A stretch of DNA of 64,000 bases. It comes from Sphingobacteriales bacterium. GTDB taxonomy: Bacteria; Bacteroidota; Bacteroidia; Chitinophagales; CAIOSU01. The DNA lies in assembly GCA_027486795.1 (NCBI GenBank), contig JAIXOI010000040.1, positions 10,972-74,971 on the forward strand, written 5' to 3'. Both the position numbers and the translations under genes were made by a program. Positions within the stretch are counted from its first letter, which is position 1, and every line of letters starts with the position of its first letter. This document shows, one piece after another, positions 1 through 64,000 of this stretch. The notes beneath the pieces are model-generated. The model saw only the letters and a list, made by a program, of their open reading frames with translations. It did no database searches and had not been told where the DNA came from.

Positions 1-194
1 ACTGGCTTACCGTTGTAATAAAGGATGATATTGGTACTTTGCTTGTAAATATAAGTATCGCACGAGTCGACAGGTATTGCGCTAGGCAACACTTTTACAA
101 TATTATATGATGTGTTTTTGGGTAAAGGCTGACGTGCCGGTGGCTGAACCGAGAACAATAGACCTGGGAAGGCTGCCAAAATAATTGGGTTCAT
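1..194 (-). CDS. partial hypothetical protein (first 64 codons; continues off the left edge)
   Basis: ATG at 194-192 on the minus strand opens a frame (MNPIILAAFPGLLFSVQPP...) with no stop before position 1. It is absent from the ORF track because it is truncated. No recognisable motif. Confidence 0.25.
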   Translation of the reverse strand, partial: MNPIILAAFPGLLFSVQPPARQPLPKNTSYNIVKVLPSAIPVDSCDTYIYKQSTNIILYYNGKP

Positions 195-396
195 GTGTTT
201 CTAGTTTGAAAATAAACTTACCCTTTTAACGTCTTATATTCATTATCAATCTATTAATGTTCAGGTTTTTTAGACAAAAGTAAGTCAGGCAGTTGTTTGT
301 AGCTTTAGTCGAGGACATTAGCCTGTTTATATAATATATTATGGCAAATACCGTTTCACTGCTATCTTTAGCCGTTTGGCAATCTAGTCAGCCACT

Positions 397-1422
397 ATGG
401 TAAACCGTTTAATTGATAGCCGTTGGTTTTACCACCTCCTTTTTTGGGTGGTGCTGGTAGGTCTTTTTGGTTTTGTATTGGGCAACAACCCCGAAGTAAC
501 GTACAAGGAGAGTTTTACGGGAGTTGTGTTGCAAGCTATGGCTTATGCCGTAATGGTGTACCTCAATCTTTTGGTTTTGATACCCCGCTATTTGCAAACG
601 GGAAAATATGCTCAATACATTGCTTTTTTGGTTTTAAGCCTTGCACTTACGGTGCCGCTGCATGCCGCTGCAGATAGATTGGCGCACGACATTAATTACC
701 CTGATATTGAGTATCCGGCTACCTACATCCAAACGCTGCTTAGCTCTAGCATAAACATGCTGGTAATGTTGGCGCTTACAACAGCACTTAAGTTTTCAAA
801 AAAATGGTTTAAAGACCAGCAAGAGAAAAAAGACCTGGAACGCGAAAAGCTACAAGCAGAGTTGAAATACTTGAAGGCGCAAATTAATCCTCACTTTTTA
901 TTTAATACGCTCAATAACCTTTACGGCCTTACCCTTAAAAAATCGGACGAGGCACCCGAAATGGTATTGAGGCTCTCTGAAATTATGCGATACATGCTTC
1001 ATGATAGCAATGAACGCTTGGTGCCTTTGGCTTCTGAAATCAATTACCTAAAAAATTACATTGGTTTGCAGCTCATTAGGCAACTTGACCGTACCGAGAT
1101 TCGTTTTGACATCAACCAAGAACCCAATGGGCAATTAATTGCGCCTTTATTGCTTATTCCGTTTATCGAAAACAGCTTTAAACATGGTGCGGGTGGTGTG
1201 GAGAGAGGTTGGATTCATATTGATATTCGACTATCAGGCAACCGCTTGTTTTTCAGGGTAGAGAACAGTAAGCCTACCGAAACCCCAGATGTGGTTAGTC
1301 ATGGCATTGGTTTGAAAAATGTGCAATCGAGATTAGAATTACTCTATCCCGATAAGCACAGCCTTAACATTGAAGACACTGCCCACTATTATTTAACTGA
1401 ATTAAAACTTGAGCTGTCGTGA
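397..1422 (+). CDS. LytS/YehU-type sensor histidine kinase (membrane)
   Basis: N-terminal hydrophobic helices, a coiled linker, then the His_kinase motif NPHFLFNTLNN and an HATPase-like tail (IENSFKHG, GIGLKNV). It overlaps the downstream regulator by 4 nt. Confidence 0.85.
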   Translation: MVNRLIDSRWFYHLLFWVVLVGLFGFVLGNNPEVTYKESFTGVVLQAMAYAVMVYLNLLVLIPRYLQTGKYAQYIAFLVLSLALTVPLHAAADRLAHDINYPDIEYPATYIQTLLSSSINMLVMLALTTALKFSKKWFKDQQEKKDLEREKLQAELKYLKAQINPHFLFNTLNNLYGLTLKKSDEAPEMVLRLSEIMRYMLHDSNERLVPLASEINYLKNYIGLQLIRQLDRTEIRFDINQEPNGQLIAPLLLIPFIENSFKHGAGGVERGWIHIDIRLSGNRLFFRVENSKPTETPDVVSHGIGLKNVQSRLELLYPDKHSLNIEDTAHYYLTELKLELS

Positions 1423-2138
1423 AATATACCTGTATTATTGTTGATGACGAACCACTAGCGCAGGAAGTGCTGGAGCGTTACGTAGGAAAACTAGAGAACA
1501 TTACGGTGGTTGGCAAGTGTAGCAACGCCAATCAAGCACAAGAGGTATTGAATAGTCAAAAGGTGGATATTGTTTTCTTGGACATTAACATGCCCGGGCT
1601 ATCGGGCTTAGATTTTTTGAGGAAACTGCCCAATCCACCTAGCGTTATATTTACCACTGCCCATGCCGAGCACGCCTTAGAGGGCTTTGAGTTGAATGCA
1701 ACCGATTATTTGCTGAAGCCCATTTCGTTTGATAGGTTCAGTAAGGCGGTAAACAAAGCAGTACATATTATTGAACTAGAGCAACAGGATGAACAAACAG
1801 CCGCCAACGAGGAGGATGAGTACATGTTTGTAAAAGCCGACAAGAAAATTGTAAAAATTAAACTTGACGAAATTTTATACATCGAAGGTTTAAAGGATTA
1901 TGTAATGATTTTTATACCAGGGCAACGTATTATAACCCTGCAAACCATGAAAAATCTGGAACAGCGTTTGCCATCGGCCAAATTTATTCGCTTGCATCGC
2001 TCGTTTATAATCTCCATTTCTAAGTTAAAAAGCATTGCCAGCCACTCAGTTGAGATAGGCGAGAAGCAAATTCCTATCGGGAAAAATTATAAAGATGCCT
2101 TCATTAAGGTTTTAGCCCTCCATAATTACATAAAATGA
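1419..2138 (+). CDS. LytR/AlgR-family response regulator (REC + LytTR DNA-binding domain)
   Basis: REC motifs (IIVDDE, DIVFLDINMPG, KP) followed by a LytTR-like C-terminus (ILYIEGLKDYV, FIRLHRSFIISISKL). Confidence 0.9.
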   Translation: MKYTCIIVDDEPLAQEVLERYVGKLENITVVGKCSNANQAQEVLNSQKVDIVFLDINMPGLSGLDFLRKLPNPPSVIFTTAHAEHALEGFELNATDYLLKPISFDRFSKAVNKAVHIIELEQQDEQTAANEEDEYMFVKADKKIVKIKLDEILYIEGLKDYVMIFIPGQRIITLQTMKNLEQRLPSAKFIRLHRSFIISISKLKSIASHSVEIGEKQIPIGKNYKDAFIKVLALHNYIK

Positions 2139-2265
2139 CCTCAATTTTCAGGTTCGCATACAACCACTAGCGTGTTTTGTACGTCTTTTTACCTGTTTTA
2201 AAGAAATAAGGGATTAAAATCCGATTATTTTGTCCAAGATACTTGATTGCCATTTTATTTCAATG

Positions 2266-2273
2266 TATTTTTG
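2266..2273 (+). promoter_or_regulatory. candidate Bacteroidota -7 promoter box (TAnnTTTG)
   Basis: tatttttg lies about 80 nt upstream of the ATG at 2352. This is a motif match only. Confidence 0.25.
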
Positions 2274-2351
2274 GGTTCTGAACCAATAAGGGTGTTTTTT
2301 CGCAATGTAAAATTTGCAGTTAAGCATCTGAGAACTAATAACAACCAACGA

Positions 2352-3524
2352 ATGACCAACCAGCTGATGCGCTACATTTTGGTAGCCCTGTTTTTTATGC
2401 TCTCTGCTCCTTCTTTTGCTCAGGACAATGTGGGTGTTGGAACCATTTCACCTGACCCTTCGGCAATACTAGACTTGAATGCCACCGATAAAGGTATTCT
2501 AATACCTCGTGTGACCCAAACACAGCGCTTAGCAATAGTAAATCCAGCTCAAGGGTTGATGGTGTATGATGTTACAGACAATACTTTTTGGTATTTTGAT
2601 GGAACCGTTTGGGTTCAGTCTATAGGTCTTCCTGGCCCTGCCGGTCCTGCTGGTCCTGCTGGTGCAAACGGAGCCAATGGCGCTACAGGCGCAACCGGTC
2701 CTGCTGGTGCTGATGGCGCAACCGGCCCTGCTGGTGCTACAGGAACAGCTGGTGCAACGGGCGCGACAGGTGCTGCTGGCTTAAACGGAGCGACTGGCGC
2801 AACGGGTGCTGCCGGTTTAAACGGAGCTACTGGTGCTACTGGTGTTACAGGTCCTACGGGTCCTACTGGCGCAGCTGGTCTAAATGGTGCAACTGGCGCA
2901 ACAGGAGCTACTGGTTTGAATGGTGCAACCGGAGCTACCGGGGCAACAGGACTTAATGGCGCTACAGGTGCTACCGGGGCAACAGGACTTAATGGCGCTA
3001 CAGGTGCTACCGGATTAAACGGTGCTACTGGCGCAACTGGTGTTGCAGGTCCAACTGGAGCCACTGGCCCAACGGGAGCTGCTGGCAATATATACACTGC
3101 AACTGGCACTACCGATATAAGTTTGGCTAGGACTACTACGGCAACTTACGCCAACATGCCTGGTATGAGCGTAACCTACACTCCAACTAATGGTACCGCA
3201 AAAATTTTCTTTTCTGCATCTGGAACCCACACTGGCACGCCAACAGCGGCACAGTTTGTTGTGTTCCGTATTCTAGTTAATGGTGCAGCTGTAAATGGTA
3301 GGGGAGCTGCTTATTCAGTGGGTGCTGCCGATTTTGATGATGTTTTTGGTACTGAGTCGCACAACGTTTGGGGTGCCTCTCTTTGCGTTCCTGTTACCGT
3401 GCCAGTTGGTGTAGGTACAACAATACAGGTTCAGTGGTTATATGACAGCCAGTTCGCGAATACTATATTCAATAACGTGGCTACCCAAATGAATGCAAAT
3501 CGGAGTTTAATAGTAATTGATTGA
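2352..3524 (+). CDS. secreted collagen-like triple-helix repeat protein with conserved N- and C-terminal globular modules
   Basis: I place the start at [24 protein letters not shown] (signal peptide) rather than the ORF-track start at 2247. There are 51-52 uninterrupted G-X-Y triplets. The C-terminal domain of about 145 aa is homologous to that of the next gene. Confidence 0.8.
2625..3086 (+). repeat. collagen-like Gly-X-Y tract (about 51 triplets; GAT/GLN/GPA units)
   Basis: Hand count of triplets from [10 protein letters not shown]... to ...GPTGAAG. The 9/27/36-nt periodicity is visible in the DNA. Confidence 0.9.
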
Positions 3525-3547
3525 TAAAATTGAGTATAAATTATTGA

Positions 3548-6217
<2,670 letters not shown>

Positions 6218-6239
6218 TTAATATTAGGAGGACTAGCTT

Positions 6240-6539
6240 ATGAAAGCTTTATTTATAACACTTTTAATGGCAAGCATCACTTTCGGTGCTATGGCTCAGC
6301 AAAAACCAGGGGATAACACCCGGACGGTTACTTTTGACTCGGCCGAGCCTACTGTAAAAGTAGATGCAGATGCTCCGGCAAACTCTACCTCTGCTAATAG
6401 GGTAGAATATGTTAGTCCAGAGCCAACTGTTAAAGTAATAAAAACAACCAATCCAGCTGCTGTTGGTGCACCTCGTGTTGAGTTTACCTCACCTGAGCCA
6501 ACCGTGAATACCAGCACTAGTAAGAAAGACGACGAATAG
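6240..6539 (+). CDS. small secreted protein with three (S/A)EPTV(K/N) repeats
   Basis: Signal peptide MKALFITLLMASITFGAMAQ. Repeats: DSAEPTVKV, VEYVSPEPTVKV, VEFTSPEPTVNT. A hairpin follows the stop codon. Confidence 0.5.
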   Translation: MKALFITLLMASITFGAMAQQKPGDNTRTVTFDSAEPTVKVDADAPANSTSANRVEYVSPEPTVKVIKTTNPAAVGAPRVEFTSPEPTVNTSTSKKDDE

Positions 6540-6549
6540 TATATCTTTT

Positions 6550-6573
6550 GGCCGAGGGCTAAAATCCTCGGCC
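6550..6573 (+). terminator. stem-loop after the small repeat-protein gene
   Basis: ggccgagg / cctcggcc form an 8-bp perfect stem with an 8-nt loop. There is no clear T-run. Confidence 0.35.
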
Positions 6574-6647
6574 AGAAATACTATCCTTTATATTGCTTTT
6601 CGCTTGACGAGAAGATAAAACAATTTGATTTGGCATTTAATTAACTA

Positions 6648-8879
6648 ATGAACATGAGCCAAAAGACATTTAATATCACCAAAAACACTTTGCTCAAAGC
6701 TTGCTCTGGTGCAGTACTTACCACAGCGTTGCTTTGCGGAACCATGGGTTCGGCAAATGCACAGGTTTTGGTGAAAAATAACGGTGCAATTATTGCCATC
6801 AAACCAGGGGCTACGGTTATCGTAAAAACTGGTTCGGTAGATAATGATGGACTGGTAGATAACGGCGGTACCTTTATTATTGAAGGTGACTTTATTAACC
6901 AAGATACTGCCAACGGCGGTGGTACAACTGGTTTTTACCAAGTGCAACAAGACTGGGTTAACAACGGAAGCTTTCAAGCCGATCAGAGTGAAGTAGAATT
7001 ATATGGTGCCAACCAATTGATTACAGGTACCAATTCAACTACTTTCTATGATTTGACTTTGACTGGCACAGGTGTTAAAACCCAAACGCTTGACGCTACG
7101 GTAACCGATACTTTAGCATTGAACGATCGCGAATTGGCGACCGACGTGTTTAAGATGTTCGTTACCAATACTGCTACTGGTGCAATTACTCGCTCAACCG
7201 GCTATGTAAGTAGCTTGGGTGCTGGTAGGTTGTCTCGCGACATGGCTAGCAACGGCCTATATTTGTTCCCTACAGGGTCAAATGTGGGTGTTACTCGCTA
7301 CCGTCCTTTGGAGGTTACACCTTCAACTGCTAATGCTCAAACATTGGAAGTTAGGATGGCTAACGTGAACGCCACTACCGAAGGTTTCAACATTAACGCC
7401 AAAGAGATAGATCTTTGTGAAGTTAACGACTTGTATTACCACCTTATCGGTCATAGTGCTGGTGCCACCGATGATGTAGCATTTGCTTTGTATTATGATT
7501 TAGGTGCTGATGGTACCTTCAAAACAGCTGCTCACTGGCAAAACTTGCCACAATGGGAGGATATTGGACCGACAACTGCAGGTGTATCCGGTGGTTTGAA
7601 CTCGGTTACCGTTCCAGTTTGGAATGTGTTTAGCCCAGAGGCATTTGCCCTTGCAAACGGCAATCCTGTAATTGATACCAACTCAACTGTTACCGATGTC
7701 TCTTGCTTTGGTTTGAGCGATGGTGCTATTGACTTTACCGTTTTGGATGGTACAGATTTGACTTACACTTACACTCCAGCAGCAGGTGCTGGCCCAGGTG
7801 CTACCAACCTACCTGCCGGAACTTATACGCTTGTTATTACCGATTCGGTTACTGGTTGTAACCGCGGTGCAGTGCCTTACACATTTGTAGTTGACCAACC
7901 TTTGGAAATCCAAATTGATTCGGTTGTGACTGATGCAAACTGTAATGGTCTTGCTACAGGTGCTATCGATCTTACCGTTACCAATGCTGGTGGTGGCGTA
8001 GGTAGTATTAACTGGACTGGAACTAACCAAACTGGTGCGAACATCAGTGGCCTGATTGCTGGTACTTACACTGCAACTGTAATTGATAATGATGGCTGCC
8101 AAAAAACGAGTACTATCCAAGTTGCCGAGCCAAGTGCTTTGGTTGTTGATCCTACCATTTCTTCAGCTACTTGTAATGCTGAACAAACAGGTTCAATTGT
8201 GTTGGATGTAACTGGTGGAACTGGTGCTTACAACTATGCATGGTCAAGTTCGGCGGACGACACGCTAGCAACGCTTAGTGGTGTTGGAGCTGGTTCTTAT
8301 GACGTAGTAGTTACCGATGCCAACGGCTGTACTGATAGCCTTTCGGGTTTGGTAGTTACCGAGCCGGATTTGCTTACCTTGATTGCTAGCAATGACACGG
8401 TTATCCCTGCTACTTATACTGCAACCGTTGAAGTACTTTCTACTACTGGTGGAACAGGTGCTGTAACGTACGAGTGGACTCCAGGTGTAACTTTGGCCGA
8501 TGCTACTGCTGCTTCTACAACTGCTTCGCCTACCGAAACTACTACTTACCTAGTAACAGGTACCGATGACAATGGTTGTAAAGCACAAGATACAGTGGTT
8601 GTGCGTGTTGACTTTGACCTAGTAGCAATACCTGATGGCTTCACACCAAATGGCGATGGTATTAACGATGTGTTCACGGTTCACCACAGTGCTGCAATTG
8701 AATTGGTTGAATTGAAAATATTTAACCGCTGGGGACAGCTAGTTTACGAAGCTAACGATTGGAACGGCACCTATAAGGACAAAGAGCAACCTATGGATAC
8801 TTATGTATACCAAGTGGTTTTCAAATTGCCTGACGGTTCTTCTTCTAATTACTCTGGTGATTTCCTTTTAATAAGATAA
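6648..8879 (+). CDS. T9SS type-B sorting-domain (gliding motility-associated C-terminal domain) surface protein with SprB-type repeats
   Basis: Signal peptide. Three Cys-anchored repeats: CFGLSDGAIDFTV, CNGLATGAIDLTV, CNAEQTGSIVLDVTGGTGAYNYAW. The C-terminus is FTPNGDGINDVF...LLIR. Confidence 0.85.
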   Translation: MNMSQKTFNITKNTLLKACSGAVLTTALLCGTMGSANAQVLVKNNGAIIAIKPGATVIVKTGSVDNDGLVDNGGTFIIEGDFINQDTANGGGTTGFYQVQQDWVNNGSFQADQSEVELYGANQLITGTNSTTFYDLTLTGTGVKTQTLDATVTDTLALNDRELATDVFKMFVTNTATGAITRSTGYVSSLGAGRLSRDMASNGLYLFPTGSNVGVTRYRPLEVTPSTANAQTLEVRMANVNATTEGFNINAKEIDLCEVNDLYYHLIGHSAGATDDVAFALYYDLGADGTFKTAAHWQNLPQWEDIGPTTAGVSGGLNSVTVPVWNVFSPEAFALANGNPVIDTNSTVTDVSCFGLSDGAIDFTVLDGTDLTYTYTPAAGAGPGATNLPAGTYTLVITDSVTGCNRGAVPYTFVVDQPLEIQIDSVVTDANCNGLATGAIDLTVTNAGGGVGSINWTGTNQTGANISGLIAGTYTATVIDNDGCQKTSTIQVAEPSALVVDPTISSATCNAEQTGSIVLDVTGGTGAYNYAWSSSADDTLATLSGVGAGSYDVVVTDANGCTDSLSGLVVTEPDLLTLIASNDTVIPATYTATVEVLSTTGGTGAVTYEWTPGVTLADATAASTTASPTETTTYLVTGTDDNGCKAQDTVVVRVDFDLVAIPDGFTPNGDGINDVFTVHHSAAIELVELKIFNRWGQLVYEANDWNGTYKDKEQPMDTYVYQVVFKLPDGSSSNYSGDFLLIR

Positions 8880-8889
8880 AAATATAGCC

Positions 8890-9909
8890 ATGAAATTTAA
8901 CAGGCTTATCTGTTTAATATTGGTAATGTTCATTGGTGGCTCATTGGCCGCTCAAGATGTGCATTTCTCGCAGTTTTATAATGCCCCATTGTTGCTCAAT
9001 CCAGCTTATACTGGCAAGATTAACGGTACTTTCAGGGCTGGCGTAATTTATCGTAACCAGTGGTTTGGTGGTACAAACAATCGTACTACTTTTTCAACGC
9101 CAATGGCATCTTTTGATTTGCCAATACGCTTGAAAAACGGTGACGCAGTTGGTGTTGGCGGATACTTTATCAATGACCGGTCTAGCGGTGGTTTGTTGAG
9201 CCGAGTGCAGGTGGTTGTTGCTGGAGCGTATCATAAAGCTTTCGGAGAAGATAAAAATCATTCACTATCATTGGGCTTCCAAGCAGGCTTTAATCAACGT
9301 AGGGTTGATAGGGCAGGTATGAACTTTAGCACCATGCTTGCTGCCGATGGATATAGCTTCGATCAAAGCTTACCTAGCCAAGAGAATTTCGGCCGTTCGA
9401 CCAACAACTTTGATGTAAACACAGGTTTGGCTTGGAGCTCGAAAGTAAGTGAGAAGTTTTATTTCTCAGTAGGTGTTTCTGCTTACAACTTGATTACTCC
9501 TTACAATACTTTCAATCCGGCTGGAGAAGACAATATGCGCCGCATAACCGGTACAGCTAGCTTTGATATCCGTTTGGCCGATAAGTTTAGCTTATTGCCT
9601 TCGGTAATTTATCAAAACCAAGCCAAAGCACAAGAAACAAACCTAGGTTTGGCTGGTGCTATTGATTTCAGTAAGGACTTTGTATTGTTTGCAGGTGCAT
9701 ACTACCGTGTGAAGGATGCCGTAATACCATATCTTGGAGCTGATTACAAAGGTTTCCGCCTTGGCTTGAGCTATGATATAAACGCTTCTTCTTTGAACCG
9801 CATTGAGAACAAGAAGAATGTAGGAGCCGTTGAGTTTTCTTTGATGTACGTTGGCCGTTACATCCCACTACCGGGTGTTAATCCAGCCCTTTACTGCCCG
9901 CGCTTTTAA
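8890..9909 (+). CDS. PorP/SprF-family type IX secretion system membrane protein
   Basis: The N-terminus AQDVHFSQFYNAPLLLNPAYTG is the family signature. The body is beta-barrel-like and ends in F. Confidence 0.85.
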   Translation: MKFNRLICLILVMFIGGSLAAQDVHFSQFYNAPLLLNPAYTGKINGTFRAGVIYRNQWFGGTNNRTTFSTPMASFDLPIRLKNGDAVGVGGYFINDRSSGGLLSRVQVVVAGAYHKAFGEDKNHSLSLGFQAGFNQRRVDRAGMNFSTMLAADGYSFDQSLPSQENFGRSTNNFDVNTGLAWSSKVSEKFYFSVGVSAYNLITPYNTFNPAGEDNMRRITGTASFDIRLADKFSLLPSVIYQNQAKAQETNLGLAGAIDFSKDFVLFAGAYYRVKDAVIPYLGADYKGFRLGLSYDINASSLNRIENKKNVGAVEFSLMYVGRYIPLPGVNPALYCPRF

Positions 9910-9950
9910 GCAGGGGCTATACACTTACACATCTTACCAACCAACCACTA

Positions 9951-11984
9951 ATGAAGCGGATTCTAATCGCGCTAAGCCTTTTTTATGTCTCTACGGGGAT
10001 AATAAACGCGCAGGATAAAGGCACAACTGCTGATACCATAAAGTTGCCCTACAAGCATAAAGTGAAATATGCCGACAAGCAACTAGATGCAGGAAACTAC
10101 TTTGATGCGCAAGACCTCTATAAAGGGCTTAATGCAAAAAAATCTAACGATTTAAAGGTTTTGTACAAACTTGCGGACGCCTACCGTTTAGCGAGGGATT
10201 ACAAAGCAGCAGAAGCTGGTTACAAATTGGTCATTGATAACGACGAAGCAAAGTACCCTGAATCGTGGTACTATTATGCTTTGATGTTGCAAATGAACGG
10301 TAAGTATGCCGAGGCTAAAACAGCATTTGACAAGTTTAAGAGCGAAAAGGCTGGAGCTGGCGATAAAGCGTTGCTGAAGTATGCACAATTGCAATCAGAT
10401 GCATGTGCATGGGCACTTTCGGCTACACCAGCAACATACAAGGTAGAGCACTTAAGCCCACCAGTGAACCACAACAAAACCGATTACGCTCCCCGCGTAT
10501 CAGGCAATACCTTGTATTTTTCTTCAATAAACAATGATTCGTTGCTCAATTCAGGGATATGGGTTCCGGGTCAGATACAGTCGCATGCATACACGGCTAC
10601 ACTGTCAGGAAACGGTTGGGGCAATGTAACCCCTTTGCCAAAACCTATCAACGAAGCAGGCAAACACACTGGCAATGCATCGGTTACTGCCGATGGCAAG
10701 CGTATGTACTTGACTATTTGCGCAGCGATGGCCGAGAATAAAATAGCTTGCAAGATTTATGTTTCTACGCTGGATGATAAAGGAGTTTGGAGCAAACCAA
10801 AAGCTTTAGGTAAGACTGTAAACGAAGAAGGTAGCGACAATACACATCCTTCGGTGGCGAAAACAGAGAATGGTTTGGATGTATTGTATTTTGCCAGCAA
10901 CCGTGCAGGTGGCCAAGGTGGATTCGATATTTACAAAGTAGAGGTAAAGCATACCGGTACTGCTGGTAACGCAGTTAACTTGGATGCAGCGGTAAATACC
11001 GAGTGGGATGAGATTACCCCTTTCTATTACGAGCGCAAGAATGTGTTGTTTTTTAGCTCTAATGGTCGTTTAGGCTTTGGTGGCTATGATAACTACTCTT
11101 CAGCACTTACTGCAGATGGTAAGTACAGCGAAGCCGAAAACCTAGGTGCTCCGCTTAACTCATCGGCCGATGATATGGGCTATGCCTCGGGTGAGGATAA
11201 GAAGCTATTCTACTTCGTATCGAACCGAGTAGGGATTATTGGCGATAAGAGCGAAACTTGCTGCGATGATATCTTTAAAGGGGAAAATACCTTTAAGCCA
11301 ACATTAGCAGTTAGTGGAAATGTTATAGAACGTGTTGATTCAACGGAGCAAAACCCGCTTGCTGGGGCACGTGTAGAAGTGTATGATATTACAGATGGCA
11401 TTCCTAAATTGGTTTATGCTGATTCTTTAGGTAAAACGGATTTCTTCTATCCTTTGGAAGTGGACAAAAAGTACAGTCTTAAATTTAGTAAAAAGGACCA
11501 CTTTACCGCTCACCATACCATTAGCACCATGGATTTGGAGTATAATGATACTATGAATTATACCGCTACCTTGGATAAGATTATCGTTAACAAAACGTAT
11601 AAGCTTTCTAAGATTTTCTATGAATACAACAGTGCTAAATTGACTGCGGAATCGGAAGCTACGTTGGATACTTTGTACGCCTTGCTAACCGAAAACCCAG
11701 ATTTGACCATTGAACTAAGCGCCCACACCGATAGCATTGGTTCGGCTAGTTACAACATGGACCTATCGCAGCAACGTGCCCAAAGTTGCGCCGACTATTT
11801 GATTGCGAAAGGCTTGGACGGTACCCGAGTAACACCTATCGGATACGGATTTACCCAACCGGTAGCGCCAAACACAATTGGCAAGAAGGATAACCCGGAA
11901 GGAAGGGCCTTGAATCGTCGCACGGAGTTTAAAGTGCTCGATGGAACGCTGAAACAGAAAGGGGATAAGTTGATTTTAGATTAA
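9951..11984 (+). CDS. OmpA-family protein with PorE-like architecture (TPR + TolB-like beta-propeller + CarboxypepD_reg-like + OmpA_C)
   Basis: TPR-like N-terminus. PD40-like repeats: LYFSS, MYLT, LYFASNR, LFFSSNG. A VSGNV...ARVEVYD segment. The C-terminal OmpA motif is TDSIGS..YN..LSQQRA...NRRTEFKV. Confidence 0.8.
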   Translation: MKRILIALSLFYVSTGIINAQDKGTTADTIKLPYKHKVKYADKQLDAGNYFDAQDLYKGLNAKKSNDLKVLYKLADAYRLARDYKAAEAGYKLVIDNDEAKYPESWYYYALMLQMNGKYAEAKTAFDKFKSEKAGAGDKALLKYAQLQSDACAWALSATPATYKVEHLSPPVNHNKTDYAPRVSGNTLYFSSINNDSLLNSGIWVPGQIQSHAYTATLSGNGWGNVTPLPKPINEAGKHTGNASVTADGKRMYLTICAAMAENKIACKIYVSTLDDKGVWSKPKALGKTVNEEGSDNTHPSVAKTENGLDVLYFASNRAGGQGGFDIYKVEVKHTGTAGNAVNLDAAVNTEWDEITPFYYERKNVLFFSSNGRLGFGGYDNYSSALTADGKYSEAENLGAPLNSSADDMGYASGEDKKLFYFVSNRVGIIGDKSETCCDDIFKGENTFKPTLAVSGNVIERVDSTEQNPLAGARVEVYDITDGIPKLVYADSLGKTDFFYPLEVDKKYSLKFSKKDHFTAHHTISTMDLEYNDTMNYTATLDKIIVNKTYKLSKIFYEYNSAKLTAESEATLDTLYALLTENPDLTIELSAHTDSIGSASYNMDLSQQRAQSCADYLIAKGLDGTRVTPIGYGFTQPVAPNTIGKKDNPEGRALNRRTEFKVLDGTLKQKGDKLILD

Positions 11985-12007
11985 CCGATTTGCACCATAT
12001 ATACAGA

Positions 12008-12040
12008 GCCCTTCCAGTTTTTGGAGGGGCTTTTGTTTTT
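12008..12040 (+). terminator. rho-independent terminator after the OmpA-family gene
   Basis: gcccttcca / tggaggggc stem with one mismatch, followed by ttttgttttt. Confidence 0.55.
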
Positions 12041-12093
12041 AGTGGACTGCTGTCCGTAAAAATGTCCTAATTTTAGCCTACAACATTAACTGC

Positions 12094-12852
12094 ATGATGG
12101 AGTTAAAAGCACATAACCTAGTAAAAACCTATCGCGGCCGCAGGGTAGTGAACGATGTATCGTTTGAGGTAAAACAAGGCGAGATTGTTGGTTTGCTGGG
12201 GCCCAATGGTGCCGGCAAGACAACCAGTTTTTATATGGTAGTGGGCCTTATTAAGGCCGAGGAAGGCAAAGTTACCCTAGATGGGGAAGATATAACCTCC
12301 ATGGCCATGTACCGCAGGGCGCAGTTGGGTATTGGCTATTTACCGCAAGAAGCATCGGTGTTCAGGGATTTGTCTATAGAAAACAACATACGCGCCATAT
12401 TGGAAATGACCCCGCTGAGCAAAGCAGAACAGGCAACCCGTTTAGAGACTTTGATTTCGGAATTTGGCCTGAACCACGTGAGGCATAATAAAGGTTTGAT
12501 ATTATCAGGTGGCGAACGCAGGAGGTGCGAAATTGCCCGTGCCCTGGCCACCGACCCCAAGTTTATATTGCTCGATGAGCCTTTTGCGGGCATTGACCCC
12601 ATAGCCGTAGAAGATATACAACGCATTGTGGCCAAGCTTAGGCAGAAGAATATAGGTATACTCATAACCGACCACAATGTGCAGGAAACCCTTTCTATTA
12701 CCGACCGGGCGTACCTGTTGTTTGAAGGCAAGATATTGAAATCGGGTACTGCCGAAGAGCTATCGCAAGACGAACAGGTGCGGAAAGTGTATCTCGGCCA
12801 GAATTTTGAGCTGCGCGGCAAGCGTATATTTAACGACGAAGAACTACGCTAA
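12094..12852 (+). CDS. lptB: LPS export ABC transporter ATP-binding protein
   Basis: Walker [18 protein letters not shown] signature, Walker B ILLDEPF. The length and N-terminus are typical of LptB. Confidence 0.9.
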
Positions 12853-12858
12853 CCTGCC

Positions 12859-14379
12859 ATGAGCCCCGTTCGCACCATCATTAATACCGTAACCACCGCT
12901 TTCATCAGGCGGCGCTTGGCGGATATGCAGGTGTACATGGAGCATCCGGCGGAAGCGCAGCGGCGCCTGTTTAAAGAGCTGATAGATACTGCAAAAGATA
13001 CCGAATGGGGCAAGCAATATGACTACAGCAGCATTGCCTCAACCCAGGAATACGCCCAGCGGGTGCCCGTGCAAGACTATGATGCCATAAAACCTTGGAT
13101 TGAAAGGGTGATGGAAGGCCATGCCAATGTAATCTGGCCTGAGCGCATACAGTGGTTTGCCAAGTCGTCGGGCACTACCAGCGACAGGAGCAAGTTTATA
13201 CCCGTAAGCCCAGCATCGCTAGATCAGTGCCACTTTAAAGGTGGCCGCGATGCCATGAGCGTGTATTGTAGCTATTACCCAGAGACCAAAATATTTACGG
13301 GCAAAACCCTGGTGCTGGGCGGCAGCCACAAAATCAACCACCTCGATTCCGGCTCCAGGTATGGCGATGTGAGTGCGGTAATGCTGGAGAACTTACCCTT
13401 TGTAGCCGATGTTTTCCGCACGCCGGAGCGCTCAATAGCCCTTATGGACGAATGGGAAAGCAAGATTGAAAAGATGGCGCTGGCTACCATAAACGAGCAC
13501 GTGACGCAAATTGCGGGTGTGCCGTCGTGGACCATGGTGCTCGTTAAAAAGATATTTGAGCTAACTGGCGAAACCGACCTACGTGCCGTTTGGCCCGACT
13601 TGGAACTGTTCTCGCATGGTGGGGTGAGCTTTGCGCCTTACCGCACGCAATACCAGCACGCTATACCGCACGCCGATATGCACTATCTGGAGACGTATAA
13701 CGCCTCTGAGGGCTTTTTTGCACTGCAAGACGACCCAACACGCAACGATATGCTTTTGCTACTGGACAATGGCGTTTATTTTGAGTTTGTGCCCATGGAT
13801 GAGCTGGGCAACGAACACCCAAAAACCTTAGGCATTGATGAAGTGGAGGTAAATGCCTTATACGCGCTGGTAATAAGCACCAATGCGGGCCTATGGCGCT
13901 ATTTGTTGGGCGATACCGTACGCGTGACCAGCCTACAACCCTTCCGCATACAGATTGCAGGTAGGGTGAAGCACTACATTAATGCTTTTGGCGAGGAAGT
14001 GATGGTTGACAATACCGACCAAGCCCTAGCCAAGGCCTGCGCCGAAACGGGTGCCCAAGTAACCGACTACACCGCCGCCCCGGCTTTCACTACCGATGGG
14101 CAAGGCTACCACGAATGGTTGGTGGAATTTGACACTGCACCAAGTGATATTGCCGCCTTTGCCGAAGCCCTTGACCGCCACTTGCAGCAGCTCAATAGCG
14201 ACTATGAAGCCAAGCGCTATAAAAACATGGTGTTGCAGCCCATTAAATTGCACGTACTGCCCAAGGGCACTTTCTTCAATTGGTTGCGCAGTAAGGGTAA
14301 GTTGGGCGGCCAGCACAAGGTGCCCCGCCTGAGCAACGAACGCACCTATTTAGAAGAGATATTGGCGTTGGTTGCCTGA
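12859..14379 (+). CDS. GH3 auxin-responsive promoter family (acyl-adenylate-forming) protein
   Basis: About 500 aa with FAKSSGTTS..SKFIP and YNASEGFFA motifs, typical of bacterial GH3-family proteins. Confidence 0.8.
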   Translation: MSPVRTIINTVTTAFIRRRLADMQVYMEHPAEAQRRLFKELIDTAKDTEWGKQYDYSSIASTQEYAQRVPVQDYDAIKPWIERVMEGHANVIWPERIQWFAKSSGTTSDRSKFIPVSPASLDQCHFKGGRDAMSVYCSYYPETKIFTGKTLVLGGSHKINHLDSGSRYGDVSAVMLENLPFVADVFRTPERSIALMDEWESKIEKMALATINEHVTQIAGVPSWTMVLVKKIFELTGETDLRAVWPDLELFSHGGVSFAPYRTQYQHAIPHADMHYLETYNASEGFFALQDDPTRNDMLLLLDNGVYFEFVPMDELGNEHPKTLGIDEVEVNALYALVISTNAGLWRYLLGDTVRVTSLQPFRIQIAGRVKHYINAFGEEVMVDNTDQALAKACAETGAQVTDYTAAPAFTTDGQGYHEWLVEFDTAPSDIAAFAEALDRHLQQLNSDYEAKRYKNMVLQPIKLHVLPKGTFFNWLRSKGKLGGQHKVPRLSNERTYLEEILALVA

Positions 14380-14381
14380 GG

Positions 14382-14747
14382 TTACTCCCAAAATTTCCAC
14401 CACTTTTTGTTGCTGAAACCGATGTACAAGGTATCATCCTTAACCATTAATGGATAGGTGGGCACGCGGTAGCCCTCGCCGGTGGTGTTTTTGCCCGTGC
14501 GCATATCAAACTTAATGCGGTGTATGGGGCACACCACATGGCCCGCCTCGTCGCACCAGCCCTTGCCCAATGAGGCCCCGGCGTGGGGGCAAGTGTCGTG
14601 TAGGGCAAAGTATTCGCCATCCAATTTACCCAAGCAAACAGGTTTGCCATCCACTTTAAGGGCAATTACTTGCCGCTTAGCAAACATTTGCTCCAGCTCC
14701 CAAAGCTCAAACAGGCGGTTCCAGGTGTAGGTTTCTTCGGTGGGCAT
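14382..14747 (-). CDS. Rieske (2Fe-2S) domain protein
   Basis: CPH...CPIH Rieske cluster-binding motifs (CPHAGASLGKGWCDEAGHVVCPIH). Confidence 0.8.
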   Translation of the reverse strand: MPTEETYTWNRLFELWELEQMFAKRQVIALKVDGKPVCLGKLDGEYFALHDTCPHAGASLGKGWCDEAGHVVCPIHRIKFDMRTGKNTTGEGYRVPTYPLMVKDDTLYIGFSNKKWWKFWE

Positions 14748-14919
14748 AGTGCTAAGATAGGGGTTTGGGTTAATAGTAGATGCGACGGGTGGTTGCCAAT
14801 AGCTAATTTACGGTAGTTATTCGTTTTGACGTATGTTAAATATTAGACGGATAGATCCTTCCACCCAAATCTTCATACTCGATACCCAATAGTTGATACT
14901 TATACCCATCTCAATTGCG

Positions 14920-14927
14920 TAACTTTG
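14920..14927 (+). promoter_or_regulatory. candidate -7 promoter box (TAnnTTTG) for uvrA
   Basis: taactttg lies 35 nt upstream of the ATG at 14962. This is a motif match only. Confidence 0.3.
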
Positions 14928-14961
14928 CAACCGATTTTGAGCAACCGATGTTATAAGTGCC

Positions 14962-17793
14962 ATGGCTGAAACAGAAACCCTGCAGAGCGGCGCGTCCGTA
15001 ATAGATTTAGACCCTAAAAAGTACATCATCATCAAAGGCGCCAAGGTGCACAACCTGCGCAATGTTGATGTGGCCATACCCCGCAACAAGCTGGTGGTGG
15101 TTACGGGTGTATCGGGTTCGGGCAAGTCGTCCATTACCATCGATACCCTTTTTGCTGAGGGCCAGCGCCGCTATGTAGAGAGTTTGAGCAGCTATGCGCG
15201 CCAGTTTTTGGGCCGCATGAACAAGCCCGATGTGGAGTACATAAAGGGCATTTGTCCGGCCATTGCCATTGAGCAGAAGGTAAGTACGCGCACCACGCGC
15301 TCAACAGTGGGCTCGCTTACCGAGATATACGATTACCTGCGCCTGTTGTTTGCCCGCATGGGCCGCACCTACTCACCCATTTCGGGCGAGGAAGTAAAGA
15401 AGCACACCGTTGATGATGTAGCCAGCTACGTAATGGGCTTAGAAGAAGGCGCCAAAGTGCAGGTGCTAATACCCATGGCGCACCACGACAAAGCGAACCT
15501 AGAAAAAGAGCTACAACTATTGGTGCAGAAGGGCTACAGCAGGGTAGCCGACGAAGCGGTGGTGTATAAGATTGATGAATTGCTGGAGGATAAAGCCCTC
15601 TATAAAACCTACAAAGACAAGGATACTAAGTTTGTATTGATTGACCGCCTGGTGGTAAAACACGGCGAGGAGGAAGACGAAACCCGCATGCGCATATCAG
15701 ACTCGGCACAAACGGCCTTTTTTGAGAGCTTGGGTATTTGTGTAATTGAGGTATTGGGCCAGGGCAAGCGGGAGTTTAACAACTTGTTTGAGTTGGATGG
15801 GATGCGTTTTGAAGAGCCAACGCCGCACTTTTTCAATTTCAATAGCCCTTTTGGGGCATGCAAAACCTGCGAGGGTTTTGGCTCAGTAATGGGCATTGAT
15901 GAAGATTTGGTGGTGCCTGACAAAAACATGTCGATTTACGAGGGGGCCATTGCCCCTTGGCGTGGCGATAAAATGGGCGAGTGGCTGAAACCGCTGGTAA
16001 AAAATGCGTTGGCGATGGATTTCCCCATCCACCGCTCGTATAAATTCCTTACCGACGAGGAGAAGCAATTGGTTTGGCAAGGCAATAAGTACTTTGAGGG
16101 GTTGGATGCCTTTTTTGCCTACCTAGAAGAGAATGCCTACAAAATACAGTACCGCGTAATGCTAAGCCGCTACCGTGGCCGCACCAAGTGCCCCGAGTGC
16201 GGTGGCTCTCGCTTGCGCAAGGATACACAGTACGTGAAGATTGGTGGCCGGAACATTGCCGAGCTGCTCTTGATGCCCGTAGATAAGTTGTGGGAGTGGT
16301 TTAATGGCTTGGAGCTGAGCGACCACGACCGCCAGATTGGCAAACGCATATTGATAGAGGTGAATACCCGCCTGGGCTTGATGTTGGAGGTGGGCTTGCC
16401 TTACCTTACCATGAACCGCGTGAGCAACACGCTTTCGGGTGGTGAAACACAGCGCATTAACCTAACCCGCACCCTGGGTAGCAACCTTACCGACTCATTG
16501 TACATATTGGATGAGCCAAGTGTAGGTCTGCACCCACGCGATACCAAACGCTTGGTGGGCGTGCTAGAGCGCCTGCGCGACCTAGGTAATACGGTAGTGG
16601 TGGTGGAGCACGAAGAAGAAGTAATGCGTGCGGCAGATTATATAGTAGATATGGGTCCGCGTGCCGGCAGGTTAGGTGGCGAAGTGGTTTTTCAAGGCGA
16701 TTATGCCGATTTGCCATCGAGCAAAAGAAGCCTTACCAGCCAATACCTGAACGGTATATTGCAAATACCTACCCCAACTACCCGCCGCAAAAGCAGCAAC
16801 AAGATAAAACTGACAGGTGTAACCCAACACAACCTGAAGGATGTGAGCATTGAGATACCGCTAAACGCCCTTACGGTGGTTACGGGGGTGTCGGGTTCGG
16901 GCAAAACTACTTTGATAAAACAGGTGTTTTACCCAGCATTGAACCAGTTTCTGGGCAGTGCGGGCGAGAAACCAGGTGCTTACGAGGAACTTACGGGCGA
17001 CTTAAAGCAGATTGACGTAGTAGAGTTGGTGGATCAAAACCCGATTGGCAAATCATCGCGAAGCAACCCGGTAACGTACATTAAGGCTTACGATGCCATC
17101 CGCGAACTGTTTTCGCATGTGCAACTGTCCCGTTTGCGTGGCTTTAAGCCTAAGCACTTCTCGTTTAACGTAGAGGGTGGCCGTTGCGAGGTATGTAAAG
17201 GCGATGGCGAGATAGTGGTGGAGATGCAATTCCTAGCCGATGTGCACTTGGTATGCGAAGAGTGTGGTGGCAAGCGTTTCAAAGAAGAAGTATTGGAGGC
17301 CCAATACCGCGGCAAGAGCATATTTGATGTGCTAGAAATGAGCGTGGATGAGGCCATTGAGTTTTTCGATAAAGAGAAAGACATCCGTGAGCGGTTGCAA
17401 CCCTTGCAAGATGTGGGCTTGGGCTACGTAAAGCTGGGGCAGAGCAGCAGCACCCTATCGGGCGGCGAGGCGCAAAGGGTAAAGCTGGCTTCGTTTTTGG
17501 GCAAGGGCCATAGCGGCAACCGTGTGTTGTTCATCTTCGATGAGCCTACTACAGGTCTGCATTTCCATGATATTGCCATATTAATGAAAGCCTTTGATGC
17601 TTTAATAGATATAGGCCACACCATTATCGTCATCGAGCACAACGTGGAAGTTATCAAAAATGCCGATTGGGTTATAGACCTCGGCCCCGAAGGCGGCGCC
17701 CCTGGCGGCGAACTACTATACCAAGGCACCCCAGAAGGCTTGGTAAACGTAGAGCGCTCTTACACCGGTCAGTTTTTGAAAGGGAAGATGTAG
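14962..17793 (+). CDS. uvrA: excinuclease ABC subunit A
   Basis: 943 aa with two ABC ATPase modules (two copies of GVSGSGKS/T and two LSGGE signatures) and zinc-finger Cys clusters (CKTCEG, CPECGG, CEVCKGDG...CEECGG). Confidence 0.97.
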   Translation: MAETETLQSGASVIDLDPKKYIIIKGAKVHNLRNVDVAIPRNKLVVVTGVSGSGKSSITIDTLFAEGQRRYVESLSSYARQFLGRMNKPDVEYIKGICPAIAIEQKVSTRTTRSTVGSLTEIYDYLRLLFARMGRTYSPISGEEVKKHTVDDVASYVMGLEEGAKVQVLIPMAHHDKANLEKELQLLVQKGYSRVADEAVVYKIDELLEDKALYKTYKDKDTKFVLIDRLVVKHGEEEDETRMRISDSAQTAFFESLGICVIEVLGQGKREFNNLFELDGMRFEEPTPHFFNFNSPFGACKTCEGFGSVMGIDEDLVVPDKNMSIYEGAIAPWRGDKMGEWLKPLVKNALAMDFPIHRSYKFLTDEEKQLVWQGNKYFEGLDAFFAYLEENAYKIQYRVMLSRYRGRTKCPECGGSRLRKDTQYVKIGGRNIAELLLMPVDKLWEWFNGLELSDHDRQIGKRILIEVNTRLGLMLEVGLPYLTMNRVSNTLSGGETQRINLTRTLGSNLTDSLYILDEPSVGLHPRDTKRLVGVLERLRDLGNTVVVVEHEEEVMRAADYIVDMGPRAGRLGGEVVFQGDYADLPSSKRSLTSQYLNGILQIPTPTTRRKSSNKIKLTGVTQHNLKDVSIEIPLNALTVVTGVSGSGKTTLIKQVFYPALNQFLGSAGEKPGAYEELTGDLKQIDVVELVDQNPIGKSSRSNPVTYIKAYDAIRELFSHVQLSRLRGFKPKHFSFNVEGGRCEVCKGDGEIVVEMQFLADVHLVCEECGGKRFKEEVLEAQYRGKSIFDVLEMSVDEAIEFFDKEKDIRERLQPLQDVGLGYVKLGQSSSTLSGGEAQRVKLASFLGKGHSGNRVLFIFDEPTTGLHFHDIAILMKAFDALIDIGHTIIVIEHNVEVIKNADWVIDLGPEGGAPGGELLYQGTPEGLVNVERSYTGQFLKGKM

Positions 17794-17886
17794 GTATTTT
17801 CGATTTTAGATTTACGAGGTACGATTTTACAGGGTTGATATAACGGCCATTATCAGTTTTAGCATACGTTTCTGAGCCTTTTAAAA

Positions 17887-17977
17887 GGCGTGTCATCCTG
17901 AGCCTGTCGAAGGGTGCGCGCGATTGCATACCCGCCGCAGCTTTTTCAGCGGAGGTGGGCATGTTGAGGTGAGTATT
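17887..17977 (+). repeat. left arm of the 91-bp inverted repeat (core tgtcatcctgagcctgtcgaagggtgcgcgcg)
   Basis: Its reverse complement matches 18865..18955 at 88 of 91 positions (hand alignment). Confidence 0.9.
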
Positions 17978-17981
17978 GCAT

Positions 17982-18045
17982 CCCAGAAGGCTTGGTTAAC
18001 TTAGTGCACTGTTGTAAGGGTTGGTTTTTTAGAGGGAAAATGTAG
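17982..18045 (+). pseudogene. decayed duplicate of the last about 21 codons of uvrA
   Basis: The ungapped alignment with 17730..17793 gives 50/64 identities (hand count), in the same frame and ending in the same ..atgtag stop (PEGLVNLVHCCKGWFFRGKM* versus PEGLVNVERSYTGQFLKGKM*). Confidence 0.6.
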
Positions 18046-18196
18046 CGTGACATAAATTGTTAGGCCTAATGTCGAAAATTAAGTAAATTTACCTCGAAAG
18101 CAGGGAGAAGTATTTCTCGCACCTTTTGGAAGGGCTTGCTTATCCTTATGGAAGGGATAAATAACTACCTCCGAGGCAAATCACAATGAATCAGTT

Positions 18197-18234
18197 AACC
18201 TCAAATGAGTCGCATCTTATTTGAGGTTTTTTTT
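18197..18234 (+). terminator. rho-independent terminator with no adjacent plus-strand gene (possibly the ancestral uvrA terminator)
   Basis: aacctcaaat / atttgaggtt stem followed by a run of 8 T. Confidence 0.55.
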
Positions 18235-18428
18235 ACTGATTTAATTCTTGCTAATGATCCAAAATTACATTTAGCAAAACGGAGGTTGAAAAATGTTTTT
18301 CAACACCCCCATAGGACAAGATTTAAAAGCCTTATTTCACAAGGCTTAGGGCTGTGGAAATCTCTATTTTTGGAAAATAAATTTGGTAGTTTTATCGCCG
18401 AAACTATTTGTAGGCCTAGCTTTTGGCA

Positions 18429-18460
18429 TGTCATCCTGAGCCTGTCGAAGGGTGCGCGCG
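18429..18460 (+). repeat. internal copy of the 32-nt repeat core
   Basis: Identical to 17891..17922 and diverging after the core. It lies just 3' of the GIY-YIG gene. Confidence 0.85.
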
Positions 18461-18497
18461 TGGGCCTGCTGATGCGAGCGATAGCTCTCAAACTACC

Positions 18498-18833
18498 TCA
18501 AACGTCTAATTCGTCGACAGGACCCTCCCCAGTTTTAGCATTGCCTTTACAGGCAGCCAACTCAGGCAATATATCCCAATTGCCGGCAATTATGGCTTCT
18601 TTCTTTTTTCTGTTCCAGCCCTTGATTTGCTTTTCCCAAGCAATTGCTTGTAGTATATCGTTGAAAATCTCGTTATAGACTAATGATACTGGTCGCCTAC
18701 CATAAGTAAAAGCTTTTGGGTTGATACCCGCATTATGTTCATTCACCCTTCTGTCTACATTATTGGTAATGCCAGTATAATACAAACCATCGGCACAAAT
18801 GACTATATAGACATAATAGAGTTTCATGGTCAT
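18498..18833 (-). CDS. GIY-YIG nuclease family protein (small stand-alone URI-domain type)
   Basis: KLYYVYIV...GLYYTGITNNVDRRVNEHN and EKQIKGWNRKKK motifs. The start may be 18827 (MKLYY). Confidence 0.9.
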   Translation of the reverse strand: MTMKLYYVYIVICADGLYYTGITNNVDRRVNEHNAGINPKAFTYGRRPVSLVYNEIFNDILQAIAWEKQIKGWNRKKKEAIIAGNWDILPELAACKGNAKTGEGPVDELDV

Positions 18834-18864
18834 GAAATTAGCGAATTGTCGTTAATTTAGGTGT

Positions 18865-18955
18865 AATACTCATCTCAACATGCCCACCTCCGCTGAAAAA
18901 GCTACGGCGGGTAAGCAATCGCGCGCACCCTTCGACAGGCTCAGGATGACACGCC
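18865..18955 (-). repeat. right arm of the 91-bp inverted repeat
   Basis: Reverse complement of 17887..17977 with 3 mismatches. A further partial, diverged reverse-orientation copy abuts it at about 18945..18995. Confidence 0.9.
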
Positions 18956-19011
18956 TTTCCATCTCGTTTCAAATGAGGCTAGGATGACATGCCTCTTGAA
19001 GTAACGAACAC

Positions 19012-19052
19012 ACAAAAAAAGAAACGGCCCAAAGCATCTGCTCTGGGCCGTT
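19012..19052 (-). terminator. bidirectional hairpin terminator downstream of queF
   Basis: aacggccca / tgggccgtt stem, flanked by an A-run on the plus strand (a T-run on the minus strand) and by ttttt on the plus side. Confidence 0.6.
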
Positions 19053-19073
19053 TTTATAAGGTATGTGTAGTAA

Positions 19074-19511
19074 TTACATAATCACATCAAAAGTGTCTTC
19101 GCTGCCCACCCAATCGCGGAACTGCTCGTTGCCGCCACGTACTTTCCAATCGCTATCAATGGTCAGTTTTGAACTGATACCACCGCGAGGGTTGAAAATC
19201 ATGGTAATGCGCAAGCGCTCTGGGTCGTATACGTCAATCATATCATCATATACTATGTTTATCAAGCGCTCGTACGACACGATAATGTCGCGCAATTGAT
19301 ATACATATTGCTTCAATGATTTTAGCTCAATTACTTTCTTCTTAGGGTAGAAAGTCATGTACAAAGTTGCAAAATCAGGCTGCTCATGCACACCTAGGAA
19401 CGTGCACTCAGGCACTTTAATTTTGATTTCGTAAGCTCCTTTTGCAGGGTTAGGAATCGCTTTTAGGATTTTACGGTCAATCTTGTCGTAAAGTTTTTTC
19501 TCGTGGGCCAT
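19074..19511 (-). CDS. queF: NADPH-dependent 7-cyano-7-deazaguanine (preQ0) reductase, type I
   Basis: About 145 aa with a tunnel-fold pattern. It carries the QueF motif region ELKSLKQYVYQLRD and a Cys in VPECTFLG. Confidence 0.8.
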   Translation of the reverse strand: MAHEKKLYDKIDRKILKAIPNPAKGAYEIKIKVPECTFLGVHEQPDFATLYMTFYPKKKVIELKSLKQYVYQLRDIIVSYERLINIVYDDMIDVYDPERLRITMIFNPRGGISSKLTIDSDWKVRGGNEQFRDWVGSEDTFDVIM

Positions 19512-19695
19512 GGTATTGAGGCAGTTGTTAGATTCAATGCAAAGAAAACCAATAAATTGGCAAGTAGGTAGTATTTAGGCCATACTTAATGCCCCAGCGC
19601 CTATTTTAAGTCATTTTAGTATTTAGACTGCTTATAAATTAGCCTAAATCTGCTTTTTGCAGCAACTAAAGGTGCTATGGCGGTGTTCATTTAGG

Positions 19696-19703
19696 TATAT
19701 TTG
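19696..19703 (+). promoter_or_regulatory. candidate -7 promoter box (TAnnTTTG) for the ferritin gene
   Basis: tatatttg ends 21 nt upstream of the ATG at 19725. Confidence 0.3.
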
Positions 19704-19724
19704 CTTTAGAAAAACCACAAGGCT

Positions 19725-20237
19725 ATGTTATCAAAATCACTTGAGAAAGCGCTCAACGAACAAGTTTCTATTGAAGGTCATGCTTCTTACGCCTATTTGG
19801 CCATGGCTTCATGGTGTGAACAACAAGGTATGAACGGTGCTGCTAAATTCTTTTTTGCCCAAAGCGAAGAAGAACGCACGCACATGCTAAAGATATTCAA
19901 CTACATCAATTCGGTAAAAGGCCATGCCCTAGCGCCTGCCATTAAGCAACCTAGCCTTAAGTTTAAAGGCATAGTAGAAATGGTAAAAGAGGCCCTGCAC
20001 AACGAGGAGAAGGTAACCGCTTCGGTTTATAAGCTGTCGGAAATGGCCCAAAACGAAAAGGACTACGGCACTTACAACTTTATGCAGTTTTATGTGGATG
20101 AGCAGCGAGAAGAGGAAGTGTTGTTCAATCACATACTAGAGCGCATTGAGCTTATCGGCACTGAAGGCATGGGCCGCTACTACATCGACAAAGAGCTAGA
20201 AGCTCTCACCGGCGGCGGCGCTCCTGCTGCGGAGTAG
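19725..20237 (+). CDS. ftnA: non-heme bacterial ferritin
   Basis: Ferroxidase-centre pattern (NEQVSIEGHASYAY, SEEERTHMLK, DEQREEE) in a protein of about 170 aa. Confidence 0.85.
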   Translation: MLSKSLEKALNEQVSIEGHASYAYLAMASWCEQQGMNGAAKFFFAQSEEERTHMLKIFNYINSVKGHALAPAIKQPSLKFKGIVEMVKEALHNEEKVTASVYKLSEMAQNEKDYGTYNFMQFYVDEQREEEVLFNHILERIELIGTEGMGRYYIDKELEALTGGGAPAAE

Positions 20238-20327
20238 GATTTTTAATGTACCGATTAGTAAATGGACCGATGTACCGATGGATTTTTTCATTGGCACATT
20301 AGCACATTGGTAAATCAGCACATCGAA

Positions 20328-21692
20328 TTAGATTATCTCAAAGTACCTTTTCAGTTCCCAATCGGTAACTACTTTGGCAAACTGGCGCCACTCCCAATCG
20401 CGGGTAGCAGTAAAGTGGTCAACAAACGGTTTGCCGAACAGTTCTACTGCTACATCAGAGCTTTTCATCGCAGCCGTAGCTTCGCCCAAGTTGCGCGGCA
20501 ACGTACCGAAACGCTTATCGGCATAGCCATTGCCCACGCTATGTGGTTGCTCAAGCTTTAAGCCATGTTTAATGCCGTACAAGCCCGAAGCTAAAGCAGC
20601 GGCCATGCATAGGTATGGGTTTACATCGCTGCCCGGTACGCGTGTCTCTAATCGCGTAGATTTCAGGCTACCCGGCAATGCGCGCAACGCTGTAGTGCGG
20701 TTATCCAACCCCCAAGTAACGGTGGTAGGTGCCCAAGCGCCCTCAACCAAACGCTTGTAACTATTAATGGTAGGGGCAAACATGGGCAATATGTGCGGCA
20801 AGCAATACAACTGGCCTGCCATGTAGCTGCGCATAACATCGCTCATGTGGTGCTCGGCGTTAGGGTCGTAAAAGGTATTTACGCCATGTTGCCATAGGCT
20901 TTGGTGCACGTGCCCGCTGCAACCTGGCAAATCGTGGCGCCACTTGGCCATAAAGCTCGGCATAATGCCATGCTTGTAGCCAATCTCTTTAGCGCCCGTT
21001 TTGAACAATACGGCACGGTCGGCTGCTTCTACTACATCTTCGCTGTATAGTATGGCGGCTTCGTAAACGCCAGGGCCAGTTTCGGTGTGCAAACCTTCAA
21101 TCGGCACATCGAATTTTTCCATCAAATCGAATAAATCGTTAAAGAACGCCTTGTTTTGCGAGCTACGAATCATGGAGTAGCCAAACATACCCGGGGTAAT
21201 GGGCTGTGCGTTTCGGTAGCCTTTTTCCTCTAAGCTCTGCGGGGTTTCGGCAAAGTTGAACCACTCAAATTCTTCAGCAAAGGCAGCCGTGTAGCCCATT
21301 TCTATGGCACGTTGCTTTATCTGTTTCAGTAATCCGCGTGGGCAGATAGGCAGTATTTTGTCGTCTTCGCTACAAAAATCGGCTAAAAAGAACGGTAGGT
21401 CATTGTCCCAAGGCACTTTACGGAAGGTGCCCATGTCAATTTTGGCATTGGTATCGGGGTAGCCTGTATGCCAACCCGTAAACTCGGTATTGTCGTAAGC
21501 AGCATCTTGCGAGTCCCAGCCCAGCACCACATCGCAAAATCCGAAGCCCTTCTCTAGTATAGATAAAAACTTGTCACGGCGCATGGTTTTGCCGCGCAGT
21601 ATGCCGTCAATGTCGGTAGCTGCTACTTTCACCTTGCCATCGGCATGGTTGTTTACATGCAATAGTGCCTGTTCTTGTTTGGGGTGGGTCAT
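20328..21692 (-). CDS. glutamine synthetase family protein (gamma-glutamyl-amine synthetase-like, PuuA/GlnA4 type)
   Basis: 454 aa with a GS catalytic-domain pattern (GCSGHVHQSLW, NSYKRL, E.R.PG.D.NPY). The start overlaps the permease stop (ATGA at 21689-21692). Confidence 0.8.
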   Translation of the reverse strand: MTHPKQEQALLHVNNHADGKVKVAATDIDGILRGKTMRRDKFLSILEKGFGFCDVVLGWDSQDAAYDNTEFTGWHTGYPDTNAKIDMGTFRKVPWDNDLPFFLADFCSEDDKILPICPRGLLKQIKQRAIEMGYTAAFAEEFEWFNFAETPQSLEEKGYRNAQPITPGMFGYSMIRSSQNKAFFNDLFDLMEKFDVPIEGLHTETGPGVYEAAILYSEDVVEAADRAVLFKTGAKEIGYKHGIMPSFMAKWRHDLPGCSGHVHQSLWQHGVNTFYDPNAEHHMSDVMRSYMAGQLYCLPHILPMFAPTINSYKRLVEGAWAPTTVTWGLDNRTTALRALPGSLKSTRLETRVPGSDVNPYLCMAAALASGLYGIKHGLKLEQPHSVGNGYADKRFGTLPRNLGEATAAMKSSDVAVELFGKPFVDHFTATRDWEWRQFAKVVTDWELKRYFEII

Positions 21693-23053
21693 GGGTGGGT
21701 GGTATTCTTTTTCGATTCAACGAACACAAAATAATAAACATACGCCACAGCCAAAAGGCCAACGTAAATGAGTGCCAGTTGGGGGTTGTAAATGGTCATG
21801 GCAATAAGCGATACCGTGGCAATAACCAACGCAATAATAGGAAACAACGGGTAGAGTGGTGCCTTGAAAGGCCGCTCTAGGTTGGGTTCTGTTTTGCGGA
21901 GGCGCAGCAAGGCTATCATGCTTACCATGTAAAGCGTGAGTGCCCCGAAAACCGCAATGGTAATAATCTCGCCGGTTTTGCCCGTAAATAAGGCTATTAC
22001 CCCAATTACCATATTGAAAACAAGCGCATTGGCGGGGGTGCTAAATTTAGCGTTCACTTCGCCCAAAACCTTAGGTGCGAAGCCTTTTCGGCCAAACTCA
22101 AACGTGCTGCGGCCCGCGGCTAAAATGATGCCGTGAAACGAAGCCACTAACCCAAACAATCCAATGGTAATGAGCAAATGATACAGCCAATGGTTTTTAT
22201 CGTAAATCAAGCCCAGCGCAAGGGGCAAGGGCTTATCGGAGGCTTCGGTGCTGCCGGGCTCGTACACAATGGCTTCCCAACCGGCTACCCCAATGGACGA
22301 AACAAACACCAGCAAACAAAGTACCACCAACGTAAATATGGCCGAACCAAAACCAATGAGCACGTTGCGCTGCGGGTTGATGGTTTCTTCGGCTACATTG
22401 GCAACGCCCTCAATGGCCAAAAAGAACCAAATAGCAAACGGTATGGCCGCAAATATGCCACCATAGCCATTGGGCAATGGGTTGTGCGTGAGGTTCGCCA
22501 TCTCAAAACTGGGCAAGGTAGCACCGCAGAAAATGAGCAGCTCTACTACCGCTATCACGGTTACAAACAGCTCAAATATAGCCGCATTGCGCACCCCTGA
22601 GATATTGAGCAGCGTAAACACCACAAATGCCGCTGCCGCTAGGGCCTCAATGGGCAGGGGTACATAGTCGTGCAGGTAGGTGCCTATGGCTATGGCAATG
22701 GCGGGGGGCGCAAAAATAAACTCGATGTTTTGCGCTATGCCGCCCAAAAAGCCCCAACGCGGCCCCAATGCCCGGGTGGCATACTCAAATGCACCGCCAG
22801 CCCTGGGTATGGCGCAGGCCAACTCGGTATAGCTAAACGTAAACGTTAGGTACATAACAATAATAAACCCCGTGGCAATGGCCAGCCCAAGCGTGCCACC
22901 AGCCGGTAGGCCTAAGTTCCAGCCGAAGTACATGCCCGAAATAACATAGCCCACGCCCAGCCCCCAAAGCATCAATGGGCCAAGGGTGCGTTTCAGTGCT
23001 CCGGTAGCGTGGGGTTCGATTATTGGTTCGTCCAACGGGTTGGGTGGTTGCAT
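21689..23053 (-). CDS. APC-family amino acid permease, ethanolamine-permease-like
   Basis: About 12 TM segments. The N-terminal LKRTLGPLMLWGLGVGYVISGMYFGWNLG resembles the Eat/EutP family as I recall it. The substrate is not certain. Confidence 0.75.
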   Translation of the reverse strand: MQPPNPLDEPIIEPHATGALKRTLGPLMLWGLGVGYVISGMYFGWNLGLPAGGTLGLAIATGFIIVMYLTFTFSYTELACAIPRAGGAFEYATRALGPRWGFLGGIAQNIEFIFAPPAIAIAIGTYLHDYVPLPIEALAAAAFVVFTLLNISGVRNAAIFELFVTVIAVVELLIFCGATLPSFEMANLTHNPLPNGYGGIFAAIPFAIWFFLAIEGVANVAEETINPQRNVLIGFGSAIFTLVVLCLLVFVSSIGVAGWEAIVYEPGSTEASDKPLPLALGLIYDKNHWLYHLLITIGLFGLVASFHGIILAAGRSTFEFGRKGFAPKVLGEVNAKFSTPANALVFNMVIGVIALFTGKTGEIITIAVFGALTLYMVSMIALLRLRKTEPNLERPFKAPLYPLFPIIALVIATVSLIAMTIYNPQLALIYVGLLAVAYVYYFVFVESKKNTTHP

Positions 23054-23212
23054 AGCAATAGTTGGTGGTATAGTAAATGCAGCGGGTTGGTGAATTTAAT
23101 GAAAGAAAAGTGAAATGACAGATGACTAATTAGAAATGTGCAATTAGAAATGAGAAATGCCAGATGGTAAGATAACAAATGGCAGAAAAGGTGGGGCATT
23201 TACGCAGAAATG

Positions 23213-23536
23213 CTAAATGCCCTCTATCAACTTGAGTAACTCACTCTCCGAAATACTGTCTTGTTCCGATTTATCGTAAATACTGAGCAGATAAACGGTT
23301 TCGTCTAAAACCAATACGTAGGTAATTACCCGAGCACCTCCCGATTTCCCTTTACCTTTGGAGGTAATGGCCATGCGAACTTTATAGCAATTATTGCCAA
23401 GAGCCGTTCCTTGTTGGGGGTTTTCTATTAATAGTTCGCCAAGTTCTTGAACATCCGCCTTTATGGATGCGTGTTTTTTTGATAGTTTCTTAAGCAACTT
23501 CAAAAAACGTTCGGTAATAACAATCTTAAAGCTCAT
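23213..23536 (-). CDS. RelE/ParE-superfamily type II toxin
   Basis: 107 aa with KGKSGGARVITYV...YLLSIYDKSEQDSIS, typical of this toxin class. It overlaps the upstream small gene by 11 nt. Confidence 0.7.
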   Translation of the reverse strand: MSFKIVITERFLKLLKKLSKKHASIKADVQELGELLIENPQQGTALGNNCYKVRMAITSKGKGKSGGARVITYVLVLDETVYLLSIYDKSEQDSISESELLKLIEGI

Positions 23537-23732
23537 CCAAACCCTCTTTTAGGGTCCGAAGCTTTATTTTCCCAGCCTTGTGCAGCTTCACTTCTTCCAC
23601 CGAGGCTTTCAGGTCTTCCATCAGTTCAGCTTTGGCTTCGGTTAGCTTTTTAGCTTTCACAAAAGGCAAGCTTTCCAGCAATTCCATTACAAATGCTGCT
23701 TTGCTGTCTTTTACGTCTAGTAATATTCTCAT
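23526..23732 (-). CDS. putative cognate antitoxin
   Basis: Small acidic/helical protein (MRILLDVKDSKAAFVMELLESLPFVK...) overlapping the toxin start. I place the start at Met22 of the ORF-track frame. Confidence 0.5.
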   Translation of the reverse strand: MRILLDVKDSKAAFVMELLESLPFVKAKKLTEAKAELMEDLKASVEEVKLHKAGKIKLRTLKEGLDEL

Positions 23733-24066
23733 GGCACCGGTATTAATAAGTAAAACGACATTGCCCCTAGTATGCTTCAAGGCATTCTCTAACAATAATA
23801 CAAATTTTGTTATACTGGTTCAAACCACAGGCAATAATGGGAATTACACTTGGTTATTCATTGGCCAGAACCTCTGGTTCTCCGCTTAAGAGCTATGCCT
23901 TTACGTAAGCCACCGGTGCACAAGTTGCTTTCGCAACCATTTACACTAATTTACGGAGCGTTTTTATTCTTGCAAAATATAAACTCCATTTATTTTTTGG
24001 TAAAAACGCAAATGGTTGATAGTGAGGGATAAATTTTTCGTTTTGCTTAGTAAATGCCCCAAAAGC

Positions 24067-24411
24067 TTACGCCTTCTTCAAAAATTCCGATTTTAAGGCC
24101 AAGGCGCCAAAGCCTGGTATTTTGCAATCTACGTTATGGTCGCCCTCAGTAAGCCTGATGTTTTTTACTTTGGTACCCGCTTTAATAGGTATAGGAGAGC
24201 CTTTTACGGGTAGGTTTTTGATAACGATAACCGAATCGCCGTTTTGTAGTTCATTACCATTGGAGTCGAGCACTACCAACCCACTTGGCTCATTGCTTTG
24301 CTCCGTTGGGATCCATTCGTGTCCGCACTCGGGGCAGGCATATTGCGTTTTGCTAGTGGCATATCCGTATGGCGATTTACATTGCGGGCAAGGTTTCATT
24401 TCATCTGGCAT
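24067..24411 (-). CDS. phnA: zinc-ribbon protein YjdM/PhnA
   Basis: CPQC...CPEC zinc ribbon followed by the conserved C-terminal SH3-like part (GD.V..IK.L.VKG....K.GTKVKNIRL..GDH..DCKI). Confidence 0.85.
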   Translation of the reverse strand: MPDEMKPCPQCKSPYGYATSKTQYACPECGHEWIPTEQSNEPSGLVVLDSNGNELQNGDSVIVIKNLPVKGSPIPIKAGTKVKNIRLTEGDHNVDCKIPGFGALALKSEFLKKA

Positions 24412-24671
24412 AGCGCTGGGGCTTTTCTACGGGTTATAAGCAAATCTACTATGCGCCCAAAGGTATTGTTTTTTGTGGGTTAAATATGGAGTTTGATAAA
24501 GTGATAGATGTCAGTTGGTTTGAACCATGATTACGAAAAGGATTGACGGATTCCTGCCTGCCGGACAGGCTGGGGGAAAGGATTTTCACATAATGCGGTA
24601 AAATCCTTTTTCAATCAAGCTAATCAGGTGAAATCAAGGTTCTAACAATTGGTGGGGCGTCTGCGGAAGCT

Positions 24672-24739
24672 GGCGTGTCACTCTGAGTCTCGTTTCAAAC
24701 GAGATCGAAGAGCGCGCGCGTGGGCTGTTGAGACGAGGG
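24672..24739 (+). repeat. diverged copy of the tcatcctgag...cgaag..gcgcgcg repeat family (with an inserted hairpin)
   Basis: The sequence is ggcgtgtcactctgagtctcgtttcaaacgagatcgaagagcgcgcgcgtgggctgttgagacgaggg. The tail resembles the extension of the 18429 copy. Confidence 0.6.
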
Positions 24740-24906
24740 ATAAAGCCTATTATTTTGCACTTGTTTAAATGCGTATCCCAAATTTACTACTCATTCGTTT
24801 TTCCGCTATGGCGGAAAGCGAGGCGCAGTCTCTAAGCATTAGTTCCACGTAGGCGCAGCCTAGGCGGAGATGGGGACGAGCGGGGGAAGAAAGAATAAAA
24901 AAAAGA

Positions 24907-25413
24907 CTATAAGTTAATTAATAAAGATATATTAGTGTTTGGGTTAGTATACAAGTTTAAGTTGCGCTTATTCCAAGGGGTTAGCTCACTTCTCAATAAG
25001 ATATCTTCCAACTGAGTTATACTTGATTTTATATCCTTAATTACGGGCGTATCAAAATTGATTAAGATTAGGTTAACTGCTTTTATCATTTCTTCAGAAG
25101 CTTCTATTAAGTTAGGCTCGTTTATCTCTAGTTTATTGTTATTGCAATAGGCCTTAAGTAGACTATTCATCCAAGCCCACTCCCTAAAATCAAGATGACA
25201 CGGAATCCTTTCAATAAAAGACCGCGATCCGCTTTTTCCGATATAGACTATTTTGTTATTAATCTTAAATATGTAAACACCATTGCCCGGAAAAATTGGC
25301 TTACTATCGTGAAATAGATAATGACTATGGGTCATGCTTTTAAGAGGGATACCTGACATACTATTTATTAAACCTATTAAGTTTTGCAAGCTTCTGCATT
25401 TTACATCTTCCAA
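24907..25413 (-). CDS. GIY-YIG-like nuclease domain protein (AT-rich island)
   Basis: GVYIFKINNKIVYIGKSGSRSFIERIPCH (GIY...YIG...R) and a distal EDILLRSELTPWNKRN (E...P.N) fit the GIY-YIG motif order. The start codon is uncertain. Confidence 0.5.
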   Translation of the reverse strand: MEDVKCRSLQNLIGLINSMSGIPLKSMTHSHYLFHDSKPIFPGNGVYIFKINNKIVYIGKSGSRSFIERIPCHLDFREWAWMNSLLKAYCNNNKLEINEPNLIEASEEMIKAVNLILINFDTPVIKDIKSSITQLEDILLRSELTPWNKRNLNLYTNPNTNISLLINL

Positions 25414-25525
25414 TTGTATGAGATAATTTTATTTCATAAATTATACTTATAATGTTAATGTAAAGACCCATTTTATTGCCGTCTTTAATGTATCGAGGAA
25501 GAGTGAGATTAAAGTTCAAATGCCC

Positions 25526-25561
25526 GTTTCATCCTCGTCCTGAGGGAGGACGAGTGCGAGG
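25526..25561 (+). repeat. hairpin-containing repeat-family copy between the two island genes
   Basis: The sequence is gtttcatcctcgtcctgagggaggacgagtgcgagg, with a ctcgtcc/ggacgag stem. Confidence 0.45.
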
Positions 25562-25572
25562 TTTTTCTTCTG

Positions 25573-26481
25573 TCAATACACCTTGATACCATACTTCAAT
25601 AATTTTTTCGGTAAGTGGTCGTCAAGGTTTGCGATGTCGATGTCGTCAAGTTCAATCAATTTCAAATCATATTTCTTGTAGATTTCCAATTTTATTTTTT
25701 TTCGTTCTAAATATTTTGGGTCGCTTTCCATTCCCCAAAATTCGATGTAAACTTTACCATTTGGTAAATAGAAGTCCGTATATAGCTCTTCTTCAATTGG
25801 AACTTTCTTTTCATAAGCGTGAACTAAGCCGTAGTCATAAAGAGTGTCGTCAATAATTACTTCAGCTCTTGAACGCACAAAATGCCCATCTTTGGTTCGG
25901 TGTTTAGCTTCAAATTTGTCCCGAAAATTGTTTGATGTCGAAACAGGTTTCTGCGTTTGTTGTTGCGGTGTCACCATTGTTGCAGCTTGTTTCGGAGTTT
26001 CTTTTTCAATTGATGTGTCATTGAAAACGCCAACTAAACTTTTGTTTTGTAAAATATCATCTGGCCATAAAACATAAGAACCACCCGAAGTTTCGTGTTC
26101 AAATTGTCTGCCGCCAACATTTTTACCAAGTTTTGTTATTGTCCAACCTGCAAGGTCTTTTTCTATCCATCCGAATTCCGACAAAATTAAATTCAGTCGT
26201 TGCGATGAAATATTGAAGTGTTTTCCAATTGCTGTAGCATTCAGAAATTTCGGCTTCTCTTTTTGCTGTCCTCCGTCAAGTGATATGTTTTCAGGCCAAA
26301 CAACAAACTCCCCGAACTTCGGGTTGTTTCGCGTCTGTCCGCCTTTTTGCTTTCCAAGTTCGGTTAAAACCCATTTGTCATTTTTTCTTTCAATCCAACC
26401 AAGTGCTTTCAGTTTGTCAAACAGGTCGGCTGATTTAATGTCGAGTTCGTTTGCAAGTGCTGATGTCGAAATGTATTCCAT
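25573..26481 (-). CDS. hypothetical protein: duplicated N-terminal putative winged-helix module + C-terminal restriction-endonuclease-like (PD-(D/E)XK-like) domain
   Basis: Two repeats of about 85 aa (..LGWIERKNDKWVLTELGKQKGG...VVWPENI and ..FGWIEKDLAGWTITKLGKNVGG...VLWPDDI). The C-terminus VRSRAEVIIDD..YE..TDFYLPNGKVYIEFWG..K...Y resembles Vsr/DUF559/DUF2726-type folds. This is recognition from memory only. Confidence 0.45.
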   Translation of the reverse strand: MEYISTSALANELDIKSADLFDKLKALGWIERKNDKWVLTELGKQKGGQTRNNPKFGEFVVWPENISLDGGQQKEKPKFLNATAIGKHFNISSQRLNLILSEFGWIEKDLAGWTITKLGKNVGGRQFEHETSGGSYVLWPDDILQNKSLVGVFNDTSIEKETPKQAATMVTPQQQTQKPVSTSNNFRDKFEAKHRTKDGHFVRSRAEVIIDDTLYDYGLVHAYEKKVPIEEELYTDFYLPNGKVYIEFWGMESDPKYLERKKIKLEIYKKYDLKLIELDDIDIANLDDHLPKKLLKYGIKVY

Positions 26482-26790
26482 ATATTTTATTATTGTAGTG
26501 TTTTTTTAATTTGTCACTTGTTGCCTCCAAATGTTATTTATTTTTTGTTCAAATGGTCTTTTAAATACCCCGTTCCCCTCCTCGTCTTATTATTTTTAGA
26601 CAAGGATGATAAGCACCTTCCGTCTCCAGCCTGACAATAAAACAGTTTAAAAACCCATGCTAATATAAAAACAAAAACAATCAACAAGCCCACCATATTT
26701 GCTACTCGCTAGTTTACACCCCAATCCACCCCAAACAAACTTCACTACCCAAAGCCTTGCCGTTTGCCCTCGTTGCGCTACATTTGTGGT

Positions 26791-28572
26791 ATGAAGCCCC
26801 AAAACATGCTGCACAAATTTTTGGTGTGGCGCGCACGGCATTTAAGCCTTACCCATTTTACCCTTATGCTGGGGGTGTTGGTGGGCGTAGCCTCGGGCTT
26901 GGCAGCCGTAGTACTTAAAACATCCACCCACTTTATACAAAAACTACTCACAGCCGAGTACAATTTTGACCCGTTCAATTACCTCTACCTGGCCTATCCG
27001 TTGGTGGGTATGTTGCTCACCACGTTGTTTGTGCTGTACCTCAACCGCGGCAAATTGGGCCACGGCCTTACCAATATTATATACAACATAGCCAAAAAGG
27101 GCGCTAACATTGAACGCGACAAAACCTATTCGCATATGGTTACCAGTGCGCTCACGGTGGGGTTCGGTGGCTCGGTGGGGCTAGAGGCGCCTATTGTTAC
27201 CACGGGTTCGGCCATTGGTTCAAGCTTGGCACAGCTGTTTCATTTGAGCTACCAAAAACGGGTGTTGCTTATTGGTTGCGGCGCTGCCGGGGCCATAGCT
27301 GGCATCTTCAACTCGCCCATTACGGGTGTGGTGTTTGCCTTAGAGGTGCTCATGATTGAGCTTACCGTGCCCTCATTGATACCATTGCTGTTGGCGGCAG
27401 TTACGGCCACGGTTACCTCACGATTGCTTATAGGCGAGGATATATTGTTCAATTTTGAACTGAACGAGGCCTTTGCCATAAGGGATATACCACAATACAT
27501 AATGCTGGGAGTTATTGCGGGTTTTGTATCGGTTTATTTCTCACGGATGATAGGGCGCATTGAGTTTCCGTTGCTCAAAATAAAGAACCGATACAAGCGC
27601 ACGCTCATAGGCGGCAGCATACTCGGCATTATGATATTTTTGTTGCCACCCCTGTATGGCGAGGGCTACGAAACCCTAAAAGTAATACTCACAGGCCACC
27701 CCGAGCAGGTGTTGCAGGGCAGTTTGTTCCACAATTTCCAAGACAATGTGTGGGTAGTTTGGGGCTTTATGCTGGTGCTGGTGTTTGCCAAAGTAGTGGC
27801 ATCGTCGCTTACCATTGGCGGTGGCGGCAACGGGGGCGTGTTTGCCCCGTCGTTGTTTACGGGTGGTTTGCTGGGTTTTGCTTTTGCGCGTTTTAGCAAC
27901 CTGTTGGGTGCCTCGCACACCGTATCCGAAACCAACTTTGGCTTGGTGGGCATGGCAGGTATTATAAGTGGGGTAATGCATGCGCCGCTTACAGGCATCT
28001 TTCTGGTGGTAGAGATAACTACCTCGTATGAGTTGATAATACCGCTGATGATAGTATCGGGCATAGCGTATGCCACCGTGCATTACTTTGAGCCGCACTC
28101 TATATACACCAAACAATTGGCCATGAAGGGCCACCTTACCAGTGGCAATAAGGATAAGCAGGTGCTTACTTTTTTGCAGATGGGCAAGGTAATAGAAACG
28201 GATTTGGTGACCGTGAAACCGGACGACACCTTGGGCCACCTGGCCGATGTGATAGCCCATAGCCACCGCAACATATACCCTGTGGTAGATGACGACCAAT
28301 TGCTTACGGGTATAATAACGCTGGACGATGTGCGTGAAATCATGTTTCAGCGCGATAAATATGATACCGTGCGCGTAAAAGACTTAGCGCACTCGCCGCC
28401 CGCCACGATTAAGGTGGGCGATGAAATGGAAGCCGTAATGGCCACCTTTGACGAAACGGGCGCCTGGAATTTGCCCGTGGTTGAAAACGGCAAATACGTA
28501 GGTTTTCTATCCAAATCGAAGATATTTAGCAGCTACCGCCGCTTGTTGGTGAATCAGGCCAAAGAGGAGTAA
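26791..28572 (+). CDS. ClC-family voltage-gated chloride channel with C-terminal CBS pair
   Basis: GSVGLEAP, GIFNSPITG and GGNGGVFAPS selectivity-filter-type motifs, plus two CBS-like segments at the C-terminus. I place the start at MKPQNM (the ORF-track start is 26764). Confidence 0.9.
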   Translation: MKPQNMLHKFLVWRARHLSLTHFTLMLGVLVGVASGLAAVVLKTSTHFIQKLLTAEYNFDPFNYLYLAYPLVGMLLTTLFVLYLNRGKLGHGLTNIIYNIAKKGANIERDKTYSHMVTSALTVGFGGSVGLEAPIVTTGSAIGSSLAQLFHLSYQKRVLLIGCGAAGAIAGIFNSPITGVVFALEVLMIELTVPSLIPLLLAAVTATVTSRLLIGEDILFNFELNEAFAIRDIPQYIMLGVIAGFVSVYFSRMIGRIEFPLLKIKNRYKRTLIGGSILGIMIFLLPPLYGEGYETLKVILTGHPEQVLQGSLFHNFQDNVWVVWGFMLVLVFAKVVASSLTIGGGGNGGVFAPSLFTGGLLGFAFARFSNLLGASHTVSETNFGLVGMAGIISGVMHAPLTGIFLVVEITTSYELIIPLMIVSGIAYATVHYFEPHSIYTKQLAMKGHLTSGNKDKQVLTFLQMGKVIETDLVTVKPDDTLGHLADVIAHSHRNIYPVVDDDQLLTGIITLDDVREIMFQRDKYDTVRVKDLAHSPPATIKVGDEMEAVMATFDETGAWNLPVVENGKYVGFLSKSKIFSSYRRLLVNQAKEE

Positions 28573-28608
28573 TCCGATGCGTTAACCAATGTTATGTATG
28601 GTGGGGTC

Positions 28609-28616
28609 TATATTTG
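28609..28616 (+). promoter_or_regulatory. candidate -7 promoter box (TAnnTTTG) ahead of the ABC-exporter block
   Basis: tatatttg lies about 105 nt upstream of the ATG at 28722. Confidence 0.25.
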
Positions 28617-28721
28617 TACATGGAGAATAAAGGTTGTAAAAACAGGAATTTTAAATTACATACTCAATCGCAAGGCTAATTCATTACTTTTACCACAGGC
28701 ATTAATTGCTCGCAACACGCT

Positions 28722-29537
28722 TTGGCAAACAACCATACCAGCCATACCAAATTGAACCTATTGGCCTACTTGGGCAAGGTGTACCACTACCGCAAAATGG
28801 TGCGCACCCTTGTGCGCCGCGACCTCAAGAAACAATATGCCCAAACGTTTCTGGGCGTGTTGTGGTCGGCTATACAGCCCGCCATTGGCTTGGTGGTGTT
28901 TACGTTGTTTTTTGTCTACATTTTTAAGATTGATACCAATGGTATTGCTTACCCTTTGGTGGCGCTAACGGGTATTGTGCCTTGGTTTTATTTTCTCAAT
29001 GTGGTTTCATCGGCAGGCAATTCGCTGACCGATAACCAAGACCTGATAAAGCGGCTATATTTCCCTCGATTGATATTCCCATTGGCTAAATCCATTACCG
29101 CTTTCGTCGATTTGGGCATTGCTTTTGTACTTTATACCCTGTTGGCGGTATTTTACGGTCAATTGCCCGGAAAAGCCATCCTACTTTTACCCGTCTTTTT
29201 GGGTATGTTGGTATTGTTGGCGCTTACGCTAGGTATTTGGTTGGCAGCGCTCACTATCCGTTTCAGAGACTTGCAAAACGTGGTGCCCTACCTGCTCAAT
29301 TTAGGTATATGGGTTACGCCGGTGTTTTACCCTGTAAGTGTTGTGCCGCAACCAATACAGCCTTATTTGCATTGGAACCCGATGGCCGGTATTATTGAAG
29401 GTTTTAGGTACAGTTTATTGGGCACCGGCAATTGGGATATGGCCTACCTCTACCCCTGGCCGTTTGTTTTGATTGCTTTTGTGGGCGGCCTTTTGTATTT
29501 TAGAAGAACAGAAACGATAGTTTCAGACTACTTGTAG
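28722..29537 (+). CDS. ABC-2 type polysaccharide/O-antigen exporter permease (Wzm/KpsM/TagG-like)
   Basis: 271 aa with 6 TM segments. The N-terminus YRKMVRTLVRRDLKKQYAQTFLGVLWSAIQP is typical of ABC2_membrane exporters. Confidence 0.85.
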   Translation: MANNHTSHTKLNLLAYLGKVYHYRKMVRTLVRRDLKKQYAQTFLGVLWSAIQPAIGLVVFTLFFVYIFKIDTNGIAYPLVALTGIVPWFYFLNVVSSAGNSLTDNQDLIKRLYFPRLIFPLAKSITAFVDLGIAFVLYTLLAVFYGQLPGKAILLLPVFLGMLVLLALTLGIWLAALTIRFRDLQNVVPYLLNLGIWVTPVFYPVSVVPQPIQPYLHWNPMAGIIEGFRYSLLGTGNWDMAYLYPWPFVLIAFVGGLLYFRRTETIVSDYL

Positions 29538-29622
29538 TATGATAAAAATCATTGACAACGAGTGCAGTGTTGGCTATCATTACACCGTTAACCTTTTTCA
29601 TTCGCAAAATAAAGATTGATAT

Positions 29623-30594
29623 ATGGGCTTTTTAAGCAGACTTTTCGGCGGCGGTGCAGATACAGCCGTGAAAGAACCAGTAAAAGCAGCAGCACCTGCG
29701 CCAAAACCATTGCCTAAGCTAGGGCAAGATGCCAACAAGTTCCGTCAAATTTTCCGCGACCCAGCGCTTCAAAAGCAATTTGAAGAAGACGGGTATGTAA
29801 TTGTTCAATTTTTGGAGCCAGAGGAGATTCAAGCCCTGCTCGATTTTAAGAACGGTACTAGACCTGATAACCGCTTCAACACCAATGCCGAAGACGCTAC
29901 CTATCACTTTACGTTTTTGGACACTAACATACCTTATAAAAAGGAGGTATTCAATACCGTGATGCAGTTTTTTCAACCTGCTATTGATAAGTGGATGATT
30001 GATTACAAGCCGCTGATTGTAAACTTTGTATTGAAGGATGCAGGTTATGGCGAAGTGCCCGTGCACCAAAACTGGAACTTTGTGGATGAGGAGAAATTCC
30101 GTTCGTTCTCGGTTTGGGTGCCTTTGATGGATACCAATGCCGAAAACGGTACACTGCAAATCATTCCAGGTACGCATACACAAAACTTCCATTACGCCAT
30201 TCGCAGCCCATGGATTCCTTGGTATTTTAAGGATTTCTCTGATTTCGTTATCAAAGAATACCACCGCCCCTTGAATGTAAAAGCTGGCCAAGCCGTTATT
30301 TTTGATGATAGTTTGATTCACTACTCTAGCCCTAACAACAGTAAAGAGCAGCGTATTGTAATCCAAAACATCATTATCCCTGCTGAAACAGAAGCGGTGC
30401 ACTACTACGTAGACCCAGAGCGCCCACAAGTGCTGCAAACCATGGTAGTGGACAAGGATTTTTATTTGGACTACGATATGCGCGCTACGCCAACAGGCTT
30501 TAAGTCGGTTGCCGAAGAACCGTATGTCGACCGCACCGTTGACAAGGAGACCTTTATTGCTATGATTAAGGCCAAGGGCATCGATAAGAAGTAA
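29623..30594 (+). CDS. PhyH-like Fe(II)/2-oxoglutarate oxygenase family protein (variant H-x-N motif)
   Basis: HQNWNFVDE, SVWVPLMDTNAENGTLQIIPGTH and AVIFDDSLIHYSSPN......R motifs, paralogous to the three downstream domains. Confidence 0.7.
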   Translation: MGFLSRLFGGGADTAVKEPVKAAAPAPKPLPKLGQDANKFRQIFRDPALQKQFEEDGYVIVQFLEPEEIQALLDFKNGTRPDNRFNTNAEDATYHFTFLDTNIPYKKEVFNTVMQFFQPAIDKWMIDYKPLIVNFVLKDAGYGEVPVHQNWNFVDEEKFRSFSVWVPLMDTNAENGTLQIIPGTHTQNFHYAIRSPWIPWYFKDFSDFVIKEYHRPLNVKAGQAVIFDDSLIHYSSPNNSKEQRIVIQNIIIPAETEAVHYYVDPERPQVLQTMVVDKDFYLDYDMRATPTGFKSVAEEPYVDRTVDKETFIAMIKAKGIDKK

Positions 30595-30616
30595 ATGCTA
30601 AAGTAAAAAGCGACCA

Positions 30617-33169
30617 ATGAAAGTGGTGAACGATGTAGATGCGGTGGAACGCTATTATGACGAGTGGACCGGCCGTTATCTGGAGGTTTATGGCGACATG
30701 ATTCAAGCGTTCCGTAGTGCCGACGATAAGGACACCCTTGGTCGCATAGCCAATAGCATTGGCTTTAAACCCGGCGAGCATATATTGGATGCAGGCTGTG
30801 GTGTAGGCGGCCCAGCAAGGTTTTTTGCCCAAAACAACGGTGTAACCGTTGAGGGCGTTACCGTAAGCCAAGTGCAAGTAGATACCGCAAAGGAAAAAAA
30901 CCTTGCGGCTGGCTTAGACGATAAAATCAAAATTAAGAAAGCCGATTTCCATACCCTTACCGAGCACTTTAACCGCGAGCGGTTTGATAAGGTATTGTTT
31001 CTCGAATCGTTGGGCCATTCCAAAGAACCTGAGAAAGTATTGAAAGGTGCTTTTGATGTGCTGAAACCGGGTGGCTATGTGTATATCAAAGACTTTTACG
31101 CCAAAGAAAGCGATAACCCAGAATACCAAGCGTATATTGACAGGTTGGTAAACAACATCAATGTGGCATATAGCTACAATACGCTTGACCTAAATGTGGT
31201 GCTTAAAGCCATGCGCAGGGCGGGTTTTGAGGTGGAGTTTATTCGCCCGGTACCCATTGAGCATGATATTGAAGTAAGGGCCGATTTTGAATCGAAATTC
31301 GGTATTGACCTGTTCGAAGGGGGGTTGGATTTCCCTTATGCCGATTGGTTAGAAATAAAGTGCTGGAAACCTACTTATCGTTTCAAAAACCAAAAGCAAT
31401 TTGTAGATGAGAACCTACAGACTACTTATGATAAGCAGGGTTTTGTAACCACGCCATTGCTAAGCGCCGATGAGGTAAAACAATTATCTGATTGGTTTTA
31501 TGCCAACCAGCCCGATACGGGGGGCAACTTCCAGGCCACTATTGAGATACAAGATGCCGAGTACCGCCGCAAAGTAAACGCGATGGTAAAGGAGGTAATT
31601 GGCAGCAAAATAAAGAAACTATTGCCGGGCTACCGTGCCATAGTGGGTGGGTATGTAATAAAACCACCTGCTGAAGGCGGTATCAAAAAAATGCATAGCG
31701 ACTGGCAATATACCGACGAAACCGTGCAGCCGAGCTTCTCGGTTTGGGTGCCGCTGTTGCCTGTAAACAAAGAGAATGGCGCCATGATGTTCATACCTGG
31801 CAGCCATAAACATGCAGCCTTATTGCGCGGGCAACATACCGTAAACGCCTACGACATTATTGAGCCGATATTGAAAGCCGATAGGGTAGTAACCATTGAG
31901 CAACCACCTGGCGAAGCGGTGATATTTGACCAGCGCATTTTGCATGGCTCGGGCGAGAACTTTACCACCGTGCCGCGCTTGGCCATGACCCTCACCATTG
32001 CCCCCGTGGATGCTGATTTGCTGCATTTTTATCGCGACCCTGTTACACAGGCGCACAACACCATGACCAAATATGTGGTGCCTGAGCATTTTTATCTCGA
32101 TTATGATTTCAACTTCCCACCCGATGAAAAATACAAGGTGGGTGAAGTAGTGGATAAGAATTTGGATTGGGTAGTGAGCAATCTCAAAACAGAGTATGCC
32201 AAAGGCGATGGGCCTTTGTTTGTAGAGAAAATGCGAGAGAAACCCATTTCTGCCAGACGGGTGATGATAGCTGAGGCAGATGAAAGGGCTATGGAAGAAG
32301 AGGGTTTCGTTATCAAACCTTTTCTCAGCACCGAAGAAATTACCTACATGCAAGGCTTGTGGGACCAAGAAACGGCAGGCCTCACCCAAAGCATGGTGGC
32401 CACAACCATGAGCACCAATAAGGCTTTCAGGGAGCATTTGCACGCCGAAATTTGCCGCATTTTTGCGCCAAAGCTTAATGCCATACTGAAGGATTACAAG
32501 CCATTGAGCGGCGCGTATATCATGAAACGCCCTAGCCCCGATAGTGCTTTGGTAACGCATTTCGATTGGATGTTTGTGGACGAGCGCCGCTATGCAAGCA
32601 TGCACGTGTGGGTGCCTTTGGTTGATGTAGATGCCACCAATGGAGCGTTCCAGATATTGCCGCGTAGCCACAATATGGTAAATGCTTGGCGCGGGCAGAA
32701 TACGTTGGATTCTATCTTCTTCAACAACAGAACCATTAAAGCTGGTGCCGCTCTGACGCTGAATATGAAGGCTGGCGAGGCATTGATTTACGACAACCGA
32801 TTAATTCATGGCACGCCACCAAACACTAGCCAGAATGATAGGCTAGCGGCGGGATTGGTTATGATACCTAATGAAGCAACGCCAATACACGTATATACCC
32901 CAGCTGAGAAAATGCATGATGAAGATGTGGAGGTATATGAAGTGGACGAACAGTTCTACTTCGACCACGACATTCGGGAGCGACCGGTAGGATATAAGTT
33001 CATTGAAAAGGTGCGCGATACGCGTCGCGGTGAAACGTTCCGTTTGTTGGAAGAGGCATTTTTGGAGCCAATCAAGAAAGTAGTTGAGCCTGTACACGAG
33101 ATTGCTGCACCAACAACCGAGGATAATGCCTCATTGCTTCAAAAGCTAAAAAGGACTGTTTTTAAGTAA
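30617..33169 (+). CDS. fusion protein: class I SAM-dependent methyltransferase + two PhyH-like oxygenase domains
   Basis: Methyltransferase: ILDAGCGVGGPARFF, VLFLESLGH, LKPGGYVYI (aa 1 to about 250). Oxygenase 1: H360-S-D362, SVWVPLLPVNKENGAMMFIPGSH, ILH443GSGEN. Oxygenase 2: H648-F-D650, HVWVPLVDVDATNGAFQILPRSH, LIH731GTPPN. Confidence 0.8.
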   Translation: MKVVNDVDAVERYYDEWTGRYLEVYGDMIQAFRSADDKDTLGRIANSIGFKPGEHILDAGCGVGGPARFFAQNNGVTVEGVTVSQVQVDTAKEKNLAAGLDDKIKIKKADFHTLTEHFNRERFDKVLFLESLGHSKEPEKVLKGAFDVLKPGGYVYIKDFYAKESDNPEYQAYIDRLVNNINVAYSYNTLDLNVVLKAMRRAGFEVEFIRPVPIEHDIEVRADFESKFGIDLFEGGLDFPYADWLEIKCWKPTYRFKNQKQFVDENLQTTYDKQGFVTTPLLSADEVKQLSDWFYANQPDTGGNFQATIEIQDAEYRRKVNAMVKEVIGSKIKKLLPGYRAIVGGYVIKPPAEGGIKKMHSDWQYTDETVQPSFSVWVPLLPVNKENGAMMFIPGSHKHAALLRGQHTVNAYDIIEPILKADRVVTIEQPPGEAVIFDQRILHGSGENFTTVPRLAMTLTIAPVDADLLHFYRDPVTQAHNTMTKYVVPEHFYLDYDFNFPPDEKYKVGEVVDKNLDWVVSNLKTEYAKGDGPLFVEKMREKPISARRVMIAEADERAMEEEGFVIKPFLSTEEITYMQGLWDQETAGLTQSMVATTMSTNKAFREHLHAEICRIFAPKLNAILKDYKPLSGAYIMKRPSPDSALVTHFDWMFVDERRYASMHVWVPLVDVDATNGAFQILPRSHNMVNAWRGQNTLDSIFFNNRTIKAGAALTLNMKAGEALIYDNRLIHGTPPNTSQNDRLAAGLVMIPNEATPIHVYTPAEKMHDEDVEVYEVDEQFYFDHDIRERPVGYKFIEKVRDTRRGETFRLLEEAFLEPIKKVVEPVHEIAAPTTEDNASLLQKLKRTVFK

Positions 33170-34026
33170 TGCGCACCATTTTTAAAAATAGCGCCCACCA
33201 AGAGCAATACAACCGCGATGGTTTTATTCGTTACCCTTTGCTATCAAGCCAAGAGATTACCGATTTGCTGACCGTTTACAAGGAGCTAAACTCAGGCTTA
33301 GAGGGTAATAAGTTTTATACCTCGCATACTAGTGGCGATGTGGCCTACAAAACCAAAGTAGACCAAGCTATTAAAGAAGTGCTGGTGCCTAAGTTGTGCG
33401 ATATTTTTGAGGATTACAAACCCGTGTTTGGCTTCTATTTGGTAAAATCGCAAGGCTCAGAGACCTTAGATTTGCACCTCGATTGGCAGTTTGTTGATGA
33501 GCGCCAGCATGCTGGGTTCAATATGTGGTGCCCATTGGTGGATGTGAATAAAGAAAACGGTGCCATTTTCGCCATCCCCGGCAGCCACAAGCATATTAAA
33601 ATATTGCGTGGCTGCAACACCCCTAACCCTATGTGGTATGTGGATGGAAAGGTAGATAAAAACCAAGTACAAACCCTTCCGCTTAAAGCGGGCGAGGCTT
33701 TGGTTTTCGATTTGCGCCTAGTGCATGGTGCCTGGCCCAACACCTTGCCACAGCAGCGCATTGCAGTGGGTATGGTTGCCATTCCGCAAGAGGCGGATAT
33801 ATTGCATTTTTGGACTGAAAAGGAAGAACGAGGGCACAAGGATATTGAAGTGTACCGTATGCAGCCCGAATACTACATGCTCAATCACAACGGCCAACGC
33901 CCCCCTGCCGAAAGCCTTATTGGGCATTGGGATGACACCTTACGCGAGCAAACCATTGCCGACCTAAAAAAAGCCTACACCCAAAAGCCTTCGTTTATCA
34001 AGCGGCTGCTTGGTGCTTTGGGGTAA
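33169..34026 (+). CDS. PhyH-like Fe(II)/2-oxoglutarate oxygenase family protein
   Basis: HLDWQFVDE, NMWCPLVDVNKENGAIFAIPGSH and LVFDLRLVHGAWPN....R motifs. The start overlaps the upstream stop (TAATG at 33167-33171). Confidence 0.75.
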   Translation: MRTIFKNSAHQEQYNRDGFIRYPLLSSQEITDLLTVYKELNSGLEGNKFYTSHTSGDVAYKTKVDQAIKEVLVPKLCDIFEDYKPVFGFYLVKSQGSETLDLHLDWQFVDERQHAGFNMWCPLVDVNKENGAIFAIPGSHKHIKILRGCNTPNPMWYVDGKVDKNQVQTLPLKAGEALVFDLRLVHGAWPNTLPQQRIAVGMVAIPQEADILHFWTEKEERGHKDIEVYRMQPEYYMLNHNGQRPPAESLIGHWDDTLREQTIADLKKAYTQKPSFIKRLLGALG

Positions 34027-34078
34027 TATTAGCTAATTCGTTTAACTTAGTTGAGCAGTTATCTAAATTGCCGAAGCA

Positions 34079-34378
34079 ATGAGCAAAATCAAAAACATAC
34101 ATCCAGGTGAGATTCTAAAGGAAGAATTTTTGATTCCCCTCGGAATAAGTGCCTATAGATTATCAAAGGACTTAGATGTGCCTCAAACACGCATATCTGG
34201 TATTTTGAAAGGAAGTAGGCGAATAACTGCTGACACTGCACTTCGGTTATCACGTTATTTTGGTAATTCAGCTAAGTTTTGGATGGGCCTGCAGGATGAT
34301 TTCGATTTAGAAGAGGAAAACAATAACATACAAGGAGCTTTGGAAGACATTAAGCATTTTAATGCTAATGCTGCCTAA
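34079..34378 (+). CDS. higA: HigA-family antitoxin / XRE-type HTH protein (no adjacent HigB)
   Basis: IHPGEILKEEFL.PLGIS.Y.L.....VP..RIS.I..G.R.ITADTALRL..YFG.S..FW..LQ is the canonical HigA pattern. Confidence 0.85.
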   Translation: MSKIKNIHPGEILKEEFLIPLGISAYRLSKDLDVPQTRISGILKGSRRITADTALRLSRYFGNSAKFWMGLQDDFDLEEENNNIQGALEDIKHFNANAA

Positions 34379-34396
34379 AAATAGGATGCTTTTATC

Positions 34397-35680
34397 ATGA
34401 CCCAACAACCCGAGCACGTAATTATTGTAGATAAGGTAACCAAGCGGTTTCGCATGTATGCTAACTACCGTGCGAGCCTTGCCGAAACGCTGAAGGATAA
34501 GGTAGGTGCTTTACTGGGCAGTAATGGCAAGCAAAAGTTAGGCGATAAGGTAGCCCTTAATGAAGTTTCCTTTGCCATAACTAAGGGTAGTACCGTTGGC
34601 ATTATTGGCCGCAATGGTTCGGGTAAGAGTACCTTGCTGCGTATGCTAGCGGGTATTACTGAGCCTACATCGGGTAGCATTGAGGTGAAGGGCAAAGTGA
34701 CCAGCATACTTGATATCGGTTCGGGTTTCATTGCCGACCTTACTGGCCGCGAGAATGTAATGATGGCAGGCAGCTTGATGGGAATGGATGACAACCTTAT
34801 CCGTCAACGAATGGATGAGATTGTATTGTTCAGCGAAATTGGCGACTATATTGACGTGCCCGTAAAATACTATTCTAGTGGCATGTACTTGCGCTTGGCG
34901 TTTTCTTTGGCCGTGCATTTAGATATGGATGTGCTACTGATTGACGAAGTAATTGAAGTAGGCGATGAAGCCTTTAAAATAAAGAGTTACAACAAGCTAA
35001 AGCAACTTACCGGGCAGGGCCATACCATCCTCATCTGCACGCACAACATGCGTTCGGTGGCTGAGTTGTGTACCGAATGCTTGGTAATAGAGCAAGGCAA
35101 ACTGATTGCCCAAGGCGACCCACAGCAAATGGTGGAAGCGTATATCGAGAAAATTTGGAGCAATAGCTACGAGCTGGAGAAAGGCCAAATACCATTAGCT
35201 TATCTTGAGGCAGAATTAAGCAAATTCCCCACTAACGAATGGCTCCAACTCACGCATTTTGTATTCAATCAGGATGGTGAAACGGAGCAGTTATATACCG
35301 ATAAAGCACTTAATCTAACCCTTCGGTACCGCAAGCTAAAACCCGATGCCACTATCAATGCCAGTATTTGGGTGTTCGATGCCATGCACCGCCCTATACT
35401 ATCTGGCAACAGTATGCCTTTGGAGCCGAGCATTACAACGGATGCAATTGGCGAATACGAGATGGCGGCCCATTTCCCTGCCAACTTTTTCAATAAAGGA
35501 TTGTTCTTTTTGAGGCTGCACTTCATCAAAGACAACGAGCGCCTCATACACGAGCACCCCAACCACCTACCTTTTAAAATGCACCTCCGCCACACCGACC
35601 CCAACAACCTAAAAATGGATGGCCGCGTAGGTAGCCCGCTATATATGCAACTGCCTTGGGAGAAGCGGTTTAGGGGTTAA
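34397..35680 (+). CDS. polysaccharide/O-antigen ABC exporter ATP-binding protein (Wzt/TagH-like) with an extended C-terminal domain
   Basis: Walker A GRNGSGKST, signature YSSGM, Walker B LLIDEV. About 170 extra C-terminal residues (from about 35159) follow the NBD. Confidence 0.85.
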   Translation: MTQQPEHVIIVDKVTKRFRMYANYRASLAETLKDKVGALLGSNGKQKLGDKVALNEVSFAITKGSTVGIIGRNGSGKSTLLRMLAGITEPTSGSIEVKGKVTSILDIGSGFIADLTGRENVMMAGSLMGMDDNLIRQRMDEIVLFSEIGDYIDVPVKYYSSGMYLRLAFSLAVHLDMDVLLIDEVIEVGDEAFKIKSYNKLKQLTGQGHTILICTHNMRSVAELCTECLVIEQGKLIAQGDPQQMVEAYIEKIWSNSYELEKGQIPLAYLEAELSKFPTNEWLQLTHFVFNQDGETEQLYTDKALNLTLRYRKLKPDATINASIWVFDAMHRPILSGNSMPLEPSITTDAIGEYEMAAHFPANFFNKGLFFLRLHFIKDNERLIHEHPNHLPFKMHLRHTDPNNLKMDGRVGSPLYMQLPWEKRFRG

Positions 35681-35705
35681 AGAGAATAATCCTTTGCTAC
35701 TCTAA

Positions 35706-36353
35706 TCATTTGATGTCAATGAAAAAGACAGTATCAATAAAGAAAAGATTTTCATTCCTTACAAGCACATTTTCATCATGCATATCTTCCAGTATTAGGC
35801 CAAGGTTTTGGCTATAATAGTCGTTCCTTTTGATGTTTTCAAAGCCATTTTTCTCTAAAAAGGTCTTAACATCACTAAGATCTGTAACTGCATCTGTAAT
35901 AATAAAAGGTTGTTCCAACACTGCAAGTAATTCGCCATCAGCCATTATGAAGGCAAGTAGTAAGTATCTAGTATCTAGAAATAATAGATTGTGTATGAGG
36001 ATACTATTAAGAAAAGCTAGCCAAGTAGAATAATAAATGGCATCGTTTAGCTTGATGACTGTATTTCTTGTAGTACTGAAATGTATTTTAGCTTCGCCCC
36101 CTTCTGTAAGAAAATTTTCATCCGACAACTCTTCTTTAAACCAAAGATTATTGTCTGTTGCAAAATCAATTAGGCAGTTTTTCTGTGCTTCTTTGATGAT
36201 TGATTCACCTTGGAAGCTTCTTGTAACTTTTGTATTTGTGCTAAAGCGCCCTGATAAGAAATTTCGGGCTGCTGTGAGATTATCTTCTCTCCCAAGGATG
36301 CTCTTTCCTCGAATGATAGTTTCAAGTTCTTCGTGCTTTTCATGGGTTATCAT
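35706..36353 (-). CDS. hypothetical protein with an atypical kinase-like C-terminal half (AT-rich gene)
   Basis: GGEAKIHF, IHNLLF and LILEDMHDENVLVRNENLFFIDTVF resemble the glycine loop, the catalytic D.H..N and a DxD-like metal site of small phage-type polyvalent kinase domains. This is a motif-level call only. Confidence 0.4.
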   Translation of the reverse strand: MITHEKHEELETIIRGKSILGREDNLTAARNFLSGRFSTNTKVTRSFQGESIIKEAQKNCLIDFATDNNLWFKEELSDENFLTEGGEAKIHFSTTRNTVIKLNDAIYYSTWLAFLNSILIHNLLFLDTRYLLLAFIMADGELLAVLEQPFIITDAVTDLSDVKTFLEKNGFENIKRNDYYSQNLGLILEDMHDENVLVRNENLFFIDTVFFIDIK

Positions 36354-36454
36354 TTAGTATAAAGATAAAACTACTTTTTAATAAAGGCTATTAAACCTTA
36401 TGAGCTTAACGAAAACCTATTAGTAATAGTGCCCCAATCAACTCTTGGTTCAGA

Positions 36455-38080
36455 CTATTTCCTCAACACACAATCCCCAATAACCAATACATCCATACCA
36501 CAACCATAGAACGCCGAAACGGCATCGATGGGGGAGTGGACGATGGGCTCGTTGTCGCGGTTGAAGCTGGTATTGAGCACTACGCCGTGGCCATTGAGCT
36601 TTTTGAAGTGCTGCAATAATTGGTAATAAAGGGGGTTTTGTCGTGTATTAACGGTCTGTATGCGGGCAGTGCCATCAACGTGCGTAATAGCAGGCAACTG
36701 CTTGGCTGCCGCGGGTTTCACGTTGTAAGTAATGGTCATATACGGGGCAATGGCTTGTGCACCCTCAAAGTATAGTGTTGAATCTTCCTCTAATACCGAT
36801 GGGCAAAATGGCCTAAACGACTCGCGGAACTTGATTTTAAGGTTTACCAACTCTTGCATATCCGCGCGGGTTGGGTCGGCGAGGATGCTGCGACAACCAA
36901 GGGCGCGGGGACCAAACTCATCCCTGCCCTGCACCCAGCCCACTACTTTGCCAGCGTGTATGGCTTCGGCTGCAATTAAGGCAGGGTCGGCAACGCGCTC
37001 GTAGGTGGCATGTAGTTGGTCCAGTATATGGCTTATTTCCTGGTTGCTGTATCCCCGGCCCCAATAAACATTATCGGTAGGCACTGGCTTTTGCCCTACT
37101 GCTGCTGAGGCCAACATAGCTGCACCTAACGAAATACCCGCATCGCTGCTGGCGGGTTGAATAAACAGGGCCTCCACTTCGGGCAGGTCCATGAGTTTTT
37201 GGTTGACCACACAATTGAGTGCCACGCCGCCCGCTAGGCACAACTTGCGGATGCCAGTCTGTGCTATGTAATGCTTTACGATATTGGTAATGGCTGCTTC
37301 CAGATGCCATTGTGCACTGGCGCCAATGTTCTTGAACCGTTCGTCCAACGCTTCGCCTTTGCGGCGGTTAGTGCCCAGTTTGTCCATCAACTTCTGATTG
37401 AAAAACATCTCCTGTTTGCTGGGTTGTGGTTGGCCGGGTTTTATTTCTACTAAGTAACTAGTATCCAGCGTATATTGGCCTTCATCGTGCAAGCCCAATA
37501 GCCAATCGAAATTATAGCTACCGCCATCGCCATAGCTCGATAGGCCCATCAGTTTGTACTCGTCGCTATCTTTCTTAAAGCCACAATATTGGGTTATCAA
37601 GCTGTAAAACAGTCCCAAGCTGTTGGGTCGCTCAAAGCGGTGCAATAGCTTCAGTCCATCGGCATTACCTATGCTTACTTGTGTGCAAACGCCATCGCCA
37701 GAGCCATCAATGGATATTACTAACGCCTCATCATATCCTGCCGCATAAAAGGCACTGGCACTGTGGCAATCGTGGTGGTGGTAGCGCTGTATAGTGGGCA
37801 CATGGCCAAAGGTGTTTTTGAAATACCCTGTAAGCACCTCTTGGTATTGATCGCCCCAAGTGCTGCCGTGGGTGGCTACTATGTCAATGTCTTGTATGGT
37901 AATTCCGCCAATGCTCAATACTTCCACAATAGCACGTTCAGGCAGTTGGTTGGGCGAGTTTTTTACCCGGTTAAGGCGCTCCTCTTCAATGGCGGCAATT
38001 ACTTCGCCGTCCTTCATCAGTACGGCAGAGATATCTTGATACCCCATGCGCACACCACCATTTATACCGAGTATGTACAT
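36455..38080 (-). CDS. carbamoyltransferase (NodU/CmcH family)
   Basis: The N-terminus YILGINGG...QDISAVL..DGE...AIEEERLNR.K and the length fit the family. I place the start at Met25, 2 nt after the upstream stop. Confidence 0.85.
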   Translation of the reverse strand: MYILGINGGVRMGYQDISAVLMKDGEVIAAIEEERLNRVKNSPNQLPERAIVEVLSIGGITIQDIDIVATHGSTWGDQYQEVLTGYFKNTFGHVPTIQRYHHHDCHSASAFYAAGYDEALVISIDGSGDGVCTQVSIGNADGLKLLHRFERPNSLGLFYSLITQYCGFKKDSDEYKLMGLSSYGDGGSYNFDWLLGLHDEGQYTLDTSYLVEIKPGQPQPSKQEMFFNQKLMDKLGTNRRKGEALDERFKNIGASAQWHLEAAITNIVKHYIAQTGIRKLCLAGGVALNCVVNQKLMDLPEVEALFIQPASSDAGISLGAAMLASAAVGQKPVPTDNVYWGRGYSNQEISHILDQLHATYERVADPALIAAEAIHAGKVVGWVQGRDEFGPRALGCRSILADPTRADMQELVNLKIKFRESFRPFCPSVLEEDSTLYFEGAQAIAPYMTITYNVKPAAAKQLPAITHVDGTARIQTVNTRQNPLYYQLLQHFKKLNGHGVVLNTSFNRDNEPIVHSPIDAVSAFYGCGMDVLVIGDCVLRK

Positions 38081-38082
38081 GC

Positions 38083-39303
38083 TTAGCGCCCGTGTTTGTA
38101 GTACTTCAAATAAGCAACTTTTGGCAATAGGTTCATTTGCGACATAAGCCATACCATTGGCCTAGCTAGCTTTATTAGTGGGTAGCTGGTTGGTAGGTCG
38201 TGAAAGTCTTTAGCAGGCAATGCCAAGTAGTTATCAAATTCTTCTTGGGTAATGCCCAAACGCTTAATGCAAAGCTGTATCACCTTTGGGTCTTCAATGG
38301 CGTATATACCATGTGCTCTCGCCAAAGCATCTTCTCGCTTCAATTCACCATTGCGCACCAGTGCCGAGTCGCTGTTCATGTTCATATCAATATTGAACTT
38401 CACCCGGTGCACATATTTAATCAAGCTGTGGTATAGGTCGTCAAAGTAATGCGCGCCAGGGTATACCCATTCTAAGTTTTCGGTGATTATTTTCTCTGCC
38501 GTTGGGCGGTGATAATCGCTGTAATACATTGGGGTAAACGTGCGGATGCCACGCTGAACGGTGTAATAGAACATCTCCTTTACGCCCATATTAAAGCCTG
38601 GGTCGTTGGGGGTCCAAGGGCGCAGGGGCAGGTCGCTGTGCATTTTATGCACTGCCCGCAGGTAGTCGCCATCAAAGTAAGCCCACGAAAGCGGTTTCAC
38701 GCCTTCGGTGCGGAACGATTGCCCAATCAATATATACTTTACGTTTTCTTTAGCAGCTACCCCAAAAAGCGATGACGCAATACCAATGTCAGTACCCAAA
38801 TTCAAATCGGGGCACGATGCTTTCAGGAAATCTATTTTCAGTTGTTTGCCCTCGCGCCAATCGCTGGTAATGGTGCGTAGTTCCACGCCCAGTATGCGGC
38901 AGGCGTTTATCATGTTCTCGCCTGCAACAGGGTTATCAAAGCCATCGTTAAAGTGCACGGCAATGGCACGCAGGCCCCATTCTTTTACCACTTTCCATAG
39001 CAAGTAAATGCTATCTCTGCCGCCGCTTATGCCTACTACTACATCAAACTTGCGGTTCTTGCCTTTTTCCTTTATCTCTGCAAATATTTTATCTAATATG
39101 GCCTTGCCTTTTTCCCCGTTAGGGAACATACCATCTAGTTTGTCCCACAGGTGGCAAAAGTTGCATTCGCCATTATGATCGAAAGAAATACCAGGCACGG
39201 TGCTGTCTTGCACACAGCGAGTGCAAATTTGGTAGGTAAGTTCGGGGTGCAACTTACCATTTACTACTACTCCCTTTTCACCTATTTTAAATGAGTTCGT
39301 CAA
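38083..39303 (-). CDS. N-acetyl sugar amidotransferase (PP-loop ATP pyrophosphatase; WbpG/PseA/WbuX type)
   Basis: N-terminal Cys motif CTRCV.D...PGISFD..GECNFC followed by the PP-loop GISGGRDS. Confidence 0.8.
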   Translation of the reverse strand: MTNSFKIGEKGVVVNGKLHPELTYQICTRCVQDSTVPGISFDHNGECNFCHLWDKLDGMFPNGEKGKAILDKIFAEIKEKGKNRKFDVVVGISGGRDSIYLLWKVVKEWGLRAIAVHFNDGFDNPVAGENMINACRILGVELRTITSDWREGKQLKIDFLKASCPDLNLGTDIGIASSLFGVAAKENVKYILIGQSFRTEGVKPLSWAYFDGDYLRAVHKMHSDLPLRPWTPNDPGFNMGVKEMFYYTVQRGIRTFTPMYYSDYHRPTAEKIITENLEWVYPGAHYFDDLYHSLIKYVHRVKFNIDMNMNSDSALVRNGELKREDALARAHGIYAIEDPKVIQLCIKRLGITQEEFDNYLALPAKDFHDLPTSYPLIKLARPMVWLMSQMNLLPKVAYLKYYKHGR

Positions 39304-40126
39304 ACTGGTAGCCTTTGTTTTTAAGCATTTCGCCTATTTGGGTTCCTTTTTCAGGGCGCTCAGGCACTTCAAACTCAATAGTACGCAATTCGCCGGCAAA
39401 TTCATTAAACTGCCCTTTGGTTAATACGCCATCTTTGCTCACTACCAAACTGCAGCCCACCATTTTTTTACCCTCGTAAGGGCCGCCCACAATATAGCCC
39501 ACGCTGGTGGTGCTTACCACCACTAGGTTGTGTAAGCGTGCCAATATCGAGAAAGGCTTTTCCCACTTATCGCGGTAGGGGTCGTCTTCTTCGGTAATAT
39601 GGTAGTCTACCGTCCATGAGCTGGGCGACAGGATGATTTGTGCACCCATTCGGGCTAGCGTATGCCCAATGTGCAAGGAGTCGCTATAGTTGTCGGCGCA
39701 TATGTTGAGGCCTATTTTACCAAATGGCGTATCAATTACGTTCAGCGTTTGCCCCACCTGGTAGTATGGGTGCTCCACCACCAGTAGGTTTATCTTTTGC
39801 GCTTTGCCGATAATGGTGCCTTGGTTGTCAATAAGCAATGAGGTGTTGTAGTTCACATCGCCTACCTTTTCGGTAAGGCCTACACAAATGTAAATGTTGT
39901 GTTCTTTAGCAGCGTTGGTAAACACTTCGCTAAACGGCCCCGGTATGGGTTCGCTTTCTTTCAGCGAGCTGGGGTGGGTCCAAGCAAAATCAATGGTTTC
40001 GGGCAGAATGATAATGTCGCAACCTTCCTTGGCGGCCTTGATTATCATCTTTTGCGCGCGCTCAAAATTTCTCCAGGGCTCGCCGCCTTCTACCAATAAC
40101 TGCCCCAGACCTATCTTTACCTTCAT
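39287..40126 (-). CDS. carbon-nitrogen hydrolase (nitrilase superfamily) protein
   Basis: E-K-C triad context (ILPET; K in QKINL; GLNICADN). I place the start at MKVKIGLGQ. The 3' end overlaps the amidotransferase start by 17 nt. Confidence 0.8.
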   Translation of the reverse strand: MKVKIGLGQLLVEGGEPWRNFERAQKMIIKAAKEGCDIIILPETIDFAWTHPSSLKESEPIPGPFSEVFTNAAKEHNIYICVGLTEKVGDVNYNTSLLIDNQGTIIGKAQKINLLVVEHPYYQVGQTLNVIDTPFGKIGLNICADNYSDSLHIGHTLARMGAQIILSPSSWTVDYHITEEDDPYRDKWEKPFSILARLHNLVVVSTTSVGYIVGGPYEGKKMVGCSLVVSKDGVLTKGQFNEFAGELRTIEFEVPERPEKGTQIGEMLKNKGYQFDELI

Positions 40127-40365
40127 AAGTGTTAGTGTGCCTCTCAAAAATAGTGAAATTATTGTTTTCGATGTTGGCTGATTTTGTTTGAAATGTCCGG
40201 CCAACGGCATAAAGTAGCTGATTTTATTGTGGAGTTGAGTTTGAGTTGCTGAAATTCAATTTTCTTTTTAGTATCCTGTTTAAATCGCCCCAATACCGAA
40301 CCCTCCCCACTAAACCGATGTTTAAACATTTTTATGCGCATCTTTATGCCTAGTTTTGCATCGCA

Positions 40366-41613
40366 ATGACCCGTAAGGAAAAAATACTGTTATCTATTTT
40401 AGCCATCATCAAGTTCGTGCACATCATGGATTTTATGATTATGATGCCCCTAGGGCCGCAGCTAATGAAGGCTTTTAACATTAGCCCTGCACAGTTTGGT
40501 GCCATCGTATCTAGCTACGGGTTTAGCGCGGGCATATTTGGTTTTGTTGGTGCATTTTTCATCGATAAGTTTGATCGGAAAGTAGCCTTGGTTTATCTGT
40601 TTGCTGGCTTTACTATTGGTACCCTATCGTGTGCTTTTGCCCCTACCCATCATTGGTTGATTGCAGCACGTATATTTACAGGGGCTTTTGGTGGTATATT
40701 AGGCGCATTGGTTTTGTCCATCGTTGCCGACCAATTTCCCGCCGAGCGCCGTTCATCAGCCATGGGCGTTATTATGGGCGCTTTTTCGGCAGCATCGGTG
40801 TTGGGGGTGCCGTTTGGTCTTTATATGGCTTCCATTTACAATTGGCAGGCACCTTTTATGTTGCTGGGTGGTATTAGTATTGCCATTTTTATAGCCATAC
40901 TATTTGTGGTTCCTAGCCTTCGGGCACATTTAGATCAAGTTAACCGACGCAGCCCTGTTGAGTTTTTAGTAAATATCTACAATAAACGCAGCCAACAATT
41001 GGCGCTGTTGTTAATGGTGCTGTTAATGTTCGGGCAGTTTAGTATAGTGCCGTACATAGCCCCATATATGGTGAGCAATGTGGGCTTTACCGAGCTGCAA
41101 CTTACCTACATATACTTGTTGGGCGGAGCGGTTACGCTTATCACTTCTCCGTTAATTGGCCGGTGGGCCGACAATGTGGGCAATGTGAAGATGTTTACCA
41201 TTATGGGCTTACTTGCATTAATTCCCATTGCTTTAATAACCAATTTGCCGCAAGTGCCTATTTATGTGGCTTTGATACCCACCACCATGTTCTTCATTTT
41301 TATTGGTGGCCGCATGATACCGGCCCTTACCATAATTACCTCAACCGCTATGCCGCAAAACCGTGGTGGATTTATGACCATAGTAACCAGCCTGCAAAAC
41401 ATAGCTTCTGCAGCAGCGGCGTTTTTGGCGGGGCTAATAATCGTGAAAAACGACTTGGGCCAATTGGAGCAATACGCCTACGTGGGCGGTGTGGCTATTA
41501 CTGCATCTATAGCCTGTATTGTATTGATAAGATATATAGCGCCAGCAACGCTACAACCAGCACCCATCGAAACGCCTATTCAAACAGCACCACCTGCCGA
41601 TATTCGTGCATAA
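40366..41613 (+). CDS. MFS transporter
   Basis: 12 predicted TM segments and a D-R-x-G-R-like loop (IDKFDRKV). Confidence 0.85.
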   Translation: MTRKEKILLSILAIIKFVHIMDFMIMMPLGPQLMKAFNISPAQFGAIVSSYGFSAGIFGFVGAFFIDKFDRKVALVYLFAGFTIGTLSCAFAPTHHWLIAARIFTGAFGGILGALVLSIVADQFPAERRSSAMGVIMGAFSAASVLGVPFGLYMASIYNWQAPFMLLGGISIAIFIAILFVVPSLRAHLDQVNRRSPVEFLVNIYNKRSQQLALLLMVLLMFGQFSIVPYIAPYMVSNVGFTELQLTYIYLLGGAVTLITSPLIGRWADNVGNVKMFTIMGLLALIPIALITNLPQVPIYVALIPTTMFFIFIGGRMIPALTIITSTAMPQNRGGFMTIVTSLQNIASAAAAFLAGLIIVKNDLGQLEQYAYVGGVAITASIACIVLIRYIAPATLQPAPIETPIQTAPPADIRA

Positions 41614-43237
41614 ATGCTGCCTCAAACTTGGCGTGTTGCTCTTCGCTGTATTTCAGCTTTGTAAATAGGTAATCGATAATGGTTGGGTAAATGGCCTCAA
41701 TGCTTTCCCTATCAAAATATAACCTGCCCGTGCGGCGCACCAAAAAGTCGGCAGGGGTGTATACGAGCTCTTCGGCAATGGCATAATCCAGCTCAGCAAG
41801 CAAAAGTTTATTGGCCCAATCGCCTTCTTTGGTTTCGGCGTTAGCCAATATGGTTGGCGTGTTGCTACCATATTTTTCAACTAGTATGCGCGCCTCAATA
41901 GGTGCAAGGCCAGTTTGTTCCTGCACTTTTACAACCAGTTGGGCCACTTCGGTAGGGTTTGCAAACTGGCCCCCGCTCAGCTTTATCATGTGAGTGGTGC
42001 AGGGTTGGTAGGTCTTTTGCTTTTCTTTGGTTAGTTGGTCGGCTACAATATCAACGGTGCGCTCTGCCATTTTACGAAAACCCGTAAGCTTGCCACCTGC
42101 TATAGAAATAACGCCACTCGGGCTATGGAAGATCTCGTCTTTACGGCTCAGTTCAGATGGGTCTTTGCCGTCTTCGTGAATCAATGGCCTTAACCCTGCC
42201 CAACTAGAGGTTACGTCGGCCATAACCAGGTTTTGACCCGGTACTATAAAATTGATAGCCTTCAACAAATACTCAACATCGGCTTTATTGGTTTCTGGCT
42301 TATCAATAGCGCCTTTGTAATTGGTATCGGTAGTGCCAATGTAGGTTACCTTGTCGCGGGGTATGGCAAATATCATGCGGCCACCGGCCACATCAAAATA
42401 GATGGCTTGTTTTAGCGGCAACCTGCTATAAGGCACTACTATGTGCACGCCTTTAGTTAGGTGTAGGCGCTTACCTTTAAGTGAGTTGTCGCTTTGGCGC
42501 AGCTCATCAACCCACGGACCAGCGGCATTTACTATTTTGTCGGCTTTTATGGCAAAGGTTTTGCCGCTAATGGTATCTACCACATGGGCACCTACTGCTT
42601 TTTTGTTGTCGTACACAAAACTATTGGCCTGCAGGTAATTGAGTGCCACCGCGCCTTTTGCCACGGCTGTTTTCAATACTTCAATTACCAAGCGGGCATC
42701 GTCGGTGCGGTATTCTTTGTACAGGCCACCTCCTACCACTACCTCATCGCGAAGCAATGGCTCTTGTTTCATGGTTTGCTCTTTACTAAGCATTACGCGG
42801 CGCTCGCTGCGTTTTACGCCGGCCAAAACATCATACACATACAAGCCAACTGAAGTAGAGCCTTTGCCCAACGAGCCTTCTTTGATAATGGGCAATAGCA
42901 TATTCTCTGGGTGTACTACGTGCGGGGCGTTGCGCCAAATAATGTCGCGTTCGCGGCCCACTTCGCGCACCAAAGCAATTTCAAACTGCTTAAGGTAACG
43001 CAGGCCGCCGTGTATTAGTTTGGTGCTGCGGCTGCTGGTGCCCGAGGCAAAATCGTGCTTCTCTATTAAAGCCACCGTCATGCCACGCGCCACCGCATCT
43101 AGGGCAATGCCGGCACCCGTTATGCCACCCCCAATTACTAAAAGGTCAAAGGTTTGTTGTTGAAGTTCTTGGATGGTTTCTTCCCTTTTAAGGGATGACA
43201 ATTGTGGATGGGCCATGGCAGATAATAATACCTGCAA
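41576..43237 (-). CDS. glpD: FAD-dependent glycerol-3-phosphate dehydrogenase/oxidase
   Basis: DLLVIGGGITGAGIALDA dinucleotide fold, GGLRYL, and a C-terminal alpha-helical domain typical of GlpD. The start may be 43216. Confidence 0.85.
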   Translation of the reverse strand: MQVLLSAMAHPQLSSLKREETIQELQQQTFDLLVIGGGITGAGIALDAVARGMTVALIEKHDFASGTSSRSTKLIHGGLRYLKQFEIALVREVGRERDIIWRNAPHVVHPENMLLPIIKEGSLGKGSTSVGLYVYDVLAGVKRSERRVMLSKEQTMKQEPLLRDEVVVGGGLYKEYRTDDARLVIEVLKTAVAKGAVALNYLQANSFVYDNKKAVGAHVVDTISGKTFAIKADKIVNAAGPWVDELRQSDNSLKGKRLHLTKGVHIVVPYSRLPLKQAIYFDVAGGRMIFAIPRDKVTYIGTTDTNYKGAIDKPETNKADVEYLLKAINFIVPGQNLVMADVTSSWAGLRPLIHEDGKDPSELSRKDEIFHSPSGVISIAGGKLTGFRKMAERTVDIVADQLTKEKQKTYQPCTTHMIKLSGGQFANPTEVAQLVVKVQEQTGLAPIEARILVEKYGSNTPTILANAETKEGDWANKLLLAELDYAIAEELVYTPADFLVRRTGRLYFDRESIEAIYPTIIDYLFTKLKYSEEQHAKFEAAFMHEYRQVVLFE

Positions 43238-43353
43238 AGGTAACGGATAATGAGCGGTTTTGTTGAGTTTTGGGCTGAAAACTGAGTGTTATCAGCTTAC
43301 TTTTTGGACATTTTCAGGTTCAAAACGCCAAATACTTTTCATTGCCTCCTAGT

Positions 43354-44007
43354 TTACTCACAAAACAACAACTGGAAATCAGCTTCAGAAATGCTCAACG
43401 AGTCCCCACTGTTACTATACAACATTGCCGAAAACTCGCCCCGAGCCATCAACTGATAAGTTGGGCTGTAAGTTTGTACATAGTTGTTGGCAGTAGAAAC
43501 TGCATCCTCAGAAAAACGAAACGAAAACCTATTATCGGTAGCAATGGAGCCCCAAGGATAGTTTTGGGTGGCGTATCGTTCGTTGGTGGACAGGTTTGTA
43601 GCGTCTATGGATAAACCAAAACCACTATTCTCGGCAAAAGGCACATTACCCACATCAAGAGCGGTAATCCCATCAAAGCTCTGGTGTACCCAGTTCTGTC
43701 CATCATCTTGCAAACTGGCCTTATCGGCCGTGGTCTTGTAGCTAATGGTTATTGACCATCCCTTGGTATTTGACAATATCCTTGAGCTGTATATCAAAAT
43801 GCACGGGCTATCAATAGATGCCTCACAAAAGCTTTGGAAAGAGCAATCGTTTGCATTCCTTGCGGCAACGTTCTCCAACTCAACATAATCACCATTCAGC
43901 TTAGCTTTGATGCCATAGCCTGCATCAAATGGGTCTATATTATCCTTTTTGCAGGCAGTAAGACTTACTGTTAAAGTGCAAAACATGACCAATAACAACC
44001 TAGTCAT
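43354..44007 (-). CDS. hypothetical lipoprotein
   Basis: Lipobox LTAC after a signal peptide. No recognisable domain. Confidence 0.55.
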   Translation of the reverse strand: MTRLLLVMFCTLTVSLTACKKDNIDPFDAGYGIKAKLNGDYVELENVAARNANDCSFQSFCEASIDSPCILIYSSRILSNTKGWSITISYKTTADKASLQDDGQNWVHQSFDGITALDVGNVPFAENSGFGLSIDATNLSTNERYATQNYPWGSIATDNRFSFRFSEDAVSTANNYVQTYSPTYQLMARGEFSAMLYSNSGDSLSISEADFQLLFCE

Positions 44008-44137
44008 ATAATATGATTTATCGACAAGTTAATCATAATTCTTGTTATCAAACTATTGCATCGCTAATAACAGACTCTATGCATAGCCATTTCGCTAAAG
44101 AACCCTTAAATTTGAACCGACCCAAAACCCCATATCC

Positions 44138-44560
44138 ATGGCAAACGAGCAGAAAACCTACACCGATAAAGCCCCAAAACCCGTGGGTGCATACCCGCAT
44201 AGCCATAGGGTGGGCAATTTGCTGTTCCTGTCGGGCATAGGGCCGCGCAAACCGGGCACAAATGAGATACCGGGCCTAAAGTTGGATGAACAGGGTAATA
44301 TACTGGAGTATGATATTGTGGCGGAGTGCCATAGCGTTTTCGCTAACGTGCGCACTGTGCTAGAAGAAAGCGGCAGCAAATGGGAAAATTTGGTAGACGT
44401 AACCGTGTTCCTTACCAACATGAAGGCCGACTTTAAGCAGTACAACGAGGTATATGCCGAGTACTTTAAAGATGCACAGCCCTGCCGCACTACGGTAGAA
44501 ATAAAAAGCCTGCCCACGCCCATTGGCATTGAGCTAAAGTGTATTGCTACTATTGATTAA
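44138..44560 (+). CDS. ridA: RidA/YjgF-family reactive intermediate deaminase
   Basis: KAPKPVGAYPH....GNLLFLSG and PCRTTVE..SLP....IE motifs. Confidence 0.85.
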   Translation: MANEQKTYTDKAPKPVGAYPHSHRVGNLLFLSGIGPRKPGTNEIPGLKLDEQGNILEYDIVAECHSVFANVRTVLEESGSKWENLVDVTVFLTNMKADFKQYNEVYAEYFKDAQPCRTTVEIKSLPTPIGIELKCIATID

Positions 44561-45500
44561 GGGCATCTTCGGTGGCTTTGCGGCCCCAGTCTTGTAGTTC
44601 TTGCTCGCTCCAAAGCTCCGGGAAAAAAGTAACCCTGCGGGCGCGTGCCGGCAAGTACTGTTGCCAGTTGGTGCCGCCGCTGGCCTTAATATCTTGCGGC
44701 TTTTTCATGAGGTAGCGCACCGCGCTTTTGTAGTGCATGCTAGGCCACTCCACGTTGGCGGCATGATCAAAGGCACGCATTTCGGCAATTACTTCTGGGT
44801 TTTGTTGGTCTGCTTCGGGTAGGCGGTGGTAGCGTTCTAGCACATTGGTATCTCTATATTCGGCCAAAAGGCGCTTAAACTCTTCGGCATACTTCAATTC
44901 AAACTGGCGCAAGGTAAGGGTTTGCTTTCCTGATGCCAGCTCGGTAGCGCCTTTTTTCCAGTAAAGGTTGTTGTATAGTTCGTCGGGTGTGGCACTAGCC
45001 ATGGCCTCGCGGGTTTCGTAGGCGGTTAGGTAGCGGGTCTCGGTGGCGGCAATCTCTATCATGCGGTATTGAGCGCTCTGGAAACCGCTAGCAGGCAACA
45101 ACGCCATACGGAAACTTAGGAACTGGTCCTTGTCCATGCCATCCACCATTATCTCGAAGCTCGATATCAAGGCTTTGTAGTAACTATTGATGCGCTTTAG
45201 TTGTATTATCAATTGCTCACCAGTAAGCACTTCTGCTTTAGCCACTTGTTCCAGGGCGTGGCGTATGAGTTTCATGTATAACTCTGTTATCTGATGGTAC
45301 ATAATGAAAATCTTCTCATCAGGGAACGGTGTGCGGGGTGTTTGCAGGTTAAGCAGTACATCTAAGTGGATGTAATCCCAGTAGGTAAGGTAGTCGGCAT
45401 ACAGCAGCCCATCAATGTACGAGAGCATATCTTGCCCCATTACGGCATACTTGCCTTGCAGTTTTACCAACCGCTCTTCTAGTTCGGGTGTTATTTCCAT
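44550..45500 (-). CDS. kynA: tryptophan 2,3-dioxygenase
   Basis: YWDYIHLDVLLNLQ, IMYHQITELYMKL and SGFQSAQYR motifs of the TDO family. Confidence 0.8.
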   Translation of the reverse strand: MEITPELEERLVKLQGKYAVMGQDMLSYIDGLLYADYLTYWDYIHLDVLLNLQTPRTPFPDEKIFIMYHQITELYMKLIRHALEQVAKAEVLTGEQLIIQLKRINSYYKALISSFEIMVDGMDKDQFLSFRMALLPASGFQSAQYRMIEIAATETRYLTAYETREAMASATPDELYNNLYWKKGATELASGKQTLTLRQFELKYAEEFKRLLAEYRDTNVLERYHRLPEADQQNPEVIAEMRAFDHAANVEWPSMHYKSAVRYLMKKPQDIKASGGTNWQQYLPARARRVTFFPELWSEQELQDWGRKATEDALNQ

Positions 45501-45585
45501 CGTTCAAAGATGGCATTTGCTGGGTGAAATAGCAAATAATGCCTAACGATTGTTAGCTGACTTTGGTTAGGTATCAAGGCAGTCG

Positions 45586-46734
45586 CTATACCTTAGCCGT
45601 TTTAACAGCCTTAATGCGGCGCAGCCTATCGCGGGCAGCTTGCTTGCGCTTGCCCAATTGGTACAGCACTTGGAAGATTAAAAACACGGCCAAGAAATAG
45701 CCTAGTGCCAATAAGGTATAGCCAAAGTTCCAATCGTTTTCGTAGTAAGGGTAGATAAACATTACAATGCCCACCGAGGCCAATGATACACTGCCCAACA
45801 GAACGGCTACCCAAGTATCGCTCATGCCCAGATAGGCTAGGTGGTGGGCTATGTGGTCTTTGCCGCCCACAAACGGCGATTGGCGGCGTGCCAAGCGCCT
45901 AATAACTACAGTACCGGTATCGCATAGCGGTACTATAAACAGCAGCAGCGGGATAACGAACTGCCTTAAATCGAACATACCGATAAACGGTGTGCGTATG
46001 TTCCAGAAGAACATGATACTGATGGCTGCCAAAAACACGCCCAGAAACTGGCTGCCTGTGTCGCCCATGTACATACGCGAGGGGTGCCAATTGAAGAACA
46101 AGAAGCCAATTAATGCCCCCGAAACGCCCAACATGATTACGATGTACGAATTGTCGACCGTGCCATTGAGCAGGGTAAGTACCATAGCCCCAAGCAATAT
46201 GGTTATGCTCACGGTGCTGGTAATAGCATCCATGTTATCGAGCATATTGATGGAGTTCATCAACCCAATTATCCAAAGGATGGTGAAAATGTAGTTAAAC
46301 TCTAGGCTTTCGGTTACCGGTATGGTGTAGCTGGTAAGTATGAGTAGGTTGGCACAGGTAAACTGCCCAATGAACTTAACCAATGGGTTGGTATTGTAGG
46401 CATCGTCGGCCAGACCAATCAAAAAGCCCAAGCTGCTGGCAGCCATAAGACCAATGAGCTGTTTGTTGAAGTATGAGCCATCTGCTCCGCCACCACCGCC
46501 AACTACCCCAAGCACCGATAGGGAAACTAGAAAGATGATATAGAACGAAAACCCGCCCAAAGAAGGCTTGCTACCCAAACCCCAACGCACTTGGCCGGGA
46601 CCTCCACCTTGGTCGCGCATGCCCAAATTACTTGAGAAGCGCAATATTAAGAAGTTGATAAGTATAGAAAAAGAGATCGCAATGACGAAGAACATGCCAT
46701 AGAAAAGGTACTTATATCCCAATTCAGTCTCCAT
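45586..46734 (-). CDS. MraY/WecA-family polyprenyl-phosphate N-acetylhexosamine-1-phosphate transferase (initiating glycosyltransferase)
   Basis: Multi-TM protein with DDAYN, NMLDNMD and MGDTGSQFLG motifs. Confidence 0.85.
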   Translation of the reverse strand: METELGYKYLFYGMFFVIAISFSILINFLILRFSSNLGMRDQGGGPGQVRWGLGSKPSLGGFSFYIIFLVSLSVLGVVGGGGGADGSYFNKQLIGLMAASSLGFLIGLADDAYNTNPLVKFIGQFTCANLLILTSYTIPVTESLEFNYIFTILWIIGLMNSINMLDNMDAITSTVSITILLGAMVLTLLNGTVDNSYIVIMLGVSGALIGFLFFNWHPSRMYMGDTGSQFLGVFLAAISIMFFWNIRTPFIGMFDLRQFVIPLLLFIVPLCDTGTVVIRRLARRQSPFVGGKDHIAHHLAYLGMSDTWVAVLLGSVSLASVGIVMFIYPYYENDWNFGYTLLALGYFLAVFLIFQVLYQLGKRKQAARDRLRRIKAVKTAKV

Positions 46735-46736
46735 TG

Positions 46737-49157
46737 CTATTTCTTACCGAATATTTTGTTCAAGAATGTACGTTGTGGCTTGGTCTCGTCAGAGTAATAG
46801 CCGAAACCGTAACCGTAACCGTAGCTATACCCATAGCCACCATAACCGTAGTAGTAGCCAGATACGCCTCTACCCACGTCGTTTAAAATTACTGATAAAT
46901 TTTTAACTCCGTTCTCGTCAATTAACGTATCTAGGTTGGTTATGAATGCTTTATCCGAGTAATCGGCCCTGAAAATGTAAATTGGGTAGTCGGCATTTTT
47001 TATTACCTCCAATCCATCGGTTACCAGCCCTAATGGCGGCGTATCAAACAATACAAAATCGTATTGTTTTTTAAGCTCTTCTACTACTTCCTTCAACTTA
47101 TCGCTCAGTATAAGCTCGGCAGGGTTAGGCGGTATAGGGCCCGAAGTGATAAATTTTAAGTTGCCAATTTCAGTATCGTGCACGCACTCTGCTATGGTAT
47201 GCTTGTTTATGAGCATGGTGCTCATACCTTTATCGTTTGGCACGTTAAATATCTTGCTCAACCGCGGACGGCGCATATCCAGATCCAGTATTATTACCTT
47301 TTTGTTTAAGAAGGCTATAATAGCGCCAAGGTTGATGGCAATAAATGTTTTACCCTCACCCGATATGGTAGAGGTTATGGCTATGGTTTTTGGGTCGTCT
47401 CCTTTCGATATGAACTGCATGTTGGCCCTCAGTGAGCGCAATGCTTCCGATACTATCGATTTAGGGTTTTGGTTTACTACTATTGATGTGCTCGGTATTT
47501 CGCTATATACGGTAGGTACCATACCCAACATGATGGCCTTGGTGCGGCGCCTTACATCCTCAACCGAGGTAATGGTGGTATGCAGCATGTAGCGGAAAGC
47601 CATAATCAACACACTTAAAATAGAGGCAATGGATATTGAAATAAGCCAAATGACTGCTTTTTTGGGCGAGGTAGGCACATTGCTGGTACTGGCCCCATCT
47701 AGTATAATGTAGTCGGAAATGATACCTGCCCTAGCAATGTTGTATTGGGCTTGCTTATCGAGCAAGCTCAAGTATATTTCTTCGGTAAGTTTGTATCTCC
47801 TATTTAACCGTATAAATTCGGCCTCTTTTTCGGGCATGCTCAACAAATCGTTTAAGAAACGGCTATGCTGGGCGTCAACATTTTCTTTCTCAAACTTTAG
47901 TTTAATCAATAGGTTTTGAATCTCGTTGTACAAATAGTTTTGTATTTCATCGAGTCTTCTGGTTAGCATTATTACTTTAGGATGAGCCTCTGAAACGTCG
48001 AGCAACATTTGGTCGCGTTCTTTTTCAAGTTCTTTTAGCTCGTCAATAAATCCATACAACTCGCTGGTTTCTTTGTTGAACAAGGATGGCGAAATGCTGC
48101 GAAGGTCCTTCAAGCTCTCAAGGTACTCAAAGTACCATTGGGCTGTTTTGGTTCGCCCATCAAGTTCATATTGGCGCGATTCTAATTCGTAAATCTGGTC
48201 GACCATTTGCCCCATAGTTTGGGTTGGGTCAATAAACCCATTCTCAACCCTAAACTTTTTCAACGAGTCTTGAAAATCGGCAAGCTGAATGGAAAAGGTA
48301 TCTATCTGATGTTCAATATATTGCAATATATTTACGGCGCTTTCCATTTTGCGCTCCACATTGTACTTAATAAACTCACTGGTAACTACCGAAACTATAT
48401 CCTGTGCCTTAAGCGTGTTTTGGTCGATGTAGCCAATGCGCAACGTTTTGGTAGTTGTGCTTAATGGCTCAACGGTTATGTTTGATGATATCTTTTGGAT
48501 CAACAATTTTTTATCGTTGATGGTAAAGAAGTAAGGTTTCCCTAAGTGATCGGTAATATTGCCTTTTAAGTTAGGCATTAACGATATTTTGATTTCAAAA
48601 GCACCTGTTTTGCTTTCGAAATAATCATTGAATAGGAATGTTTCGGTTTGTTGCTGGTTTTGGTAAGTATATATCAGGGTGTACTTAGTAGCATCAATAA
48701 AATTAATGTGTATTTCGGAGTTGTATATTCCAGGGTCGTTCACTTTTTTCACGTCAACTTGAAAAGGGGAACCTTGATATACCTCGGTTGATAAGAAACC
48801 TGAGCGCCCTTCAATATAATAGCTCACATCCAGCTCCATTCTTGATAACGCCCTGTTGAGCAGCAAGCTAGATTTTACAATCTCTATTTCGCGCAATAGG
48901 TCATCGGTATTGGCCGACAACAGCTCATCAAGGCCTAATATATCTGCCGTTTTTTCGGCTTTGAGCATTAAGGTTGAATTTGCTTGAAACGTGGGTGGGG
49001 TGTAGCGTAAGTATAGCAGCACCAAACCTATGGATAAGGCAAAAAGAAAAAACACCCATATTAAACTGCGCCTAACAATAGATAAGAACAACCCAAGGTT
49101 GAAATCGTTACCAATGGCAGCTTGCAATACTGTTAATATGGAAGATTGGTTCTGCAT
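46737..49157 (-). CDS. polysaccharide co-polymerase / tyrosine autokinase (Wzc/GumC type)
   Basis: Wzz-like N-terminus with 2 TM segments, a coiled periplasmic domain, Walker A SGEGKT, Walker B ILDLD, and a Tyr-rich tail GYYYGYGGYGYSYGYGYGFGYY. Confidence 0.9.
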   Translation of the reverse strand: MQNQSSILTVLQAAIGNDFNLGLFLSIVRRSLIWVFFLFALSIGLVLLYLRYTPPTFQANSTLMLKAEKTADILGLDELLSANTDDLLREIEIVKSSLLLNRALSRMELDVSYYIEGRSGFLSTEVYQGSPFQVDVKKVNDPGIYNSEIHINFIDATKYTLIYTYQNQQQTETFLFNDYFESKTGAFEIKISLMPNLKGNITDHLGKPYFFTINDKKLLIQKISSNITVEPLSTTTKTLRIGYIDQNTLKAQDIVSVVTSEFIKYNVERKMESAVNILQYIEHQIDTFSIQLADFQDSLKKFRVENGFIDPTQTMGQMVDQIYELESRQYELDGRTKTAQWYFEYLESLKDLRSISPSLFNKETSELYGFIDELKELEKERDQMLLDVSEAHPKVIMLTRRLDEIQNYLYNEIQNLLIKLKFEKENVDAQHSRFLNDLLSMPEKEAEFIRLNRRYKLTEEIYLSLLDKQAQYNIARAGIISDYIILDGASTSNVPTSPKKAVIWLISISIASILSVLIMAFRYMLHTTITSVEDVRRRTKAIMLGMVPTVYSEIPSTSIVVNQNPKSIVSEALRSLRANMQFISKGDDPKTIAITSTISGEGKTFIAINLGAIIAFLNKKVIILDLDMRRPRLSKIFNVPNDKGMSTMLINKHTIAECVHDTEIGNLKFITSGPIPPNPAELILSDKLKEVVEELKKQYDFVLFDTPPLGLVTDGLEVIKNADYPIYIFRADYSDKAFITNLDTLIDENGVKNLSVILNDVGRGVSGYYYGYGGYGYSYGYGYGFGYYSDETKPQRTFLNKIFGKK

Positions 49158-49163
49158 GCTCAG

Positions 49164-49952
49164 TTATCGTCTTACCAGTATTATTACTGTAATTAAGGTG
49201 GTTACCAACGAAAGCACAGGGGTTACTTGCCTTAAAAGTTCAGGTGCTATTTGGGTGGTAGGTTGCACTACTACCAAATCGTAAGGTTGAATAATCATGC
49301 CTGCATCTTTTAGCCCAGAAATAGTAGAAAGATCAATCCTTTTAATCATTGGGTTGTTATAATCGCCTCTTATTACCCTTACTTTATGAGCTTTCGAATC
49401 ATTTGTTAAACCACCTGCCAATGCAATAACCTCTATAAGAGTCGTGTTTTCGGTTGGTAGGTTTATTACTTGCGCGTTGCCCCTGCCAATAAATACAAAC
49501 GCCCGTCTATTGGTTACCGTGAGCACAATAAAGGGGTCTTTGTATATTACGGAGTATTTTTCTTCTAACAAGTCTTGAAGCTCGATGCGGGTCATGCCCA
49601 AAACGTTTAACTCGCCTATTAACGGAAAATCGGCAATGCCATCGGGCCTCACTGGATAGCTTATCCTATTGTTGCCACCTTGGTTTTGGTTGGCATTACC
49701 ACTTACACCTACTTGTTCCAGCACATCAACAAAACCATATCCATCGCGAGTACCTAATTGGAAGGTAATAATATCGCCCGGCATTAGGGTTTGGGCATTG
49801 GCCGATGTATCAACCAGCTCTGTATAGCTGTATTTTTTGTCTTCTCGAAGTAAATAATTGGGAAAAAGCACCTGGCATGACGATGCCAAGAACGAAACAA
49901 AAAACAGTAGTAAACCGACGCGAAACAGACTCATTGTATGGTTGTTGGCCAA
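49164..49952 (-). CDS. polysaccharide export protein (Wza-like; Poly_export + SLBB)
   Basis: Lipoprotein-like signal (LASSC), PGDIITFQL, and an SLBB-like C-terminus. Confidence 0.85.
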   Translation of the reverse strand: MANNHTMSLFRVGLLLFFVSFLASSCQVLFPNYLLREDKKYSYTELVDTSANAQTLMPGDIITFQLGTRDGYGFVDVLEQVGVSGNANQNQGGNNRISYPVRPDGIADFPLIGELNVLGMTRIELQDLLEEKYSVIYKDPFIVLTVTNRRAFVFIGRGNAQVINLPTENTTLIEVIALAGGLTNDSKAHKVRVIRGDYNNPMIKRIDLSTISGLKDAGMIIQPYDLVVVQPTTQIAPELLRQVTPVLSLVTTLITVIILVRR

Positions 49953-49974
49953 AATTACATAAATTAATAGGAAC

Positions 49975-51195
49975 TTAAGGGATAAGCGATACCTCCTTGT
50001 GTTTCTCTTGCAACAATTTGTAGTACAAATCGCCCATTTGGCGCACCAATCGGGTGTAGTGGTATTTTTCCATCACAAACGATTGGGCATCGTGGCTCAT
50101 GCGGGCGCGCATACCGTCGTCATTTACCAATGTTAGTAGGTTTGCGGTAAAAGGGTCAAGTTCGTCGCGTGCCGAAAGTAGGGCCGTTCGGCCTTCTTTC
50201 ACAACATCTTTAATGCCACCAACTGCCGTTGATACAATGGGCTTATCGGCTGCTTGCGCCTCAATTAGACTTACTGGGGTGCCTTCATTGAACGAACAAA
50301 GGGCAATGATATCTAAACCAGCGTAGGCATAATCAACGTCTTTTATCCAACTGGTAAAAGTTAGGAGCGCTCTGGGGCCCTTTTCCCCTTCAAAGTTGCA
50401 ATCTATGCTCAATTCGCGCACCAATGCTTCCAATTTAGGCCTATCCTCTCCATCGCCTATAATAAATGCCCTGATGGTTTTGTTGGTTTGCTCGGCTACT
50501 GCTTTAATGGCTTTGATAAATAATGGATGGTTTTTTACTGGCACCAGTCGGCCAACTATGCCAATAGCTATTTCGTTGTCGGCTATTTGATATTGCTGCC
50601 TAAAATGGGCGCGCTTTATATCCTTGTCGTGTTGAAAACGAGACAAGTCAAAACCCAAAGGCACAATCTCAACCTTTTTCGGGTCGCAAACTTTAAAGGT
50701 TTGGGTAAGCTCTTCTTTTTGTAGCTCGCTTATGGCTATAATGCGGGTGCTGCGCTTGGCCAAATACCGTTCTATCTCCAAGAAAACCCTTGTTTTCATA
50801 GGGTTGAAATAAGAATGGAACACATGCCCATGAAAGGTGTGCATTACTATTGGCACATTATTGTTTATGGCCGCAAGCCGCCCCAATGCGCCGGCTTTAG
50901 CTGCGTGGGTGTGTACAATGTGCGGCTTAAAATCTTTGATAATATCTTTCACCATACCATAAGCCTTTCGGTCGCGCAGGGGGTTTATGCTACGATGCAT
51001 ATCGGGTATATAGGTTGGCTCAAGCCCCATGCTTTCGGCAATAAACTCTGAACTCTCCTCACTTTCGTCCTTCATGCCCGAAAGCAGCAGGGTCTCAAAC
51101 TCCCCATCTAGATACCTTGACAGATAAGACGCATTGTAAGTGGGGCCCCCTAAGTTGAGGCGATTGATAATACGGAGTATCCGAGGCTTCGACAT
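49975..51195 (-). CDS. GT-B glycosyltransferase (family 4 type)
   Basis: GG.T. N-terminus, HTHAAKAG, and a C-terminal E......EGTPVSLIEAQA motif. Confidence 0.85.
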   Translation of the reverse strand: MSKPRILRIINRLNLGGPTYNASYLSRYLDGEFETLLLSGMKDESEESSEFIAESMGLEPTYIPDMHRSINPLRDRKAYGMVKDIIKDFKPHIVHTHAAKAGALGRLAAINNNVPIVMHTFHGHVFHSYFNPMKTRVFLEIERYLAKRSTRIIAISELQKEELTQTFKVCDPKKVEIVPLGFDLSRFQHDKDIKRAHFRQQYQIADNEIAIGIVGRLVPVKNHPLFIKAIKAVAEQTNKTIRAFIIGDGEDRPKLEALVRELSIDCNFEGEKGPRALLTFTSWIKDVDYAYAGLDIIALCSFNEGTPVSLIEAQAADKPIVSTAVGGIKDVVKEGRTALLSARDELDPFTANLLTLVNDDGMRARMSHDAQSFVMEKYHYTRLVRQMGDLYYKLLQEKHKEVSLIP

Positions 51196-51246
51196 GGGGC
51201 AAAGTTAGTTGCGGGTGGTTACCGTAATAGGTATTTACGCTTAAAT

Positions 51247-53154
51247 TTAGGCTAAATATTTTTTCCACCAATACTGGAACACTAACAGACCCCAAATGCG
51301 AGCATGGCTTTCGCCTGGGTCGTTGGAGTGGAGTTGCTTAATGAGTGCTTGTATTGATGAGGGATCGAAAATACCTTGAGCTTTTATAAATGCCGGGCTC
51401 AACAAATCATTTTCTATTAAATCTCGCAAATCGCCCCTAAACCATTTCAGTAATGGTACTTCAAAACCATGTTTGGGCCTATTGAACAATTCTTCGGGCA
51501 AGTCGGCTCGGAAAGCATCTTTCAGCATGGCCTTTCGATTGCCTTTGCGCAACTTATAAGCTGCTGGTTGGGTAAAAACAAAATCAACTACTTCCACATC
51601 CAAAAACGGAACGCGCACTTCAAGGCTGTTGGCCATGCTCATTAGATCTACCTTTACCAACATGTCGCTTTGCAATACCAAGCCCATATCGGCTCGTAGT
51701 ACATCGTTTAGCCCGTCATTGCCGTCAAACACCTGCAATACGTGCTGTTTTAAGGCTGTATATTTTTGCACATGGTACTTGCCTTGCCAAGTCGGGGTAA
51801 GCATACTCAACGTCTCTTTTTCGCCAGCATAGCCGCACCATCGCCAGTACCGCTCTTTGTTGCCCAATGCTGCCCCTTCGGCAAACCTATCTATTTGGCG
51901 TATTAAATTGGTTAGTTTTCCTTGCCTCGATTTAGGCATTATACCCGTTATGGGTTTTATTGCCGCCAACAAGTTGCTGGCTGAGCCCAAATTGCGCAAC
52001 CGGTAATCGGCCAAGTGCTTGTTGTAGCCGGCCATCATTTCGTCGGCACCATCGCCGCTAAGGGCAACGGTTACTTTTTGGCGGGTTTGCTTGCACAGAA
52101 TATACACGGCTATGGCCGAAGAATCGGCAAATGGCTCGTCAATATAATCCAAGATGTCAAATAGGTGGTTATATAGGTCGTTGTTGGTGAGCGAAAAAGT
52201 AGTATGGTTGGTATTGAATTTTTTGGCTACCAGCTCGGCATACTTGGTTTCATCAAAAAACGGCTCATCGGCATAGCCAATAGAGAAGGTGTTGATGTGG
52301 GGGCTGTGCTTGGCGGCTAAGGATACAATTACCGACGAATCGATACCCCCACTAAGGAAGGCTCCCAATGGAACATCGGATATCAGCCGGCGCTTTACCG
52401 ATGCGTCCAGTAGTTCTTTGAGCCTGTCGCACGCTTGCTCGTAGGTATAGTTGCTAGCATCGCGGTTTTCTCCGGGTTTTGGCAGGCTATAATAGCGTTC
52501 GATTTTTATACCTGCTTCACTAATGGTTAGTTGGGTGCCTGGCTCTACTTTGCTTACTTGCCTAAAAATAGTGCGTGGGGCAGGTATATAGTTAAGCTGT
52601 AAATATGCATGCAGTGCTTCGGTATCAATTTCTTTTTTGATGTTGAAGGCTAAAAGGGCTTTCATTTCAGATGCAAAAGCCACTTGCTCGTTATCTTGAT
52701 AAAAATATAGGGGCTTAATGCCGTACCTATCGCGGGCAATAAATACGGTATCGGCCTCCTTATCATAGATGGCAAAGGCGAAAAAGCCATTGAGCCATTG
52801 CACGAATTCGGTGCCGTAGTAACGATACAGATAAAGTATAACTTCGGTATCGGAAGTAGAATGGAACTGGATGTTTTTGTCGGCCAAATATTTGGCAGAA
52901 AGCTCTTGATAATTAAATATCTCACCATTGAAAACGATAACATATCGCTCAGAATCGTCGGTCATGGGTTGTTGCCCGGCCGAAGAGGTATCGAGAATGG
53001 ATAAACGAGCATGGCCAAGGGCTACGCTATCGTCGGCAAAATAGTCTTGGCAATCGGGTCCACGAAGGTTTAGCGCTTTAAGGGTTTGCTGCACACTCGT
53101 AATATCGGTGTCGCGCAACCCATTTTTTCTGATGATACCTGATAAACCGCACAT
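51247..53154 (-). CDS. asparagine synthase (glutamine-hydrolysing)-like amidotransferase
   Basis: N-terminal MCG nucleophile, and SGGIDSS PP-loop in the synthetase domain. Confidence 0.9.
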   Translation of the reverse strand: MCGLSGIIRKNGLRDTDITSVQQTLKALNLRGPDCQDYFADDSVALGHARLSILDTSSAGQQPMTDDSERYVIVFNGEIFNYQELSAKYLADKNIQFHSTSDTEVILYLYRYYGTEFVQWLNGFFAFAIYDKEADTVFIARDRYGIKPLYFYQDNEQVAFASEMKALLAFNIKKEIDTEALHAYLQLNYIPAPRTIFRQVSKVEPGTQLTISEAGIKIERYYSLPKPGENRDASNYTYEQACDRLKELLDASVKRRLISDVPLGAFLSGGIDSSVIVSLAAKHSPHINTFSIGYADEPFFDETKYAELVAKKFNTNHTTFSLTNNDLYNHLFDILDYIDEPFADSSAIAVYILCKQTRQKVTVALSGDGADEMMAGYNKHLADYRLRNLGSASNLLAAIKPITGIMPKSRQGKLTNLIRQIDRFAEGAALGNKERYWRWCGYAGEKETLSMLTPTWQGKYHVQKYTALKQHVLQVFDGNDGLNDVLRADMGLVLQSDMLVKVDLMSMANSLEVRVPFLDVEVVDFVFTQPAAYKLRKGNRKAMLKDAFRADLPEELFNRPKHGFEVPLLKWFRGDLRDLIENDLLSPAFIKAQGIFDPSSIQALIKQLHSNDPGESHARIWGLLVFQYWWKKYLA

Positions 53155-53204
53155 AGTGCAAAGGTAAGTGCTTATGAATTAGTATTTTTACAGGAGGCAA
53201 CAAA

Positions 53205-54557
53205 ATGACGACCCTAGACCTATTTTTAGCTCCGATATACTTAATTGTGATATATGCCCTTGCGTATAGCCACAAAAACAAGCACTATAAAGGTCATCCT
53301 TTAGAGCCTTACTTTATTCCAGGCCTTACCATTAAAATATTTGGAGCCATTTTATTTGGCATGGTATACCAATTTTATTACCGTGGCGGCGATACTTTTT
53401 GGTTTTACCAAGGCATAGAAGTTATTTTTGCCACTTTTTTAGAGGACCCTGCAGCCGCTGTGCAAATTTTGTTTCTAAATGCTTGGGAATGGACACCCGA
53501 TACGGCCCAATACACCGGTAAAATATGGTGGTTTAAAGACGATAACTCTTTCATGGTTATTAAATTAGGTGGTCTGTTTAGTTTGTTCAGTTTTGGTAGT
53601 TATACTATCATTTCCATCTTTTTTGCGCTTTTCTCGTTTTGGGGAATGTGGAAACTGCTCAAGGTGTTTTACGATCGGATACCAGAACTACATAAGCAGT
53701 TTGCTACAGCCATATTGTTTGTGCCATCGGTATTTTTTTGGGGCTCGGGCATTATGAAGGATACGATGATGATAGGCTCAATGGGGCTAGTGGTCTACTC
53801 TTTCTACATGATTTTTTACAAAAAAGAAAAGCGCATCAAATATTACATCGCACTTATTGTGTTCTCCTATATCATGCTCAAAATTCGGTCGTTCGTATTT
53901 TTTACGTTAGCCCCAACATTATTGCTTAGCTTGTATGTATTATACAGCAGTAAGATAAAAAGTGCTGCCGTGCGCACCGTTGTGGCTCCATTTTTGTTGA
54001 GCATTATGGCTATCGGTTCTATAGGCGTGATAAGCCTTACCTCAAATGTAAACTCTCGCTATAGCTTAGAAACGCTCGAAAAAAGAGCATACGATACGCA
54101 ATGGTGGCACAATAAAGTACAGGAGCTAGAAGGAGACAAAGGCTCGGGCTATTCATTGGGCGAGGCTACAACGTCAGTACCGGGCTTGGCTGCGCGTTTC
54201 CCGTTAGCGGTGAATGTTACCCTTTTCAGGCCTTACATCTGGGAAATAAATGGCCCAATAATGCTTCAAGCTGCATTGGAAAGTATCGTGGTTTTCTTTA
54301 TTACGCTCATTACCTTGTTTAAAGTAGGGCCAGGAGGCTTTGTGCGCTACTCCCTCAAAGACCCCATGTTAGCTTTTGCCTTGTCATTTGGTATTCTTTA
54401 TGCCTTTGGGGTAGGGGTTACTAGTAACAACTTTGGCGCATTGGTGCGGTACAAAATACCAGCAATACCTCTGTATTTATGTGCTTTGTATATACTGCGC
54501 TACTATGCAGCAAACAAAGACAAAAAGTTACCCGAATTGGATAAAACCGAGAATTGA
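53205..54557 (+). CDS. polytopic membrane protein, candidate polysaccharide polymerase
   Basis: About 10 or more hydrophobic segments and a location inside the EPS locus. No diagnostic motif recognised. Confidence 0.45.
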   Translation: MTTLDLFLAPIYLIVIYALAYSHKNKHYKGHPLEPYFIPGLTIKIFGAILFGMVYQFYYRGGDTFWFYQGIEVIFATFLEDPAAAVQILFLNAWEWTPDTAQYTGKIWWFKDDNSFMVIKLGGLFSLFSFGSYTIISIFFALFSFWGMWKLLKVFYDRIPELHKQFATAILFVPSVFFWGSGIMKDTMMIGSMGLVVYSFYMIFYKKEKRIKYYIALIVFSYIMLKIRSFVFFTLAPTLLLSLYVLYSSKIKSAAVRTVVAPFLLSIMAIGSIGVISLTSNVNSRYSLETLEKRAYDTQWWHNKVQELEGDKGSGYSLGEATTSVPGLAARFPLAVNVTLFRPYIWEINGPIMLQAALESIVVFFITLITLFKVGPGGFVRYSLKDPMLAFALSFGILYAFGVGVTSNNFGALVRYKIPAIPLYLCALYILRYYAANKDKKLPELDKTEN

Positions 54558-55570
54558 CCTTCTATTTTTTGCCGGGCTGCCGCACCCATTTGTACCCTCA
54601 ATGTTTCATCGGAAATGAGTTTGCGCATTGCCAGTTCCCAGGTTTCGGGGGTGCTGCACAAAAAACCATCTTTGCCATCGGTTACAATGCGATTGTTTAC
54701 GCCCACTGGCGATACTACTGCCGGCATGCCTAAGCTCATGTATTGCAATGCCTTGAAACCACATTTGCCTTTTGCCCATTTATCATCGGTTAGTGGCATA
54801 ACCCCAAAATTGAATTTTAGCAAATCGGCAATTTCAGTATCCTTTTGCCACGGTACATAAACCATCGATTGAAGCTCAAAGTCAGGTTTGCGGTTGCTGA
54901 TTACCCTGAACTCGAAATCCAGTTCTTGCTCAAGTTTCCTCAAAACGGGCACCAAGTCATCTAAATATTCAACCGTTGAGTGTGTGCCCGTCCAACCTAT
55001 TACAACTTTTGAGGTATGTTGGTTCTTAATCTGGTTGTGATGGTGTTCGGTATCAATGGTTGTGGGGTTAAGTACCACATTGGTATTGAATTGGCGAGCA
55101 TGGTCGCACAGGTACTCGTTTCCGCAAGATACTTTGTGGGCCCAATTACAAATGCTATCAACCTTTTGGTGCCACTTAAGGCCAGCCGCTATTTTGTTGT
55201 GCTCCGATGTGTTGGAGAGCCAAATAGCATCGTCAAAGTCATAGATTATCTTAGCACCCAATACCTTAGCCATAAACCACTCAAATATGGGCGGCCCAAT
55301 GGGTGTTGCTTCACGGTGAAGAAATACGTAATCAAACTTCTGCACCCGGAACATCAATAACTTCCGCCGCATAAAACCACTCAGTATGCCCATTGCCTTG
55401 GCAAGTTTATGGCCGGGCTTATAGAGTATTTGCCAAGTTTTGTCGTCCAGAAACGGTGCTATTTCGTATTGAATGCCTGCATTGTCCAATGCTGGGTAAT
55501 ACTGCTCAAACCGGAACCGTTGCGAGGGGGCCTCGCCGTGCGGATAGGGTACTATGAACAGTATTTTCAT
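54503..55570 (-). CDS. GT-B glycosyltransferase (group 1)
   Basis: The N-terminus KILFIVPYP and the C-terminal E.....K.L.YMS.GMP.V.SPVG pattern. Confidence 0.75.
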   Translation of the reverse strand: MKILFIVPYPHGEAPSQRFRFEQYYPALDNAGIQYEIAPFLDDKTWQILYKPGHKLAKAMGILSGFMRRKLLMFRVQKFDYVFLHREATPIGPPIFEWFMAKVLGAKIIYDFDDAIWLSNTSEHNKIAAGLKWHQKVDSICNWAHKVSCGNEYLCDHARQFNTNVVLNPTTIDTEHHHNQIKNQHTSKVVIGWTGTHSTVEYLDDLVPVLRKLEQELDFEFRVISNRKPDFELQSMVYVPWQKDTEIADLLKFNFGVMPLTDDKWAKGKCGFKALQYMSLGMPAVVSPVGVNNRIVTDGKDGFLCSTPETWELAMRKLISDETLRVQMGAAARQKIEGQFSVLSNSGNFLSLFAA

Positions 55571-56790
55571 TTCAATAAAGCTTGGTAAAATGATTTGTAT
55601 CGCAATACACCTTGCTCTAGGTCGTAATAGTCGTAGGCATACTTGCGCAATAAATCGGGATTGGGGGTTTTAGCAAGCAAAGCCTTCAACGCCAATTGGT
55701 ATCCTGCCGCATCGGCTTGGGGTATTAACGCACCGCCTTCTGGGTAAGTTTCAATTAGATAATCCAAATCGCCAACGCCGCTCAATGCCACCGCAGGCAG
55801 CCCACAGGCCCAGTATTCGCCCAATTTGGTTGGGCTGCGGCCAATTACGCTATAGGTGGGCTTGTATACAATAGTACCTATATCGCCTGCCATTAAGTAA
55901 CGATACACACCGTTGTAGTTGGCACTAGCCAATCGTACTTTATCAAGCGGTATATTAAACAAAGCCAACTCGGCATCCAATACACTTCTATCGGTTCGGC
56001 TCAACACAAGCAGTATTGCACTTGGCTCTAGCAAAAGCATTTCCCTAAATATCTCCAGCAATATATCGGTGCCGTAGTTGCCACCCAGCGAACCGCTGTA
56101 TAACAGCACTTTGGCATCGGTAGGTATTTTCAGTTCTTGGCGGACTTCGTCTCGGGTTGTCTCGTTAAATGGCGGAAACACACTAAAATCGACGCAAGTG
56201 GGTATTACTCCAATTTGTTCTTTCTTTTTGTAGCCTAGCCTTTCTGCCTCAACTTGCCCCGCTACCGTGAGCGATATGGAGAAGTCGCTATCTTGAAAAA
56301 ATTTGCGCTCTAAGTGCTTGTAGTATTTGTATACGGGCTTGTATATTGGCGAATTCCACAATCCGCTTTCCAGCTTCTCATCGGGCCACCAACCACGCAT
56401 ATCAAAAATGAATTTGCTACCGTACTTCTTTTTGCAGCGGCGACCTAGTATGGGGGTTATATAACCGCGGCAATGCACAATATCAAAGTGGCCGAATTGC
56501 TTGTATAGTGCCTGTATTTTGCTCCATCCGGCACTAATGTCATTCAAGGTACTTAGTACAGGTGGGCTTTTGGTGTAAGGCAATGAATGCCAAGTAACGT
56601 CATATCCCTCAAGTGATTTAAGTACGGCGTATTTGCCTTTGGCATACAAATCGGGCTTATCGAAGCTTAATATGTGCGACGAAAACCCTTGCTGCGATAG
56701 CTTGCGCTGATAGCTCAATACTTGCGACTGGCCCAATGGGTCTGTCATGCCATCGTACGAAAGATATAGAACCCTTGGTTTAGCGCTCAT
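55567..56790 (-). CDS. GT-B glycosyltransferase (group 1)
   Basis: RVLYLSYDGMTDPLGQSQV N-terminus and a C-terminal SPTKLGEYWACGLP motif. Confidence 0.75.
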   Translation of the reverse strand: MSAKPRVLYLSYDGMTDPLGQSQVLSYQRKLSQQGFSSHILSFDKPDLYAKGKYAVLKSLEGYDVTWHSLPYTKSPPVLSTLNDISAGWSKIQALYKQFGHFDIVHCRGYITPILGRRCKKKYGSKFIFDMRGWWPDEKLESGLWNSPIYKPVYKYYKHLERKFFQDSDFSISLTVAGQVEAERLGYKKKEQIGVIPTCVDFSVFPPFNETTRDEVRQELKIPTDAKVLLYSGSLGGNYGTDILLEIFREMLLLEPSAILLVLSRTDRSVLDAELALFNIPLDKVRLASANYNGVYRYLMAGDIGTIVYKPTYSVIGRSPTKLGEYWACGLPAVALSGVGDLDYLIETYPEGGALIPQADAAGYQLALKALLAKTPNPDLLRKYAYDYYDLEQGVLRYKSFYQALLK

Positions 56791-57736
56791 TATACCAATT
56801 GATGAATTGCCTTAGCCCTTCTTGTAAAGTGGTATTAGGCTGGTAGCCAAATAGCTGTTGTGCTTTAGTAATGTCGGCATAGGTAATGTCTACATCGCCA
56901 GGTTGCATAGGCATTGGCACAATGTTGGGCTGAGCACCCATACCAATATAAATGGCATCAATCAAATCCTTCAGTTTTACGGGGCCATTGTTGCCAAGGT
57001 TTACTATTTCATAAACCTTGTTATGGCTCATGAGGTATTGCAGTGCCTTCATGAAACCATCAACGGTATCGGCCACAAAAGTATAGTCGCGGGCAGTGCT
57101 GCCATCGCCATACATAGTAATAGGCTGGCCAGCTTTAATCATTTTCACGAACTTGTGTATGGCCAAATCGGGCCGCTGGCGTGGGCCATATACCGTAAAT
57201 AGGCGCAGGTTCAGTATATCAAAACCATATAAATGGTGGTAGCTGTAATTCATTAGTTCGCAGCTGCGCTTGGTAAAGGCATACGGCGAAATCTGTTCAT
57301 CAACGCTATCGGTCTCGGCAAAGGGTATCTTCTTATTGTTGCCATAAACTGATGAGGAAGAGGCAAAGAGCATTTTGTTAATGCCCTTGGTGCGCATCCA
57401 TTCCAATAAATTATTAGTAGCAGTAATGTTGGTATTGATATATGCTACTGGGGCTTTTAAGCTTGGCAATACACCTGCCTTGGCCGCCAAATGGATGATT
57501 ACATCTACTTTTACATCCAATGCCATTACGGCATCGGTATTGGCTAGGTCAAGTTCAATGAAGGTGAAATTGGCATTAGGCAACAATAACTGTAAGTTTG
57601 CCTCTTTGGCTGCACGTGGATAAAAATCATCAAAGTTGTCAATACCCGTTACCGTGTGGCCTTCGGCCAACAAACGCTCCGTAAGATGAGAGCCAATAAA
57701 TCCTGCGCAACCGGTTATGAGTACGTGATATGCCAT
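56780..57736 (-). CDS. NAD-dependent sugar-nucleotide epimerase/dehydratase (UDP-glucuronate 4-epimerase-like)
   Basis: TGCAGFIGSHL Rossmann motif and a YAFTK catalytic Y-x-x-x-K. Confidence 0.85.
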   Translation of the reverse strand: MAYHVLITGCAGFIGSHLTERLLAEGHTVTGIDNFDDFYPRAAKEANLQLLLPNANFTFIELDLANTDAVMALDVKVDVIIHLAAKAGVLPSLKAPVAYINTNITATNNLLEWMRTKGINKMLFASSSSVYGNNKKIPFAETDSVDEQISPYAFTKRSCELMNYSYHHLYGFDILNLRLFTVYGPRQRPDLAIHKFVKMIKAGQPITMYGDGSTARDYTFVADTVDGFMKALQYLMSHNKVYEIVNLGNNGPVKLKDLIDAIYIGMGAQPNIVPMPMQPGDVDITYADITKAQQLFGYQPNTTLQEGLRQFINWYNER

Positions 57737-57845
57737 ATTAGATATGAAATATAAAATTTGAAATAGGAAACATTGCTCCTAATTTGCAAAAGTGCAATGC
57801 ATTGTCATTCAATTCCAGTCTTTCACATTTCCTATTCCACATTTC

Positions 57846-59705
57846 TTATTTGATTTCGTTTTTCTCCCACCAACGATGGAGTATTATGGTGAGCCAAACA
57901 CGGTTGTAAAGATAATCTTTGCCCGATAAATATTGTGCTACCAATGTTTTAACTGCCTCTGGCTGCATTAATCCGGCCTTTTTAATCAAATCGGGGTGGG
58001 TATATTGGTCAATCAAATGTCTCAACTCTTTTTTCAACCATTGGTTTATGGGCATGCCAAAACCCCACTTGGGCCTATCAAAATACTCCTTTGGCACGTA
58101 ATCGTAAAGTACCTGTTTCAATAGGTACTTTAGATTGCCGTCCTTCATTTTTAGGCTTGGGTGTACGTTTAAGGCAAACTCCACCAAACGGTAATCCAGC
58201 AGCGGTACACGGCTTTCTAGGCTGTAGCGCATACTGGCGCGGTCAACCTTTACCAGCAAATCGTCGGGCAAATAGTAGCGCATATCAAACACCGCTTGCT
58301 CTTCGGCTGGGCTAAGGGTGCGGCCAGTTACATGGTTGTCTTCATCCAACCTTATGTGGCTCTTTTTGTTAAAGTCGGCCGTAAAATACTGTCCAAAATC
58401 TCCTTCGCTGAAGTAGTACTGCTCTTGGCTAAAAATATGCGATTTCAATCGGGCTTTATCGGTATACTTAAACATTAAGGCAGCGCGCTGCTTGCGGTTA
58501 TCGCCCATAGATAGTGCCGCGGCAATTGGTGTGCGCAGGGCACTAACCAAAGGATTGTTGAGCCGCTGTGCCCAATTGTAAAAGCCATAGCCCATATATG
58601 TCTCATCGCCCCCATCGCCGCTAAGGGTCATGGTTACGTGTTGGCGGGCCAATTTGCTCACCAGCATGGTTGGCACCGAAGATGAATCGGCAAACGGTTC
58701 GTCGTATACGTCAATTACTTCTTCAAATAGGTCAATTGCCTCCTGGTAGCTTACCGTAAATTCGTGGTGCTTGGTGCCCAAGTATTCGGCCACTTTACGG
58801 GCATGTTCGGCCTCATTAAAGCTCGATTCTTTAAAACCGATAGAGAACGTATTTACTGGTTCGCTGCTGATGCTTTGCGCCACAGCAGTAACTAGGCTGC
58901 TATCAATTCCACCACTTAAAAAGGTACCGAAAGGCACATCAGCAATCAGGCGGTATTGCACGGCACTAGTCACCAGTTCTTTCAATTTGGCTTTGGCTTC
59001 GGCCTCATTGATTATTACCTGCGGTGTTATCTTTTCGTTAACCTGCCAATAAGGTTTCAGCTCAAGGTTGTTGGTGCTATTTAACAGTCCCGTGTACCCT
59101 TGCGGAAACTTCTTTATCTCGTTGTAAATAGAGTTGGGTGTGGGCACGTAGCCCAAGTATAAGAACTCTTTTACTGAGTTATAATCAACGGTTAGCTTGT
59201 TTTTTACCTCTGGCAAAGCGGTTAGTGCTTTCAGTTCCGAAGCAAAGACAAAAATGCCATCGTGATGGTAATAATATATTGGCTTGATGCCCAACCTATC
59301 GCGGCAAAGGAAAACGGTGTTCTCTAGCGTATCATATATGGCAAGGGCAAACATACCGTTCATTCGGCTCACAAATGTTGGCCCCCATTGCGCGTATGCT
59401 TCCAGTATTACTTCTGTATCGCCGTGGGTTTTAAGGGTAACGTTTAGGTCCTTCGCAATCTCTTGGAAATTGTATACTTCTCCGTTAAAAATGATTACAT
59501 ACCGCCCATCTGCGCTGTACATGGGCTGGTTGGCCCCTGTTGATAGGTCGATGATGCTTAAGCGCCTATGGCCCAAGCCTGTATGCCCATTATAGAAAAA
59601 CCCGTCTGCATCGGGCCCGCGGTGGCGCAAGGTGGTAGTCATGGCTACCAGCTCATCCTTAGAAATGTGTTTACCCGAAGTAAAAAAACCCGCTATGCCG
59701 CACAT
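57846..59705 (-). CDS. asparagine synthase (glutamine-hydrolysing)-like amidotransferase, second copy
   Basis: MCG N-terminus and SGGIDSS PP-loop. Paralog of 51247..53154. Confidence 0.9.
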   Translation of the reverse strand: MCGIAGFFTSGKHISKDELVAMTTTLRHRGPDADGFFYNGHTGLGHRRLSIIDLSTGANQPMYSADGRYVIIFNGEVYNFQEIAKDLNVTLKTHGDTEVILEAYAQWGPTFVSRMNGMFALAIYDTLENTVFLCRDRLGIKPIYYYHHDGIFVFASELKALTALPEVKNKLTVDYNSVKEFLYLGYVPTPNSIYNEIKKFPQGYTGLLNSTNNLELKPYWQVNEKITPQVIINEAEAKAKLKELVTSAVQYRLIADVPFGTFLSGGIDSSLVTAVAQSISSEPVNTFSIGFKESSFNEAEHARKVAEYLGTKHHEFTVSYQEAIDLFEEVIDVYDEPFADSSSVPTMLVSKLARQHVTMTLSGDGGDETYMGYGFYNWAQRLNNPLVSALRTPIAAALSMGDNRKQRAALMFKYTDKARLKSHIFSQEQYYFSEGDFGQYFTADFNKKSHIRLDEDNHVTGRTLSPAEEQAVFDMRYYLPDDLLVKVDRASMRYSLESRVPLLDYRLVEFALNVHPSLKMKDGNLKYLLKQVLYDYVPKEYFDRPKWGFGMPINQWLKKELRHLIDQYTHPDLIKKAGLMQPEAVKTLVAQYLSGKDYLYNRVWLTIILHRWWEKNEIK

Positions 59706-59839
59706 ACCGCAAAGATAGGAGAAAATGTTACCGATTGCGAGTTAAAAATATGTTGTCAATGCACGTGCAAACGATTTTGCCTAGATGTATAGTTTGAGGT
59801 TCAATAGCAAACTATCATTACCTTTGTTCAGCTTTACAA

Positions 59840-60931
59840 GTGGCAAAAAAATGCGAAGAGCCAATGCTAGATGAAGTAAACGCGCTTTACAAAGAACTTG
59901 AAAGTTGCACTAACAATGACGTACGTTTGCGTATCATGTTTGATATTGCAACTAACCTCCTCAATTTCGATCACAAGCGGGCACTAGATGTGGCTGATGA
60001 AATAAAAGCCTTTGCCGATGAGATAGACAATAATATCGGCAGGGTTTACTACCATTCAACTCGAGGGAGGGTCTTTTTTCAAAAGTCAATGTATCAAGAT
60101 TGCGAGCGTGAGTTTAAGGAAGCCCTCAGGATTTCACTACTTACAACAAGCTTGCTTGACCAAGCAATGTGCCATGATAGTCTTGGCGTACTTTGCACTT
60201 ACCTAAACCAGCACGACAATGCACTTGCCGCGTGCCAAGAGGCTTTAGCTATTTATAAACAAATTGATACTAGGCCAGCTTTTCGTTATCAAGTGGTTTG
60301 CTACAACAATATTGGGGTTACTTACCGCAAAATGTATATGTTCAATAAGGCCGAGGAAGCCTTTCTTAGCGGATTACGGTTGGTTGATGAATATGAAGTA
60401 GGCACCATGAGGTATACGCTTCTCAACAATTTGGCTAAAGTAAAATTAGTTGAAGGTCAATATAGCGAGGCTTTTGCCCTAGCTAATGCAGCATTGAAGG
60501 GTTTTAAGTTGGCTAACCATAAAAACGGTATTGCCATTTCCAGCGTAACTATAGCCAACTGCAACTTAAGCATTGGCGAACATGCATTGGCGCTTACCCA
60601 ATTTTTGAGTGTTTTGAAATTACTTAAGACCATTGATAACAAAGTGGCCGAGATAGCTGCCCTTACGGGATTGGCTAATGTATATGTTAAAATGGAGGCC
60701 TTTAAAGAAGCCAATAAATATTTAGGAAAGGCGCAAGACTTGGCAATAGCTGCTGGCGACGATCAAGAGCTTTGCGAGATATATATGGCGCAAGGAAAAG
60801 CATACATTGCCGAACAGCGAATTGATTTGGCAATAGGGAAGTATAAGTTGGGCTTGGATCTTACCAAAAAACGTAACCTTCCATACACGCACGCAGTTTT
60901 TAAAGACCTACATCGTAATCTTAACATTTAA
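59840..60931 (+). CDS. tetratricopeptide-repeat protein
   Basis: Repeated A..Y/A...L helical pairs throughout. The ORF-track start is a GTG; the first in-frame ATG is at 59864. Confidence 0.7.
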   Translation: MAKKCEEPMLDEVNALYKELESCTNNDVRLRIMFDIATNLLNFDHKRALDVADEIKAFADEIDNNIGRVYYHSTRGRVFFQKSMYQDCEREFKEALRISLLTTSLLDQAMCHDSLGVLCTYLNQHDNALAACQEALAIYKQIDTRPAFRYQVVCYNNIGVTYRKMYMFNKAEEAFLSGLRLVDEYEVGTMRYTLLNNLAKVKLVEGQYSEAFALANAALKGFKLANHKNGIAISSVTIANCNLSIGEHALALTQFLSVLKLLKTIDNKVAEIAALTGLANVYVKMEAFKEANKYLGKAQDLAIAAGDDQELCEIYMAQGKAYIAEQRIDLAIGKYKLGLDLTKKRNLPYTHAVFKDLHRNLNI

Positions 60932-61014
60932 TCGCAGATTACAATCCCCAGTTATTATTGGTATCTATTATCTTTGCCCCCGGGAAACGATTAGCATAAT
61001 ACAATTGGGGAAAT

Positions 61015-62064
61015 ATGCTGGATATAAAAGTGCTTTACGGGCGCTTAGATGCTAGTGACAACGACGAAGAGCGTATGCATATCAAATTTGATATTGCAAC
61101 ATTCTTTCTAAACACCAATGAGCAGCGCACTTTGGCGTATGCCGAAGATATAAATGTTTTAGCCGAAAAGTTAGATAGCAATTTGGGTCGCTGCTATTAC
61201 CACTCAACATTAGGCAGGGTAATGTATCGCCGGTCATCTTTTGGCGAAGCTGCAATTGAATTTCATCGGGCGTTGGAGCTATCATTACTAACGGACGACT
61301 TACTTACCCAAGCCATCTGTTATGATAGCCTAGTAGTGGTTTATGGCCCCCAAAACCGTTATGACCTTGCACTTGAGAACTCCCAAAAAGCATTGGACAT
61401 TTATAAACAGATTGATAGTCAGGCATCGCAATGGCAAATGGCAACCTGCTACAACAATATAGGCATTGCCCACAAAAACCTGTTTCAGCTAGTAGAGGCC
61501 GAAACAAACTTTAAAAAGGGGGTTGAAATTGCCGAAGAATCAGAAAATGAGCGCATTAAATTCATCATTATAAACAACCTGGCACAGGTGAAGGTTTTAC
61601 AGGGCAGGTACGATGAGTGCTTGGCCTATGCAGTACAAGCGTTGGAAGGCTTTAGAAAGCACAACCATAAAGTTGGCGAGTCATATGCATTGGTTTATAT
61701 GGCACATAGTCAATTGGGTAAAGGCGATTATGCGCTAGCACTAAAAACTTACATTGATACTGCCAAATTGCTTAAGGAAATTGATAACAAACCCGTTGAA
61801 GTGCAATTATACATTGGCATGGGTAATGTATATATAAAACTAGAAGCTTACAACGAGGCTCTGAACAATTATAACAAAGCAATTGTAATTGCAGAAACAA
61901 TTGGAGAATGCAGAGATTTATGCGAAGTATATTTATGCTTGAGCAAAGCTTACTGGGGCCTGGGGAATAAGGCTCAATCGCTTGATGCGCTAAATAAAGG
62001 CTTGGCACTTGCCAAAACTGAAAATCTTGTACAATTCGTTTCGGAGTTCGAGAAATTACTTTAA
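61015..62064 (+). CDS. tetratricopeptide-repeat protein (tandem paralog)
   Basis: Colinear similarity to the upstream gene (R..I.FDIAT..LN......L..A..I...A...D.N.GR.YYHST.GRV). Confidence 0.7.
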   Translation: MLDIKVLYGRLDASDNDEERMHIKFDIATFFLNTNEQRTLAYAEDINVLAEKLDSNLGRCYYHSTLGRVMYRRSSFGEAAIEFHRALELSLLTDDLLTQAICYDSLVVVYGPQNRYDLALENSQKALDIYKQIDSQASQWQMATCYNNIGIAHKNLFQLVEAETNFKKGVEIAEESENERIKFIIINNLAQVKVLQGRYDECLAYAVQALEGFRKHNHKVGESYALVYMAHSQLGKGDYALALKTYIDTAKLLKEIDNKPVEVQLYIGMGNVYIKLEAYNEALNNYNKAIVIAETIGECRDLCEVYLCLSKAYWGLGNKAQSLDALNKGLALAKTENLVQFVSEFEKLL

Positions 62065-62080
62065 GGCCAAATGGACTGAA

Positions 62081-62944
62081 CTACTGGGCCAAATATTGGT
62101 AGCCGGTGGTCAATTCTTCGGCAAATAGGTTATATGGTATCAATAAGTATTGCTCTCCTTCGCTGTAGCTAGCAACTTCATAAGGGGCATAAATAAACAA
62201 AAGCCCCTCTGATAAAATACCAAACGTTTCGGGCAGATAAAATACATCTTCTTTAAACGTAAACCCAGCATCTGATAGGTTCATGCCCTCGGCTATTCCC
62301 TTTTGTTTTCTGAAAATTTGCTCACCAAGTGCAAATAGGTTGTAAGGTTCAGCTACAATATTGTTTAGCTTTAAGTGGCGACCGGTAGCTCTATCAAAGT
62401 TTTCTAGGTGGCTGGCATAATTGCCATGTGCCCCGCCATTGAAAAAGAAAACCCAAGCACCAAGTGTAAAGGTTTCTTTGGTTGCTGCTGCTGGCCATAC
62501 GCTGTTTTCTTCACTCCAACCGCGTATTTCTTCGCCCAAGGGTATATCTTTTTTAGCTTCCTGAAAAAACGTAGCACCTATGCTATCTAAATCTTGTTCT
62601 CGGGCTCCCGCTATACCTGTGAGGTAGTACCAATTAAATGCCAACACGGAGTCGTGCAAGCGTTGGTTGGCTTCTGGGTTAAGGGTAAACCAGTGCCACG
62701 ATATTTTACTGCAGGCTTCTTCTTCGCAGTTTTGTTCATTTAGGGCTTTTTCGGCGTTTGTCCAAGAGTATCCTGCCAACTCACTAGGTTTCGGTATCGA
62801 ATCTAGTACAGGTAAGCTGTCGGGTAGCGTAATTATAGGGGCCGACCATGCGGTATCATCTGCTCCGCTGCCTGAGCTGCTGCAAGATGCAATAGTAATA
62901 ATAGTGAAAACACTAAGGCAAAGAAAGCATTTGCTCATTATCAT
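62081..62944 (-). CDS. lipoprotein with DUF3298/RsiV-like domain
   Basis: Lipobox IASC. The FFNGGAHGNY motif is characteristic of DUF3298. Confidence 0.6.
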   Translation of the reverse strand: MIMSKCFLCLSVFTIITIASCSSSGSGADDTAWSAPIITLPDSLPVLDSIPKPSELAGYSWTNAEKALNEQNCEEEACSKISWHWFTLNPEANQRLHDSVLAFNWYYLTGIAGAREQDLDSIGATFFQEAKKDIPLGEEIRGWSEENSVWPAAATKETFTLGAWVFFFNGGAHGNYASHLENFDRATGRHLKLNNIVAEPYNLFALGEQIFRKQKGIAEGMNLSDAGFTFKEDVFYLPETFGILSEGLLFIYAPYEVASYSEGEQYLLIPYNLFAEELTTGYQYLAQ

Positions 62945-63005
62945 TTTTTGGTAAATATAACCTCTATGGCATGGCGTTACAAATTATAGCACGGTATAGC
63001 GTTAA

Positions 63006-63638
63006 TTATTTACGTAAACCCATAATATGCGCCACCAATACAATGGGCACCACAACACCTGGCAAGTATACATATGGAAACTCTAAAATGGCAATATTTG
63101 GCTGATTAAATGCCAATTGCTGAAATGGCAATGGCGCAGATAATATTGCAGTGATAACGATAACTGCCAAAAGAACGATACCTACCACATTCCATGCTTT
63201 AAGCAAAATGGGGTTTAGGTTTTTTTGGCTAAAAACTTTATTAAGCAATAGCATAATTGCCGAAATGCCAATCAAAATATCAAAATTCCAACCCTTGAAA
63301 GTCATCTCAATTGGAACCTTACCGTGCAGGTAAAGCTGATACAAAGTAAGCTCTACGGGCAACCTGATTGCATGTATCGCTAATAGGTAATTTGTATTTA
63401 CAGTTTGCTTTCGGAAGCTAAACACCAAAAATACAACAGACAAAATAGCGGTAAGCAGCACCCACAAAGCCCTTGGTGGCATAGCTTTGGTATTTTGCAA
63501 ATAACCTGAATAAGCAAGCGCGCCCGCCAATATTAACCAAATACTATAAAACCATAGCACTCGCCTATTATTGCCACTGCCTTTAAACAATAGCATAATA
63601 GATAAAAGTGTAATGGTGATGAAAATTACGGGTAGCAT
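63006..63638 (-). CDS. hypothetical integral membrane protein
   Basis: Six or so hydrophobic segments and no recognisable motif. Confidence 0.5.
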   Translation of the reverse strand: MLPVIFITITLLSIMLLFKGSGNNRRVLWFYSIWLILAGALAYSGYLQNTKAMPPRALWVLLTAILSVVFLVFSFRKQTVNTNYLLAIHAIRLPVELTLYQLYLHGKVPIEMTFKGWNFDILIGISAIMLLLNKVFSQKNLNPILLKAWNVVGIVLLAVIVITAILSAPLPFQQLAFNQPNIAILEFPYVYLPGVVVPIVLVAHIMGLRK

Positions 63639-63653
63639 AATATGCGGGGGCGG

Positions 63654-63992
63654 TTAAATTCCAAATTGCCTAAGATGATGATCAGTGTGCTTGTAGACAT
63701 ACTGCCCAATTTGTTCATGAGTCATTTTGCCAAAAAATGGGTGCACAACGGTAAGGTTAGAGTAGTTTTCGTAGGCCTGTAACTGAGCAATCCATTGTTG
63801 TTTCTCTGCTTCAAAATTGCCTGTACCCGTTATTTTAAATGTAGGATGGGTAGGTTGGTTACGCTGCATGTTGTCGGCATTTTTGAGCAAGTTTTTTAAG
63901 GCCATTTGACCAAATAATCGGCCAATAAATAGTCTCTTGTATTGGGTTTTGCCTTGATACATTTCCTCGCTCAAGTTACAGTGCTTTAGCAT
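63654..63992 (-). CDS. DinB-superfamily (DUF1569-like) protein, possibly truncated by the window edge
   Basis: C-terminal HTDHHLRQFG is typical of DUF1569. The frame stays open upstream of the ATG at 63992 up to the window end. Confidence 0.55.
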   Translation of the reverse strand: MLKHCNLSEEMYQGKTQYKRLFIGRLFGQMALKNLLKNADNMQRNQPTHPTFKITGTGNFEAEKQQWIAQLQAYENYSNLTVVHPFFGKMTHEQIGQYVYKHTDHHLRQFGI

Positions 63993-64000
63993 TTGGTAGG

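Follow-up and report, generated by a model that had tools for sequence, protein, structure and literature searches.

Some free-standing GIY-YIG homing endonuclease genes displace gene ends, as in the case of the Allomyces mitochondrial atp6 ORF and of phage genes of the Seg/I-TevI type. In Neisseria meningitidis, the 94-aa single-domain GIY-YIG protein SsnA represents the Ssn site-specific single-stranded DNA nucleases with their NTS/SRM repeats; SsnA recognises the repeats as single-stranded DNA, not RNA, and its authors called the NTS-ssnA-NTS layout "identical to" an insertion sequence (Chenal et al. 2025, PMC11893778). CGTC-tagged REP repeats (Di Nocera et al. 2013, PMC3733652), which include the Neisseria dRS3 and are reported from Bacteroidetes as well, are short hairpins, one end of which bears an unpaired ..GTC.. 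tag; they were noted to have no dedicated transposase and to be found repeatedly within or close to uvrA, uvrB and further repair genes.

Here we describe a locus between uvrA and queF in which a plus-strand core, a leader of about 90 nt, a nuclease gene and a minus-strand core probably make up a module akin to NTS-ssnA-NTS that was rearranged later. Judged from its sequence, the locus does not look like a homing element cut into uvrA. The window below is the whole 64-kb stretch of DNA that was analysed.

The module and its inverted arms

The locus has the following features.

14962..17793 (+): uvrA, 943 aa, intact (ORF listing, Pfam UvrA domains)
17726..17793 (+): native 3' terminus of uvrA, the working and upstream member of the duplicated pair, encoding the conserved ..SYTGQFLK.. 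motif
17794..17883 (+): spacer from the uvrA stop to the first core, variable among relatives
17884..17980 (+): left arm, a solo, truncated copy made up of the core and ~60 nt from the start of the cassette leader
17887-17922 (+): left-arm core, hairpin part 17892-17916
17978..18045 (+): pseudo-end, duplicating the final 68 nt of uvrA in decayed form
18046..18424 (+): 379-bp segment of the long form only, with a terminator-like hairpin inside
18197-18228 (+): that terminator-like hairpin, with a T run to 18234 (terminator scan)
18425..18460 (+): core 3' of the GIY-YIG gene, inverted terminal repeat of the compact module
18498..18833 (-): GIY-YIG nuclease gene, 111 aa, single domain (Pfam PF01541, E = 1.3e-18)
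18834..18919 (-): leader of the GIY-YIG gene, with a second imperfect hairpin, CCCGCCGYAGC..loop..GCGGAGGTGGG
18862-18958: right arm, pairing inverted with the left arm
18920..18958 (-): core 5' of the GIY-YIG gene (36-nt core 18920-18955), outer part of the right arm
18959..19000 (-): what remains of another core-like unit whose hairpin has a long loop (repeat families D4 and I3), complete in L004 and L178
19022..19053 (no strand assigned): terminator-like hairpin by the queF stop (scan match on the minus strand)
19074..19511 (-): queF-like gene (Pfam QueF), the conserved right-hand neighbour
24677..24712 (+): solo hairpin of the core family, GTCACTCTGAG[TCTCGTTTCAAACGAGA]TCGAAGAG, 6 kb away, with a compensated stem, a long loop and no adjoining GIY-YIG gene

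The core, GGC[G/A]TGTCATCCTGAGCCTGTCGAAGGGTGCGCGCG, is 36 nt long and occurs at 17887-17922 (+), 18425-18460 (+) and 18920-18955 (-); when a 25-nt core probe is allowed up to 3 mismatches, the 64 kb yield no further copy and 100 shuffles yield none at all. The two plus-strand copies form a direct repeat spaced 538 nt apart, and the inner one had been picked out by the sequence-only reading as a 32-nt core, which is real and reaches 36 nt. The same reading had bounded a GIY-YIG unit by a 91-bp inverted repeat with 88/91 identity. This repeat exists as well and extends to 97 nt in each arm (93/97 identical), with an abrupt loss of identity at either end. The left arm breaks inside the leader, 29 nt ahead of the position equivalent to the GIY-YIG ATG, and its leader stretch is also found 5' of the GIY-YIG genes in L086 and L087. 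The left arm represents core plus leader with an arbitrary truncation within the leader, and the arms are not transposon ends.

In a BLAST comparison, homology to cassettes lying by unrelated genes begins 3 nt outside the 5' core and extends to the 3' core or to the contig limit; such cassettes occur by a Por_Secre_tail gene in L085, by a cytochrome c gene in L086 and L087, and in L088. The real unit is the compact stretch of 534 bp at 18425-18958 (36-nt core, ~90-nt leader, GIY-YIG ORF and inverted core), delimited by the 36-nt cores and not by the 91-97-nt arms. The repeat-bounded unit proposed earlier is retained, being absent from two relatives and present elsewhere in unrelated neighbourhoods, and only its boundary has moved.

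The uvrA-queF gene order is common to L001-L004, L171, L173 and L178. L004 (GCA_945901065.1), which differs from the window by ~6% of nucleotides over the final 1.3 kb of uvrA, has the same structure (95-nt arms at 91% identity, direct cores again spaced 538 nt, and uvrA-end copies 252 nt apart as in the window and 74% identical); because L004 is an independent assembly, the structure is not an assembly artefact. Empty sites, which had been suggested as a check, were found in L171 and L173 (uvrA 94% identical). There uvrA ends at the same codon as in the window, and the counterpart of the terminator at 19022..19053, shared with queF, lies directly 3' of the stop and is followed by queF. This places the module 3' of the uvrA stop, and the insertion into uvrA that had been proposed is not borne out. 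In the short form of L002 and L003, exactly the 538 bp between the direct cores is absent, and at the L002 junction the left flank of the first core is joined to the right flank of the second. L178 and L179 bear the module at the same site in the opposite orientation; since dS between the window and L178 is higher in the GIY-YIG gene (0.67) than in uvrA (0.44), the two orientations may be separate arrivals and not an inversion. Of the spacer at 17794-17883, only the first ~29 nt and the last ~14 nt are common to L002, and the corresponding spacer measures 31 nt in L172 and ~20 nt in L178.

The arms are 96% identical to each other in the window and 91% in L004, even though four-fold sites of uvrA differ by 0.22 between these two genomes, and their 3' parts are unlike between the window and L004 yet similar to the partner arm within each genome. 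Gene conversion keeps the two arms alike, and the recent homogenisation guessed at earlier fits these lineage-specific arm sequences. The long, nearly identical arms and the conservation of the interval in L004 might also be taken to mean that the whole 1075-bp interval 17884-18958 is a composite transposon-like mobile unit carrying the pseudo-end and the terminator as cargo. This is highly improbable: only the compact core-to-core unit is found elsewhere, and likewise at the same site in L002/L003 and L178; the inner arm end is an arbitrary leader point, with a different breakpoint in the comparable case of L085; and conversion explains the arm similarity.

The duplicated end of uvrA

The uvrA orthologues at 94-99% identity are of equal length. 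The last 68 nt of the gene in the window (17726-17793) align without gaps with 17978-18045 at 53/68 positions, which includes the 50/64 stretch reported earlier, and this duplicate is the top match anywhere in the 64-kb window. The 64-nt similarity is significant in a shuffle control over 3 kb downstream (50 against a best score of mean 29.0, sd 1.3 and maximum 35 in 300 shuffles). As had been claimed, the two copies have a common frame and stop codon, reading TPEGLVNVERSYTGQFLKGKM and IPEGLVNLVHCCKGWFFRGKM up to the stop. The pseudo-end is not part of an ORF because stops sit immediately upstream, and 10 of its 21 codons are changed. It is nearest to the real end of its own lineage (53 > 51 > 50 > 49 > 47 > 45 of 68). 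The pseudo-end is a decayed duplicate that arose in this lineage.

Against the empty-site end of L171, the working uvrA end matches at 57/68 positions, in keeping with 84% identity across the final 1.3 kb of the gene. The working end is therefore native, and the idea that an element supplied the C-terminus falls away. Downstream of the pseudo-end, the terminator noticed earlier at 18197-18234 is confirmed as a terminator-like hairpin with a T run. It lies in the 379-bp segment, which, of all the loci retrieved, occurs in L001 and L004 alone, is 98.4% identical between the window and L004, has an RNA fold z of -2.58 and gave no significant Rfam match.

A significant in-frame duplicate with the same stop codon, a terminator-like hairpin 150 nt 3' of it, a GIY-YIG gene less than 500 bp away and the existence of empty sites are what one would expect had a homing-type GIY-YIG element cut the uvrA 3' end, inserted, brought or preserved a replacement C-terminus, and stranded the old end with its terminator. 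A GIY-YIG catalytic domain near a decayed duplicate of a gene 3' end is indeed what the locus shares with free-standing homing genes. We consider this origin very unlikely, however. The empty sites have neither the 379-bp segment nor its terminator, which argues against a stranded old uvrA terminator. The working end resembles its empty-site counterpart to the same degree as the gene at large, which makes it native, and the insertion follows the stop codon. Unlike in the organellar precedent, the nuclease gene is not enclosed by the two uvrA ends; between them are only the spacer and the truncated core-plus-leader copy. The short form of L002/L003 and the opposite form of L178 carry the module without the duplicate. 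Finally, the 111-aa protein is a single domain without the DNA-binding extension of homing GIY-YIG enzymes, and the homing-type assignment made earlier gives way to an Ssn/UPF0213-like one.

The core hairpin and the GIY-YIG protein

The core hairpin has the form TGTCA-stem-GAGC..TCGA-stem', with a variable stem of 4-6 bp, an invariant GAGC..(T)CGA interior that includes two G.A pairs, and a loop of 4-5 nt or longer. Relative to the surroundings of uvrA, the motif is enriched ~60-fold near GIY-YIG homologues, with 251 sites in 454 kb around 80 homologues vs 4 in 460 kb around uvrA genes (9 in each set of shuffled controls). It stands on both sides within 300 nt in 46 of the 80 homologues, and 36 of the 80 have an inward-facing pair as in the window; solo copies and tandem arrays also exist away from the GIY-YIG gene. 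Across 106 distinct motif sites, the stem covaries strongly: pair 13-31 is Watson-Crick in 100 and takes 3 forms (in shuffles, a mean of 35 and a maximum of 54), and pair 14-30 is so in 101 and takes 4 forms. The tag is TGTC in 98. The window cores have a T.G mismatch at the stem base that 0 of the 106 relatives share. A structural scan for the hairpin returned 4 sites in the window vs 0.08 in shuffles; with four motif copies in 64 kb, the genome may lack a large repeat family.

The small GIY-YIG gene recognised earlier at 18498-18833 (-) is confirmed. Its catalytic Tyr/Tyr/Arg/His/Glu columns are invariant, and its dN/dS of 0.05-0.19 indicates purifying selection. The leader is retained 5' of GIY-YIG genes in other contexts (L085, L086, L178), where the stem of its hairpin is kept and the loop varies in length. 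The AlphaFold model (pLDDT 83.7) has a GIY-YIG fold, and its nearest PDB entries are UPF0213 and Slx1 proteins, with UPF0213 among the Foldseek top hits; profile matches among solved structures are B. halodurans BH0048 (PDB 1ZG2, E = 3e-21) and E. faecalis EF2693 (PDB 1YWL, E = 9e-17). The protein is of the same size and fold as the UPF0213 / COG2827 proteins (BH0048, EF2693, YazA, YhbQ), but its identity to YazA or YhbQ (33-39%, E 1e-6 to 1e-8) is lower than to hairpin-flanked alphaproteobacterial homologues of Sphingomonas and Methylobacterium (44-49%, E 1e-18 to 1e-20); the Sphingomonas homologue has CTGAGCGAAGTCGAAG hairpins on its flanks. To our knowledge, no repeat association has been reported for UPF0213 proteins. 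The protein resembles the Ssn/UPF0213 type.

Because UPF0213 proteins are the nearest solved structures and the gene is under purifying selection, the protein could instead be a housekeeping UPF0213-type enzyme, with the hairpins serving the small gene in RNA form, whether as terminators, stabilisers or regulators, and presence or absence arising by deletion and ordinary recombination. The T.G in the window stem would be a normal G.U pair in RNA, and REP repeats lie mostly downstream of coding regions, many of them plausibly transcribed (PMC3733652). This explanation is unlikely, since the motif flanks the gene in opposite orientations, so that one copy would read as the complement on the gene's own transcript. 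The solo copies and tandem arrays away from the gene, a hairpin nested within the loop of another element in L178, and the same module in unrelated contexts also speak against it, as does the biochemical precedent of SsnA.

Proposed course of events and comparison with known systems

By analogy with SsnA, the nuclease of the proposed module may recognise its own hairpin in single-stranded DNA through the unpaired TGTCA tag and the stem, and nick a few bases upstream. The empty sites, and the same module in other contexts, show that the module came into the short stretch that separates the uvrA stop from the terminator shared with queF; since neither a target-site duplication nor a fixed insertion target could be made out for the module, movement is deduced from distribution only. 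A secondary illegitimate recombination at a 3-nt microhomology (GCA) would then have fused a truncated copy of core and leader to position 17978 and duplicated the last 68 nt of uvrA, most likely by homology-facilitated illegitimate recombination or by template switching at hairpins. The upstream copy would have remained the working end and the downstream copy decayed, and conversion between the arms would preserve their likeness. In the L002/L003 lineage, 538 bp would have been lost by recombination between direct cores. The sequence in which these events took place is uncertain. Between the window and L004, identity is 98-100% in the 379-bp segment and part of the pseudo-end, while neutral sites of uvrA differ by 22% (0.22 at four-fold sites), which points to recent exchange of this block or selection on it, and either blurs dating and order.

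The repeats share with CGTC-tagged REPs a short hairpin with an unpaired ..GTC.. tag; they differ in the TGTC tag (98/106), in a shorter stem with an invariant GA-GA interior, and in lying beside uvrA, not inside. As in REPtrons (RAYT, IS200/IS605-like Y1 transposase genes), a gene is bracketed by inverted short hairpin repeats that are also solo elsewhere, in an apparently domesticated or semi-mobile single-copy unit, but the enzyme here is a GIY-YIG nuclease and not an HUH tyrosine transposase. We know of no strand-transfer chemistry for the GIY-YIG nuclease of such modules. Compared with Ssn, the stem is 4-6 bp with an invariant interior and a loop of 4-5 nt or longer, whereas NTS has a perfect 7-8-bp stem and a 3-nt loop; the published SRM search pattern has no match in the window or in any of the 80 GIY-YIG loci; and there are few copies in this window vs hundreds per Neisseria genome. 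Both systems have a small single-domain GIY-YIG protein (94 aa in SsnA, 111 aa here), oriented hairpin repeats on both flanks of the gene that begin with an unpaired GTCA(T/C) tag, and further repeats that are solo and clustered. In layout, the module with its predicted nuclease matches NTS-ssnA-NTS.

Boundaries of the GIY-YIG unit and its protein

The two inverted arms downstream of uvrA match at 93 of 97 positions, and the similarity breaks off sharply at both ends. Two copies of a 36-nt hairpin repeat (the core) lie at the outer ends of the arms, and a third is found at 18425-18460. A 25-nt core probe with up to 3 mismatches finds only these 3 copies in the 64 kb and none in 100 shuffles. 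The features of the region are:

14962-17793, plus strand: uvrA
17884-17980: left arm, with a core at 17887-17922 (plus strand)
17978-18045: decayed duplicate of the last 68 nt of uvrA (the pseudo-end)
18046-18424: 379-bp non-coding segment
18197-18234, plus strand: terminator-like hairpin
18425-18958: relocatable unit, 534 bp, bounded by 36-nt inverted cores
18498-18833, minus strand: GIY-YIG gene
18862-18958: right arm, with a core at 18920-18955 (minus strand)
19074-19511, minus strand: queF-like gene

The inverted arms, the duplicated uvrA end, the GIY-YIG ORF and the plus-strand terminator described in a sequence-only reading of this DNA are all real. That reading also took the element to be bounded by the arms; the repeat-bounded unit stands, but its bounds are the 36-nt cores. 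In other contexts, cassette homology starts 3 nt outside the 5' core and runs through the leader and the ORF to the 3' core or the contig limit. The unit is present in at least three other gene contexts, and GIY-YIG proteins of 82%, 78% and 65% identity adjoin quite different genes. Because homology beside unrelated genes extends from core to core, the relocatable unit is 18425-18958, and the 1075-bp interval between the arms was rejected as the mobile unit. The terminal cores of this compact unit are 35/36 identical and stand in inverse orientation on either side of the ORF, with gaps of 37 nt on the downstream and 86 nt on the upstream side. The same layout is repeated in an independent assembly (L004, GCA_945901065.1), whose final 1.3 kb of uvrA diverge from the window by about 6% at the nucleotide level, and the structure in the window is thus not an assembly artefact.

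The left arm consists of a core and ~60 nt from the start of the GIY-YIG leader, and it breaks off 29 nt short of where the start codon would be, an arbitrary point in the leader. It is a truncated partial copy of the 5' part of the cassette, in the orientation in which the cassette is intact at a related locus (L178). Long target duplications were considered as a regular by-product of core insertion and rejected, since the sole other candidate, at L085 (a cassette beside unrelated genes), proved to be what is left of an older cassette whose core is different. The leader breakpoints of the window arm and of L085 are also unequal (11 nt versus 21 nt after GGTGGG), and a fixed 97-nt element end was dropped. 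The L085 remnant (2689-2860) lies directly upstream of the intact cassette and comprises the different core (GTCACATTGAGCGTAGTCGAAATG), a leader and the first ~8 GIY codons, a cassette-beside-cassette arrangement. No short target-site duplication is recognisable at the uvrA-queF site, where the flanks are rearranged in every occupied form; GIY-YIG proteins are not known to act as bacterial transposases.

The protein of 111 aa has PF01541 as its sole Pfam match (E = 1.3e-18, residues 6-78), and its AlphaFold model shows one compact domain followed by C-terminal helices. Y9, Y18/Y19, R29, H33 and E67 are invariant among 40 homologues, and the Tyr-to-Glu spacing of 58 residues equals that of Y6-E64 in SsnA. 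It is nearer to homologues in Sphingomonas and Methylobacterium than to YazA/YhbQ; among solved structures, the UPF0213 proteins 1ZG2 and 1YWL come closest, followed by Slx1, and NCBIfam has no family for it. The protein is under purifying selection (dN/dS 0.05-0.19). A weak tblastn match at 59454-59609 was rejected as a further GIY-YIG gene, being within a 619-aa ORF unlike a GIY-YIG protein. Tails such as ..FDSAQPD.., ..RQTQDDR.. and ..RAHHD.. are present on many annotated proteins of the family; these tails are translated flanking hairpin repeats, and they thus result from read-through or wrongly called ends and are no genuine part of the protein.

States of the uvrA-queF site and the duplicated uvrA end

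Related loci were gathered by exact-protein look-ups. The long form of the site, as in the window, is found in L004. In a short form (L002 and L003), the uvrA stop is followed by ~95 nt, a core, the GIY-YIG gene on the minus strand, the leader and an inverted core, and what is missing is exactly the 538 bp that separate the two direct cores. The L002 junction joins the left flank and the G-type first bases of the first core to the right flank of the second core, which is the residue expected of a deletion between direct cores. Two further loci (L178 and L179) have the module in the same place, but with uvrA and the GIY-YIG gene on one strand, and at L172 a core lies 31 nt past the uvrA stop, after which the contig ends. 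A simple inversion between the cores that would link both orientations was not confirmed, the synonymous divergence between the window and L178 being greater for the GIY-YIG gene than for uvrA. Empty sites are found downstream of uvrA at L171 and L173, where UvrA is 94% identical to that of the window and the stop codon is at the same position. The GIY-YIG gene, the core, the pseudo-end and the 379-bp segment are all absent from these two loci, and a terminator common to uvrA and queF, the counterpart of window 19022-19053, is located 20-75 nt past the uvrA stop.

Three side observations concern these relatives. At ~1841-1868 of L178, the loop of the second leader hairpin (CCCGCCGTAGC..GCGGAGGTGGG) contains a complete nested core hairpin (TTGTCATCCTGAGCTTTTGTCGAAGGGT); the bare hairpin can apparently insert independently. 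The GIY-YIG gene of L004 (4001-4332) is apparently frameshifted, as tblastn splits it into residues 1-79 and residues 68-111, two pieces with overlapping positions in the locus, and the nuclease therefore seems dispensable there. At L169, where UvrA is 87% identical, the downstream gene is another one and no GIY-YIG gene is nearby, several core-like hairpins lie directly past the uvrA stop (6340-6560; e.g., GTGTCATGGTGAGCGGAGCCGAACCATCC).

The last 68 nt of uvrA (17726-17793) align ungapped with 17978-18045 at 53 positions. Over the 64-nt stretch noticed earlier, 50/64 positions match; when the 3 kb downstream were shuffled 300 times, the best score had a mean of 29 (sd 1.3) and a maximum of 35, so that the similarity is significant. 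The pseudo-end is still in frame and ends at the same stop codon, but 10 codons out of 21 are altered, with the conserved SYTGQFL motif among them. It matches the real end of its own lineage at 53 of 68 positions and those of ever more distant relatives at 51, 50, 49, 47 and 45, which identifies it as a decayed local duplicate and not an import. The working uvrA end matches the empty-site end at 57/68, a level equal to the 84% found over the final 1.3 kb of uvrA, and it is thus native. At the pseudo-end junction only GCA is shared with the uvrA sequence, which points to an illegitimate join at the level of microhomology.

The sequence-only reading had proposed a homing-type insertion into the end of uvrA that left the old end and its terminator stranded. 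Homing GIY-YIG enzymes have the nuclease joined to a DNA-binding domain for a long double-stranded target, and where they displace gene ends, the old end and the new one are separated by the element. The window protein differs from the homing endonucleases (I-TevI, Seg, organellar) in being single-domain, without their extra DNA-binding domain. Between 17793 and 17978 there is only a spacer and the truncated core-plus-leader copy, whereas the GIY-YIG gene lies 450 bp past the pseudo-end, outside the interval between the two ends. Together with the stop codon shared by the empty sites and the native working end, this argues against homing into uvrA.

The recent homogenisation of the repeats, which the same reading had considered, fits the comparison with L004. 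The arms are 96% identical to each other in the window and 91% in L004, and their inner parts differ between the two genomes, yet resemble the partner arm within each genome; four-fold sites of uvrA differ by 0.22 between window and L004. Gene conversion between the arms explains their young appearance next to a pseudo-end that looks old. Window and L004 are 98-100% identical in the 379-bp segment and in the 3' part of the pseudo-end, whereas neutral sites nearby differ by ~20%; this block was either recently exchanged between the lineages or is under selection, which limits dating. In addition, window 19100-19700 (queF and surroundings) is ~99.5% identical to L004 and the flanking genes ~94%, a mosaic suggesting recent recombination tracts between the two lineages. 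The uvrA terminus of the window reads ..GKM* (ATG TAG; 17785-17793), like the pseudo-end (18037-18045), whereas close relatives all have ..KL* or ..KI*; the working gene may have received a short patch from the pseudo-end by gene conversion, or the difference may be an old polymorphism.

The 379-bp segment itself is 98.4% identical to its counterpart in L004, and in a BLAST search against all fetched loci it was found only in L001 and L004; 17794-18497 gave no match against plasmids. Its first 195 nt, ending in the terminator, fold better than shuffles (z = -2.58). In Rfam, nothing reached the gathering score in the whole 64 kb, and in E-value mode 17700-19100 gave chance-level matches only (best L10_leader, 23.7 bits against 44, E = 0.24). 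The segment could encode a small RNA, or it could stem from a recent exchange.

A covarying hairpin class near GIY-YIG genes

A profile of the 40 homologues found at least 577 loci in species-representative genomes, of which 80 were kept. A simple core pattern occurs at 251 sites in the 454 kb around these loci, compared with 9 in each shuffled set and 4 in 460 kb around metagenome uvrA genes (among the matches listed); these control genes are distant relatives, of 74% identity or less among the matches listed, and are useless for empty sites. The core sites cluster within 300 nt of the GIY-YIG gene. They flank it on both sides at 46 of the 80 loci and form an inward-facing pair, as in the window, at 36. 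The hosts belong to Bacteroidota, Nitrospirota, Nitrospinota, Ignavibacteria, Eremiobacterota and others in the profile scan, and a Sphingomonas plasmid homologue of 44% identity has flanking hairpins with the same CTGAGCGAAGTCGAAG interior.

The core has the consensus T-GTCA-NNCT-GAGC-YYGT-CGA-AGNN. Of 106 distinct sites, 100 and 101 have Watson-Crick bases at the two variable stem pairs, with 3 and 4 pair types, compared with means of 35 and 32 for shuffled partners; the interior GA..GA and G:C are fixed by the collecting pattern, and their constancy thus adds nothing. An invariant or nearly invariant unpaired TGTCA stands directly 5' of the covarying stem, with the tag being TGTC in 98 and CGTC in 6 of the 106 sites. 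The hairpin has a variable stem of 4-6 bp, the GA-GA-G:C interior and a loop of 4-5 nt or longer, which can expand into a further small hairpin (24677-24712, L004, L178). Single-sequence folding of the arm is no better than shuffles (RNA z = -0.5, DNA z = -0.1), and the support for the hairpin is therefore the covariation across loci.

A fourth hairpin of the family stands solo in an intergenic region of the window 6 kb away (24677-24712, plus strand: GTCACTCTGAG[TCTCGTTTCAAACGAGA]TCGAAGAG); its stem is compensated (CTCT/AGAG), its loop is expanded to a small hairpin and no GIY-YIG gene is beside it. At five loci (L022, L051, L053, L065 and L069, ~2500-4000), in Flavobacterium, Chitinophagaceae, Ginsengibacter and other genomes, the GIY-YIG gene lies between tandem arrays of 90-180-nt hairpin-bearing units, which resemble BIME clusters of REP elements.

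Proposed mechanism and comparison with known systems

The region is best described as a module of nuclease and hairpins, Ssn-like in kind, that occupies the uvrA-queF spacer and was secondarily duplicated in part. Across this locus and its relatives, the module occurs as empty sites, both orientations, a truncated copy, a nested hairpin and cassette-beside-cassette remnants. The nuclease would recognise its own hairpins as single-stranded DNA, and the module probably moves rather than being merely lost. One illegitimate join would have produced the 68-nt duplication, possibly by homology-anchored illegitimate recombination of incoming DNA, by unequal exchange between alleles with the cassette in opposite orientations, or by template switching at stalled hairpins. 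As a tentative proposal, and one that we consider rather unlikely to hold in all its parts, the core-GIY-core units of Bacteroidota would be truly mobile, their hairpin class, with its tandem G.A interior, would have been missed by published searches, the hairpins would provoke illegitimate joins that duplicate neighbouring gene ends, and the 379-bp segment might be a captured small RNA gene. For annotation, such modules explain why many spurious small ORFs are called, why Bacteroidota GIY-YIG proteins have odd C-terminal tails (..FDSAQPD.., ..PFDRLRMT..), and why contigs break beside their genes.

The Ssn family (Chenal et al. 2025, PMC11893778) comprises ~94-aa single-domain GIY-YIG proteins encoded between oriented hairpin repeats; the catalytic residues mutated in SsnA were Tyr, Tyr and Glu. 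The Neisseria repeat is termed NTS (CGTCATTCCCGCGMAVGCGGGAATCYRG) and the general class SRM; the enzymes bind their repeat exclusively in single-stranded form, cleave only such DNA, a few nt 5' of the repeat, and reduce transformation by repeat-bearing DNA (PMC11893778). The authors liken NTS-ssnA-NTS to an insertion sequence and compare it with RAYT/REP; its mobile-element behaviour was proposed, not shown, and the role outside Neisseria was left open (PMC11893778). The window module has the same layout, a GTCA(T/C) tag, the conserved catalytic residues, a small single-domain protein and hairpin repeats within ~500 bp on both sides, and it probably works like an Ssn module. The published SRM pattern, HGTCWYN(0-2)YYVSBRHN(0-5)WNVSBRGN(0-2)RNCYNB, has no match in the window or in the 454 kb around the 80 GIY-YIG homologues; the module is thus called an Ssn-like variant, not a proven member of the SsnA/cd10448 family. 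The principle is unchanged from the family first described in 2025, and the addition is modest: distribution-level evidence for Ssn-type movement (empty sites, the unit elsewhere, one site with either orientation), a separate hairpin class with strong covariation that is widespread in Bacteroidota, occurs in several other phyla and is unmatched by the published pattern, and a worked example of repeats remodelling the surroundings of a repair gene with the gene undamaged.

The module also resembles an insertion sequence in its terminal inverted repeats, its presence at different sites and the empty sites at L171 and L173. It differs from a REPtron (RAYT plus REP), which has an HUH/Y1 transposase, in having only GIY-YIG. 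A literature search with literal motif strings returned unrelated primer matches only. CGTC-tagged REPs have a CGTC tag, an 8-9-bp stem, a 4-5-nt loop and a short 3' tail (Di Nocera et al. 2013, PMC3733652). They have been catalogued in Bacteroidetes among others, are without a dedicated transposase, and recur in uvrA, uvrB and other repair genes (PMC3733652). The place of the window module next to uvrA may be one more case of a REP at a repair gene, or a coincidence.

Follow-up and report, generated by a model that had tools for sequence, protein, structure and literature searches.

Gene content and order of the locus

Within the window, the whole 64,000-nucleotide stretch of DNA that was analyzed, a Chitinophagales bacterium carries genes for a Wzm and a Wzt export-pump component that bracket a methyltransferase and four iron/2-oxoglutarate (2OG) oxygenase domains. 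Five open reading frames (ORFs) on the + strand (28722-29537, 29623-30594, 30617-33169, 33169-34026, and 34397-35680 in the ORF listing of the window) encode, in order across 28.7-35.7 kb, a Wzm permease, a PhyH-family protein, an 850-aa methyltransferase-PhyH-PhyH fusion, a fourth PhyH domain, and a Wzt ATPase. All Pfam matches for these core ORFs exceed the gathering cut-offs. The features are as follows:

28722-29537, +: Wzm-type ABC-2 permease (Pfam ABC2_membrane, 1e-16)
29623-30594, +: ORF1, PhyH-family domain, subgroup P0, H-Q-N (Pfam PhyH, 7.9e-21)
30617-31381, +: ORF2 N-terminal class I SAM methyltransferase domain, about aa 1-255 (Methyltransf_11/25/31/CMAS)
31382-32251, +: ORF2 middle PhyH domain, canonical H-S-D...H, subgroup P4 (Pfam, alignment, motifs)
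32252-33169, +: ORF2 C-terminal PhyH domain, canonical H-F-D...H, subgroup P4 (Pfam, alignment, motifs)
33169-34026, +: ORF3, PhyH domain, canonical H-L-D...H, subgroup P4 (Pfam PhyH, 2.3e-19)
34079-34378, +: higA antitoxin gene (TIGR02607, 5.4e-31)
34397-35167, +: Wzt nucleotide-binding domain (NBD), aa 1 to about 257 (ABC_tran, NCBIfam, PDB matches)
35168-35680, +: Wzt C-terminal carbohydrate-binding domain (CBD), predicted, aa about 258-427 (AF2, Foldseek, hhalign)
36455-38080, -: carbamoyltransferase, NodU/CmcH type (Carbam_trans_N/C, 6e-44 and 1e-68)
38083-39303, -: WbuX-like PP-loop N-acetyl-sugar amidotransferase (TIGR03573, 7e-56)
39287-40210, -: CN-hydrolase, nitrilase superfamily (CN_hydrolase, 2e-33)

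The gene callers place the wzm start at 28761, giving 258 aa (gene call in L001). Intergenic gaps within the operon are 18-86 nt, and the start of ORF3 overlaps the stop of ORF2 in a TAATG at 33167-33171. This overlap had been described in the first-pass annotation, as had the position of the Wzm and Wzt genes on one strand, 4.9 kb apart, and the absence of a glycosyltransferase from 28.7-40.2 kb; the coordinates agreed, and Pfam gave no glycosyltransferase family on any ORF of that interval. Its account of the gap itself, three co-directional ORFs with four PhyH copies, was accurate as far as it went but overlooked a fourth ORF, higA, between ORF3 and wzt. The higA gene is an orphan antitoxin gene and has no functional part in the system; its insertion is recent, as a 93%-identical relative (L009) and also L002 lack it. 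A higB and higA pair occupies the equivalent position in L010.

The transporter and the Wzt tail

NCBIfam, PDB, and model matches agree with the earlier assignment of the transporter to the Wzm/Wzt (O-polysaccharide/teichoic acid) class. The wzm product gave weak NCBIfam matches to KpsM and galactan Wzm. On Wzt, ABC_tran matched residues 54-185 (1.2e-18), and the NBD matched the NCBIfam TagH and galactan-Wzt models at 1e-51 to 1e-56, with scores of 176-190 bits for Wzt/TagH versus 121-129 bits for the drug (DrrA) and Nod-factor (NodI) ABC ATPases. The best PDB matches of the NBD were Aquifex Wzt and TarH/TagH, and the full-length Wzt model aligned with full-length Aquifex WzmWzt over about 396 columns (E 5e-34).

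The NBD ends near residue 257, consistent with the roughly 170 additional residues reported previously. The Pfam Wzt_C model gave no match on this tail, and its identity therefore rests on fold and profile evidence, which did identify a Wzt CBD. The AF2 model of the isolated tail had a pLDDT of 90.6, and its top Foldseek matches were the Wzt CBDs 6o14, 8dky, 2r5o, and 5hno, from Aquifex, E. coli O9a, and Raoultella; the Aquifex CBD 8dky has 3-O-methyl-mannose as its bound ligand. Alignment by hhalign with tails annotated as Wzt_C by Pfam gave 98% probability (E 1.4e-13). Modeling and profile comparison thus establish the CBD fold, and the tail is, on this evidence, a Wzt-type carbohydrate-binding jelly roll.

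Cap-dependent WzmWzt export, as in Aquifex aeolicus, E. coli O8/O9a (WbdD), and Raoultella/Klebsiella O12, likewise combines an ABC-2 permease with Wzt, and the NBD family and C-terminal CBD fold are the same as in the window. A SAM methyltransferase also lies beside the transporter, as a methyl-type cap would predict. In contrast to these systems, 4.9 kb of tailoring genes separate wzm from wzt in the window, the four PhyH domains have no counterpart in described Wzt systems, the locus lacks glycosyltransferases, and the tail lies outside the reach of Pfam Wzt_C. The methyltransferase also differs from WbdD: it gave no WbdD-named PDB match at E<=1e-3, and Pfam found no kinase domain in ORF2.

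Oxygenase and methyltransferase domains

The repeated domain, previously proposed to be a PhyH-family 2OG oxygenase, proved to be genuine: Pfam PhyH matched ORF1, ORF3, and two stretches of ORF2 (2.2e-38), and profiles matched MysH, SnoK, SnoN, EvdO2, and the oxygenase domain of 6ec3, the last observation being in favor of a glycan substrate. These comparisons establish the domain identities at the level of sequence. The four domains share 29-35% pairwise identity (BLASTP E 1e-32 to 1e-58) and are genuine, old paralogues. The H-x-D metal motif is present in the three canonical domains but not in ORF1, where H-Q-N takes its place; ORF1 retains the 2OG-binding Arg and the distal His. The Asn of ORF1 aligns with the Asp of PHYHD1, and the activity of ORF1 is uncertain because the carboxylate metal ligand is missing, which counts against the reading favored below. 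Its subgroup, P0, is single-copy in 60 of 85 related loci, and the Asn, distal His, and Arg are invariant in 61 of 61 members. The ORF2 domains were assigned to P4 through L009.

The single class I methyltransferase domain noted earlier in the gap was confirmed on ORF2 residues 43-168, where Methyltransf_11/25/31/CMAS gave 1e-14 to 1e-15. PDB matches were MitM, phosphoethanolamine N-methyltransferases, and the glucose O-methyltransferase 6uv6, and the domain thus resembles, in sequence, small-molecule and sugar methyltransferases. The first-pass hint that a CMAS/sterol-methyltransferase-like N-terminus signals a lipid substrate is weak, since these enzymes match that region at least as well.

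The closest enzymology to the window is that of the orthosomycin sugar oxygenases (EvdO1/EvdO2/EvdMO1, AviO1-3, and HygX, from the everninomicin, avilamycin, and hygromycin pathways), PhyH-subfamily Fe/2OG enzymes with several paralogues per cluster and an oligosaccharide substrate. EvdO2 was the best single-sequence PDB match of ORF3, which also matched MysH and SnoN, and the best oxygenase match of ORF2. The structure 6ec3 is EvdMO1 (reference 15 of PMC10338323), in which a methyltransferase is fused to an oxygenase in the N-to-C order seen in ORF2. Unlike the window, the orthosomycin enzymes come from antibiotic clusters of actinomycetes, in which glycosyltransferases are numerous and Wzm/Wzt is absent. 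The relationship is remote (E 1e-6 to 1e-11) and no closer than that to MysH, SnoK, or PHYHD1; the equal closeness of MysH or PHYHD1 and the sugar-acting enzymes counts against a glycan substrate. Orthoester or methylenedioxy chemistry in the window system is a hypothesis.

Two further likenesses were found. Xanthomonas wzm/wzt LPS cassettes (for example XAC3597; BXO8-type) resemble the locus by annotation, with PhyH genes, a prenyltransferase, and methyltransferases, and favor a glycan, but they hold one or two PhyH genes rather than an array, and none has been described as lying between the two transporter genes. The other is a 2OG family, NCBIfam TIGR04324 ('sporadic carbohydrate cluster 2OG-Fe(II) oxygenase'), whose defining feature is its presence in carbohydrate clusters. 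Its matches to the window domains were weak (ORF2, 7.8e-15), and the domains lie outside the family, because their 19-55 bits are far under the cut-off of 150. Against a glycan, we know of no 2OG oxygenase acting on a lipid-linked polysaccharide, save KdoO on the LPS core.

Related loci and the candidate cargo

At least 483 genome matches were obtained, and 85 related loci were analyzed. The 'Wzm - PhyH x n - MT - Wzt' layout recurs among the latter, which contain 427 PhyH domains (median 6 per locus, maximum 13), with the fixed syntenies 'Wzm-P0-P1·P2-P3-P3-P1-MT-Wzt' and 'Wzm-P0-MT·P4·P4-P4-Wzt'. The general rule of neighboring wzm and wzt genes fails within this family, in which the split is the commoner state: where both transporter genes are present (44 loci), PhyH-MT genes split them in 26 and they are adjacent in 14. 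P0 comes directly after wzm in 22 of 52 cases, MT comes directly before wzt in 16 cases, and the Wzm-PhyH...MT-Wzt order is kept from 93% to below 30% identity in several phyla, which establishes conserved gene order. That the intervening genes are an unrelated insertion, functionally independent of the transporter, is scarcely credible: foreign genes have indeed entered the interval (higA in the window, higBA in L010), but this synteny contradicts such an origin, as do the recurrent positions of P0 and MT, the tiny intergenic gaps, and the overlapping gene pair.

The first-pass annotation suggested that the block may build an oxidized and/or methylated cap or may modify a lipid-like cargo. 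However, a conserved set of 4-13 distinct, ordered PhyH domains per locus exceeds the apparent need of a cap, and this excess points to wider tailoring of a glycan, its substituents, or another cargo. The number is also large for a simple repeat unit, which counts against a glycan. In favor of one, relatives additionally carry GT2, GT1, DegT aminotransferase, epimerase, and AsnB-type amidotransferase genes, and one or more recurrent glycosyltransferase or UbiA-like genes are found in 52 of the 85 loci. Recurrent families of both kinds are absent from about one-third of the related loci, where the unclassified neighbors were housekeeping genes and no glycosyltransferases, and the window's own clade has no glycosyltransferase within 10 kb; both observations argue against a glycan.

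It is possible, but we consider it rather unlikely, that the cargo is a lipid, a glycolipid, or a hydrophobic natural product, for example isoprenoid- or acyl-based, which the PhyH array would repeatedly hydroxylate or halogenate, the methyltransferase O-methylate, and the pump flip or expel. The core module stands by itself amid housekeeping genes in about one-third of related loci and in the clade of the window; this would suit such a cargo, and so would further genes of relatives: UbiA-like prenyltransferases (37 of 85 loci), ACP, KASIII, and GNAT, GDSL acyl-hydrolases, and a polyprenyl synthetase in a Methylomagnum locus. UbiA-like, ACP/KASIII, sulfotransferase, WelO5-like, and radical SAM neighbors fit a lipid or other natural product as well as they fit a glycan. 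The founding PhyH enzyme acts on an isoprenoid acyl chain, and lipid-exporting ABCA proteins are among the structural neighbors of the Wzt NBD. However, UbiA-like enzymes also produce polyprenyl-phospho-sugar donors, the CMAS-like match is partial and common to sugar and amine methyltransferases, DrrA and NodI give the ATPase lower scores than Wzt and TagH do, and the window's WbuX-like and carbamoyltransferase genes are typical of sugar modification. The tail, moreover, belongs specifically to the Wzt-type CBDs, whose known ligands are the termini of glycans (PMC9445017).

Radical SAM/SPASM genes (27 related loci) and B12-radical SAM genes (16 loci), together with several hydroxylases and methyltransferases reminiscent of proteusin-type tailoring, might suggest that a ribosomal peptide is modified and that the ABC-2 pump serves export or immunity. 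We regard this as very improbable, as radical SAM and protease genes are both absent from the window, the operon leaves no space for a precursor gene (the 150-nt upstream gap, not conserved in L002, has only a 13-codon ORF), the pump is Wzt with a CBD rather than a peptidase-containing or LanFEG-type transporter, and Twitch/SPASM radical SAM enzymes such as BtrN also use sugars.

The reading we favor, with a probability of about 0.5, is that a lipid-linked glycan undergoes oxidative and methyl tailoring in the cytoplasm and is recognized by the Wzt domain prior to export; we infer the substrate, the sequence of the steps, the location of the modification in the cytoplasm, and its recognition by the CBD. 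The locus would then be a compact operon for tailoring and export within a surface-glycan pathway that depends on an ABC transporter. A polyprenyl-diphosphate-linked glycan would be built at the cytoplasmic face by glycosyltransferases encoded elsewhere in the genome. The three canonical PhyH domains, with Fe(II), 2OG, and O2, would oxidize C-H bonds of sugar residues or their substituents, ORF1 perhaps serving as a conserved, specialized member of the set, and the methyltransferase would methylate the glycan. CBD-bearing Wzt proteins recognize a chemically modified chain end (PMC9445017); here, binding of the modified non-reducing end may license ATP-driven transit through the Wzm channel. 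The layout probably marks an undescribed mode of surface-glycan decoration ahead of export. In line with the first-pass annotation, we found no characterized pathway with the Wzm-PhyH-MT-Wzt arrangement.

Amidino and carbamoyl groups could be added by the convergent trio downstream of wzt. The carbamoyltransferase is a probable accessory tailoring gene, accompanying the PhyH-MT system in L002, L009, L010, L021, L039, L081, and L086. The WbuX-like amidotransferase (190 bits, under the TIGR03573 cut-off of 203) co-occurs with it in the same way, and its gene overlaps that of the CN-hydrolase, probably its ammonia-donating partner, by 17 nt. The complete trio is present in six loci; in favor of a glycan, it lies immediately upstream of the PhyH-MT genes in L086 and partly so in L081, and it is present in L021 and L039.

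Gene order and transporter of the split wzm/wzt operon

A tightly packed run of genes occupies 28.7-35.7 kb on the + strand of the window. The first-pass annotation had proposed a Wzm/Wzt exporter at this position, its two genes separated by methyltransferase and oxygenase genes, and the block was confirmed by ORF calls and by Pfam families above their gathering scores. The three enzyme ORFs described for the wzm-wzt gap were recovered, and a 99-aa HigA ORF that had been overlooked was added.

Genes of the operon (coordinates in the window, strand, description)
28722/28761-29537, +, Wzm-type permease (Pfam ABC2_membrane above gathering score)
29623-30594, +, ORF1, PhyH (Pfam PhyH above gathering score)
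30617-33169, +, ORF2, 850 aa, class I SAM methyltransferase (MT, residues 43-168) followed by two PhyH stretches (Pfam)
33169-34026, +, ORF3, PhyH, its ATG overlapping the ORF2 stop codon (Pfam)
34079-34378, +, HigA antitoxin, 99 aa (profile match)
34397-35680, +, Wzt-type ATPase (Pfam ABC_tran above gathering score)

The permease matched Pfam ABC2_membrane at 1e-16 over profile positions 3-210 of 211. The ATPase matched the NCBIfam models for TagH (8e-56) and galactan Wzt (7e-52), with DrrA (3e-37) and also NodI clearly lower; all of these scores lie under the equivalog cut-offs and so give a clade placement, not an orthology call. By sequence comparison, the nucleotide-binding domain (NBD) belongs to the Wzt/TagH/KpsT clade, and its best PDB match is the Aquifex aeolicus O-antigen Wzt (2e-51).

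Residues 255-427 of Wzt had been suspected to form a Wzt_C jelly roll. The Pfam Wzt_C HMM gave no match on this tail; the predicted fold and a profile-profile comparison both identified it as such a domain. A full-length AlphaFold model built from 38 homologues (mean pLDDT 82.6) consists of the NBD followed by an all-beta domain and aligns with full-length Aquifex WzmWzt over ~396 columns; the homologue search used full-length Wzt, as a tail-only query retrieved nothing, the parent protein included. The isolated tail was modeled by AF2 with a pLDDT of 90.6, and its top Foldseek neighbours, 6o14, 8dky, 2r5o, and 5hno (TM 0.57-0.70), span the three known kinds of Wzt carbohydrate-binding domain (CBD): Aquifex (6o14, and 8dky with bound 3-O-methyl-mannose), E. 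coli O9a (2r5o), and Raoultella O12 (5hno, 5hnp). Pfam Wzt_C is present in many Wzt homologues aligning across 90-98% of the protein, and hhalign of window-clade tails against Wzt_C-annotated tails gave 98% probability (E 1.4e-13). In characterised systems, export is gated by the Wzt CBD, whose ligand is a chain end that carries a chemical modification (PMC9445017). The window transporter is a member of this CBD-bearing Wzm/Wzt class; however, its locus lacks glycosyltransferases of its own and its wzm/wzt pair is split.

The reported lack of glycosyltransferases at 28.7-40.2 kb held, as none of the ORFs there matched any glycosyltransferase family; by Pfam, this stretch does not combine glycosyltransferases and a chain terminator in the same locus. 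Those nearest to the operon lie in a separate, apparently unrelated Wza/Wzc-type polysaccharide locus at 44.5-59.7 kb (44550-59705, - strand), which encodes a family-4 initiating transferase, a tyrosine-kinase co-polymerase, a Poly_export protein, three GT1 proteins, two AsnB-type amidotransferases, and one epimerase/dehydratase. An Rfam scan of the window returned zero RNA families, and scans of 28.4-36.6 kb for sigma-70 promoters and terminators gave counts no higher than in shuffled sequence, Bacteroidota promoters being outside the coverage of these models.

The window higA gene (34079-34378, +) is an orphan between the last PhyH gene and wzt. A complete higB+higA pair occupies this position in one related locus, L010 (12483-13074; 91% identical), and neither gene is found there in another, L009 (93% identical), which points to a recent entry of the toxin-antitoxin pair into the operon and subsequent loss of the toxin in the window. 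Between wzt and the carbamoyltransferase gene, the window encodes a Kinase-PolyVal domain protein (35706-36353, -; Pfam 1.5e-56). This slot has no DNA similarity between the window and its relatives: the related locus L002 holds a ParE toxin, a 61-aa ORF, and a 301-aa unknown protein, and L009 and L010 hold other small ORFs. It acts as a hot spot for small genes of mobile or defence-like type.

PhyH oxygenases and the fused methyltransferase

The domain repeated in the three enzyme ORFs proved to belong to the PhyH family (PF05721), as first suggested: ORF1, ORF2 (two stretches), and ORF3 scored 75.7, 133.1, and 71.0 bits, respectively, all above the Pfam gathering cut-off of 22. The four domains share 29-35% pairwise identity (BLASTP E 1e-32 to 1e-58), values that mark them as old paralogues, neither chance resemblances nor recent repeats. 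Profile matches to solved PhyH-family structures (E down to 5e-17), comprising MysH, SnoK, PHYHD1, PhyH, SnoN, EvdO2, and the oxygenase half of 6ec3, predict a double-stranded beta-helix fold. Searched against 1.84 billion cluster representatives, ORF1 gave only 3,035 matches at E<=1e-3, many of them two- or three-domain tandem PhyH proteins, which sets the ORF1 group apart as a branch of its own within the very large PhyH family.

Across 85 related loci, the PhyH domains were sorted into subgroups P0-P4, with ORF1 in P0 and both ORF2 domains (B and C) and ORF3 in P4. The metal motifs of the latter three are H-S-D, H-F-D, and H-L-D, respectively, each with a distal His and a 2OG-binding Arg, and the triad and Arg are invariant or nearly so in 90 P4 members. 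ORF1 lacks the 2-His-1-carboxylate triad and carries H-Q-N instead, with distal His and Arg present; in human PHYHD1, the residue aligned with this Asn (Asn150) is the metal-binding Asp. No subgroup is more widespread than P0, which hardly ever exceeds one copy per locus (61 members in 60 loci). Since the H, N, distal H, and R are invariant in 61/61 members, this is a conserved variant site and not the product of decay. As precedents for an Asn metal ligand, the literature yielded only a second-sphere Asn in halogenases and a general mention of 2His-Asn cupin sites.

SnoK and SnoN act on a deoxysugar, and EvdO and EvdMO1 act on an oligosaccharide. The best single-sequence PDB match of ORF3 is EvdO2 (1.6e-6); in the profile ranking, MysH (4.7e-17), SnoK (8.1e-17), and PHYHD1 stand above EvdO2 (3.1e-11) and 6ec3 (4e-7). 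On these matches, the window domains are no closer to sugar-acting enzymes than to non-sugar ones, and their chemistry is not readable from similarity. The A4 profile matched residues 357-457 of 6ec3, a 471-residue "methyltransferase domain-containing protein" that we take to be EvdMO1, the methyltransferase-oxygenase fusion of everninomicin biosynthesis. ORF2, with its MT at residues 43-168 and two PhyH domains behind it, has this fusion architecture in common with orthosomycin EvdMO1; what links the window proteins to the orthosomycin oxygenases is domain architecture and remote similarity, short of membership in that group. The window PhyH proteins are also non-members of TIGR04324 (sporadic carbohydrate cluster 2OG-Fe(II) oxygenase), scoring 19.2, 55.1, and 26.4 bits against a cut-off of 150.

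A CMAS-like N-terminus of the MT had been read as a hint of lipid chemistry. That hint is non-diagnostic, as the MT matches MitM, phosphoethanolamine N-methyltransferases, glucose O-methyltransferase, and cyclopropane synthases in the PDB about equally. WbdD structures are present in the PDB, and none of the 45 PDB matches of ORF2 (E<=1e-3) was named WbdD, nor was a Pfam kinase domain found in it; by these searches, the MT has no detectable relationship to WbdD. The PhyH domains fused to MT in relatives are mostly P4, with a few P1, and P0 is usually a separate gene immediately upstream. The idea that the H-Q-N domain is the fused partner in 520-aa relatives was rejected, with only 1/61 P0 domains sharing a protein with MT.

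Related loci, accessory genes, and cargo

Eight assembled contigs encode a protein identical to ORF2, and the window resembles L009, from a Chitinophagales metagenome-assembled genome deposited as Chitinophaga pinensis, at 93% DNA identity. The order Wzm-PhyH-(MT-PhyH-PhyH)-PhyH-Wzt is kept in relatives whose proteins are 89% and 69% identical; the 69% relative includes a fifth PhyH gene, and the genes around its operon are entirely different ones. PhyH-MT fusions of shorter length are found widely, and at least 483 relatives turned up when one genome per species was scanned. In the 85 loci, ORFs were called, proteins clustered, and recurrent clusters named by Pfam. They contain 427 PhyH domains of this clade (median 6 per locus, maximum 13), Wzt (~425 aa) in 57 loci, and Wzm in 51. 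Where both transporter genes are present (44 loci), PhyH and MT genes split them in 26, with a median of five PhyH domains and 5.6 kb between, and they are adjacent in 14. Two fixed orders were observed: Wzm-P0-P1·P2-P3-P3-P1-MT-Wzt in many Flavobacteriales, Saprospiraceae, and Chitinophagales, and Wzm-P0-MT·P4·P4-P4-Wzt in the window's clade. This synteny contradicts the view that the genes between wzm and wzt are an unrelated insertion, which we consider scarcely credible.

The module, 4-13 PhyH oxygenases and one MT between transporter genes, is carried by dozens of species or more. Most of these are uncultured Chitinophagales, Saprospiraceae, and Flavobacteriales; some are Proteobacteria or cyanobacteria. 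Among cultured carriers, Novosphingobium sp. TH158 (L006) encodes PhyH, PhyH-MT, GT2, UbiA, GT1, sulfotransferase, PhyH, Wzt, and Wzm, and a Methylomagnum ishizawai RS11D-Pr plasmid (L089) encodes two GT4, polyprenyl synthetase, twitch radical SAM, AsnB, UbiA, permease, ATPase, MT, PhyH, and sulfotransferase. Sulfotransferases thus accompany the module in both. On a plasmid of Oscillatoria acuminata PCC 6304 (L090, 10177-13503), a gene for a 1,108-aa "phytanoyl-CoA dioxygenase family protein", in which several PhyH domains probably stand in tandem, lies near genes for a sulfotransferase, an AMP-binding protein, and a GT4.

Directly upstream of wzm, ~15 loci carry ACP-like, KASIII, GT2, GNAT, 290-aa unknown, and second GT2 genes, and a UbiA-like membrane protein is encoded in 37 of the 85. 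Other recurrent neighbours are GT1, epimerases, DegT aminotransferases, AsnB-type amidotransferases, GDSL hydrolases, SPASM/twitch and B12 radical SAM enzymes, and WelO5-like oxygenases. Pfam searches of the 290-, 482-, 556-, and 568-aa neighbour families and of UbiA-like representatives gave no or sub-threshold matches, so these labels are tentative. Genes of the WelO5 family (carrier-protein-independent halogenase/hydroxylase; representative Pfam 1.8e-70) occur in 14 related loci, including L033, L044, L054, L058, L066, L073, L080, and L085, many of them adjoining wzt. A RiPP-like peptide pathway is a very improbable reading and was dropped for the window, which has neither a radical SAM gene nor a conserved short ORF of precursor size, and no peptide-type exporter.

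Convergent with the operon, the - strand at 36455-40210 of the window encodes a trio of a CN-hydrolase, a WbuX-like PP-loop amidotransferase, and a carbamoyltransferase. The full trio is found in six related loci; it lies directly upstream of PhyH-MT and co-directional with it in L086, and partly so in L081. Given this recurrence and placement, we count the trio as part of the system. In the window (38083-40210, -), the amidotransferase gene overlaps the CN-hydrolase gene by 17 nt, and the pair recalls glutamine-dependent NAD synthetase, in which a nitrilase-type domain supplies ammonia to a PP-loop domain. By this analogy, the CN-hydrolase would stand in for the HisH/HisF-like proteins with which WbuX is usually paired.

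In 33/85 loci, the window's clade included, the recurrent glycosyltransferase and UbiA clusters are all absent, and bulk Pfam analysis of 97 unclassified neighbours in 25 of these loci returned housekeeping families with no hidden glycosyltransferase enrichment. The core is therefore able to stand alone. A cargo of lipid, glycolipid, or other hydrophobic nature would fit such stand-alone modules, as well as neighbours of the UbiA, polyprenyl synthetase, KASIII, sulfotransferase, and WelO5-like types; this reading clashes with the glycan-type CBD and the sugar-type accessory genes, and we regard it as rather unlikely.

Proposed function, significance, and other genes in the window

We propose, as the reading with the best support and with a probability of roughly one half, that the module is a self-contained "tailor and export" unit of an ABC-transporter-dependent glycan pathway, a proposal that covers a family of readings. 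A lipid-linked glycan would be built by enzymes encoded elsewhere, oxidised in the cytoplasm by the PhyH domains, methylated by the MT, and amidinated and carbamoylated by the trio; binding of the finished end by the Wzt CBD would then allow export. Encoding the reader beside the writers would explain how the module can move without glycosyltransferases. That the oxygenase subgroups are so numerous and keep a fixed order speaks for more than a cap. The oxygenases could act at several sites of a terminal oligosaccharide, on each repeat, on nucleotide-sugar precursors, or on an N-acyl substituent, the last of which fits the ACP/KASIII/GNAT set. The EvdMO1 precedent suggests, purely by analogy, methylation followed by oxidative ring closure as one concrete possibility. 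In a more specific and tentative version, the PhyH array may be a cytoplasmic oxidative tailoring line acting on the lipid-linked glycan before CBD-gated ABC export, making sugars or linkages new to bacterial surface polysaccharides (e.g. extra hydroxyls that are then methylated, or EvdO/EvdMO1-like orthoester or methylenedioxy bridges), with P0, its universal first member, as a 2OG-type enzyme whose metal site is 2-His-1-Asn and whose chemistry is its own.

In the current view, ABC-transporter-dependent glycans end in simple caps (methyl, phosphomethyl, or Kdo) that are read by the Wzt domain, and we know of no described role for Fe/2OG oxygenases in this finishing. A literature search for PhyH or dioxygenase with Wzt, O-antigen, or polysaccharide, with most subscription journals outside its reach, found no description of the module, and the first-pass annotation likewise knew of no ABC-dependent glycan system with a tandem PhyH expansion; only Xanthomonas wzm/wzt LPS cassettes were returned, in which PhyH genes are noted as annotations. 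The parts are familiar, unlike the conserved way in which they are combined, the extent of the oxygenase array, and the unvarying H-Q-N site. The module implies either a class of oxidised surface glycans unseen by structural chemistry or a non-glycan cargo of a CBD-bearing Wzt pump. Either outcome would widen the known roles of the Wzm/Wzt transporter family and assign a function to a sizeable orphan PhyH branch (~3,000 cluster representatives match ORF1). The H-Q-N site is a defined target for enzymology, and the cultured carriers Novosphingobium sp. TH158 and Methylomagnum ishizawai make the question directly testable.

Several other genes were observed upstream of the operon in the window. 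Two adjoining proteins of 425 and 882 aa (2247-6217, +) are built mainly from collagen triple-helix repeats (Pfam 1.6e-24 and 4.2e-97), and their genes account for a local G+C peak of 0.56. At 6648-11984 (+), genes for a PorP/SprF protein and for a member of the OmpA family come after one for a type IX secretion cargo protein (SprB repeat, CHU_C sorting domain). A full-length GH3-family protein of the acyl-acid amido synthetase type, with matching N, M, and C domains, is encoded at 12859-14379 (+) of this bacterial genome. A RelE-family toxin gene and its 89-aa partner (23213-23805, -; located from 2597-3179 of the related locus L001) adjoin a YjdM zinc-ribbon gene (24067-24411) and a gene for a 302-aa protein with a faint ANT-domain match (25573-26481).

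Follow-up and report, generated by a model that had tools for sequence, protein, structure and literature searches.

Within a 64,000-nucleotide stretch of a Sphingobacteriales genome (the window), a carbon-nitrogen (CN) hydrolase gene overlaps a gene for a PP-loop amidotransferase (AT), which is followed in turn by a carbamoyltransferase (CarbT) gene. On comparative-genomic grounds we consider it probable that hydrolase and AT together make up a two-subunit amidotransferase, with the hydrolase standing in for HisH/HisF-like ammonia suppliers. The original prediction had proposed this replacement of a HisH-type subunit, and it is supported by the co-occurrence of the two genes, by their exclusion of HisH/HisF and by the clade structure of the AT. 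It had also taken the pairing to be uncharacterised for glycan biosynthesis, and our literature search indeed found no paper describing it.

Table 1. Features of the hydrolase-amidotransferase-carbamoyltransferase cassette (positions in the window)
Feature	Position	Strand	Description
CN-hydrolase gene	39287-40126	-	ATG start, 279 aa; PF00795; proposed ammonia-generating subunit
NASAT/WbuX-type PP-loop amidotransferase (AT) gene	38083-39303	-	TTG start, 406 aa; hydrolase-linked clade
TobZ/NodU/CmcH-type carbamoyltransferase (CarbT) gene	36455-38080	-	541 aa; Carbam_trans_N + Carbam_trans_C
Hydrolase/AT overlap	39287-39303	-	17 nt; hydrolase stop TAA 39289-39287, AT start TTG 39303
AT/CarbT junction	38080-38085	-	AT stop TAA 38085-38083, 2 bases, CarbT ATG at 38080

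The tight coupling first described for the three genes, including both junctions and all coordinates, was borne out when the sequence was read (Table 1). The mechanical open reading frame of the hydrolase reaches 40210, and we prefer the shorter reading. The AT frame has no in-frame ATG upstream of its cysteine motif, and the N-terminus obtained from the TTG agrees in length and residues with that of the ATG-started orthologue in locus L041; the overlap of hydrolase and AT is therefore credible. The CarbT protein begins MYILGINGG, and its gene ends at the lower edge of the cassette. An overlap of 8 nt is present in the related locus L007, and in L010, L041 and L042 the distance between the hydrolase and AT tblastn matches ranges from 5 to 77 nt. 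For 58 metagenome loci where the AT lies downstream of the hydrolase in the same orientation, the median gap between such matches is 39 nt. Tight hydrolase-AT spacing is thus more than chance and recurs across related loci. Scanning for sigma-70 promoters and terminators gave fewer sites than shuffled sequence did, and such a scan is uninformative for Bacteroidota.

The hydrolase has the identity expected of it. It scores 116.2 bits against Pfam PF00795 (cut-off 23.2), and alignment with the Pyrococcus nitrilase 3ivz places the catalytic residues at E43, K111, E118 and C143, all invariant across 10 orthologues; a 28-sequence alignment shows no variation at E43, K111 or C143 and almost none at E118. 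The AF2 model (pLDDT 89.5) matches nitrilase-superfamily structures at Foldseek TM scores of 0.75-0.78, with N-carbamoylputrescine amidohydrolase, Nit2 and a Pyrococcus amidase as the best matches (E about 1e-21). By sequence and by fold, its closest relatives are nitrilase/amidase proteins and N-carbamoyl amidases, with no NadE chain among the matches listed for either search, and the NCBIfam NAD+ synthase model NF010588 gives 44.4 bits against a cut-off of 479. Sequence and model together indicate that the hydrolase was recruited separately from within the nitrilase superfamily and does not descend from the glutaminase domain of NadE. The split NadE-like logic suggested for this operon consequently stands in part: a nitrilase-type amidase is paired with a PP-loop enzyme, but the amidase lies outside the NadE glutaminase branch.

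For the AT, assignment to the WbpG/PseA type was likewise upheld. The protein carries a tetracysteine zinc motif (C27xxC30...C47xxC50) as defined for NASATs in PMC10607449, together with a PP-loop at S93-G-G-R-D-S98, and residues G91, S93, G94, G95, D97 and S98 do not vary among 47 sequences. Its AF2 model (pLDDT 92.8) matches LpNASAT 8WEX best in Foldseek (E 2.6e-14, TM 0.59-0.63), with TtuA and NAD synthetases next; 8WEX surfaced by fold search only, a PDB sequence search with the AT giving no match. Fold, PP-loop and zinc motif are thus shared with the WbuX/WbpG/PseA/LfnA NASATs (8WEX, PMC10607449), as are sugar-pathway neighbours (Gfo/Idh/MocA, DegT, glycosyltransferases). Unlike those enzymes, which are partnered by the HisH/HisF-like WbuY/WbuZ, the AT has a CN-hydrolase as its partner and often a CarbT gene after it, and it scores just below the curated cut-off of the WbuX model TIGR03573 (190.1 bits, or 190.4 in the genome search, against 203.2). 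It also belongs to a separate clade. In the AT tree, nine hydrolase-linked ATs and the AT of genome G401 form a single group lying among HisH/HisF-linked branches (SH-aLRT 100, stem 0.72), and at positions 119, 122, 282, 286, 288 and 308 a residue common to all 17 HisH/HisF-type sequences is replaced in nearly all members. Because so many otherwise invariant residues have been altered, the substrate may be something other than the classical N-acetyl group.

Co-occurrence across genomes had been put forward as a check on the pairing, and in a sample of 401 Bacteroidota species genomes the coincidence is perfect. AT relatives of at least 58% identity are found only in G000, G151, G079 and G335 (next best 40%), and hydrolase relatives of at least 66% identity in exactly the same four (next best 36%), so that the close AT and close hydrolase coincide in 4/4 genomes against 0/397. 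A scan of genome contigs with the single hydrolase protein returned 5 close relatives only, and every named relative that we encountered belongs to the Bacteroidota. In the seven close AT loci first examined the hydrolase is never more than 5 kb away and HisH/HisF are always missing, while 13 of 17 distant Bacteroidota loci of the WbuX family (27-40% identity) have an adjoining HisH and/or HisF and none has the hydrolase. These distant loci, along with HisF-AT fusions in the wider family, agree with the background assumption that the PP-loop enzyme is partnered by HisH/HisF-like subunits. Partners of this type encoded elsewhere in the genome were foreseen as a possible refutation; the host genome (97.6% complete) holds only housekeeping copies, a single hisH in hisB-hisH-hisA and a single hisF adjoining hisIE, the latter scoring above the hisF cut-off and below those for WbuZ and AglZ. 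A dedicated WbuY/WbuZ copy was found neither in the locus nor in the rest of that genome.

Taking the hydrolase as the starting point gives the same picture. Among 80 metagenome loci with a hydrolase alignment, the AT is present in 63, in 58 of these downstream on the same strand, and HisH/HisF in none; after de-duplication at 85% identity the AT accompanies the hydrolase in 45 of 50 evaluable lineages and lies directly downstream in 39. In all, no HisH/HisF was seen in more than 90 hydrolase-clade loci. The 33 loci with full flanks show the hydrolase to be linked more tightly to the AT (28 loci) than to any other neighbour (Gfo 17, DegT 13, CarbT 13), and in G335, a genome 100% complete, the pair stands alone beside the valyl-tRNA synthetase gene. 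In about 10% of lineages no AT lies within 6 kb of the hydrolase; 160 kb separate the two genes in G401, and in L081 they are convergent. Since the AT is without its usual HisH/HisF suppliers, and its pairing with the hydrolase has been kept in dozens of relatives, the amidase would most likely be its source of ammonia.

Gene fusion, also named as a possible line of support, did not provide any. The 150 best AT-family representatives, 51 of which are at least 480 aa long, were all searched with the hydrolase profile and phmmer, and 10 long ones with Pfam, without a hydrolase-AT fusion being found; the only fusions identified were HisF-AT (7 by phmmer) and glycosyltransferase-AT. Separate searches gave a glycosyltransferase fusion only among longer AT relatives and nothing among longer hydrolase relatives. 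Other neighbours of the hydrolase were also considered. Three metagenome loci have an AIR-synthase-family gene after it, a conceivable alternative amidine-forming partner with PurL-like chemistry, which we rejected because it resembles thiamine-phosphate kinase, has a 67% orthologue elsewhere in the host genome and comes from a single organism in all three loci. In L117 the hydrolase is followed by a 395-aa gene that was a candidate for a second AT but encodes an SGNH/GDSL protein, and the large membrane protein of L066 has no detectable relationship to the DUF6798 protein of L117.

In the mechanism that we propose, the nitrilase-fold hydrolase would cleave an amide donor, most likely glutamine, at Cys143 and so free ammonia, filling the role that HisH/HisF-like WbuY/WbuZ have in other NASAT-family members. 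The AT, presumably in a physical complex with it, would use ATP to adenylate the carbonyl oxygen of an amino-sugar substituent, and displacement of AMP by the ammonia would then yield an amidine or amide. The logic would be that of glutamine-dependent NAD synthetase, arrived at via separate recruitment. The precedent invoked for it, of a nitrilase-type glutaminase serving a PP-loop synthetase, is sound: in the Thermus thermophilus NAD synthetase the PP-loop synthetase and a stand-alone nitrilase-like glutaminase (TTC1538/TTC1539) co-purify and use glutamine (PMC3376133). Like that system and the fused NadE of Mycobacterium tuberculosis and eukaryotes, the pair described here joins a nitrilase-fold Cys-Glu-Lys amidase with an ammonia-needing PP-loop enzyme, and, as with TTC1538/TTC1539, the amidase and ATP-pyrophosphatase genes are neighbours in one operon. 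The differences are that the synthetase is a zinc-ribbon NASAT rather than a NadE, that the hydrolase is no relative of the NadE domain, and that a sugar substituent presumably serves as acceptor in place of deamido-NAD. In contrast to NadE, moreover, no fused version of the pair turned up in our searches. The sugar itself would probably be made by DegT, Gfo/Idh/MocA, GT2 and B12-radical-SAM genes, which in the host genome are on a contig (C28) separate from that of the cassette and in a close relative are contiguous with it; a glycan context for the cassette is likely.

CarbT, which most likely O-carbamoylates the same sugar as the AT modifies, has the two-domain architecture of the TobZ/NodU/CmcH/NovN/GdmN O-carbamoyltransferases (Carbam_trans_N 151 bits, Carbam_trans_C 230 bits), and the solved structures closest to it, TobZ (E 2.4e-84), NovN and GdmN, are all of that kind. 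The family named in the original prediction was therefore right, but CarbT is not NodU itself, since it scores 137 on the NodU equivalog against a cut-off of 1000. In contrast to those enzymes its gene is translationally coupled to that of an amidotransferase, an arrangement that we did not find described. CarbT is accessory to a single subclade. Of 42 evaluable metagenome loci, 21 have an orthologue immediately following the AT; CarbT accompanies 19 of the 20 ATs at least 63% identical to ours and 3 of the 22 at 53-60%, and none is present in G335.

Another way to view the hydrolase is as an enzyme acting separately on a sugar or lipid intermediate, for instance as a de-N-acylase or N-carbamoyl amidase, with the AT using free ammonia like single-domain NadE. 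Its best fold matches, which include beta-ureidopropionase and N-carbamoyl-D-amino-acid amidohydrolase besides N-carbamoylputrescine amidohydrolase, are compatible with this, as are the presence of CarbT in the same operon, the failure to find a hydrolase-AT fusion and the loci in which the two genes lie apart. However, CarbT is missing from around half the loci that have the pair and from the whole of G335, and so there would often be no carbamoyl group for the hydrolase to act on. Its linkage to the AT is also far tighter than that to any sugar-making gene, and it is present exactly where HisH/HisF vanish. We regard a separate step as unlikely.

The distribution of CarbT suggests a further scheme for the subclade that has it, to which we give little credence. 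CarbT would N-carbamoylate an amine installed by Gfo and DegT to give a ureido sugar, which the AT would adenylate, the oxygen then being replaced by hydrolase-derived ammonia, in chemistry like that of argininosuccinate synthetase, to leave a guanidino group. The junction of AT and CarbT here, the frequency with which CarbT directly follows the AT, and its concentration among the closer AT orthologues fit such a route. So do the recurrence of Gfo and DegT with no WbpD-like N-acetyltransferase among the annotated genes around L041, L066 and L007, and the loss from the AT clade of motifs invariant in classical NASATs. Against it, the characterised enzymes nearest to CarbT all carbamoylate oxygen, most of the more distant AT orthologues do without any CarbT, and we know of no guanidino sugar of such a kind in a glycan. 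If true, the scheme would make guanidinium by a new route independent of arginine and add a new cationic decoration to a surface glycan or lipid. Lastly, that housekeeping HisH/HisF moonlight as the ammonia source, the hydrolase being an unrelated passenger of a mobile glycan island, would suit a genome with one hisH and one hisF and the mosaic nature of glycan loci, but is very improbable given the perfect co-occurrence in genomes, the persistence of the pair across lineages, the recurrent stop/start overlaps and the conservation of the hydrolase (61-72% identity over most related loci).

Amidotransferases are built from modules, a glutaminase being joined to a synthetase by an ammonia tunnel, and to our knowledge NAD synthetase is so far the only enzyme linked to the nitrilase-type glutaminase module. 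If the hydrolase and AT do form one enzyme, then a second, independent recruitment would have brought this module to a sugar amidotransferase with HisH/HisF-using relatives, providing a natural experiment in the swapping of amidotransferase partners. It would also give a function to one widespread group among the 'carbon-nitrogen hydrolase family' genes of Bacteroidota glycan loci, and an improved annotation rule for acetamidino-type sugar pathways without WbuY/WbuZ. The product would probably be a positively charged, sometimes carbamoylated sugar, and in common environmental bacteria such a sugar could affect the charge of the surface, recognition by phages and resistance to cationic peptides.

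We used the presence and spacing of close relatives across Bacteroidota to ask which ammonia-supplying partner accompanies the window's PP-loop amidotransferase. Among 401 species genomes searched for relatives of both proteins, 40 gave a WbuX-family match. Close relatives of the amidotransferase (58-100% identity; next best 40%) were confined to four, the window's own genome G000 and G151, G079 and G335, and exactly these four carried close relatives (at least 66%; next best 36%) of the nitrilase-superfamily hydrolase, the co-occurrence that the original prediction had asked to see counted. We then searched 19.5-kb regions around 20 amidotransferase matches with the window proteins and the HisH and HisF of G000. 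Every close locus carried a hydrolase orthologue (65-70% identical), directly upstream of the amidotransferase in all but one, where it lay 4 kb away, and none carried HisH or HisF; of the 17 distant loci, 13 had HisH and/or HisF adjacent and none had the hydrolase. In a maximum-likelihood tree, all hydrolase-linked amidotransferases form one clade (SH-aLRT 100, long stem) amid HisH/HisF-linked branches, a structure that fits a single replacement of the partner.

HisH/HisF-like partners that are encoded elsewhere in the genome and required had been named as a point against such a replacement. The 3.9-Mb, 97.6% complete G000 assembly contains one WbuX-family gene, that of the window, a single hisH, within hisB-hisH-hisA, and a single hisF, which adjoins hisIE and scores above the hisF equivalog cut-off and below the WbuZ and AglZ/HisF2 cut-offs. 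Thus, this assembly holds no dedicated WbuY/WbuZ pair.

The three coupled minus-strand genes at the centre of the prediction were borne out by the reading of the open frames, the Pfam and NCBIfam matches and the junction sequences, all three being co-directional (see table). The amidotransferase carries C27xxC30...C47xxC50 and an SGGRDS PP-loop, and matches TIGR03573 over its full length, with 190.1 bits where the cut-off is 203.2. No in-frame ATG precedes the cysteine motif; read from the TTG at 39303, the protein has an N-terminus that matches that of the ATG-started G151 orthologue residue for residue, which makes an overlap of 17 nt between its start and the end of the hydrolase gene credible. 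The carbamoyltransferase ATG lies two bases past the amidotransferase stop. The best PDB match of the amidotransferase AlphaFold2 model (pLDDT 92.8) is the Legionella N-acetyl sugar amidotransferase 8WEX (E 2.6e-14, TM about 0.6), followed by TtuA and ammonia-dependent NAD synthetases, consistent with the N-acetyl sugar amidotransferase (NASAT) family as described in PMC10607449.

Coordinates of the cassette genes and related features, with fusion proteins of the wider NASAT family (positions without a prefix are in the window)
Feature	Position or proteins	Strand	Remarks
Hydrolase gene	39287-40126	-	nitrilase superfamily; 279 aa, ATG start the best reading; Pfam CN_hydrolase, 116 bits
Amidotransferase gene	38083-39303	-	PP-loop amidotransferase; NCBIfam TIGR03573 (WbuX, N-acetyl sugar amidotransferase) match
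Carbamoyltransferase gene	36455-38080	-	two-domain
Junction ORF	35706-36353	-	AT-rich; Kinase-PolyVal, Pfam 191 bits
MFS transporter	40366-41613	+	divergent from hydrolase gene
Wzm-like and PhyH-like genes, G151	L041:15598-19503		few kb downstream of cassette
Window counterpart of these	28722-34026
Junction cargo in a relative	L068:13707-14597		unrelated 296-aa ORF, then 66-nt duplicate of the carbamoyltransferase gene's 3' end
Second pathway locus, G000	C28:264000-283000 (L066)
Second CN-hydrolase and class I/II aminotransferase	L066:13866-15778		hydrolase 260 aa
HisF-amidotransferase fusions	P0139, P0161, P0189, P0192, P0230, P0247, P0264
GT1/GT4- and GT2-amidotransferase fusions	P0131, P0142, P0155, P0163, P0202		about 640-800 aa

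The hydrolase model (pLDDT 89.5) has a nitrilase fold and most closely resembles the structures of N-carbamoylputrescine amidohydrolase, Nit2, beta-ureidopropionase and a Pyrococcus amidase/nitrilase. Alignment to the Pyrococcus nitrilase places the catalytic residues at E43, K111, E118 and C143, all invariant in 10 orthologues; across 28 aligned sequences, E118 is nearly invariant and the other three fully so. The suggested split NadE-like logic stands as far as the pairing of a hydrolase with a PP-loop enzyme goes; the hydrolase itself is not a relative of the NadE glutaminase domain, scoring 44 bits against an NAD+ synthase cut-off of 479. The main rival reading, which we judge unlikely, is that the amidotransferase draws on free ammonia, with the hydrolase acting on the sugar intermediate.

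Viewed from the hydrolase, the amidotransferase is its most tightly linked neighbour. A search with an alignment of orthologues gave 80 metagenome loci (61-98% identity), 63 with the amidotransferase, which in 58 cases lies downstream in the same orientation (median gap between tblastn matches 39 nt), and none with HisH or HisF; in ten of the 17 lacking the amidotransferase, the sequence stops less than 600 bp past the 3' end of the hydrolase gene. When hydrolases were collapsed at 85% identity, the amidotransferase was present in the locus in 45 of the 50 evaluable lineages (directly downstream in 39), and five had none within 6 kb. Among 33 full-flank loci, it occurs in 28, Gfo/Idh/MocA in 17, and DegT and the carbamoyltransferase in 13 each. 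Two arrangements depart from the rule: in G401 the orthologue lies 160 kb away on the same contig, and in locus L081 the hydrolase is convergent to it. A fusion of the two would have been the strongest genomic argument, and the proposed fusion statistics yielded none among longer relatives of either protein or the 150 best family representatives, seven of which are HisF fusions, alongside glycosyltransferase fusions. Of these 150, which are representatives at 50% identity, roughly one in three is at least 480 aa long.

The clade differs from HisH/HisF-type enzymes in near-invariant residues at many positions, for example N119, F122, P282, Y286, D288 and N308, where 17/17 HisH/HisF-type sequences have D, W, Y, H, E and R, respectively, and nearly all clade members depart from these. 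The stretches concerned are 119-125, 282-300 and 308-312, and such residues are possible signatures of partner docking or substrate specificity. The partner swap was thus accompanied by changes in conserved motifs, and the group amidated need not be classical N-acetyl.

The predicted carbamoyltransferase is present, its nearest solved relatives being the O-carbamoyltransferases TobZ (E 2.4e-84), NovN and GdmN, though not as a core component: it directly follows the amidotransferase in 21/42 evaluable loci. It accompanies 19/20 amidotransferases at least 63% identical to the window's and 3/22 at 53-60%, and is absent from the complete G335 genome, which has the hydrolase-amidotransferase pair, so it is an accessory of one subclade. 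A more adventurous reading, in which all three enzymes jointly convert an amine via a ureido intermediate to a guanidino group, seems to us very improbable.

Genes for a DegT aminotransferase, a Gfo/Idh/MocA oxidoreductase, a small GT2 and B12-binding radical-SAM enzymes also recur as neighbours. They form one block with the cassette in L069, a 93%-identical relative, and map to contig C28 (about 271-278 kb) in G000. This second locus of the pathway, part of which is the block seen in L069, encodes two pairs of a Gfo/Idh/MocA protein and a small GT2, one DegT, three radical-SAM proteins, of which two have a B12-binding domain, and two large proteins without a Pfam match (593 and 705 aa). Its unrelated CN-hydrolase, with no tblastn similarity to that of the cassette, is possibly half of an omega-amidase/transaminase pair. 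At some loci there is also a gene for a PMT/ArnT-like membrane glycosyltransferase, for a DUF6798 membrane protein or for an SGNH protein, hinting, as a lead only, at an Arn-like route via a polyprenyl-phosphate sugar. In the window's lineage and G151, the cassette adjoins a Wzm/Wzt exporter operon with PhyH-like oxygenases; since G151 belongs to a different family (amidotransferase 72% identical), the link with an oxygenase-rich ABC exporter recurs outside the lineage. The carbamoyltransferase-wzt junction, whose cargo differs between near-identical relatives (cassette proteins of L068 are 98-99% identical), looks like an insertion hot spot. The MFS transporter, whose conservation we saw in L067 and L068 alone (98%-identical relatives), best matches the myxochelin exporter MxcK (NCBIfam, 309 bits, below cut-off) and could hint at a small-molecule product.

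We think it rather probable that the hydrolase and the amidotransferase are two subunits of one enzyme, with the hydrolase generating the ammonia and thus taking the functional place of WbuY/WbuZ. In the analogous NAD synthetase of Thermus thermophilus, a stand-alone nitrilase-like glutaminase co-purifies with the PP-loop subunit and enables it to use glutamine (PMC3376133). We found no description of a hydrolase of this type paired with a sugar amidotransferase in the open-access literature; the novelty, as predicted from sequence, would lie in the exchange of the ammonia module of a modular amidotransferase.
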